From the IMG/VR virus record IMGVR_UViG_3300040971_000117, positions 1 through 34,636 of that record: a DNA stretch of 34,636 bases; one strand, given 5' to 3'. The notes below the pieces were generated by a model that saw only the letters and a list, made by a program, of their open reading frames with translations, did no database searches and was not told where the DNA came from. A program made the position numbers and the translations under genes. Below are positions 1 through 34,636 of this stretch, piece by piece (within the stretch, counting starts at the first letter, position 1; every line of letters starts with the position of its first letter). The DNA is from a virus. Lineage: Duplodnaviria > Caudoviricetes.

Positions 1-283
1 ACACATACGGGAAATCGCTCGTGAAAGTCAGGCGTGGCTGCCGCGCGCGCAAAAGCCCTGGGTAATCCGGGTCGCTGTACAAATCAACCTGCAAATTATA
101 TACAGCCGGCACGCCATCGTTCCAGGCCTCGGTCTCTGTGCCATGCAAGGTAACCCGGATGTAGTTTGGTCGGCTGGTGTCAGCAACTGTTCCGTCCGCC
201 CAACCGGTCCAGCCGACGTGACGAACAGGGAGCAAGGCCTGCATGGTTGCGCGAAATTGTCGCTGTAATGCCTTCCAGTTCAT
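1..283 (-). CDS. Partial phage tail-region protein (MNWKALQRQFRATMQALLPVRHVGWTG...), runs off the window
   Basis: My translation: ATG at 283 overlaps the upstream stop (ATGA), AAGGAG RBS upstream, open to the window edge. Not in the ORF track. Confidence 0.75.
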   Translation of the reverse strand, partial: MNWKALQRQFRATMQALLPVRHVGWTGWADGTVADTSRPNYIRVTLHGTETEAWNDGVPAVYNLQVDLYSDPDYPGLLRARQPRLTFTSDFPYV

Positions 284-3200
284 TCGGGCGCTCCTTCTGG
301 ATCTCCATAGAATACTTCGATGTTGTAGGCCGACAGGCCCGAATTACTGCCGCTTGGTGTGGTGTCGGCGGCACCTATGTCGTACAGATTGCCTGTTTTG
401 TCGTCCCAAGTTGCCCCATCATCCTCGGATAGCATAACCTTTCCACGTTTTAGGTTTGTTGCACCAATAAAGCCAATCCGATTTGCTGCTGCAAGCCATA
501 CTCCAGGGCTCGGCGACACAAGACATGGATTTCGTCCCAGGCCATCGGCGGTATAGTTTGGGGGAGTTCCATCGTTCGGGATTAATACATCTTGATCCCA
601 GTGATCACCACCATCCACGGATCGCCAGAAATAACCGTCATAACCGGCTATGAGACAGTTTTCCCCTAGCGGGTCAATCCCAAGCATGTTGCGCACATCG
701 CGCAAACGCGTGTTTTCGTTGCCGCTCAGCGCGACATCTGCAACTGGTACTTCGTCTGTTGACCAAGACAGGGAACTTTCGAGGTCTGGTCCCAGAATAA
801 ATTTGCGTAACACAGAACCCGCCGCGGGAATATGATAGTAAATCAAATCTTTGCTATAGCCTATGCGGTGATGTATATAGTTACCAAATTCAAACGCATC
901 CGCATCACGCGAGAATCTATATAAATTATCTGTGTCTATGCCGTTTATCACCATTTGTTGAAAACTCGTTTCAGAGTTGCCTGTGTTTGAGCTTTGGGCA
1001 ATTGGCAATCCGTCCGCAACTGTAATATTGCGGAGATGGTCAAAACCCCAAAACCTGTCAATGTCTCCCGGAGAAAGACCGAATGTTTTTGGTCGTAATC
1101 TCGTCCAGGATGCCCCTTCATCCAGCGAGCGAATCATTATTGTTTCCGGGTACTCCGCTGGCACGGCATTGGAGCGGTAAAACGCATTATTTCCAGCCCA
1201 CACAAATATTGCGCCAGATACGGCATCAATACCACATCCATAAATTACGTTTGTCCCAGCGGCGGCACCACGTGGACAATAAGAATCTACATAGCCCAAA
1301 TCAAATGCCTTGTATAACTGTCCCGGTGTCGCCCCAATCTTGGCGACATATACCCCAAAAAGACTACAGGCCACCAACGTTTTGTCAAATCTGTGAGCAC
1401 CTATTTGATGCAGTAAACGCGGAGATAAGCTATCATCCAGTTTGATATTTTCGTTCAATGACTGCCAAGTCGGCTCCACATCGTTGATGTTGTATGTGAC
1501 ATACAGGCCGCCCCAACAATGCAGCACGACAGCCCGTACCTGCAAGTTCGTTGTGTCTGGATCGGGGAAAGGCTCAGGCGGGTCGGGCGGATCCGGCGGG
1601 TCGGGGGGAAAGGGGGAAATAACTATTTCATCAAATCCGGGTGGTGTACCGTTGACCGACAAATCCTCGAAGCTTTCGGCCTCCAGGCGCAGATTGACAA
1701 TCAGCTTGCCGGTGTGCGGCTCGAACTCATATTCCATCTCGCGCGGAATGGCCCGTCCGGAGAAGTCTTCGCCGCGCGGGTTGTCTGCCGCATCGATGCT
1801 GATCTGGACGTACTGCGCCGGCGCAATCGAAATTGCCCGATTGTTGGCCGCCAGGGTGACCGGTATATCCGGGTATTGGTTATTCAGCCTGCCACGATGC
1901 AGCCCGGCCAGACTATTGCTTTCGGCCTGGCTGGATGCCGCGATTTTATCCAATACCGCAATCCGCCCTTGTTGACCAGGCATCTGACCAGGGGACAGGC
2001 TGTAGAGCGTTCCGGCCGTGGTCTCGCTCGACAGTGCAACCTGAGCACACTCAGTCTGGTTATGCTTGTCAAACCTGACGCCGCGCCGCCGGTCCTGCTT
2101 GGTGATCTCCATAATCACCGGCAGGGCGTCTCGTGCAGTGTCGTCCAGGTATTGAGGGTCCACCTGGCAGAAGAAACGATTGTATTGGTCACTGAGCGGC
2201 GTAACAAAGCCCCTTCGCCCGATTTCGGCCAATTGCTCGTAAGCGGTCTGACCTGAAAGTTCCAGGGTAGGGATAACGCGTGTATCTGTCAGCGGCAGAT
2301 GCACATCGACGATGTCCATCAAGGTCGTGCGCCAGAAAAGCGTATGATGCAAAGCTTTGGCCAGCGTCATCCCCTGGATCTGTGTCCAGTCTGCCGGCGT
2401 TCCGCTGACATTCGTCAGGTAGAGCGTTTGCATTTCCATCCGCGCCTGCCAGTAATTGGCCGTCTCGATCCTGAACGTTACGCTGCCGCGCTGCGGGTTG
2501 CTGACGATGCCCTCCTCAGCAATCCAGCATTGTATGACCTGGTTCTCCGCACCGGCAAACAGGCCAACGCTGATTTCCTCGCCGCCGTAAAAATCACGTG
2601 CGAAAACCGTTACCAGCGCGCCCGGGCGCACCATCTCGACGTCCACGTAGGCCGTCACCTGGCAGGAAAAGCCGCCGTCAGCAAAGCTGCCAACCATATC
2701 GGAAAATTTTCCAACCGCCGGCATATCGCTCGCATCGAAAATGCGCAGGGTGCGCCAGGCTGTGTGCGTTTTGCCGTTGGCGGCGGTCACCGTCAGGCTG
2801 ACATGGTAGCGCCCTGGGGCGTCGTAGGTGGCGCTGGGTGTCGCCGTTGCGGCGCCACTGCTGCTGAGCGCGCCAGGAAACGTCCAGGCGTAAGCGCTGA
2901 TGGTCGAGCCGATACAATACGATTGCGAACCATCAAAATTGATGGCAACATCTGCCCCGCTCAGCCAAACACGCCGGTGCGGCCCGGCCATGGCCACCGG
3001 CGAGAAATTGGCGTGCTGGTCGCTGTAGGCGATATCCTCGTCCGCGTATAGGACGCCGTCTGAATAGGCGAACAATTTGCGCCATAGCTTTCGCTCGTCG
3101 ATGACCGTGACATAAACATCGTTGGCGAAATGCACATCGCTGGCAACACCGATATAGATCCGGCTGCTGGTGGCGGCTTTGCGCACACGCGCCTGGCCCA

Positions 3201-3432
3201 AATCATCGGCGCCGGGGATCGATCCTATCAAGGCCGTCATGCCCGCCAAAATATCGGTATAGGCGCCGCTACTAACATTGTCAAATCCAAAATCGCGCAC
3301 CAGATCGGTTGTGTTAAATGTTTCGTTGATTTGCGCGGCAAAAACCACGTTCGGCTCATCAAAATCGATGTACAGACGTGCATACTGCCCATCTTCGCGC
3401 AGGATTTCTTTTTGCTCAAGGCTCAGGCTCAT
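280..3432 (-). CDS. Large tail tip/baseplate protein: PKD domain, hub-like core, Pro-rich linker, C-terminal BNR/Asp-box beta-propeller (putative receptor binding)
   Basis: PKD signature (FDGSQS...YAWTF...PGRYHVSLTVT), PPDPPDPPDPP linker, Asp-boxes SLDEGASW, SVDGGDHW and SEDDGATW; position after tape measure and Dit-like gene. Confidence 0.8.
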   Translation of the reverse strand: MSLSLEQKEILREDGQYARLYIDFDEPNVVFAAQINETFNTTDLVRDFGFDNVSSGAYTDILAGMTALIGSIPGADDLGQARVRKAATSSRIYIGVASDVHFANDVYVTVIDERKLWRKLFAYSDGVLYADEDIAYSDQHANFSPVAMAGPHRRVWLSGADVAINFDGSQSYCIGSTISAYAWTFPGALSSSGAATATPSATYDAPGRYHVSLTVTAANGKTHTAWRTLRIFDASDMPAVGKFSDMVGSFADGGFSCQVTAYVDVEMVRPGALVTVFARDFYGGEEISVGLFAGAENQVIQCWIAEEGIVSNPQRGSVTFRIETANYWQARMEMQTLYLTNVSGTPADWTQIQGMTLAKALHHTLFWRTTLMDIVDVHLPLTDTRVIPTLELSGQTAYEQLAEIGRRGFVTPLSDQYNRFFCQVDPQYLDDTARDALPVIMEITKQDRRRGVRFDKHNQTECAQVALSSETTAGTLYSLSPGQMPGQQGRIAVLDKIAASSQAESNSLAGLHRGRLNNQYPDIPVTLAANNRAISIAPAQYVQISIDAADNPRGEDFSGRAIPREMEYEFEPHTGKLIVNLRLEAESFEDLSVNGTPPGFDEIVISPFPPDPPDPPDPPEPFPDPDTTNLQVRAVVLHCWGGLYVTYNINDVEPTWQSLNENIKLDDSLSPRLLHQIGAHRFDKTLVACSLFGVYVAKIGATPGQLYKAFDLGYVDSYCPRGAAAGTNVIYGCGIDAVSGAIFVWAGNNAFYRSNAVPAEYPETIMIRSLDEGASWTRLRPKTFGLSPGDIDRFWGFDHLRNITVADGLPIAQSSNTGNSETSFQQMVINGIDTDNLYRFSRDADAFEFGNYIHHRIGYSKDLIYYHIPAAGSVLRKFILGPDLESSLSWSTDEVPVADVALSGNENTRLRDVRNMLGIDPLGENCLIAGYDGYFWRSVDGGDHWDQDVLIPNDGTPPNYTADGLGRNPCLVSPSPGVWLAAANRIGFIGATNLKRGKVMLSEDDGATWDDKTGNLYDIGAADTTPSGSNSGLSAYNIEVFYGDPEGAPE

Positions 3433-3809
3433 GATCCAACCACCTCGACCAGGAACGAAAATTGGATGCGCAGGTTTTGCGACCAGTAATTCTCCTGGTC
3501 TTCTTCGAGCGGCCAGCGCATGATTGCCTGGTAGAGATATACCAGCCCATCATCCATTAGCGATTCGATATATATATCAGCGGACAGGCCAGGGCAAAAA
3601 GCTTTTAGCTGGTTGCGGATGGCAATCTCATTGAACAGCGGGAAAACCCATACTACGGACGGCGCGCCCATCCCGCGCAGGTGGCCGTCATCCAGTTCCT
3701 CGGCATCCGGGTAGCGCATTGGGATGACATTTGGGATCGGGATCTGGATGGCAAAATCATCCAGGTCGATCATCTCTTCCAGGGTGGTGCCTATCTTGAA
3801 ATTGCTCAT
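3429..3809 (-). CDS. Distal tail (Dit-like) protein
   Basis: 126 aa, coupled directly downstream of the tape measure gene; positional call. Confidence 0.55.
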   Translation of the reverse strand: MSNFKIGTTLEEMIDLDDFAIQIPIPNVIPMRYPDAEELDDGHLRGMGAPSVVWVFPLFNEIAIRNQLKAFCPGLSADIYIESLMDDGLVYLYQAIMRWPLEEDQENYWSQNLRIQFSFLVEVVGS

Positions 3810-5479
3810 GCAGGTCTCATTCCTCGAACAACTTGTTTCCCAAACGCATCCAGGCGCTGGTCTATGACGCGGTTGACATCCCGAATGCTAAGACCACCCG
3901 CAAGGTTATAAGTATTACTGTGAGACTGGCTGATTTGCTGGGCCGAGTTTTGCACCGGTTTGGACATGGTGCGCGCAATTTGTTCGGGTCGCATCGCTTT
4001 TTGAAAATCTCCCATGTATCCTAGGGCGCTCATCTTCCCTAGCCAACCGAACTTTCGCGAAGGAGAGCGAGCATCCAGCGTGCGCTTGGCGGCATCAAAT
4101 GCGGCTTGCGCAGCCCGTTTGACCGTCGACACTAGCCCCGCGATGCTCTGCGAAATACCTAAAATCATTCCGGCAATAATCTCGCGGCCCAGTCGTGACC
4201 AGTCGTAGCGGAATATTTTGATGATATTGTCGCGCAGTCTGGCGAACCAGTCGCCAACTTTTCTACCACCTTGTTGCACTGAATTTACGAGCCATTTCCA
4301 GCCCTCGCCAAAATAATATTTGATGATGAACCACAACTGCTCCACCGTTGTGGTGATTCCCATAAAGTTTGTTTTAAATGCCGCATACACAAAAAACAGC
4401 GTTGCTGCGATCAACAGCAAGGGCAGTATCACAGCCGCCGCGCTGGCCAGCAAAGCCCCCAGGGCAGGCAAAACCGTGCCGGTGATAACAGCCCCAATCG
4501 ATGCCAGGGCGGGCGTTAGCGCAGCCACGCCGCCGGTAATTGCTGGCCATGCCGTCACTGTCCCACTGATCAGGCCGATCAGCGAGCCAAGCCCCGATAA
4601 AACCGGTCCAAGAGCGGCAGCCAGGCCCAGCATAACCAGAACGCCTTTTTGAGCGGATGGCGACAAGGCATTGAACCCCTCGATCATTTTATTGAGAGCA
4701 GTCACAACCTGAAGCGCAACTGGAAGCAGGTTCTGGCCCAGGGTGCGCAGCATATTTTCAAACTGCGCCTGCGCTATACGTGTCTGGTTCGCCAGGCCTC
4801 CGCTGGTTTCAGCAAAATCATTGATGGCCGGGTTGAGCTGTTCATCCAGCGCGATCGCATTCAAGATAATTGCGCGCTCGTTGGCTGTCAGGTTCTTCGT
4901 GGTTGCATCGATCAGCCCCTTGGCAACGCCATAGGTTTTCATGTAGGCATCATTGATGAACGGGAAATACTTTTGGATCGGTTCATACTGCCCACGAATG
5001 GCGCTCTGCCAGGCAGCCGATACATCATCCACCTGGGCATTGTGAAACGATGCCAGGTCTGCAAAATGCTTTACGGCCTGCTCAGATAATTCTGCTGTTT
5101 TCTGAACACCCATGCCACCCGCTTTCAGAGCAGCGGCAATCGACGATGAATAATCCAAATACTTCTCTGCGCTCAGGCCCAGCGCCGTGTCAGCTTTTTC
5201 AGCGTTTTTGATGACGCTATCTGACATATCTTCGAAGACAACCATCGCCTTATTCTTGGTTTCTTCAAAATCGCTGGCAGTCTTGATGGCGGCGCCTCCC
5301 ATGGCCAGGATTGGCAATGTGAGGCCAATCGTTAGCGCATTGCCAACACTTTTCATGGTTGCGCCCAGCTTCAGGCCTGTTTGCCCGAGTTTCTGCATCT
5401 GGTCCTGGGCGCTTTTCACCCCTTTTTGCACACCCGTTGTATCCAAAACTACTTTGCCGTAAGCGCTGCCTAATAACAT
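3806..5479 (-). CDS. Tail tape measure protein
   Basis: Ala/Gly-rich helical protein with LTIGLTLPILAMGGAAIKTASDFE, hydrophobic middle and C-terminal SPSRKF motif; follows the tail chaperones. Confidence 0.92.
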   Translation of the reverse strand: MLLGSAYGKVVLDTTGVQKGVKSAQDQMQKLGQTGLKLGATMKSVGNALTIGLTLPILAMGGAAIKTASDFEETKNKAMVVFEDMSDSVIKNAEKADTALGLSAEKYLDYSSSIAAALKAGGMGVQKTAELSEQAVKHFADLASFHNAQVDDVSAAWQSAIRGQYEPIQKYFPFINDAYMKTYGVAKGLIDATTKNLTANERAIILNAIALDEQLNPAINDFAETSGGLANQTRIAQAQFENMLRTLGQNLLPVALQVVTALNKMIEGFNALSPSAQKGVLVMLGLAAALGPVLSGLGSLIGLISGTVTAWPAITGGVAALTPALASIGAVITGTVLPALGALLASAAAVILPLLLIAATLFFVYAAFKTNFMGITTTVEQLWFIIKYYFGEGWKWLVNSVQQGGRKVGDWFARLRDNIIKIFRYDWSRLGREIIAGMILGISQSIAGLVSTVKRAAQAAFDAAKRTLDARSPSRKFGWLGKMSALGYMGDFQKAMRPEQIARTMSKPVQNSAQQISQSHSNTYNLAGGLSIRDVNRVIDQRLDAFGKQVVRGMRPA

Positions 5480-5483
5480 ACTC

Positions 5484-5750
5484 TCACCATGTGCCGTCTT
5501 CTTTGATCTTTATACGCCTCGCTCTTTTGGCTCGGCGCGGATCAACAAATTCTTGTTTTTTGGGCTTGCCTCTAAACGGTTCACGACCGGCTTCGATCTC
5601 TTTTTCGACATGCCTGCCCAACCACAGGCAGGCTGTATCAAATTGGATAGCGCCAAGGTCTGTTTCCATCTGGAGCATTTCTGATGGCCTCCATCCGTAG
5701 GCCTCGCCGATGCTATGCAGCAGGTGCAGGTTCTGTGGCTTCTTGGCGAA
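5484..5750 (-). CDS. Tail assembly chaperone C-terminal (gpT-like) extension, probably reached by frameshift
   Basis: Open frame overlapping the 3' end of the chaperone in the +1 frame; YGWRPSEML motif; lies between chaperone and tape measure. Confidence 0.7.
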   Translation of the reverse strand, partial: FAKKPQNLHLLHSIGEAYGWRPSEMLQMETDLGAIQFDTACLWLGRHVEKEIEAGREPFRGKPKKQEFVDPRRAKRARRIKIKEDGTW

Positions 5751-6171
5751 ATTTATCCGCCACCGGCGCCACCTCCCGGTTGGCCCATGCAAATATCTGC
5801 ATGCGGTCATCCCCTGGAATCTCTTCGATCCCCAGGTGGTCAGCGTCAGGGGTATCTGCAACAGGCGGTTCTACAACGCAGACCTTGACAATCCCATTGA
5901 CAAGAGCGCCAAAGTCAGACGATCCTGCAAACTTGTTAAGGTCAACGCTGGCCTGATCGCCGTCTTCAGATTGCGCAACGATCAAATTCAAAAGACCCTG
6001 CGGAAGATTTCCCAAGAGCATCAGATCGCTCATACTGGCATCCCGCACCCAGATCTCAAGGCCGGAAACTTCCAAGGTTATCACCTGGTAATGATTCGCG
6101 CGGTATTGCGCCAGGCTTTTACGCCTGGCGCTCTTGGCCTGTTCAATTTTTGCCAGGGTGCCATCGTCCAT
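5713..6171 (-). CDS. Tail assembly chaperone (gpG-like)
   Basis: Position between major tail and tape measure genes; VCVVEP and IFAWA...DKFR pattern. Confidence 0.75.
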   Translation of the reverse strand: MDDGTLAKIEQAKSARRKSLAQYRANHYQVITLEVSGLEIWVRDASMSDLMLLGNLPQGLLNLIVAQSEDGDQASVDLNKFAGSSDFGALVNGIVKVCVVEPPVADTPDADHLGIEEIPGDDRMQIFAWANREVAPVADKFRQEATEPAPAA

Positions 6172-6172
6172 A

Positions 6173-6682
6173 TTATGATCCTGACCCTTCTGTGTTCAGC
6201 TCAGTGGCGGTCTCGTTCTGGACAATTTCCCAGCCCAAGGCCTCGCCTTTGTAGGCGCTCTTGGTGAATTCAGCGTCCTGAAGCGGCGCTTCCATGCCGT
6301 CCGTCAGCTTGGCATTGATGATGTGGTAATGAACATCATCCGCGCCCACACCCAACGCTTTGCCATAGATGTCGAAGTACGGGTAGCGGTTGGTGTCGCT
6401 GGATGCCAGGGTCAAGGTCTCGTCGGGCGTACTCCCTGCAGAGACGGCTGTCAGGCCGCTCATCAGGGCATAGGCTTCCAACGAGATACCCAGGGCTTCC
6501 ATTTCCCATTCAACGCCATCTGGGGCGCTTGCCAGGGCGCGCAGCCGGTCTCCGCCGCGTCCACGACCCGTCACCATCTTTTCCTTGAACTTCAAGGTCA
6601 GACCGGCGGGCAGCTCAACGACAGTCGAACCGACTTTGAGCTTGATTTCTTTCAATCCGAAAGGCATATCTCCGTAAGGCAT
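6173..6682 (-). CDS. Major tail (tube) protein
   Basis: PFGLKEIKL N-terminus, PYFDIYGKA motif, acidic 169 aa, strong AGGAG RBS, canonical position. Confidence 0.8.
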   Translation of the reverse strand: MPYGDMPFGLKEIKLKVGSTVVELPAGLTLKFKEKMVTGRGRGGDRLRALASAPDGVEWEMEALGISLEAYALMSGLTAVSAGSTPDETLTLASSDTNRYPYFDIYGKALGVGADDVHYHIINAKLTDGMEAPLQDAEFTKSAYKGEALGWEIVQNETATELNTEGSGS

Positions 6683-6703
6683 ATTGATCTCCTAACTTGT
6701 GCG

Positions 6704-7120
6704 CTATGCGCGCTTGCGAATAAGATTCCACCGCTGGACGGCCATCGGGCATTTCAGGCCCTCATCAACCGTTCGCGCGATTTCTGAATTAAATTGCACT
6801 TCCCAGACGCTGCTGGTTCCGATGTGCAGTTGTTCCAATAGGGTATGGATGCGCGCCAAGGCAGCATCGATGGCTGTATATCCTGAACGCTGATACAGGT
6901 AGATCACCAGCGGGGTTTGCACCGCCTGGATCTTATTTTGCATGGCCAGCTCGTTACTGCTCTTGAGCAGGGCGCAGGGTTTGATCTCGTTGTTGGCATT
7001 AAAGGCTGCGGGCGCCAACTGACGTGTGATCTCGCCGGTATCATGGATGCCACCGGTCAAGATCGCCACCAGGGTTGCATCGGCTTCCAACAGGGTTTCG
7101 ATTGCGCTGACAATGCTCAT
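6704..7120 (-). CDS. Tail terminator / completion protein
   Basis: 138 aa, LEADATLVAILTGGIH N-terminus typical of this class, immediately upstream of the major tail gene. Confidence 0.65.
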   Translation of the reverse strand: MSIVSAIETLLEADATLVAILTGGIHDTGEITRQLAPAAFNANNEIKPCALLKSSNELAMQNKIQAVQTPLVIYLYQRSGYTAIDAALARIHTLLEQLHIGTSSVWEVQFNSEIARTVDEGLKCPMAVQRWNLIRKRA

Positions 7121-8244
7121 TTCTTCATCGCCTTTTCGAGTTCCTTCTCACTTCCATACAACCAGGTGTTCAGCAACTCGGTTTCCTGGGTCAGATCCAC
7201 GCCCGCGCCGCCGGTGATGTTCTGGCCATAGGCATCCATCGCTGGCCAGGACTGCGAACCGTCCAGCCAGCCGCGCATCGCATTCACAAAATCATCGTCG
7301 CTCATGTTCACGGACACCTTGTAGCACAGGCATTCCGGATGCAAAGGTAGGACGATCGTGCCAACTGGGTAAATCCCCTTGCCTTCATCGCCCTGGCTGA
7401 TGACATCGTCACAGATATCGGGCTCCGGGTGGCTTTCGCTCAGCACGATGCGCTCCATCTGCACCCAGGGAGATGCAGCCAGCTGCACATCGGTTGCGGC
7501 GCCATGAATGGCCTGTATCTCTGTTCGTGCCAGGCGCAGTGCCTTGTAGGCCACTCCCTGACCGTCACAGGCATCGCCCTTGATCAGACCTTGCAAATCG
7601 CCGCCAGCAATCTGGCTCTTTGTCAGGCCATACAAGCGGGAAGATGTCCAACGCGGGCAATCTTCACTGGCCCCAAGATATTGTTCCAGCTGCTTGGCCA
7701 GGCTGAAAGCGTCCTGTTTTTCGACGATCGCAGATACAATCTTCATGTTGATCGCTTCGCGCACTTCCCGGTCCATCCGCCAAACCCGCCCGGAAAGGTT
7801 CAGGCCATCCAGGGTGCGCTCCTGGGCGCTGGCCACCAGGTTGCGAAACTGTTGGTCGATCCAGGCTGAAAACAGCGGGTTGGGCCTGCTGGCCTCGCTC
7901 AGCTCGATAACAGTTGGTCTCACCAATCGGTTGTGTTCTTCAGCCATCAAAGAGAATGGCAATCGGGCAGCCTGGCGCATGCCAGCCATTGTGAACTGCA
8001 ATATATCCACCTGGCAATCTCCCCAGGCTTTCAGGATCTCGGTTTGGGCGCTGTATCCACTGGCCCCATCCAGAACGCCCTCTGCCCCGCCGTGTCGCAA
8101 TAATATTGCACGCGCCTGGCGCGAGAAATCAGCGATCCGTAAATGGATCTCGCCAATCACCCACAGGTGAACGCGGGCCAGGGCCGCGATCTCTGCCTGG
8201 ATCAACTTGCTCGATGGAATCTGCCGGATGCTTTTATCTGCCAT
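7117..8244 (-). CDS. Minor head protein (Mu gpF / SPP1 gp7-like)
   Basis: LSGRVW, RLARTE, DICD and LPLHPECLC motifs; directly downstream of the portal. Confidence 0.85.
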   Translation of the reverse strand: MADKSIRQIPSSKLIQAEIAALARVHLWVIGEIHLRIADFSRQARAILLRHGGAEGVLDGASGYSAQTEILKAWGDCQVDILQFTMAGMRQAARLPFSLMAEEHNRLVRPTVIELSEASRPNPLFSAWIDQQFRNLVASAQERTLDGLNLSGRVWRMDREVREAINMKIVSAIVEKQDAFSLAKQLEQYLGASEDCPRWTSSRLYGLTKSQIAGGDLQGLIKGDACDGQGVAYKALRLARTEIQAIHGAATDVQLAASPWVQMERIVLSESHPEPDICDDVISQGDEGKGIYPVGTIVLPLHPECLCYKVSVNMSDDDFVNAMRGWLDGSQSWPAMDAYGQNITGGAGVDLTQETELLNTWLYGSEKELEKAMKK

Positions 8245-9527
8245 TAGATGCTCAACCCTTTCAGCATGCCAGCCAGGCGTTCGCTATCGCCCGATCCAGC
8301 TGCAGCCATTGTGGCCGCGTTTAACTCAATGCCTGGCAGGAAGTAAGCCATGATCGCGCTGATGTCTTCATCACTGACCTGCAACAATTTCAACTTGAGC
8401 AGGGCATCTGCCAGATCACGGATCAATGCAGGCGTCAGGCTGACGCGCGGGCGCCAGATCAAGCTGTACTGTACGCTTTGCGGCAATATGCCTGCCAACA
8501 GCCAGGCCCGTTCGAAAAGCGGCTTCAAAAGCTGATCTGTCAACCATTCCCGGCCCTGCTCCAGGCTTTCGCCATACTGCTCTTTTTGGTCGCCTAAAAT
8601 ATCGCGGTTCAGATCTGCGCCGTAGCCGATCAGACCCAGGGGCACGTCGCTGGCCGTGGCCAGCGTCTCAAGGTGGAATTTGATATCTCCGATCGTATCC
8701 AGGGAAGTGCCTTCACCCTGGATCACATTGATTGATGATTTTTTGTTCGTGAAATAATCAGCCACAGCTGAAAAAGGTGATTCAATCGCTTTTTTATTGG
8801 TGACTTTATAAGCTTCCACATCTGCTGGACTGCCCTCAATCACATGCTGGTATCGAATGCCTGATCGGGTCTTGCGCCGCACGCTGACATCCATTTCGCC
8901 TTCAGATACCCTTCGGTAAGCGCTGGTCCCTGAAGACATCATCGGTTGTCCGTAGCGGCTTTCCTCATCATGATTCCAGCGCAGATGAATGATCTGCCAT
9001 TCGGAAAACCAGGTGGCCTTGGTAGTGTCTTCGCTATATTGGCTGGCATCCAACAGGTAAAAAGCCCGGGCCGGGTTCTCAAACTTATCCACACTGTTTG
9101 AATTGCGCCGCATTTGCAGGGTTGGCTTGCGCGTTATCTCTGCGACTTGCATCACTTCGTTGATGCCCAGCTCGACAAATGAGTCACCATCGCGGGCGGT
9201 CAAACGCACATAATCTTCGCATTTTTGATTAAGACCCAACCGCACTTGCAGGTCGTCGATCACCTGTTTGGCCTGCGCGTTGCTGGTTTTGAGCACAAAT
9301 CCGCCGCGTACCATATCGCGCGCAAGCTGGCGGTGCATCTTCTCAACCCGTGGGTCAACCTTGTACATCTTGCGGCAGGTCTCCACAACTCCCTTACGGT
9401 CCAAATCAGCCCGGAAGCGGTTCAGGTCAGAAGCTGAACTTTGGTCGCGCGTTTCGGTAGTGGTGGTTTTTTCAGGCGCGGCCTGTCTTGTAAAAATGTT
9501 GCTGATCGTGTTCCATAAAGTGGCCAT
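8244..9527 (-). CDS. Portal protein
   Basis: 427 aa; RDGDSFVE, IIHLRW...SRYGQPMM and VPLGLIG motifs; followed by the gpF-like gene. Confidence 0.85.
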   Translation of the reverse strand: MATLWNTISNIFTRQAAPEKTTTTETRDQSSASDLNRFRADLDRKGVVETCRKMYKVDPRVEKMHRQLARDMVRGGFVLKTSNAQAKQVIDDLQVRLGLNQKCEDYVRLTARDGDSFVELGINEVMQVAEITRKPTLQMRRNSNSVDKFENPARAFYLLDASQYSEDTTKATWFSEWQIIHLRWNHDEESRYGQPMMSSGTSAYRRVSEGEMDVSVRRKTRSGIRYQHVIEGSPADVEAYKVTNKKAIESPFSAVADYFTNKKSSINVIQGEGTSLDTIGDIKFHLETLATASDVPLGLIGYGADLNRDILGDQKEQYGESLEQGREWLTDQLLKPLFERAWLLAGILPQSVQYSLIWRPRVSLTPALIRDLADALLKLKLLQVSDEDISAIMAYFLPGIELNAATMAAAGSGDSERLAGMLKGLSI

Positions 9528-9529
9528 AG

Positions 9530-9973
9530 TTACCTTTTGAAAATCCTTTGCGCCAATCGTTCCAGCCGCGGCAGGTTTTTCTCGATGGTGCTCATGATGA
9601 TGGCATATCGCCCGCCGTTTTTGGTCTCAAGAAATTTTCCATAAAAAACAGTGTGTGAAACAACGATGATGAGGATGTCATTGTTGCCTTGCTCAACGCT
9701 GGTATCTTTCATCAATGCTTGAGATGCTGCGCTGACTTCTCCGATCAACGTGCCAAAACCCAATCCATCGACCGCATAAAAAATACCGCTGCGCGCATTG
9801 CCTGTGCGATCTTCCCAGGGTCCTTTTTGGCGGGCATCATCCTGGACATCCTGGCCCCATTTCCCGGCAATCGCATGCAAAGCGACTTTTGCCTTTTCGG
9901 CATAGTCAGCAATCGCATCACCAAGATGCTCAGGAGTTTTGCCAGCCACCCAGGTAAACCCGCTGCCGCTCAT
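9530..9973 (-). CDS. Neck protein (HK97 gp10-like)
   Basis: PWEDRTGNARSGI and YGKFLE motifs. Confidence 0.8.
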   Translation of the reverse strand: MSGSGFTWVAGKTPEHLGDAIADYAEKAKVALHAIAGKWGQDVQDDARQKGPWEDRTGNARSGIFYAVDGLGFGTLIGEVSAASQALMKDTSVEQGNNDILIIVVSHTVFYGKFLETKNGGRYAIIMSTIEKNLPRLERLAQRIFKR

Positions 9974-10272
9974 TGCACAACCTGTATTTCAGCGATGGTG
10001 GCCTGGCTGCGGTTGGGCTGGATAAAGCTGATCTTCCAAAGCAGTCCATCAGCGTTGAAGCGATCTTCAACTGCAATATCGGCATCGATTGCACCCATCA
10101 AGACACCGTCCGCGCGCCGCTCACGGCTGGCATCGCCGCGTATCTGCTGATTCTTGCTCAGCCGCTCGACCCTGAAGTCTTGAGCTGCTAGGCTTGTCTC
10201 ACCACGTCGAATGACGATTGACTGGCTTCTCAAGCTGACAACTTTCGCAAGCGCGCTTTGGATATTCATCAC
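9970..10272 (-). CDS. Head closure / head-tail joining protein
   Basis: 100 aa beta-rich; DIAVEDRF...WKI pattern; position. Confidence 0.6.
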   Translation of the reverse strand: MMNIQSALAKVVSLRSQSIVIRRGETSLAAQDFRVERLSKNQQIRGDASRERRADGVLMGAIDADIAVEDRFNADGLLWKISFIQPNRSQATIAEIQVVQ

Positions 10273-10907
10273 ATCACCAGGACCGTGCCAACATAGATTT
10301 CGACTGCCGCCAAATACTCATTCTTCAGCTCTTGCACGGATTTATTCAGGCCGGCCACATGGCTGCTCAGATCCACAGACACATCACCCTGCTTATAGAC
10401 AAATCCACCTTCGCTGGCTGCCACATTCGAGATCTTGCCGATTGCGATTGCCTGGGCCATCAGCATGATGATCCCTGCCTCTCGCTCTCCCAGATCATCG
10501 TAATATTCGCCATAATCATCCGTAGACAGGGCATACCCGGCCTTATAGCTGATCGTCCGCTGCAGGGTGTAGGTTGGGGTTGGGTAAAAGGTGATCACGC
10601 CGTTGGCAATCGTGGTATCTTCGCAAAAATCCAGGTCGACAGGGATCAGGCCCGAAGATGAGTTGATGATGCAATCCTTGGCATACAGCGCTGCCAGATC
10701 GATCAACTTCAAAAAATCTGCCGGCAGATCGTAGCTTGCGGTACCTGCCACAATACTCAGCGTGGCGATTTTCTTGCGGCCAGCCCGCTCTCCAAAATCG
10801 ATCACGGCCCGTTTGATCGCAGACTCATACTGCGCCTGGGTCGGGACGCCGTCCTGGGCGGGCACATCTTCCTGAAGCTGTTCAACCAAATCATCCAAAC
10901 GTATCAT
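10269..10907 (-). CDS. Head-tail adaptor/connector protein
   Basis: Start moved to MIRLDD (10907); YDLPADF, ITFYPTP, YKAGY and QGDVSV motifs. Confidence 0.65.
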   Translation of the reverse strand: MIRLDDLVEQLQEDVPAQDGVPTQAQYESAIKRAVIDFGERAGRKKIATLSIVAGTASYDLPADFLKLIDLAALYAKDCIINSSSGLIPVDLDFCEDTTIANGVITFYPTPTYTLQRTISYKAGYALSTDDYGEYYDDLGEREAGIIMLMAQAIAIGKISNVAASEGGFVYKQGDVSVDLSSHVAGLNKSVQELKNEYLAAVEIYVGTVLVM

Positions 10908-10914
10908 CGGTTTC

Positions 10915-11466
10915 TCACGATCTTCGCAGCACAACCAGCGTGCCAGCGACGGTATCGATCATCCATTGCGGATGCTGAGCAATAAAATCAGTCACGGCCT
11001 TGCGAATGCTGGGCCAGACTGGGTTGTCAAAATCATGGCAGGCAATCACCTGGGCAGATGGCCCCAGGTGCATCAGATCCGAAAAGATAAACTCATACGA
11101 ATGCCCGCCGTCAATCCATAACAGATCGATCGGTGCAGTCCAACCTTTGGCCAGGGTTCGGCTATCGCCTTCGCGCACATCGATCTGATTGTGCAATTCA
11201 ATTTTGGCAAGGTTGGCAAGCAGCGTTTCGCGGCTGGAAACCATTTCAGGCAAAGGCGACCAACTGAAATCATCAAATACTGTGATCTTGGCGGTCGCTG
11301 CGCCCAGGCCCAATAAGGCAGTTGATCCGCCGTATAAACAACCGACTTCCACCACATGACCATTTTCCGGTACTTCCTTTGCCAGGCTGAAAAGCATTTC
11401 TTTTTCATTTTGCTCAAGCCAGGCCGGGATAACTTCTGCCAAACGAATTGCATCTTTTGCGTTCAT
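10915..11466 (-). CDS. Class I SAM-dependent methyltransferase (Methyltransf_24-like)
   Basis: VVEVGCLYGGST, IDLLWIDGGHSYE and IACHD motifs. Confidence 0.9.
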   Translation of the reverse strand: MNAKDAIRLAEVIPAWLEQNEKEMLFSLAKEVPENGHVVEVGCLYGGSTALLGLGAATAKITVFDDFSWSPLPEMVSSRETLLANLAKIELHNQIDVREGDSRTLAKGWTAPIDLLWIDGGHSYEFIFSDLMHLGPSAQVIACHDFDNPVWPSIRKAVTDFIAQHPQWMIDTVAGTLVVLRRS

Positions 11467-11475
11467 AAATTTCTC

Positions 11476-12066
11476 CTAAAGAAGATTCCAAAGCGCCAGA
11501 TAGCCGTCATTTCCGGGGCCGTCCTGGTAAAAAAATAATGGATCAGGCAGGTTGAATGGGTCTGCCAGTAAGTTGAGCCTGCGCCAGTTGCCATCCTCGA
11601 TGTCTTCGTTGACTTCCTGGTGAGGGTGGGTGGTGGCCAGCAAATACGCAGATTCACTATTCTCAAAGTTATGCAGCGCTTTTTTCACGTTCGCGAATGA
11701 AAGATGGAAAAGAACGGTCCTGCAAATGATTAAGTCAACTTTGGGCAGTGGGGATGATGTAATGTCTGCCACAAAGAACTTGCCCTTGCCCGAATATTTC
11801 TGAGCGTTTTCTGCGATCATCTCAGGAACAATGTCACAGGCGCGCACATCGATCTTTCCCAGATCCAATCGACTCATCCAGTTCCAATCACCGCAGCCGG
11901 CATCCAGCATGCTGTGGATCTGAAGATCGGACAATAGCCTCGGCAGTAAATCGCGGATTTCTACGGTCCGGTCCATTCGCGATCCGCCGCCTGAGACCGA
12001 TTCATCATCGGCCCAGCTGTTCTCTTCGTAGATCTGTGTGAAGCGTTTCTTTAAGTTTTTTTGCAT
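11476..12066 (-). CDS. Class I SAM-dependent methyltransferase (glycan-locus type)
   Basis: SGGGS, MLDAGCGDWNW, DLIICRTVLFHL and WRRLNL...PF motifs. Confidence 0.9.
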   Translation of the reverse strand: MQKNLKKRFTQIYEENSWADDESVSGGGSRMDRTVEIRDLLPRLLSDLQIHSMLDAGCGDWNWMSRLDLGKIDVRACDIVPEMIAENAQKYSGKGKFFVADITSSPLPKVDLIICRTVLFHLSFANVKKALHNFENSESAYLLATTHPHQEVNEDIEDGNWRRLNLLADPFNLPDPLFFYQDGPGNDGYLALWNLL

Positions 12067-12077
12067 AATGATTCCGA

Positions 12078-13865
12078 TCAGGCTACATTCGAGCGCACAT
12101 CTCCGCGCCCGTAATTATGGAAAATCACCACTGTCCGTGACTTGTTGCGGTGCGGATGGTTCCAATCGATTGCCAGGCGCTTTACCTGCAATTCAGGCAC
12201 CTGGTAGATTGCCCTGGTCAGCGCAAGCTGCTCATCCCACTGCGAAAAACGTGGCCATTCTGCCTGCCAGCGCTTGAAAACTTCTTCAGCCGCGGCTGAC
12301 TTCCTGAAGAACAAAACGCCGCTGTTCAAGAATTTCTCATCATGACCGATTGCCTGCAGGGTGTAGTCACGCTCCTCGATGTTGACTTCCCACCCGGCTA
12401 GCGGTTTGTTATACAGCTTACTGATCGGGTTCATCTCTTCAGCGATCGCAATATCGTGCTGATCCAGCATCAGGAAGCCAGGGGTGATATCGCGCATGAA
12501 TTCCGTATCCGCATCGATGTAAAGGCTGTAATCGTAGGGAGAATAATCATATAAAAATGGCTTAACTCGACCGGCGCGAAACTGGAAGTTTTTCTTCTGG
12601 TCCGCATCGAATGGAGATTGTCCATTCCACTCGATAAAGTCTGCATTCCTGACCTTTGAGCTCCCAACCACAGTCACCGGAATTTGAAATCCCAACCGGC
12701 GCAGGGTTCGCACGCTGGCCTCTACACCGAGCGCCGCTTTTTCTCCAAAAGCCATGTAAATGATCCCGATCGATTTGCCATTGATATGCGTGAAAGGTTC
12801 TCCAGATCTGGCATAGTCGCTCAACTTCGGCAGCGGTTTTGCAGACAAGAAACTATCGATCGCGTTCACTGCGGTTTGCGCGGCATTGCCTCGCACTGGG
12901 TATGCAGCCTCGACCGCCATAATCCGTTTCTGCTGTTGATCCGGCGTATTTTGCAGGGCCTTATCGACTGCCTGCACCAGGTGCGCAGCATCGTCACAGT
13001 TGACGCCTACATCAGCATGTTCCCAAAATCTCAGCCCGAAACGCACGCTGCGCCGGTAGATCGGAGCGTTCAAGACCACCACCGGTTTCCCAAGGCTGGC
13101 AAACTCATACAGCGTGGACGATGCATCGTTGACATAAACATCTGCTTGATCCATCACCTGCTCGAAATCATCCACCATCTCGATCCCCATCCGCTTGAAA
13201 ATCGGTCGCATTTCTGCAATGTTGCGCGGATGGCCATGCCCGATCACCTTGTACTTTTTTGCCAGGATCGGCAGCGCAGACTGAAACCATGGAAATGCAG
13301 ATCGCGTTTCAAGCGCCACTCTGCAATCCCAGTGGAATGAAACCGCGATCACCGGGTTTTCAGGGCATTGCCATTCTTTCACCAGCTGGTGACGTTTGTC
13401 CAGCTTTGGGCAGCCGATCACCACGTTTGGGATATCCGGATAGGCTCGAATATTGGCGCCAGAAACATACTCGTTTGGGTTCAAGAACAGATCAACGTGC
13501 TTGCGCTCTCCGTTTCCGCCAGAATAACTGGGATGCCCATTCCGAAAGGTAAACCCTGCGCCATGTTCCATAAACATCTTGATCCGCCGCGGTTGTTTCA
13601 ACGTTCGTTCAGCGGTCAGCACATCAGTTAAGTCACCATAGGCAGCCGTCACAATTGGATTGCCATTCCCAGGGAAGTCATAAATCTCATTCGCGGTGCG
13701 AGGTATATCCACGATATCTGCGCCAAATTCGCGCCCGGCGCAATCCCGGTACAACTCTTCAGATACATAAAACTCACCCTGCCGCTCTCCCAATTGTTTC
13801 CAGATTGGCAGCATGTGCTCCAGAAAATGAATGCGTTTGGCGAAAAAATCAACTTTGTAGGTCAT
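12078..13865 (-). CDS. Two-domain glycosyltransferase: N-terminal TagB/TagF-like (GT-B) plus C-terminal GT-A (GT8-like)
   Basis: EHG, GCPKLD, HPR and ADVYVNDASSTLYEFASLGKPVV; then YIDADT (DxD), NSGVLFF, DEQLAL and FHNYG. Confidence 0.85.
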   Translation of the reverse strand: MTYKVDFFAKRIHFLEHMLPIWKQLGERQGEFYVSEELYRDCAGREFGADIVDIPRTANEIYDFPGNGNPIVTAAYGDLTDVLTAERTLKQPRRIKMFMEHGAGFTFRNGHPSYSGGNGERKHVDLFLNPNEYVSGANIRAYPDIPNVVIGCPKLDKRHQLVKEWQCPENPVIAVSFHWDCRVALETRSAFPWFQSALPILAKKYKVIGHGHPRNIAEMRPIFKRMGIEMVDDFEQVMDQADVYVNDASSTLYEFASLGKPVVVLNAPIYRRSVRFGLRFWEHADVGVNCDDAAHLVQAVDKALQNTPDQQQKRIMAVEAAYPVRGNAAQTAVNAIDSFLSAKPLPKLSDYARSGEPFTHINGKSIGIIYMAFGEKAALGVEASVRTLRRLGFQIPVTVVGSSKVRNADFIEWNGQSPFDADQKKNFQFRAGRVKPFLYDYSPYDYSLYIDADTEFMRDITPGFLMLDQHDIAIAEEMNPISKLYNKPLAGWEVNIEERDYTLQAIGHDEKFLNSGVLFFRKSAAAEEVFKRWQAEWPRFSQWDEQLALTRAIYQVPELQVKRLAIDWNHPHRNKSRTVVIFHNYGRGDVRSNVA

Positions 13866-13877
13866 AATTTTCTCTTT

Positions 13878-13907
13878 GGCCGGGGAGCTTCGTGGAGCTC
13901 CCCGGCC
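13878..13907. terminator. GC-rich hairpin after the capsid gene (mRNA stabiliser or attenuator)
   Basis: GGCCGGGGAGCT-6nt-AGCTCCCCGGCC perfect 12-bp stem; no U-tract on the coding strand. Confidence 0.6.
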
Positions 13908-13923
13908 TTCGGGAGAAGGAATA

Positions 13924-16545
13924 CTACGAGCCAGCCTCGTCGATCACGATGTAAGAGCCCTTTTCAGCCACAGGAGCTTCAGTGGCGTTGTACTCTTCGG
14001 TGTAATACTGATCAGCCGCGATCAGCTTGCCGTCCGTGTGATAGGTCGGGAAGGGTCCCTTGACGATCATCGGCTGGAAGATGCGGTGCATCACCAGTTG
14101 GCGGTTGCCAACAAGGATCGTATCTTCAGCAAATTCGGTGCTGGCAAAGATCGGCAGGCTCTTAACGCTGCCAGCAAAACCGGCAGCATTCAGCACCGCA
14201 TTCGGCCAGCCATCGCGCTTGAAACCTTCCCAGTTGCTCAGAGTTTCGGCATTGGCAGCGCTCGCCAGGATGAAATCGGGCGAGTAATAGCGATCGTAAA
14301 CCTTGATCTTGGCCAGGCCGATCAGGCGCACCAGTTCAGCCAGTTCGGCTTGGGTCGTGCCACGCGTCCAGGTGCCGCCGCTGTTGCCGCTGACTGTTTT
14401 GACCGCCGAATAGGCCTGATACAGCATGCCCTGGTCGATCTTGATCCGCGTTTGGCGGATCAGGCTGGTCAGCGTGCGCTGCACAAGATCCATGCCCAAC
14501 TGCGAGCGCGAGAAAACGATCGCTTCACTGCTGATTTGGTCTGCCAGGCGATCAGCCGCGGCTGAAATATCCTTGTAGGCCAGGGTGATCTTGCCGCGCT
14601 CGATGGGCTGCATTTCGCCCTTGCGGATCGCGGTGTAGTTGTAGGTGATCAGCAGAGCCTGGTTATCGGTGATTGTGGTCAGTGCCATGAATTTGCCATT
14701 GGCATAATCGATGACGTAGTCAGTGCCTTCGACATAGGTCACGTTTTCGGCTTCATTGGTGACAACCACACTTCCCGGGGTTAGGCGTTTCTGTGCCAGG
14801 GAAACCCATACGCTCAGGTCAGCCACCAGGGCCGCCCCCGTTACCGTGCCAGCATAGCCAGTTTCACCAGCAAAGGTTTCATAGAACAGGCGCTCAGGCG
14901 AGTTGTTCATTAGGCCGATATCAAAGATGCCAGCGCTGACCAGGGTCGGGAACACTTCTTCGATGATGGTGCGCGAGACGCTGTACGGCAGGTTCAGATC
15001 GGACGTAATGCTGGCTTCCTGCCACTGACGTGCTTCGGCGATCAGGCGGTCTTTGTGCAGCTCATCAAAACGTTTCAAAATCTGGATGGTAAGGTAGTCA
15101 GCAGCGGTCACTGGCTTGCGCAGATCGCGCCGCTCGCGCATTTGGCTCACGCTCAGCGACTCATTCAGTTCAAACGAGACACGCGCAAATTCGGGCGTGC
15201 CAGTCTGGGACTCGAGCACCGGCGAGATGCCAGAGATCGAGCCGCTCCAGCCCATTGCTTCGAGCTTGCGACCGGCAAACAGCTTGTCATATTCGGCCCG
15301 CTTGGCTTCCACCAGGCTATTGACCGCGGCAGCATCCTGCGGCTTGGCGGCTTTGATCGATTCCACGAAAGACTTGTTGCCCTCAACACCGTAGGGCAGT
15401 TCTTTCGTGGCTTCAGCGATCGCAGACTCGATCGATTGCAGGCGCTGGCCTTCTTCGAACTTGCGCGAGTTTTCGATCATAACTTTCAGCGACTCATTGA
15501 CATCCACTTTGGCCGGGTCAATTTTCATTGCTTCGCTGATTTTTCCCCACAGGGTTTGCAGTTGGGGTTCGGCCATAACCTTGAGCTGGTCAGCCGAAAC
15601 ATTGAACAAATCGGGGCGCGCTTCGAGCAACGCCATAAGTTTTTCCAACAGGTTCATTCTGATATCCTCCGCGCCAGGTTCTTCGGCCTGGGCACTTTCT
15701 AAAATGGTTTGTGAGTTTCCAAAACTGGCTTCAGTGACCACGTCAATGCCGGTGATGTGCAGTTCGTTAACTTCTTCGAACTTGTTGCCATTATCCGTCA
15801 CAGTCTCAGTCGATCCGTAGCCGCGAATACTCCCACCAGGTACAACGCCGATCGCCGCGAGCGCCTGGATGTGCCTGCCGCCTTCGGTTTCAGTTGCCAG
15901 CAAACCTGATACGTTGACATCCCTGCCGTCAAACGTCACATCAGTCCACCGGATAACCGTCTCCATCAGGTTGGCACGCCGCGCGCCTTTGTCACTTGGA
16001 TGTTCTACCTCGCCGAGTAGCATCAAACGTCCCTGGCCAGCGCTTTCGTGCAGGTGGGTTTTCAGTTCTTCCACCGCAGCCTGTAAAACGCTTGCCGGGT
16101 AACGCCTGTTGTTGCCGTTGATTTCGCCAGCCGTCATCAGGTTCTTGATGTGGATCTTGCGCGCGCCTTTTGCGCTTTCTTCCAACATCCAAACCGATTC
16201 CGTAAGGCTTTTGGGCTTGTAGGTCAGCTCGACCACCTGCCACTGATCACGCGCATCGAACATGATTCCTTCGTTCGATTGCGCGAAATTGACCTTGAAA
16301 TATTCATCTTCGTTGAGCGGTATGCTCACCGCTTGGGTGGCTGTCCAGTCCCGGATTTTGACCATCACATGATCTGGGAAGATTTCCGCCAGGTCATAGT
16401 AAACATGGTCTGTATCGGGGAATTGCCGCCCAAAGGCCTGCCGGATTTCATAGCGCTCATAATCGAGCGAGCCCTTTACCAGCTCCTCGAGCCGTTTGCC
16501 CTTGTTCTTGCTTTCCTGCAAAAGAATAAGTGTCTTGCCCATCAT
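13924..16545 (-). CDS. Fused prohead protease (T4 gp21/U9-like) - scaffold - major capsid protein
   Basis: NGNNRRYP, LGEVEHP, GGSIRGYGS and GIDVVTEAS protease motifs; coiled-coil middle; capsid-like C-terminal half; GGAGG RBS; no other capsid candidate in the head module. Confidence 0.85.
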   Translation of the reverse strand: MMGKTLILLQESKNKGKRLEELVKGSLDYERYEIRQAFGRQFPDTDHVYYDLAEIFPDHVMVKIRDWTATQAVSIPLNEDEYFKVNFAQSNEGIMFDARDQWQVVELTYKPKSLTESVWMLEESAKGARKIHIKNLMTAGEINGNNRRYPASVLQAAVEELKTHLHESAGQGRLMLLGEVEHPSDKGARRANLMETVIRWTDVTFDGRDVNVSGLLATETEGGRHIQALAAIGVVPGGSIRGYGSTETVTDNGNKFEEVNELHITGIDVVTEASFGNSQTILESAQAEEPGAEDIRMNLLEKLMALLEARPDLFNVSADQLKVMAEPQLQTLWGKISEAMKIDPAKVDVNESLKVMIENSRKFEEGQRLQSIESAIAEATKELPYGVEGNKSFVESIKAAKPQDAAAVNSLVEAKRAEYDKLFAGRKLEAMGWSGSISGISPVLESQTGTPEFARVSFELNESLSVSQMRERRDLRKPVTAADYLTIQILKRFDELHKDRLIAEARQWQEASITSDLNLPYSVSRTIIEEVFPTLVSAGIFDIGLMNNSPERLFYETFAGETGYAGTVTGAALVADLSVWVSLAQKRLTPGSVVVTNEAENVTYVEGTDYVIDYANGKFMALTTITDNQALLITYNYTAIRKGEMQPIERGKITLAYKDISAAADRLADQISSEAIVFSRSQLGMDLVQRTLTSLIRQTRIKIDQGMLYQAYSAVKTVSGNSGGTWTRGTTQAELAELVRLIGLAKIKVYDRYYSPDFILASAANAETLSNWEGFKRDGWPNAVLNAAGFAGSVKSLPIFASTEFAEDTILVGNRQLVMHRIFQPMIVKGPFPTYHTDGKLIAADQYYTEEYNATEAPVAEKGSYIVIDEAGS

Positions 16546-18131
16546 TACCTCCGACCATCCAGATCTGCATAATTGAATAACGCTGCCGCATCAACAACCA
16601 CCGGTGCGCTGGCAGCGGGCTTCTCGCTGCCGGTATCCTGGGCCATCATCTGAACTGACCCGCTTACAAAATCGATCATGTCATCATGGCGTCCCTTGGG
16701 GAAACTGGCCGCCTGCCGAATAAAAGGTTTATTCCAGGGTCCGCGCACCAAAAATACGCGCTTGTTCTTTGCTCGCCGTCGCCAGGCCCGGGCCCGCTCG
16801 ACCTTGTCACCCTTGGGGTCAACGGCTAATATTTCCGTGTTGACCAGGCTCTGGTCAGCCATGAAGTTCTTGAAAACCAGTTTTTGGAAGGCCACGCTTT
16901 CCACACCCCAAACAGTACCGGCCTCGCCATCTGAAAGCATGCGCTGCCGTACTTCAGGCAGGAACAAACCTTCCAGGTCGCGTTCCTGGAATAGATCCCG
17001 GATATACAGGTTTTCACCGCCCATCGCCACGCCGCCGGTTGCATTGAAATCGCTGGTGGCGCTTTCGCCCATTGCCAGGTCGATGTACGAATACCAGCGC
17101 AGGCCGTCTGGAGCGCGGTCGATGATCTGGAAGTCGCCATCATCGAAGAAACCGCCGATCGCCAGGCGCGGCATCTGCTGGTACTGCGAGATAAATTCAA
17201 AGTCTTCGATATTCGCTGCGATCTTCCTCAGCTGCTCGGCATTATGTTTCTCTGGCCAGAGCGGCTCTCCTGGTGCGCGGCCAAGCTGGTCGCCATTCAT
17301 CGGGATGAACGCCCCGCGCGCCATGGTTTCCATGAACTGCTCTTCGTTGACCGGGTAGTCTTTCTCTTCCAGAGCTAGAGCAGGCAGGAAGACAATATCC
17401 CACTGGTCCGCATCCGGATCTCCGATTGAATCAGCCAGCAACACGCCCGCGATATCTTCCTGATCCCAACGGGTCAGAATAATGATGATCGCGGCGCCAT
17501 CTTCTTGGCGTGTGTAAAAACTGGACCGGTACCACTTGACCACGCGCTTGCGCTGCGGTTCGCTCTCTGCCTCGTCTCTGTTCTTGAACGGATCATCCAG
17601 GATCAGCAGATGACCGCCCTTACCGACGATTGCGCCGCCCACACCGGCGCTGATCATCCCGCCGCTGTGGTTTTCCAGCGCCCAGGCCGCTGCGCTGCGT
17701 TTGTCATCATTGACTTCCACCGGCACTTCCAGCGAAGACCGCTCGCCAAAAATGTTTTTGTATTTCTCGCCTTCGATCAAATCGCGCACCCGCCCACTGT
17801 GCTCGGTGGCGAGGTCTGCGCCATAGGATGCCAGGATGATGCGTTTCTCTGGGTCTTTTCCCAGCAACCAGGCCGGGAATTTCTGTGAAGCGGTGTTCGA
17901 TTTCCAATAGCGGGGCGGCATGAACACCATAAGCCGCGGGATGCCGCTCTGGCCGCCGCTCAACACATATTCAGCGACGCCTTCCAGCTTTTCAGCCAGC
18001 AACTGCAAATGACGGGCTTCCACCGGGTATTTCTTATCCACATAGCCACAGAACGGCAAAAAGTGCCTGCGCGCTTTTTCGCGCCGCACGCGTTCTTGCA
18101 CTCCGGAGCCAGGTGAAACCGCACTACTCAT
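16545..18131 (-). CDS. terL: Terminase large subunit
   Basis: MPPRYWKS Walker A variant, LLILDDPFK Walker B, TRW motif, YQQ.P, DLA, FPKGRHDDMID nuclease motif; start set at MSSAV. Confidence 0.97.
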   Translation of the reverse strand: MSSAVSPGSGVQERVRREKARRHFLPFCGYVDKKYPVEARHLQLLAEKLEGVAEYVLSGGQSGIPRLMVFMPPRYWKSNTASQKFPAWLLGKDPEKRIILASYGADLATEHSGRVRDLIEGEKYKNIFGERSSLEVPVEVNDDKRSAAAWALENHSGGMISAGVGGAIVGKGGHLLILDDPFKNRDEAESEPQRKRVVKWYRSSFYTRQEDGAAIIIILTRWDQEDIAGVLLADSIGDPDADQWDIVFLPALALEEKDYPVNEEQFMETMARGAFIPMNGDQLGRAPGEPLWPEKHNAEQLRKIAANIEDFEFISQYQQMPRLAIGGFFDDGDFQIIDRAPDGLRWYSYIDLAMGESATSDFNATGGVAMGGENLYIRDLFQERDLEGLFLPEVRQRMLSDGEAGTVWGVESVAFQKLVFKNFMADQSLVNTEILAVDPKGDKVERARAWRRRAKNKRVFLVRGPWNKPFIRQAASFPKGRHDDMIDFVSGSVQMMAQDTGSEKPAASAPVVVDAAALFNYADLDGRR

Positions 18132-18804
18132 TTGAATCTCCCAGACTATCCAGTTCTTCATCGCTCAGATCTTCAAGCTGGGCTTTCCCATCATCGCGGA
18201 TCTTCTTCAGCAGCTCGCGCATCGACAGGGCATCGATCGCATCCAGCTCAGCATCGCTCAGCTCGCTCAGATCCTGGGCCGCCTTATTGGTGTTGATATC
18301 CAGTTTGGCGTTTGGCATATCCCGCGTCAGCTCTACAAACAACCGCTGCTGGGCTGCCGCCTTGTAATCGTGCTGGCTTGCACCCCAGCCAATCGCCTCG
18401 AAAACACTCGGGCGATATTGCATCAGCGATTCGCCTTGCAGATCTGCGATCATCTGATCGATCGGGTATTTTTTGCGCCAGTCTGCAATCCTGCGATCGC
18501 TGGTCAGGCCCAGAACTTCGCGAGCAAACTCATCTTGACTGGATGGTATGCGTTGACCCTTTGGAACCGATGACCACGCCACAAACGCTGCGATCCGCCA
18601 GGGAATGTTGGCATTCAACAAGCGATGGTACTGATCAAAATATTCAGGGGAATCTTCACCCAAAGCCAGCTTGGATGCCATCGACCGCGCTTTTATTTCT
18701 GCCACAGACAAGCTGGCATACCCTGCGCCGCCTTCTTCGGCATCTCGCACGGTTTCTGCAAATCCTTCCAGTTCAATCTGTGTTAAAAGCCGAATCTTTG
18801 CCAT
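18124..18804 (-). CDS. terS: Terminase small subunit
   Basis: HTH (SQDEFAREVLGLTSDRRIADWRK), two C-terminal LSDxELD repeats, overlaps the terL start. Confidence 0.8.
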   Translation of the reverse strand: MAKIRLLTQIELEGFAETVRDAEEGGAGYASLSVAEIKARSMASKLALGEDSPEYFDQYHRLLNANIPWRIAAFVAWSSVPKGQRIPSSQDEFAREVLGLTSDRRIADWRKKYPIDQMIADLQGESLMQYRPSVFEAIGWGASQHDYKAAAQQRLFVELTRDMPNAKLDINTNKAAQDLSELSDAELDAIDALSMRELLKKIRDDGKAQLEDLSDEELDSLGDSNE

Positions 18805-18806
18805 TG

Positions 18807-19151
18807 CTACTCGCTTTTCAAAAACTCGATCATGCGGTTGATCACTGATTGACGCCCATCCATAAATCCGCGGTTGTAATCGTTCGTGTCGCTGGGTGGC
18901 GCTCCGTTATTGCTGACATTACATAGATAGGTACCGGTGGGCAGGCGCACACAAATGTATGCATCCTGATCCCGCTTTTGTGGGTGGATAATCTTGGCCC
19001 ATTGTTCGGTTGTTTTCTGGCCTGGGTCATCCAGCAGACGAATAACTTCAAATTCCTGACCATTCTTGGCGTCATCAAGTACAGCAGCACCGGCATTTGG
19101 CCCGCGCCTGATTTTTACAATTGGTTTGCTTACGGTCAGCATCAGAGTCAT
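18807..19151 (-). CDS. Bacterial SH3-like domain protein
   Basis: VKIRRGPNAGAAVL...G..FEV...WAKI...AYI resembles SH3b. Confidence 0.6.
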   Translation of the reverse strand: MTLMLTVSKPIVKIRRGPNAGAAVLDDAKNGQEFEVIRLLDDPGQKTTEQWAKIIHPQKRDQDAYICVRLPTGTYLCNVSNNGAPPSDTNDYNRGFMDGRQSVINRMIEFLKSE

Positions 19152-19588
19152 TGTTGTGTCTCCGTGAAAGATTTTGTTCGACGCTTGGGGGCAGCCGGTC
19201 GATCAGCTGATCCATTAGACGCCCGCACGAATGTGTCATGATTGTTGATGGATACGGTCAGATCATTGATCTGTTCAACCAGTTTTGTAAGCACGGCGCT
19301 ATTGCGCTGGTCGTTGGTTATCCACTGCTCTTGCATATTCCTGAGAAATAATTGCCACTGTTGGTCTCGCTGCTTGGCTTGTTCTGCTTCCCAAACGCGC
19401 TGTTTATCACGCTCAATCTCACGTTTGGAATCTTGCTGCTCGCGCTCTGCTGCCCGAAAGGCCTCTTGTTTTTCCTGCCATCCGAGCAAATCTTTCCAAA
19501 ATTTGTAGAGCGCGCCAGCAATCAAAACTGTTGACAGGATCAGTACGGCAACGATTTGGAACTGCAACCAGACATCACTCGACGGCAT
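19148..19588 (-). CDS. Single-TM coiled-coil protein (holin/lysis-associated?)
   Basis: N-terminal hydrophobic helix followed by a Gln/Glu-rich coiled coil. Confidence 0.5.
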   Translation of the reverse strand: MPSSDVWLQFQIVAVLILSTVLIAGALYKFWKDLLGWQEKQEAFRAAEREQQDSKREIERDKQRVWEAEQAKQRDQQWQLFLRNMQEQWITNDQRNSAVLTKLVEQINDLTVSINNHDTFVRASNGSADRPAAPKRRTKSFTETQQ

Positions 19589-19594
19589 GGCGGG

Positions 19595-20005
19595 CTACCC
19601 GTTAAGTAGTTTGTTCTCAATGCGTTCGATAACCTGCTTTGAGAGCGCGTTGTAGATGATAGTGGCGCTGCCGGTCATGGCCAGGGCATACGGACCCATC
19701 TCGGCGAATAAAACGGCCAGTTGTTGTGTATAAGCTGCCGGGTCGCCAGTCCAAACCGGGAAACCGGCTGCCGGTGGGTTGGCTGCCAGTGCAATGGCAA
19801 AAGCCGCTGCATAAACCAGCATGGTCACCCAGCCGCGCCCCACAGGCTTGCCCTGGGCCTTGTAGACCAGGTTGATCATGGCCACGATCACCACTGCCAC
19901 GATGCTGATCAGCGCCGCGTTTGGGTCGCTGACCGTCAGCACCCCGGTCGCTGTAAGAATCAGTGCAATTTGTTTCCAATCAAACTTCTTCAAAAACTTA
20001 GCCAT
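19595..20005 (-). CDS. Multi-TM holin-like protein
   Basis: Start at MAKFLKK (20005) after a GGAGG RBS; about 4 hydrophobic segments; first gene of the late operon. Confidence 0.6.
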   Translation of the reverse strand: MAKFLKKFDWKQIALILTATGVLTVSDPNAALISIVAVVIVAMINLVYKAQGKPVGRGWVTMLVYAAAFAIALAANPPAAGFPVWTGDPAAYTQQLAVLFAEMGPYALAMTGSATIIYNALSKQVIERIENKLLNG

Positions 20006-20029
20006 CACTACCTCCATTTGACTTAAACG

Positions 20030-20057
20030 AAAAACCCGGCACCAAATCGGTGCCGGG
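20030..20057 (-). terminator. Intrinsic terminator in the late leader
   Basis: CCCGGCACC-GATTT-GGTGCCGGG followed by TTTTTCGTTT on the minus strand. Confidence 0.75.
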
Positions 20058-20120
20058 CGCTCAACCTCCGGGCGGTGGCCAATGCTCTTCAATCGGCCTG
20101 CTCAATTACTTACAAATTAA

Positions 20121-20148
20121 ATTTTAACAGCATTCGTGAAAAAGTCAA
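20121..20148 (-). promoter_or_regulatory. Sigma70-type late promoter
   Basis: TTGACT-16nt-TAAAAT with extended -10 TG and a very AT-rich upstream region. Confidence 0.7.
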
Positions 20149-20239
20149 TACTTTATATATTTATTTTAATTATAATAAGAATATAAAATATTGACATTGC
20201 AACGCTTCTGGTAGAACGGCACGCAATAGACCGATTTTG

Positions 20240-20426
20240 GTGGCCTAAAATAGATCAAGTGGCCTAAATTCCCAGGGTGGCCTAAAATCGAAGATTTGCG
20301 AAAAGACTTAAGCCCGTCCCATTTTTCGCCTGCGAAAAACCCTTTTTTGGCATCTTTTTGGGGTTTTTCGCAATATTTTGCCATTTTTCGCAGAACCGAA
20401 TCGGGGGTTTTCGCAGGCGGCGAAAA
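20240..20426. repeat. Two repeat sets upstream of the late promoter
   Basis: GTGGCCTAAA at 20240, 20259 and 20277; TTTTCGC/GCGAAAA seven times between 20297 and 20426. Confidence 0.85.
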
Positions 20427-20459
20427 TATAAAAGAGACCTGCTTTGATGGCAGGTCTCT
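20423..20459 (-). terminator. Intrinsic terminator ending the early/middle operon
   Basis: AGAGACCTGC-7nt-GCAGGTCTCT followed by TTTATATTTT on the minus strand, just after the DUF5131 stop. Confidence 0.8.
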
Positions 20460-20480
20460 GATTTTCTAACAGTTTTTTTC

Positions 20481-21461
20481 TTAGCCATTTGGCACTTCCC
20501 GCCATTCCTGCCCATCCAATTGATGACCGGACTTTCCCCTACCAACCCGCGCCATAAACCAGGGATTGGTGTTCGGTGTAGGTTGGTACCCACACCAGAA
20601 TTCTTCACCTCGCTGGCCAGACTCAGAGAAAACAGTGCCATCGTTGCCAAGGCACATTTCGCGATACTGGCTGTACCGGTCGAGCTCGAACACCAGGTCA
20701 TCATCGCCATACTGCTGAGCAACTGGCATCCACTCGCCCCACTGCTTGAAGAAAAACGGGATCTCATACGTGTGACAAAAATCCCGCGCTTGGCGCGCCC
20801 AATCAGGGTGCATCGGCCTGGCCCCGTGCCCGCTCTCCCCACCACAGATCAGCCAGTCCAGCACTGCCCAGGCCTGCCAGTTTACCGGCCCTAGGGCAGG
20901 CTCATAACTAACCATTGTTCGCCAACCGCGCCCCGCAAGGTTCAGCATTGGCACAAGCCGCTCATCGGCCCGTTTTTGGTTCTCAATGCTTGTCCCCAGG
21001 ATCACATTTGGCAGCACATGGCTTCCGGCCACAAAAGCCAGCATATTCTCCGGGCGCTTGGTCAGGATCACGAAATCAATATCGCGGCGCCACTCCATAA
21101 CCCCAAAAGTGCGCTTCTGGTGTTCAACATCCACCCATCCGCCGAAGAGATCGGTCATATCATTTATAAACAGAATCGGCCTTGTCCGCCCGTTCTTGAA
21201 CGGTCCTTTGACCTTGAAAGTCTCCAGCCGCTTTTCTTCAGCCTCATCCCAGAACAGATCCACCTTGGCCAGGTTGGGCAACGTGTAAGCCAAACCTGTG
21301 CCTAGTCTCACGTTAAACGTGCTGGCCCAGCAGTTCGCGCAGCCTTCCGAATGTTTTACACAGGCATACCCGCGCCGCACCTTCTCGCCGTCCAAGAAGT
21401 TCGCCTTCAGCGGATTGCTGACATAATCAGCCCACTCGATCTTTGTTTTGGTTGCCATCAC
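20481..21461 (-). CDS. DUF5131 (phage gp37/gp68 family) radical-SAM-like protein
   Basis: TKIEWAD, CVKHSEGCANCWA, DMTDLF, LTKRPE, SYEPALG, WLICGGESGHGARPMHPDWAR and PFFFKQWG motifs. Confidence 0.93.
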   Translation of the reverse strand: MMATKTKIEWADYVSNPLKANFLDGEKVRRGYACVKHSEGCANCWASTFNVRLGTGLAYTLPNLAKVDLFWDEAEEKRLETFKVKGPFKNGRTRPILFINDMTDLFGGWVDVEHQKRTFGVMEWRRDIDFVILTKRPENMLAFVAGSHVLPNVILGTSIENQKRADERLVPMLNLAGRGWRTMVSYEPALGPVNWQAWAVLDWLICGGESGHGARPMHPDWARQARDFCHTYEIPFFFKQWGEWMPVAQQYGDDDLVFELDRYSQYREMCLGNDGTVFSESGQRGEEFWCGYQPTPNTNPWFMARVGRGKSGHQLDGQEWREVPNG

Positions 21462-22060
21462 TTACCTACTTTCTGAAATTCGATCACCCATACCCACGGG
21501 TTTACATCCCAACCAAACCCGCGCTTGGCATTGATCTTGTCCCATAATTGGCCGAATGGAGTTCGGTAATCTTCCAAGCGAGAATTACCCAGCCAGCCAA
21601 TAGAATAAACACCTTCAGCACGCGCATCATCATTGGTTATTTGCCGTAATCGCTCCACACGCACACCAGTCACCTGAAGCGTGATCCTGCTGGCAATCCT
21701 GAACATGTGTATGGATGGTTTCCAAATCAGCGGAATGGTTTCGCCGGTAGGAAAATCAATAACAGAATCAGCTATCGGGTTTTGATAATCCGCTCGGTAT
21801 ACAAAACCGTTTGGAGCTTTTGCCCACGTCTCGCGCACCCAAAGCCGGTCGCCAATCTTTCCATATGGGCATTTAGCTACTTTTCCATCATCGTTCCACA
21901 AACCACGGCTCTGCCAATAGTGTGTAAACCATACACCTGCAAGGTGTTCAAGTTTCTTCTCTGGCTGTGGCTTTACAACCCGCCTCGTCTGGCTTTTTCG
22001 CCCATCCAAAATAGCCCACACCATCTCACCACTGAACAAAATCGGTCGCTCTTTCATCAT
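21458..22060 (-). CDS. ASCH/PUA-like phage protein
   Basis: MKERPILFS..MV.AILDGRKSQTRR, CPYG..GDRLWVRE, WKPSIHM and NPWVWVIEF motifs. Confidence 0.9.
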   Translation of the reverse strand: MMKERPILFSGEMVWAILDGRKSQTRRVVKPQPEKKLEHLAGVWFTHYWQSRGLWNDDGKVAKCPYGKIGDRLWVRETWAKAPNGFVYRADYQNPIADSVIDFPTGETIPLIWKPSIHMFRIASRITLQVTGVRVERLRQITNDDARAEGVYSIGWLGNSRLEDYRTPFGQLWDKINAKRGFGWDVNPWVWVIEFQKVGK

Positions 22061-22066
22061 TACCTC

Positions 22067-22321
22067 CTATTCAAATACAGCCAGGGCGCGCTTTTGCCCT
22101 TGCGCCGATTGATTCCACTCGATAGCATCCCCGCAAATCGAACAGCGGATGCCGGTGGCGCGCCCTACGATCACGGCCACCACATCGACCGCTTCAGGGA
22201 TATCCTCCCCGTAATCAATGGCCTGCCGAAATAGCTCCAGTATTTCAACATGGCTGCCGTTCTGCCGTATCTGACCCAGGATATGTTTGTTCGAGCAGCG
22301 TTTGAAACCAATCGTGTTCAT
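22067..22321 (-). CDS. Small putative Zn-ribbon protein
   Basis: CxxxH and CSIC pairs; ATGA-coupled start at 22321. Confidence 0.55.
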   Translation of the reverse strand: MNTIGFKRCSNKHILGQIRQNGSHVEILELFRQAIDYGEDIPEAVDVVAVIVGRATGIRCSICGDAIEWNQSAQGQKRALAVFE

Positions 22322-22830
22322 GATCGAACCTCGCTTCCTGTAACAATTACGCAAGCTTTTGGCATCCAGGTCGCATTACGAATGCTGATCTTTTGGCCAT
22401 CGCAACAACCGCTCAAAACCATCTCGATAGGGGCCTTGACCGATACCGGCAGCACGGCCAGCAGTGGTGGGCAGTCAAACGTGCCCCAATAAAGATCCGC
22501 AGCATTTTGGATCAACTGGCTGATCCGGCTCTTATCTGTTCTGCGCCAGAAACAACCCGGCACCAGGCTTTCAAACTTTCCATCCCATTCATGCGGTTGA
22601 ACATTGATGAGGTCACGATATGGGTAATAGATATCGATGTAATGGCGGGTGATCGTTTTGCCTTCAGAATATTCACCACTATCCAGAACCCAATCCCTGC
22701 AATGCTGTGGAACAACCTTCTCGATCACAATATCCACATCCACCGGTGCGCCAACCCGCATCACCTTCAGACGGTTCAGGCCGCTCCAATAATCGAAACT
22801 GCTTTCCAGAACTTCGAAATCATCGCTCAT
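22318..22830 (-). CDS. Hypothetical phage protein
   Basis: ATGA-coupled start MSDDFEV at 22830. Confidence 0.6.
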   Translation of the reverse strand: MSDDFEVLESSFDYWSGLNRLKVMRVGAPVDVDIVIEKVVPQHCRDWVLDSGEYSEGKTITRHYIDIYYPYRDLINVQPHEWDGKFESLVPGCFWRRTDKSRISQLIQNAADLYWGTFDCPPLLAVLPVSVKAPIEMVLSGCCDGQKISIRNATWMPKACVIVTGSEVRS

Positions 22831-23084
22831 AATTCCGCCTTTTCCACATCTACCAGGACCGGGAAAGATGCCGGCAGCTTGCCATTCCAACAATGCTGAA
22901 GAATGCTCATGGCCAGCTCACGCGCGGAAACTTTACCCATCGGCACATTTCGCTTTCCACGATGTTTTATAAAACCGCTCAGAATGCTTTCGGTCAGACC
23001 ATCTACAAAAAGCTGGCCTTCTTCATTGAGCTCTTCGTAAAGAATTTCACGTTTATCAGTAATGCTCCAAACGCCGCTTTTCAT
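22827..23084 (-). CDS. Hypothetical phage protein
   Basis: Coupled to both neighbours; GGAG RBS. Confidence 0.6.
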   Translation of the reverse strand: MKSGVWSITDKREILYEELNEEGQLFVDGLTESILSGFIKHRGKRNVPMGKVSARELAMSILQHCWNGKLPASFPVLVDVEKAEL

Positions 23085-23947
23085 AATTGATCTCCATAAA
23101 GTTTCTTTGCATTCATCAGCCAGTTGCCGCCTGTTTTGGGCGGTACGCCGTAAGTTTCACAAACTTGCTCAGCGCTCTCGAAAGTTGACACAACTTTCTT
23201 CTCACTTTCAGGAAGTTTCCGCCAGTCGTGCCACTTTCCGAAAGTTTCAGGAACTTTCGCGGCAGGCTCAGAAACTTTCGGGTAACTTTCTTCCAGTTTT
23301 TTGGAACTTTCTGAAAGTTTCCTTGATTTTTCTTCCAATTTTTTCAGCTTAATTTGCTGATCCATGCGTAACTTTTCTTCCTGAATTCTTTGCTCAAAAT
23401 CAAGTTGTTGCTGCTCGCGCTCGATCTGCAAATTCCAGACACGTTCACGTTCTTCTTCGTCAAGCCGTTTTTGTTCTTTTTGAGCTTCAAAAGTCTCTGC
23501 CACAGCCTGTGCAATCGCTTGGCGTTTCTTGGTCAGTTGGTTGCGCAGGGCCACCATCAACCCGCCCAACAAGCCAAAGGAAGACATCAAACCCATAGTC
23601 ACCTTTTGCGTAATATTGCCGTCATCCAGGATCGCATTCACAGAAACCACTACAACCAGGTAAACCACCGCCCCGCCCAGACTTACCCAGAACTGCGCAG
23701 GCATTCCGGGCTTTGGCTCTTGGTTTCGCAGGGCCGCCTTGATATCTTCCTGGTGCGCTTCCCAGATGTCGAGCGTCGTGGTGATCGTTACAAACCCGAT
23801 TCCCTCCACTACCACGCCGATCAGCCCGGCTTCAACCAGTCCAAACTGGGGCAGGTTCTTTTGCACGTTGCGGAAAGTCATCACCGCAGGCACCAACCCG
23901 CCCGCCCAGGGCATCGTTCCAGCGACTAAATCAACATAATTTGGCAT
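23081..23947 (-). CDS. Membrane protein: 3-4 TM, coiled coil, C-terminal HTH (Spd/DUF2637-like architecture)
   Basis: Hydrophobic helices in the N-terminal half, E/Q/K-rich coil, SAEQVCETYGVPPKTGGNW HTH-like end. Confidence 0.7.
   Translation of the reverse strand: MPNYVDLVAGTMPWAGGLVPAVMTFRNVQKNLPQFGLVEAGLIGVVVEGIGFVTITTTLDIWEAHQEDIKAALRNQEPKPGMPAQFWVSLGGAVVYLVVVVSVNAILDDGNITQKVTMGLMSSFGLLGGLMVALRNQLTKKRQAIAQAVAETFEAQKEQKRLDEEERERVWNLQIEREQQQLDFEQRIQEEKLRMDQQIKLKKLEEKSRKLSESSKKLEESYPKVSEPAAKVPETFGKWHDWRKLPESEKKVVSTFESAEQVCETYGVPPKTGGNWLMNAKKLYGDQL
23180..23319. repeat. Intragenic AACTTTC/GAAAGTT array in both orientations
   Basis: Exact copies at 23180, 23192, 23240, 23252, 23273, 23284, 23305 and 23313, plus variants. 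Confidence 0.85.
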
Positions 23948-25303
23948 CTATGCCTCCATATCCTGCTGAAAACCGTCCGAACCGCCCAGGGCGTCCGAAC
24001 CCGTCCGAACCGCGTCCGAACCGCCTGAATCCGTCCGAACCGCGTCCGAACCGCTCAGATCAGCCAGGCAAAGCGCATTGTCACGGTCCGGGCGCACAAC
24101 TGCCAATCCTCGAAAATGCCAATCCTCGCGTATTCGCCTCGCAGACCGCTCAGGCATTCCATAAGCCTGCAATGCAGTAATGGTCATCTTCCCGTCATAG
24201 TTCGCTCGCAGATAATCTGCGAGGCGTTGCTCGGCTTCGGTCAATCCATTCGCGCTTCCAGAAGCGATCAATCCTTTCGGTACAAAATAAACCTGCATTG
24301 TTCCCCACCGGTTAGACATTACCCGCCCCTGATGATCCAGCAATTCAGCTCCGGACCGGCCCAGGATCATCCTGGATGTTTGCGCATTCGCCACGCGAAA
24401 ACAGATCCGCGTCATCATCTGTTCGCGCACTGGCCCCACAATATCCTTGCTAAAATCTTGCCCGGCCAGCACGATCCAGATCCCGAATTTTGCCGCACCC
24501 CAAACCAGCCTGGTGGCAGCTTTGGCAAACGATCCATTCGCGCCACCCAGACTCATCACTGTGCCGTTGAACTCGTCCAGGACAACAAGCACTGGTTTCA
24601 GTTTGGTTTCTGCCGTCTCGTTATATTCATCCAGCGTATCCGGAGAACCTTCAACCTGGTCAAACATCCGTGACCGTTCATTGACCAGCTCCTGCAGTTG
24701 TCCCAGGGCATGATTGCACTGGTCAAGCGTGCGCGCCACTGGGAAGACCAGTGCTGGGTCGCCTGCAAACTTGCCGAATGTGCGCCCGTCTGGGTCGCAT
24801 AGAGCCAATTGCCAGCTCTCAGCCCGGGCCTGTTCAACCATCAGGCGCAGGAAGTTGCTTTTTCCGTAGCGAGTGATACCAGCCACTAGGGTATGCCCGA
24901 TCTCATTCCATGGCATTTCTACAACCTGACCGCGGCCATTGACGCCCAGCTGCAAAACGCCTTTTTTCCAGCCCCCGAAGCTGACCATGTCGGGCCATTT
25001 TGGCTTTTCGCTCAGCAGGATGCCGTAGCGCAAGCCAGTGTGGTTCGAAAGGATGACAGGCATCCCGCGCAGGCTCGATGACAAGCGGTGCGCAACCGCT
25101 TCATACGGTTCGAACCGTGGCATTCGCTGGTCATCCAGCACCGCAAACAACCAGATCGATCCCCGGCTGGTGCGTGTCATCACCCACCGGCTGACCATCG
25201 TCGCATCCGTTCCGTGATTGGAGTTCAGGACCGTCTTCACGATCTTCAAAACGTGCATCGCCTTGTCTTCGTAGTGCTTTTTCCAATCCAGTTGAATCTG
25301 CAT
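23948..25303 (-). CDS. FtsK/SpoIIIE/TraB-family ATPase with C-terminal winged helix
   Basis: HTLVAGITRYGKS Walker A, CDPDG, ERSRMF, VLVVLDEF Walker B, GIWIVLAGQ, RICFRV, GAELL and GR motifs; wHTH-like tail. Confidence 0.92.
   Translation of the reverse strand: MQIQLDWKKHYEDKAMHVLKIVKTVLNSNHGTDATMVSRWVMTRTSRGSIWLFAVLDDQRMPRFEPYEAVAHRLSSSLRGMPVILSNHTGLRYGILLSEKPKWPDMVSFGGWKKGVLQLGVNGRGQVVEMPWNEIGHTLVAGITRYGKSNFLRLMVEQARAESWQLALCDPDGRTFGKFAGDPALVFPVARTLDQCNHALGQLQELVNERSRMFDQVEGSPDTLDEYNETAETKLKPVLVVLDEFNGTVMSLGGANGSFAKAATRLVWGAAKFGIWIVLAGQDFSKDIVGPVREQMMTRICFRVANAQTSRMILGRSGAELLDHQGRVMSNRWGTMQVYFVPKGLIASGSANGLTEAEQRLADYLRANYDGKMTITALQAYGMPERSARRIREDWHFRGLAVVRPDRDNALCLADLSGSDAVRTDSGGSDAVRTGSDALGGSDGFQQDMEA
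23974..24052. repeat. Six direct repeats of CGTCCGAACC at the 3' end of the FtsK-like gene
   Basis: Copies at 23974, 23992, 24002, 24013, 24032 and 24043. Confidence 0.95.
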
Positions 25304-25305
25304 GG

Positions 25306-26262
25306 TTACACCTGCCCTTCTACGTCATCCACCCAACCCTGAATGACCTGCTCGTCCACAACCTCGATTTGCGACTGATCCTGACCGCCATCAAAACTAC
25401 TGGCAATATCCAGCGCCTGGCGCTGATAGCCTGGTGGAAGTTGACCAATCGCCTGCACTGCCTGCGAACGCCGTGTAACATCGGTCTGATCGGGATCTTT
25501 CACGATCGCGCCATCTACTTCGAGCAGTGGTGCAGGCATCAGGTCCGGACGAAATACCCGCATCAGATCTGTAAAAATCAAAACTGGCAAATTTCCGTTT
25601 TCATCTGGTGCCACAATTCCGATCTTGGATTTCTTCCACATGTAATAGATGCCTGCGCCCAAAGCAGAGAAGATCAGGATGAGTGGAGCTGCTGCCCAAA
25701 AATCATTGGTGTTGCGCTCTCGGGTAGCTGACAGCTCCGCCGATTCTGCCTGCGCAGATACCGCAGTCCATTTTGCTTCCAGAAACGGAGCAGATGCTGT
25801 TTCAGTGGCCGCAATCTCAGTGCCTCGCGCCTGCACTGTGGCCGTGCCGTTCATATAAGCGATCTGGGTGCTAGTGCCTGCCGCCGCGGCTGTGCTGGTC
25901 GCCTGATCATTCCCAGCCTTGGCTGTGGCTGTGCCCTGCACCTGAGCAGCCTGCGCGGTCGATGTGCCCTGAGCCTCGCCAGCGGCAACCGTCACGCGCC
26001 AAACTGTTCTTGTTTCGCCCGCAGCCAATTCTGTGGCCGTAGCGCCGGTGATCAACGCCGTGGCCGTCTGCCCGGCCTGGAACATGATCAGCATCTGGTC
26101 AGCCGCCCGTTCTGTGGCGCGCGCTTCTACCTCGCCCTGCAAAATCTGCATTAGCACAGCATCATCTGATGTGGGCGTAGGTGTTATGGTCGGAATCGGG
26201 TCCGTATAGGAGCAAGCGGTCAAGACCAACATTATCAATAGGGTTGCAATCGTCTTTTTCAT
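25306..26262 (-). CDS. Lipoprotein with Ala/Thr-rich stalk and a second TM segment
   Basis: MKK-hydrophobic-LTAC lipobox; TPTPT and ATATA-like tracts; TM FWAAAPLILIFSALGAGIYYMW. Confidence 0.75.
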   Translation of the reverse strand: MKKTIATLLIMLVLTACSYTDPIPTITPTPTSDDAVLMQILQGEVEARATERAADQMLIMFQAGQTATALITGATATELAAGETRTVWRVTVAAGEAQGTSTAQAAQVQGTATAKAGNDQATSTAAAAGTSTQIAYMNGTATVQARGTEIAATETASAPFLEAKWTAVSAQAESAELSATRERNTNDFWAAAPLILIFSALGAGIYYMWKKSKIGIVAPDENGNLPVLIFTDLMRVFRPDLMPAPLLEVDGAIVKDPDQTDVTRRSQAVQAIGQLPPGYQRQALDIASSFDGGQDQSQIEVVDEQVIQGWVDDVEGQV

Positions 26263-26265
26263 GGT

Positions 26266-26700
26266 TTATTTCCAAATCCGCGGTTGATCCGCATTCTTTT
26301 GTGGAGGTCGCACAACCCGCACATCGTTCTTACCGTTTTGCATCATCATAAATTTCAGAATGTCATTTGTTGTTAAGCCGCGTTCGCGTGGTTCTTTTGG
26401 TTGCCACTGTGCATTTGGGCCAGATCTCCATGCGCGCTTGTTGAACCGCATCTTCGAGCGGAGGAAGGCAACCGCCAGACCAGCCACACCCACGATCACC
26501 ACGCCGATCGCAGTCTTCAGCAGCCACCCCCCCAGCTGACCGGCCAAGGCCTCGACGAATGGCATTTGCGCAGCGGCAGTGCTGGCCTGCACCTGGGCCG
26601 TGGCCATCTCAACTTGTTGAGCCTGCAGCACCGACATCGCAATGCCCAGCGCTACCAAAATCATGATCAAGATCAATCCGTTTCCCATTCCAGTTTTCAT
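26266..26700 (-). CDS. Two-TM membrane protein
   Basis: Two hydrophobic segments and a basic C-terminal tail; GAGGA RBS. Confidence 0.7.
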   Translation of the reverse strand: MKTGMGNGLILIMILVALGIAMSVLQAQQVEMATAQVQASTAAAQMPFVEALAGQLGGWLLKTAIGVVIVGVAGLAVAFLRSKMRFNKRAWRSGPNAQWQPKEPRERGLTTNDILKFMMMQNGKNDVRVVRPPQKNADQPRIWK

Positions 26701-26717
26701 ATTTCCTCATTTTCCTG

Positions 26718-27008
26718 AGTGAAGGTTAACCTTCACTAGTGAAGGTTGCAGGTTTTTCAACCTTCACTATATGGTTTGCGCCTTCTTATTTTTTGCTACA
26801 CACACACTACTTACAGGATAGGTACATTCACAACCTTCACTTTTGGCCGTTTTTGGCTGTTTTTGGGCTCTTTTTTCCTGTCTTTTGCCATGTTTTGGGC
26901 TGGTGAAGATCTCCAGTGAAAGAGTGAAGGTTGAATCACCCCGCAAGCGGGATGAAAAATATTTTTTAATTACCGGTTTCTGGGTCATTAGACTTTCACT
27001 CCTTCACT
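26718..27008. repeat. Iteron-like array, putative replication origin
   Basis: AGTGAAGGTT or its reverse complement at 26718, 26728, 26738, 26759, 26832 and 26923, plus partial copies, flanking T-rich tracts, right after the helicase gene. Confidence 0.8.
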
Positions 27009-28824
27009 ATTTGGTCTCGTAATAGGTGCTTTGCTTGGCGTTATAGGGCTTTTTGGTCTGTTCTTCGTCATTTAAGTTGACTCGCACAGGTCTTTGTATG
27101 CTGCCAGGCTTCAGGAATTCAACGCCCCACCGTTCTGAAAGCGCCTTGACGCGTTCCATATCCCGATTCATATCCAGATACATCGTGCCTTTGTAATCTG
27201 GCAAGCCATCCGTGGCCCGGTGGCTGCGCAGCTGCAGGAACTTATCCATGATTGAAGACACCTTGCGGCTCGTTGTGCGGCCGCTTCCCTTTTTGTGGCT
27301 TTTATCGTCTTCATCGTCATCGTCCTGGTCGCCCATGATCCTGTTTTGCTCATCGATGATCATGTTCGTGGCCCACGCGATATCCTTGAGGTAGATTCGG
27401 TTTAATTCATTCTCGTTATTGCTCACCGGTCCCCACGCCCAGGCCCGCAGCAGGCCCTCCATCACTCTGGCGGTCATGGTAGCATAGCGGGATGTCTTTT
27501 CCCGTTCGTTGTACTCGCGCATGAACATCTTGATCTGCTCTTTGACATCCGGATCGCTGATGATCGTCATCAGCGGCGCAGTCACCTGCGAGAGCCTGGC
27601 TTCGAGGCTGAAATCGATGTTGGTTTCATCAATCTCGATCCGCTCCTGGGCATGAAAAAGTCGGTAGGTTGTCCACAGGTTTCTGATCTCGGTGCAGATG
27701 TCGCCATAGTTTGCTGGCAAGTTGCGCGGGATGTCTTTGCGCGGCGCCATCGGTACCATCTCCATCGTTAAACAGCGCGATTCAATCGCCCGATCGTCGA
27801 AGCTCTTACGTGTGGCGATCACTTTAGGACCGTAAACGTTGTACATCTCGATCTCCATCCCGCCATCGGAGGTTTTCTTCATCTTCGAGATGCCTTCGTC
27901 CTTCTCGGTGCCGCCGTTCAAGATTTTGGCGATGATGCTGGCTTCATCGCTCATCCCGAAGTCAGCTTCGTTCAAAACAAGGGTCCCTTTGTAGGTATCC
28001 AGGAAGTGATACAGGCTGGCTGCCGAAGAGCCGCCCGTCACATAGATCGGCCGGTAGCACAACATGCCCACCGCTTTCAAAAAGCGGGTTTTGCCGGTCC
28101 CATAGTCACCCAGGGCGCGCAGATAGCTGGTTTCCATGAATGCATCTGCGAAATACGAGAAGAACACAAACTGTGGCGTCACTTCCTCGAAGAAATCGTT
28201 GTTGCCAAAGTCAAAATACTTGCGGATATGAGATTTCGTAATCGCCAGCAGCTCACGCTCGCTCAGCGGCTTATCATAGATTTCTGATGGCATGCGCACC
28301 CCGTTTTTCATCAGGATGCTGTTCGGCCAAATCGGCGCATACGGATGACCCTCGATCACGATCTCGGTCACGTGCGGGTCCACTTTCCCGTCTGGGTATC
28401 GCACCGCAAACCAGGTTTCGATCTTGATCGGATCGAAAACCAATTCCAACAGATGCCCCGATAACCAGCCGCCGGTGATTCGGGTTGGTTCTGGCTTGTA
28501 AGTTGCTTTACCCTCAGACTTCTCACCGGCCTTGAGCATGCCCCGCAGATCTGCCAGCGTAGACTTGGCTTTTTTGGCGATCGTGCGGATGTAAAACTCA
28601 CGGTCCTTTTCTTCCATCTCGCGCATGATGTCCAGCAAACGGGCAATGCCAAGCCGCCGGTCATCTTCATCCATCTCGCCAATTGATTCTGCCACATGGA
28701 TGACAAGCGGCTTTGCTCCGCTGAGCATGGCCTGCACTAGGGCGCGCTGATCATCGAGCGCAACGCCTTCGCTTCCCCATTCCTGCAGCAGCTGATTCGC
28801 GTCTTTTTTCCCTTCATCACTCAT
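27007..28824 (-). CDS. Primase-associated P-loop NTPase (replicative helicase-like)
   Basis: GDYGTGKT Walker A, TLVLNEAD Walker B, ILNGG, GPKVIAT and IESRC motifs; possible winged-helix C-terminus. Confidence 0.8.
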   Translation of the reverse strand: MSDEGKKDANQLLQEWGSEGVALDDQRALVQAMLSGAKPLVIHVAESIGEMDEDDRRLGIARLLDIMREMEEKDREFYIRTIAKKAKSTLADLRGMLKAGEKSEGKATYKPEPTRITGGWLSGHLLELVFDPIKIETWFAVRYPDGKVDPHVTEIVIEGHPYAPIWPNSILMKNGVRMPSEIYDKPLSERELLAITKSHIRKYFDFGNNDFFEEVTPQFVFFSYFADAFMETSYLRALGDYGTGKTRFLKAVGMLCYRPIYVTGGSSAASLYHFLDTYKGTLVLNEADFGMSDEASIIAKILNGGTEKDEGISKMKKTSDGGMEIEMYNVYGPKVIATRKSFDDRAIESRCLTMEMVPMAPRKDIPRNLPANYGDICTEIRNLWTTYRLFHAQERIEIDETNIDFSLEARLSQVTAPLMTIISDPDVKEQIKMFMREYNEREKTSRYATMTARVMEGLLRAWAWGPVSNNENELNRIYLKDIAWATNMIIDEQNRIMGDQDDDDEDDKSHKKGSGRTTSRKVSSIMDKFLQLRSHRATDGLPDYKGTMYLDMNRDMERVKALSERWGVEFLKPGSIQRPVRVNLNDEEQTKKPYNAKQSTYYETK

Positions 28825-29944
28825 TGTCAGCTTCCTTGTCTTTTGCGAATTTTGTATTCAGATCTGACCAGCTCACAAGCCGAACCAGCGGGCTGATCGC
28901 CTGAGCAACCCGTTCGCGTTTCTTGCGCCCAGTTTGGTCATCATCCAGCAGCAGATAAAGCTTTTTATGCCCCTTCAACCGGCTTTTCAGGCTGGCAATT
29001 CCCTCATCCTCGGCATGCACACCACACAGAGCAGCAGCCGGATAGCTCCATGCCGCAAATGTTTCGGCGTCTGCCGGTCCTTCCACAATCACGCATTCTG
29101 GCGAATCGGATCGATAAACGCTGTTGAAGTAGGGCTGCCGGTTGCCAACCAACTTTTCGGGTGGGTTGTAGTTTTTGATTTGCTTCTCATTGCCGTCATC
29201 GTCCTGATAGTGATCAAATCCCGGCAGGTTGCGGCGGCTGAAATAGACCGCCCGACCACCCCAAGAATGAGCATAAACAATCCCTGGCCTGCCCATCATT
29301 CCGCTGATCGATCCCCATTTCAGCCAGTTCTCACCGGTCACATCAACGTTGTATTTCGCGCCCCAGGCAGTCACATCGCCCTTGTAGCCCATCACCGCCA
29401 CTGCAGCAGGAGCAGTCGGGTCAATTTCATACATTCCCAACTGGTCCTGAAGTTCTTTATATTGCGCATCCGTTTTTCGACCACTAAAGCCCATCCCGCT
29501 ATCCAGGATCAGCTTGTCTCCAAATCCACGGCCGCGTAGGTAAGCCAGGGCGGCTTCGTCATCCCATAACCACTTAACAAAAAGCTGATGGGCGATCTCA
29601 AAAACAGACAGCTTTGTTCGATGGGCCTTGAGCGACTTGTCATCCATCTTGACCCATGCTGGCCGCTCCAATCCCGCGCGGTCCGCCAGGAATTCCACAG
29701 CAGTACGAAACTCGTACCCTTTCTCCTTCTCCACCAGGCTGATGACGTCACCGTTCCAGCCCTTCTCAGCCCAAAAGAAGTTTTGCTTATGGACGTTGAT
29801 CACCAGCCCGCCAACGTGTGGCACGCGGCGGTACTTCCCAGCCTCGCGCTCGAAGGTATGCCCCAGGTCTTTAACCACATCTTCAATGGGATTTGCGCGC
29901 TTGATTTCTTCTATGATTTCGTCAAAGTTCTTCATCGTTACCAT
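28817..29944 (-). CDS. DnaG-type DNA primase (degenerate Zn-binding domain plus Toprim)
   Basis: GDVISLV...F..AVEFLA, AYLRGRG, YFSRR, KNYNPPE, IVEGPADA and LDDDQTG motifs. Confidence 0.88.
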   Translation of the reverse strand: MVTMKNFDEIIEEIKRANPIEDVVKDLGHTFEREAGKYRRVPHVGGLVINVHKQNFFWAEKGWNGDVISLVEKEKGYEFRTAVEFLADRAGLERPAWVKMDDKSLKAHRTKLSVFEIAHQLFVKWLWDDEAALAYLRGRGFGDKLILDSGMGFSGRKTDAQYKELQDQLGMYEIDPTAPAAVAVMGYKGDVTAWGAKYNVDVTGENWLKWGSISGMMGRPGIVYAHSWGGRAVYFSRRNLPGFDHYQDDDGNEKQIKNYNPPEKLVGNRQPYFNSVYRSDSPECVIVEGPADAETFAAWSYPAAALCGVHAEDEGIASLKSRLKGHKKLYLLLDDDQTGRKKRERVAQAISPLVRLVSWSDLNTKFAKDKEADNE

Positions 29945-30117
29945 CCGTTTTTCAGAAAATATTGTGGTTTTTCGAGCACGGTCGCCTGCCTGGGGTTTTG
30001 CCTGGCGCGAAACTTTCGCCGCGCACCCCTCCCCCCCCCTTGTCGTTCGCAGTTATGCGACACAAAAGACAGCAGATACGACACAGAAACAAGGCTGATT
30101 AGGCTGCTCAACCTGGC

Positions 30118-30155
30118 ATTCATGTCGCATAACATAAGAGTTATGCGACATGAAT
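30118..30155. other. Perfect 16-bp inverted repeat with 6-bp spacer; candidate tyrosine-recombinase site
   Basis: ATTCATGTCGCATAAC-ATAAGA-GTTATGCGACATGAAT; extra half-site GTTATGCGACA at 30052-30062. Confidence 0.7.
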
Positions 30156-30313
30156 TTCTTGGAGCGAAGCGAGCCAGGCAAGCGTTTTCTGGGCGAGGTG
30201 AGGACGCGCGGCCAAACGCCATGTAAAGAGTGAAATTCGGGATTCTTTCTACTACTGATTTCATAGTCAGCGCGCCATCCATCATCGTCTATAAAAAAAA
30301 TAAAACTGCTTTT

Positions 30314-31192
30314 CTAATACTTCTTTGCCAACTCTTCGAGCTCTGCCTTGTAGGCCAGTTCCTGCGCTTCGATCTTGTCCCAGGTTTCCCAATCGATCAG
30401 ATCGTTGATCTGCTCACGTACCAGGTCAGCCAGAGTAGCAGGCTCTACGGCATCCAATTCCCAGGATGACTCGCCGAATTCGGCCGCGTAGGCTTCGAAA
30501 CGTGAATCACTCTCTTTGGCCGGGTTCTCTGGTGGCCTCCACATCTCGACCTGGTCATAGTTCAGCGCCAGGCGATGCACTTCGAAGTCGAAGCCGCCAT
30601 AAGTGAACTGCTCGAAGCGCTCACGAATATCGCGTGTCATATCGATACCGGATGGGTCATGGTCGCCTAGATATATGATGTGGATCTGTCGACCGTAGCT
30701 TTCCTGGCGAGCAATGCGCTTGGCAGCCGTGTACATTGCGCTGCTGGATGTGTAGCCCTTATTGGCCGTGAATTTGACATCCAAGTCTTGGCACACCGGC
30801 AAAATAATGCCGCTCAGAGCGTCTTTCTCGACGAAGACCTCGACATAGTGCTCTTGACCTACCCAGCGATCCATCCCGAAGGAATAAGCTGCGCTGCGCA
30901 GGATCTCGCGCGGACTGTCCCAGTGCGGGTTGGAATGGGTCTCACGACCACGATCCTCGATCATGCTCCAATCGAGCAGCCCTGCCAGGCGCGCATTGCT
31001 GACGAGATCTCCTGTGCGCTTATAGCTTTTGATGCTGTTTTCGATGTAGTCACGAGCAACGAGCTGGTAGTAGAGCTGGCGCAGGGAAAGCTTGTATCCC
31101 TGGCTTTCGTACTCATTCAAGATGCCGCTGCAGGTTTGGATCAGTTCCAAACTTGTCTTGCTAAACTTGTGATCAACAAACTTTTCTTTCAT
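30314..31192 (-). CDS. Topo VI-A/Spo11/JetD-like Toprim-domain protein
   Basis: LSLRQLYYQLV winged-helix tyrosine motif, VEKDAL, KGYTS, YLGDHDPSG and WELDA. Confidence 0.82.
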   Translation of the reverse strand: MKEKFVDHKFSKTSLELIQTCSGILNEYESQGYKLSLRQLYYQLVARDYIENSIKSYKRTGDLVSNARLAGLLDWSMIEDRGRETHSNPHWDSPREILRSAAYSFGMDRWVGQEHYVEVFVEKDALSGIILPVCQDLDVKFTANKGYTSSSAMYTAAKRIARQESYGRQIHIIYLGDHDPSGIDMTRDIRERFEQFTYGGFDFEVHRLALNYDQVEMWRPPENPAKESDSRFEAYAAEFGESSWELDAVEPATLADLVREQINDLIDWETWDKIEAQELAYKAELEELAKKY

Positions 31193-32397
31193 GACTTTTC
31201 TCCTCGGTCATACAGGGGCAGAATCGCCTGCACATCACCGTTTGAATAGGTTTGCGGAATAAGTATGGTTGCATCTGGGTCATCATCGCTCCATCGTTGC
31301 GGATAGGTTCGGAGCGCGATTAGTTCACGGATGCGGGCCTGCTCGACTGCATTGATAAGGTCAATCTGTGGACGGCCTAAAGCGTCAGCGGATTGATTTA
31401 TTTCGGACTGGACTTTCAAAACTTCACCAAGTGCCCATTCACGCGCGGCCAAAGTAAGCGGGCCTTTGCGGCTTGGATTGCTGGAAAATTCGCCGTTGCC
31501 ATTTCTCTCACCATCCTTTTGCTTTCGGTGGCGGAAACTGCGCAACTCGGTATAGAGCGGGCGCAATCGCTTCAACGGTTGCAGGTATCCCCATTCCTGG
31601 ATGGATAAAACATGGTCGAGAGCAGCGTCTTTTGTGGCAAGCGGGCAACCAATGCAACCGGTTCGGGCGTTGATTTCCTGCGCTTCATCTCCGCCATAAA
31701 CCTGAGCGACAAAGGAAACTGACGGTGCAATAGATGGGGCTTCGAACATCAACCAATCCCAAATGTGACAAACGCGCCAGTGGAGCAGGGGAGCGAGCGT
31801 ATCGGCTACGCTGGCCGGGGTTGTCTCCTGAAACCAACCCTGACCACACTCTGCGCCGTTCTTTCCACAAGATAGTGCAATGCGAGCGTCACGAACGGCA
31901 CTTTCACCAATGCGCACGCCCGTAAGCATCAAGAACTTTTCGCCGTGTTCGTCTCTCAACTGGCGCAAGGCATCAACCATTGGCTCAACCTTCAGCTGTG
32001 GGGTACACCAGCGCAGGGTATTGTTATTTGGCGGCGGCACGCCCCTTCCAAGCATATAAACAAAATATCGGTCATCCATTTTGGGTTGCACAATCTTGGC
32101 TGCATAACCACGATGACGAATAGTTTCGAGCGTTTTCATTGCACCGATTTGCAAGGGTGGGATTTCCTGGCGTGTGTCGCTGTACAAAACCGTGAGAGAT
32201 TCGGGCCGTGATATTTTGCCGTTATCAATCAGCCACAAAACAACGGTCAGCAATGCCGAAGAGTCTTTTCCTCCACTATAGGCAATCGCCCAATGCCTGT
32301 ACTCACTTGCGTAAGCTGTTAGGGATTGCGCAGTGAGTTCAAGACTATCTTGCAGACTTGTGCGCTGGTTCTCAAAAAGACTTTGCTGCCTATTCAT
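31189..32397 (-). CDS. PAPS-reductase-family protein, DndC-like
   Basis: AYSGGKDS PP-loop, SDTRQE, GRGVPPP...RWCTPQLKVEP, GVRIGES..R and RTGCIGC; start MNRQQ after a GAGGTG RBS. Confidence 0.88.
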   Translation of the reverse strand: MNRQQSLFENQRTSLQDSLELTAQSLTAYASEYRHWAIAYSGGKDSSALLTVVLWLIDNGKISRPESLTVLYSDTRQEIPPLQIGAMKTLETIRHRGYAAKIVQPKMDDRYFVYMLGRGVPPPNNNTLRWCTPQLKVEPMVDALRQLRDEHGEKFLMLTGVRIGESAVRDARIALSCGKNGAECGQGWFQETTPASVADTLAPLLHWRVCHIWDWLMFEAPSIAPSVSFVAQVYGGDEAQEINARTGCIGCPLATKDAALDHVLSIQEWGYLQPLKRLRPLYTELRSFRHRKQKDGERNGNGEFSSNPSRKGPLTLAAREWALGEVLKVQSEINQSADALGRPQIDLINAVEQARIRELIALRTYPQRWSDDDPDATILIPQTYSNGDVQAILPLYDRGEKS

Positions 32398-32401
32398 ACA
32401 A

Positions 32402-32536
32402 TCACCTCGCCACCAACGCCAGGACAATGCCCAGCCAACCCGCTATCGAAACCACGAGGGCGACCCTAGATGAAATGTTGAGCAACCTGGATGGTTTTAC
32501 ATTCTGCATAAGGTGCTGATTACGCATTTTAGACAT
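32402..32536 (-). CDS. 44-aa single-TM peptide (MSKMRNQ...VVSIAGWLGIVLALVAR)
   Basis: My translation; TGATG overlap with the upstream ORF and a GAGG RBS. Confidence 0.55.
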   Translation of the reverse strand: MSKMRNQHLMQNVKPSRLLNISSRVALVVSIAGWLGIVLALVAR

Positions 32537-32643
32537 CACATTTCCTCTTTCCGGCTAATTCGGCTGGATAAAATAAATGGAGCCAATGCAATCGAAGCCA
32601 CAAATAAGCCAAGAATGCATAACAAACACAGATAGACTTCCAT
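32536..32643 (-). CDS. 35-aa single-TM peptide (MEVYLCLLCILGLFVASIALAPFILSSRISRKEEM)
   Basis: My translation; TAATG overlap with the recombinase stop and GGAGG upstream. Confidence 0.55.
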   Translation of the reverse strand: MEVYLCLLCILGLFVASIALAPFILSSRISRKEEM

Positions 32644-33521
32644 TACAGCCCCTCCACTGCCGCGGCCAAATCTTCCCAACCGTCCTGGGCGTAGCGCTTG
32701 GTAGTGCGGAAAGAAGAGTGCCGGGCCAGGTCCTGCACACGGTGTGCAGGCTGATTTTTTTCGACCAGCAACCGGCGGATGAAGGTGTGGCGCAGGCGGT
32801 GAGCGTGGAAATCATCCACACCGGCGCTGACTGCCAGCTTGTTCAATTCCCTTTCGAGCTGGCGGACCGTGATCCCAAACAGTCGATCGCCATCTGGACG
32901 GATTTCAAGCCAGGAAGAAACGGCTTTGCGGGCTTCATCTCCCAGGGGAATTTCGGCATATTTCTGGCCCTTGCCCGCCCGGATTTTGACCGTGCCCGAT
33001 CGCTCTTTCACCAGCAGCGAAGAAACCGACAAATTCACTACTTCACCCGGCCGAACGCCCGCGTATAGGATCAAAGCGGCCATGGCCCGGTTGCGGATGG
33101 CCTGGGCGCGCTTGATGGGTGTCTGAGCGGCATTGACGGCCACATCCATCTGGCGGCGCAGGCGGCGAAAATCTTCTGCATTCAGCCAGTAAGGCGGGAG
33201 ATCCTGCACTTCAACCGGATCGACGCCCTGCATCGGGTCACCGTCCACCAGGTGCTCATGCTGACACCAGACTGTGAAAACCTTCAGGCTGGCGCGCTTG
33301 CGGTTCCAGGTGGCCGGGCTGAGGTTTTCAACGGTCAACAAGGCTGCGCGATATTCGCGCAAATCCGGAGCGCAAAGTTCTTCAGGGGTGAAATCATGGC
33401 CATTGACCTTGGCAAAGTTGCGAGCATATTGATCGACATCACCGGTATAGGCGCTGATGGTATGTTCTGAGCGGCCCTGGTTGACCAGCCAATCTCGATA
33501 TTCTTCCATCCAGTTGTTCAT
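32643..33521 (-). CDS. XerC/D-like tyrosine recombinase without arm-binding domain
   Basis: SAM-like N-terminus (SEHTISAY, SPATWNRK); complete catalytic set GVR, GKG, HRLRH, ARH and TKRY. Confidence 0.95.
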   Translation of the reverse strand: MNNWMEEYRDWLVNQGRSEHTISAYTGDVDQYARNFAKVNGHDFTPEELCAPDLREYRAALLTVENLSPATWNRKRASLKVFTVWCQHEHLVDGDPMQGVDPVEVQDLPPYWLNAEDFRRLRRQMDVAVNAAQTPIKRAQAIRNRAMAALILYAGVRPGEVVNLSVSSLLVKERSGTVKIRAGKGQKYAEIPLGDEARKAVSSWLEIRPDGDRLFGITVRQLERELNKLAVSAGVDDFHAHRLRHTFIRRLLVEKNQPAHRVQDLARHSSFRTTKRYAQDGWEDLAAAVEGL

Positions 33522-33766
33522 GATTGAGACTCCCTTTGATGCACCTTACAGTTCGGGTTGTCACCTGCAAATTCATAACAGCAGCATTTCACGCTTTCCA
33601 GCTTGGCATTCTGGCCACAGGCGTGGTGGCCGTTGGGGATGTAAAAACCGCCAACGTAACGTCCGCCTTCGCCGCCCTGCTCATGGCACCACTCACACTT
33701 AGTTTTAGGCGCCTGCTGGCGGGCAAGGGATGAAAACAGGGATGCTGCTCCGCTTGGGTAGTCCAT
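33518..33766 (-). CDS. Small Cys/His-rich protein
   Basis: CEWC, HAC and CCC...NPNCKVH; GGAGG RBS; coupled to the recombinase. Confidence 0.6.
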   Translation of the reverse strand: MDYPSGAASLFSSLARQQAPKTKCEWCHEQGGEGGRYVGGFYIPNGHHACGQNAKLESVKCCCYEFAGDNPNCKVHQRESQS

Positions 33767-33768
33767 AA

Positions 33769-34287
33769 TTAGCCCTCCTTCTGAATGTTGCGAATTTGTT
33801 CAATCGTCAGGCGCATGTTGCTACATTCGTTTTGCGCCAGTGCGATCAATCTGATCAATTCGGCCTGGTCGCGCTTCTTCAGGGCATCCAGCAAATATTG
33901 GCTGGATTGCTCGACAGACATTGCGCAGGAATCTACCAACCCGTTGATTTTGTAAGTTGCGCGCTTGATGCGCGGTTTGGCTTCGCTTGGTTTGGCCGCG
34001 CGTTTGATGCCGCGTTGGTAGTCGCCAATGGCCATGAACAGGCCGGTGCAGGCGAACACGATCAAGCCCAGCAGCCCGGCTTTCCACGAGAACATGGAAA
34101 TCAGCCCCAGGGAGACAAGCACCCCGCCAATCACATACAACGATCGGTTGCCCTTGGTATCTCCCTCCACAATGCGGTTGTACCAATAGCTGAAAACCAG
34201 TGCGCCGATCACCGCCCCGACAACCAGGGCGGGAAAAACGTGCATTTTCGAAGCAAATTCGTTCAAAAAGTCGCCCAAATTCACCAT
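33769..34287 (-). CDS. Three-TM membrane protein with helical C-terminal domain
   Basis: Start more likely MVNLGDF (34287) after AAGGA; three hydrophobic segments. Confidence 0.65.
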   Translation of the reverse strand: MVNLGDFLNEFASKMHVFPALVVGAVIGALVFSYWYNRIVEGDTKGNRSLYVIGGVLVSLGLISMFSWKAGLLGLIVFACTGLFMAIGDYQRGIKRAAKPSEAKPRIKRATYKINGLVDSCAMSVEQSSQYLLDALKKRDQAELIRLIALAQNECSNMRLTIEQIRNIQKEG

Positions 34288-34444
34288 AAGGACATTCCTT
34301 TTGCTATGCTGGAACCAGATCTGATATTTCGAGAGCAACCGGCACCGGCGTCAGGTCTTCGCGCTCAAATCCATGCTGGTAGCGCTCGATGAGCCCTTTC
34401 GTGGCAAAAAATTAGAGCGAAGGGTACAACGCTCTTGGGCTATG

Positions 34445-34473
34445 ATTTTACCAAAGGGTTGGCGGCGCGTCAA
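34445..34473 (-). promoter_or_regulatory. Sigma70-type promoter pointing into the phage operon
   Basis: TTGACG-17nt-TAAAAT with extended -10 TG. Confidence 0.65.
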
Positions 34474-34580
34474 TCACCGCTTTTCGCGCCCGTTCGCCGA
34501 CATCCCATCCTTTTTGCAATTGAAAACCAGCCAGTTTTTGGTACACTTGTATAAAAGGCTTGCAAAGAATGGAGAAAAAA

Positions 34581-34636
34581 ATGGACGACCGCAGAAAAAT
34601 CCCTCGCAAGTATCTGATGGTCTATTCGCGCGTCTT
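34581..34636 (+). CDS. Partial probable host PilZ-domain protein (MDDRRKIPRKYLMVYSRV...)
   Basis: GGAG RBS; N-terminal RxxxR c-di-GMP motif; possible promoter TTGAAA-16nt-TACACT at 34520-34547. Only 18 codons are visible. Confidence 0.65.
   Translation, partial: MDDRRKIPRKYLMVYSRV

Follow-up and report, generated by a model that had tools for sequence, protein, structure and literature searches.

The window analysed here is the whole of IMG/VR record IMGVR_UViG_3300040971_000117 (Caudoviricetes, 34,636 nt), which carries genes for TerL, a portal-like protein, capsid/protease and tail proteins and an integrase. The record is ~80% complete and derives from an integrase-encoding phage with a genome of ~35–40 kb. 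We regard this phage as temperate and infer that its host is likely a filament-forming member of the Chloroflexota; its relatives are from Anaerolineae, in line with an earlier note made from the DNA letters, which had pointed to Chloroflexota phages. Four minus-strand open reading frames, separated by gaps of 0–3 nt, occupy positions 23081–26700 (Table 1), and the tight packing and the two repeat arrays reported in that note are real. In two runs of a single sample, a possible source of the record, a continuous 9.2-kb contig per run spanned the module with 0 differences.

Table 1. Genes, motifs and repeats at and beside the module (positions in the window).
Feature	Position	Strand	Description
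Small membrane protein, 144 aa	26266..26700	-	Two hydrophobic segments; first gene of conserved core
Lipoprotein anchor, 318 aa	25306..26262	-	Lipobox Cys17; Ala/Thr/Gln-rich helical stalk; TM 187–205; cytoplasmic domain
Candidate docking motif of the lipoprotein	25309..25374	-	Residues 297–318, conserved Trp310; predicted partner is the ATPase alpha domain
Soluble FtsK/TcpA-like ATPase, 451 aa	23948..25303	-	PF01580; alpha domain 1–100, RecA-type beta domain, winged helix 356–413; no TM
Array 1	23975..24051		Six direct 8-bp repeats GTCCGAAC; directly behind winged-helix codons
Fourth gene, 288 aa	23081..23947	-	3–4 TM, charged helical middle, possible C-terminal DNA-binding domain
Array 2	23152..23323		Near-palindromic GAAA(G/C)TTTC repeats within the fourth gene
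Six 9-bp inverted/direct repeats	26719..26932		AACCTTCAC/GTGAAGGTT; behind replication genes, outside module proper

The cluster of 9-bp repeats is a possible origin, as the earlier note had proposed; the six repeats are present, with nothing further to mark an origin. Neither a relaxase gene nor a VirB4-type gene was recognised in the part of the phage genome (~80%) that the record represents.

The conserved core and the fourth gene

Judged by gene neighbourhoods, the conserved unit is composed of three genes, those for the small membrane protein, the lipoprotein and the ATPase, together with array 1. The lipoprotein gene is located directly upstream of the ATPase gene in 34/35 clusters. Homologs of the 144-aa protein, which has hydrophobic segments at residues 1 and 56, were detected by HMM in 22 of the 29 clusters with room for the gene, and six of the other seven encode a small protein with 2–4 TM segments at the equivalent place. 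When genomes were searched with the anchor only, an FtsK ATPase was adjoining or fused in 32 of 36 loci (one partial match). The four-gene synteny proposed earlier thus held for the anchor and the membrane partner but not for the fourth gene, which adjoins the ATPase in just 4/31 clusters, and a four-gene unit was ruled out.

The fourth protein has 45 homologs besides itself, and several other loci have a ParM-like or ParA protein in its slot. Because it is not co-conserved and is often replaced by ParM/ParA, it likely has a stability or partition function. Its earlier description as a multi-TM coiled-coil HTH protein stood with regard to the membrane segments and the charged helical middle, while the HTH had no match to any Pfam, PHROG or NCBIfam family. 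Six of the ten genome matches to GRAASTTYC start at 23211–23313, within array 2, and similar repeats are present in the fourth-gene homologs of loci L001, L002 and L005. A likely analogue is SpdA2/sps of pIJ101, described in PMC4170104 as a protein whose gene contains palindromic repeats and which is linked to segregational stability; the likeness lies in the position of the repeats, and a difference is the membrane location of the fourth protein. The fourth gene likely serves stability independently of the core, through a membrane-tethered product that binds the palindromes of its own gene.

Motor, anchor and array 1

The structure model of the ATPase (pLDDT 90) matched FtsK (6t8b, Z 28.9 over 329 residues) and TcpA (6o1x, Z 28.6 over 322 residues) about equally as best folds, compared to Z 15–20 over ~215 residues for HerA. 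At the N-terminus it aligns with the alpha domain of FtsK, in contrast to the HAS barrel of HerA, and the alignment to EccC begins at residue 104 and includes the beta domain only. By this model, the protein shares the full alpha+beta motor fold with the FtsK/TcpA DNA translocases, beyond the beta domain common with EccC/HerA. The earlier assignment to an FtsK-family ATPase with a winged-helix tail is hence upheld, and the closest folds are not those of EccC or HerA, the two groupings that the earlier note had named as arguing against a transfer role. EccC is the best PDB and NCBIfam sequence match by summed score, yet it reaches 28–45 bits against family cut-offs of 347–778, and one ATPase domain is present here versus the tandem domains of EccC/EssC. 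A packaging ATPase, which the earlier note had also discounted, was ruled out, because TerL is present and the module also occurs in elements without virion genes.

Walker A/B are intact and, together with Lys272, invariant in the family. The canonical arginine finger, which is Arg in pIJ101 and pSG5 TraB, FtsK and TcpA, is Ala271 in this ATPase and Arg in just 32 of the 76 homologs matched by pattern. With this residue replaced the motor may run slowly or by another mechanism, and the invariant Lys272 may substitute for the finger. The tail is modelled as a winged helix, and family members match MarR/IclR/HTH profiles. Its homology to FtsK gamma found no support: hhalign, run with a gamma profile that wrong ORFs had contaminated, gave E 0.046, no better than GntR (0.014), and the PDB match to gamma had E 0.88.

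Phylogenetic analysis placed the ATPase family in its own clade (support 100/97), apart from host FtsK. The ATPase was represented by that of L002 (dereplication at 75%), and the trees were calculated without L084, L091 and truncated ATPases among the family rows and without pZL12 gp71, which the profile did not capture. Streptomyces TraB, whose rows are long branches, was outside the family in the best tree, although the AU test did not reject a joint clade (p-AU 0.38). All matches in the ESM Atlas were below 0.9, in clusters that were mostly Chloroflexota or viral.

Cys17 of the lipoprotein is invariant (27/27 alignment rows), and the stalk has a median length of 170 residues in the family (range 128–225). 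A low-confidence structure model (pLDDT 67, pTM 0.29) is helical from residue 33 to 213, and 170 residues at 1.5 Å each would give a stalk of ~25 nm. The predicted complex of lipoprotein and ATPase scored 0.69, compared to 0.00 for the best of three controls (the score mark was reached by 116/157 solved pairs and 2/215 mismatched pairs); contacts agreed by at least 78% between runs and partner pLDDT was at least 49. In this complex, lipoprotein residues 297–318 lie on ATPase residues 39–53 and 82–101, and the last ~20 residues of the lipoprotein are thus predicted to dock on the ATPase. The same motif is conserved in split forms and missing from six natural anchor–ATPase fusions identified among the best 150 matches. 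These fused forms also lack the ATPase alpha domain and are therefore more than two genes merely joined end to end.

The word GTCCGAAC has six exact copies in array 1 and 0 elsewhere in the window. In a test with a fixed window anchored at the ATPase gene, an array was detected at the 3' end in 15/35 clusters (p ≤ 0.05) versus 0/32 at the 5' end; at p ≤ 0.1, 21/35 clusters were positive and 14/35 were without array. This test superseded a scan that set the best of ~12 windows against single background windows and was biased to positives. Ten copies were found at the traB stop of pJV1 in the same test, and pIJ101 and pSG5 gave weak signals; the clt-like array of the earlier note accordingly has a counterpart at the same gene end. 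Repeat words of relatives occur in either orientation and several arrays extend beyond the stop codon, which makes the array a DNA-level feature and rules out a protein-level product. Repeat word and recognition helix 3 were correlated with partial r = 0.50 for hand-picked words, and the fairer value is that for machine-picked words, with which the link is weak (r = 0.25, p = 0.02 at the peak, one of 22 segments). By analogy to clt, array 1 is likely a cis loading site.

Distribution and comparison with known systems

Eighteen IMG/VR phage records whose head genes are unrelated were found to carry the core unit. All 18 share a single protein family, that of the ATPase; the anchor comes second in spread (14/18, BLAST clustering), before integrase and terminase. 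The core was also present in capsid-free integrated elements (11–13 kb) of Anaerolineae, and the anchor was found in 26/401 genomes of this class versus 6/401 drawn from the whole phylum. An integrase and a primase/helicase accompany the core in two capsid-free elements, L108 (12.85 kb, flanked by a 16-bp repeat) and L084 (~11 kb, in-frame stop in the ATPase gene), which is the recipe of AICEs (PMC3218068). The neighbours of the module are replication and partition genes, and many elements encode ParM or ParA beside the ATPase. A PF13814 relaxase-like protein is encoded by L084, L108 and L116; a search for this family had 0 matches in 19 phage records and 0 in controls as well, and is uninformative on absence. 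VirB4/TraG-type ATPases (PF19044) were detected in 0/19 phage records and in 7/14 controls, in agreement with the earlier remark that no VirB genes are visible. No previous paper on the module was found in a literature search that covered a minority of subscription papers.

The module resembles the TraB/clt/Spd systems (pSVH1, pIJ101, pSG5, pJV1, pSAM2) in having an FtsK-type motor with a C-terminal winged helix, 8–9-bp direct repeats at the 3' end of its gene (as in the pJV1 control), small membrane genes alongside and no type IV system, and in its occurrence on small integrative elements. In contrast to TraB, the motor is without TM segments, and its predicted tether is a second protein, the long-stalk lipoprotein; it forms its own clade in Chloroflexota with no GntR-type kor gene seen, whereas TraB is from Actinomycetota. 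The Spd-like nature of the partners, also put forward earlier, was not recovered, as three partner profiles had 0 matches to three Spd proteins (SpdB/SpdB2), but Spd proteins are so diverse that an analogy may hold without sequence similarity (PMC4447253). The tailed, terminase-encoding temperate Streptomyces plasmid-phages pZL12 (phage ZL12) and pFP4 are reported to conjugate as episomal DNA (PMC4170104, PMC3583192). They combine virions with conjugation and are thus a precedent for conjugating tailed phages, contrary to the earlier statement that none had been described; the split build with a lipoprotein anchor is a different variant. Unlike the smaller, integrase-encoding phage studied here, ZL12 is a plasmid prophage of 90 kb, and TM segments are part of its Tra protein. 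Its gp71, annotated as FtsK/SpoIIIE-like and encoded four genes from the terminase, matched the family profile marginally (E 0.006), with no match to the anchor.

TcpA of Clostridium perfringens pCW3, the equal-best match to the alpha+beta fold, has N-terminal TMs and depends on partners, a relaxase and a type IV system (tcpM, tcpD/E), none of which were seen in the phages here. Chromosomal FtsK/SpoIIIE share the motor fold and a winged helix in the gamma position but differ from this ATPase by their 4-TM domain and separate clade. FtsK-like genes of other tailed phages (Bacillus Bastille-like, mycobacteriophage Omega-like and Cylindrospermopsis phages) are similarly found where a terminase is already present, but identity is 23–30% over part of the protein, Phoebus and Moonbeam are outside the clade, and no arrays were found at their stops in the same test.

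Proposed role and its alternatives

On balance, we slightly favour the reading that the three-gene core is a split TraB/clt-type dsDNA pump that would let the phage spread without virions. In the predicted arrangement, the lipoprotein keeps the soluble motor at the membrane, where it would form a hexamer, and the winged helix would likely load onto the 8-bp repeats in the motor's own gene; the combination of winged helix and adjacent array fits direct loading of DNA. The long stalk and the small TM protein could form a channel or cell–cell bridge, and the phage genome, excised and circular, would be driven through it into a neighbouring cell, either the next one of the same filament through the septum or one of another filament. 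The module is read as working like TraB by analogy rather than by established kinship with Streptomyces TraB.

A fairly unlikely alternative is intracellular segregation: anchored at the closing septum, the motor would move episomal phage or element DNA into the daughter cells, as FtsK/SpoIIIE do with chromosomes, and this DNA would never reach element-free cells. Such a device would have the same fold and the same need of a membrane anchor and oriented repeats, its location among replication and partition genes would be fitting, and Spd-like self-binding proteins can serve stability (PMC4170104). However, the elements integrate, and ParM or ParA is already encoded next to the pump in many of them, so that a second segregation device would be redundant. 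A 170-residue extracytoplasmic, lipid-anchored stalk would also seem needless before septum closure, and the capsid-free elements would have no visible route of horizontal spread.

It is improbable that the module is a passenger, acquired from small integrative elements where it functions and weakened or idle in this phage. The replaced arginine finger in the subclade of this ATPase, the broken ATPase of L084 and virion genes complete enough for the normal route would agree with decay, but the presence of the ATPase in every one of the phage records, with the anchor next, the invariant Walker A/B and Lys272 and the retained array 1 argue against it. We consider it very improbable that the ATPase is a TcpA-like coupling protein passing relaxase-processed DNA to the conjugation system of another element: TcpA ties with FtsK in fold and a PF13814 protein is found in three of the capsid-free elements, but this family was absent from the phage records (with controls equally negative), no VirB4-type ATPase was found, and winged helix and adjacent array suit direct loading. 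Least probable is another job in the phage cycle, i.e., DNA uptake at infection, superinfection block or EccC-like protein secretion, for although EccC leads the sequence matches and lipoproteins of temperate phages often exclude superinfection, the EccC match is confined to the beta domain far under the family cut-offs and the module occurs in elements without virion genes.

Beyond the pump itself, we tentatively suggest a broader and rather doubtful scenario. Filamentous Chloroflexota might independently have arrived at a dsDNA conjugation machine that needs no relaxase: lipid-anchored helices of ~25 nm would form a ring across the wall between two cells, and a detachable motor would plug in by a 20-residue peptide. 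The machine would define an AICE-like class of small integrative elements that has been overlooked; many unrelated tailed phages would have captured it, which would allow them to colonise whole filaments without virions.

If the core is such a pump, TraB-type dsDNA transfer would not be limited to actinomycetes but would extend, on phages and small integrative elements, to a second multicellular lineage. The split build would offer a tractable system for how an FtsK-like ring moves DNA across two envelopes, as motor, anchor and cis site are separately purifiable and mutable and a candidate docking peptide and 8-bp word are named. It may also become a native transfer tool for the Anaerolineae, a class with almost no genetics that is common in digesters, sediments and hydrocarbon sites. 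Temperate phages of Anaerolineae would gain a second route of spread that avoids receptors and virion-directed defences.

Gene layout and conservation of the module

On the minus strand the window record (34,636 nt, the entire virus record, classed as linear and ~80% complete) carries, in this order, integrase, primase and helicase-like genes, the four module genes, which are present as the earlier note described them, and terminase, capsid/protease, neck, portal-like and tail genes. Contigs from two runs of a single sample, possibly the source of the window DNA, span the module without a break. Elsewhere in the window, the glycosyltransferase-like and methyltransferase genes possibly serve virion modification, and the PAPS-reductase/DndC-like and phrog_6247 genes are a possible DNA modification pair. 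Neither the window nor the 30 scanned proteins of a complete relative (G002) yielded a recognisable endolysin.

With the window counted, three collection scans yielded 56 family loci, which fall into 38 clusters at an identity of 90%; L091 belongs to another family and was left out. The lipoprotein anchor lies directly upstream of the ATPase in 34 of the 35 clusters with room for it. The small TM gene was detected by HMM in 22 of 29 clusters, and six of the remaining seven have a similar small membrane gene. Co-conservation of all four genes, which the earlier note had set as a check, did not hold up: the fourth gene directly follows the ATPase in only 4 of 31 clusters, and several other loci have an actin-like ParM or a ParA protein after or beside the pump. 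The anchor profile matches 600 cluster representatives and was found in 26 of 401 Anaerolineae genomes and in 6 of 401 sampled across the phylum (both counts include the seed genome); an FtsK ATPase is adjacent to or fused with the anchor in 32 of 36 loci from this genome search. Named relatives are Chloroflexota, nearly all of them Anaerolineae, which grow as multicellular filaments, and we infer a host of this affiliation for the window phage.

Coordinates and features of the module, other window genes and related loci
Feature	Sequence	Position	Remarks
Small TM gene	Window	26266-26700 (-)	
Lipoprotein anchor gene	Window	25306-26262 (-)	
FtsK/TcpA-like ATPase gene	Window	23948-25303 (-)	
Fourth gene	Window	23081-23947 (-)	288 aa, 3-4 TM
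Array 1	Window	23975-24051	Six exact copies of one 8-mer, the first 14 nt behind the winged-helix codons; 0 copies elsewhere in the genome
Array 2	Window		Near-palindrome cluster within the fourth gene
Portal-like gene	Window	8244-9527	Behind neck genes, not adjoining terminase
Glycosyltransferase-like gene, two methyltransferases	Window	10915-13865	Within late operon, between capsid and head-tail adaptor
Small membrane genes	Window	19148-20092	Followed by terminase
PAPS-reductase/DndC-like and phrog_6247 genes	Window	30314-32427	Adjoining integrase
Capsid-free element	L108	7380-20249	Anaerolineae; 12.85 kb between 16-bp direct repeats
Capsid-free element	L084	8000-18900	Anaerolineae; ~11 kb; ATPase gene interrupted by a single in-frame stop
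Two module copies	L114	1983-8133; 8638-14935	Divergent, back to back; ParA after each
Second FtsK ATPase	L158 (record G013)	6446-7918	Membrane-anchored, 490 aa, in a phage already with the split module; own repeat run at stop; ParB-like gene alongside; groups with fused forms
DUF2637 membrane proteins	L012 (phage)	2175-3125	Just upstream of module
DUF2637 membrane proteins	L015 (phage)	4477-5466	Just upstream of module
Two-TM anchor variants	L233, L236, L237, L239, L243, L245		Shorter (~210-310-aa open frames), without long stalk; still directly upstream of FtsK ATPase
FtsK gene of Cylindrospermopsis phage Cr-LKS4	L254	4050-6128	Behind several small genes

Motor, anchor and candidate cis site

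The AlphaFold model of the window ATPase (pLDDT 90) aligned over both alpha and beta domains with FtsK (6t8b; Z 28.9, rmsd 6.2, 329 residues) and TcpA (6o1x; Z 28.6, rmsd 5.3, 322 residues), with EccC from residue 104 only (Z 26.4, 242 residues), and with HerA proteins at Z 15-20. No TM segment was found in this protein. All 54 aligned relatives keep Walker A and B unchanged. At the canonical position of the arginine finger the window protein has Ala271, and 32 of 76 pattern-matched homologs have Arg (a few matches may be off-site); Lys272, the residue directly after this position, is invariant. In a beta-domain tree of 96 rows, the 27 family rows group as a single clade (100/97), to which host FtsK, TraB and Tcp do not belong. 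The AU test rejected neither a joint clade with TraB (p-AU 0.38) nor one with the fused anchor-FtsK forms.

The anchor has an invariant lipobox Cys17, an Ala/Thr/Gln-rich stretch of 128-225 residues (median 170) between Cys17 and the TM segment, modelled with low confidence as a stalk of long helices, and a conserved motif formed by its last 20 residues. Six fused proteins (574-684 aa) among the best 150 anchor matches have neither this C-terminal motif nor the alpha domain. The complex model of ATPase residues 1-415 with anchor residues 208-318 scored 0.69, and the highest of its three controls 0.00; 116 of 157 solved pairs and 2 of 215 mismatched pairs attain the mark set for this score. The model places the motif on the ATPase alpha domain, at least 78% of contacts recur between runs, and the partner pLDDT is at least 49, so that the partner's own fold is uncertain. 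The modelling supports binding of the anchor to the ATPase through its C-terminal motif.

Counted against their own locus over a stretch of 130 nt at a fixed place behind the winged helix, repeats were enriched at p<=0.05 in 15 of 35 clusters and at p<=0.1 in 21 of 35; the same test at the 5' end of the ATPase gene gave 0 of 32. The repeat words differ between elements, occur in either orientation and extend beyond the stop in several. Of three TraB plasmids examined, pJV1 has 10 copies at the traB stop; pSG5 gives a weak signal, and pIJ101 gives none. TraB reads such repeats via helix 3 of the winged helix, as cited in PMC3583192. Repeat word and helix 3 covaried in the family with a partial r of 0.50 for hand-picked words; for machine-picked words it was only 0.25 (p=0.02), the highest value among 22 segments and one that peaks on helix 3. 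This is at most suggestive of helix 3 setting the repeat word.

Carriers and proposed function

All 18 IMG/VR records with a family ATPase carry virion genes, partly by selection in a viral collection; 11 match PF03237, and in the other seven there are terminase, portal, capsid or tail families belonging to several unrelated types. In a comparison of 18 records (the window and 17 others) the ATPase is the sole family shared by all; the anchor, by BLAST clustering, occurs in 14 and integrase in 11. Two small elements in host contigs, L108 and L084, hold the core module too, and no virion genes were recognised in them; both have ParM, integrase, primase/helicase and a PF13814 protein beside the pump. 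AICEs are defined by integrase, replication and FtsK in PMC3218068, and the two appear to represent an AICE-like class of capsid-free integrated elements; they could also be satellites or relaxase-mobilised.

The earlier note knew of no such system in a tailed phage, a claim that falls in view of a TraB-type pump already known in a phage that encodes virions. The phage ZL12 record has an FtsK-like gene four genes from terminase, and phages of Bacillus, Mycobacterium and Cylindrospermopsis have FtsK-like genes as well; the host of Cr-LKS4 is a filamentous cyanobacterium. What our literature searches did not find in print are the Chloroflexota pump family, its two-part construction with a stalked lipoprotein and a predicted docking peptide, and the AICE-like carriers.

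We consider it somewhat more probable than the contrary that the module transfers phage DNA between cells. A motor ring docked on the lipoprotein anchor would bind array 1 on the excised phage circle and pump the circle into the adjoining cell; stalk and small TM protein would form or recruit the passage. Segregation of DNA at the septum is an unlikely though credible alternative, and an idle passenger module is improbable. Action as a coupling protein seems highly improbable; a VirB4/TraG-type ATPase was found in 0 of 19 phage records. Other jobs in the phage cycle are the least probable.

The layout of the fourth gene with array 2 resembles SpdA2/sps, which affects stability, not transfer (PMC4170104), and its slot is shared with ParM/ParA; we read this gene as a probable stability add-on. 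The module appears to work like the TraB/clt/Spd systems described in PMC4447253, PMC2440964 and PMC3218068, and is a possible rather than an established member of the TraB/clt group. The membrane link of TraB is covalent, whereas the window motor has a separate anchor with a predicted peptide dock, and on our reading of the model this dock would take the place of the covalent link.
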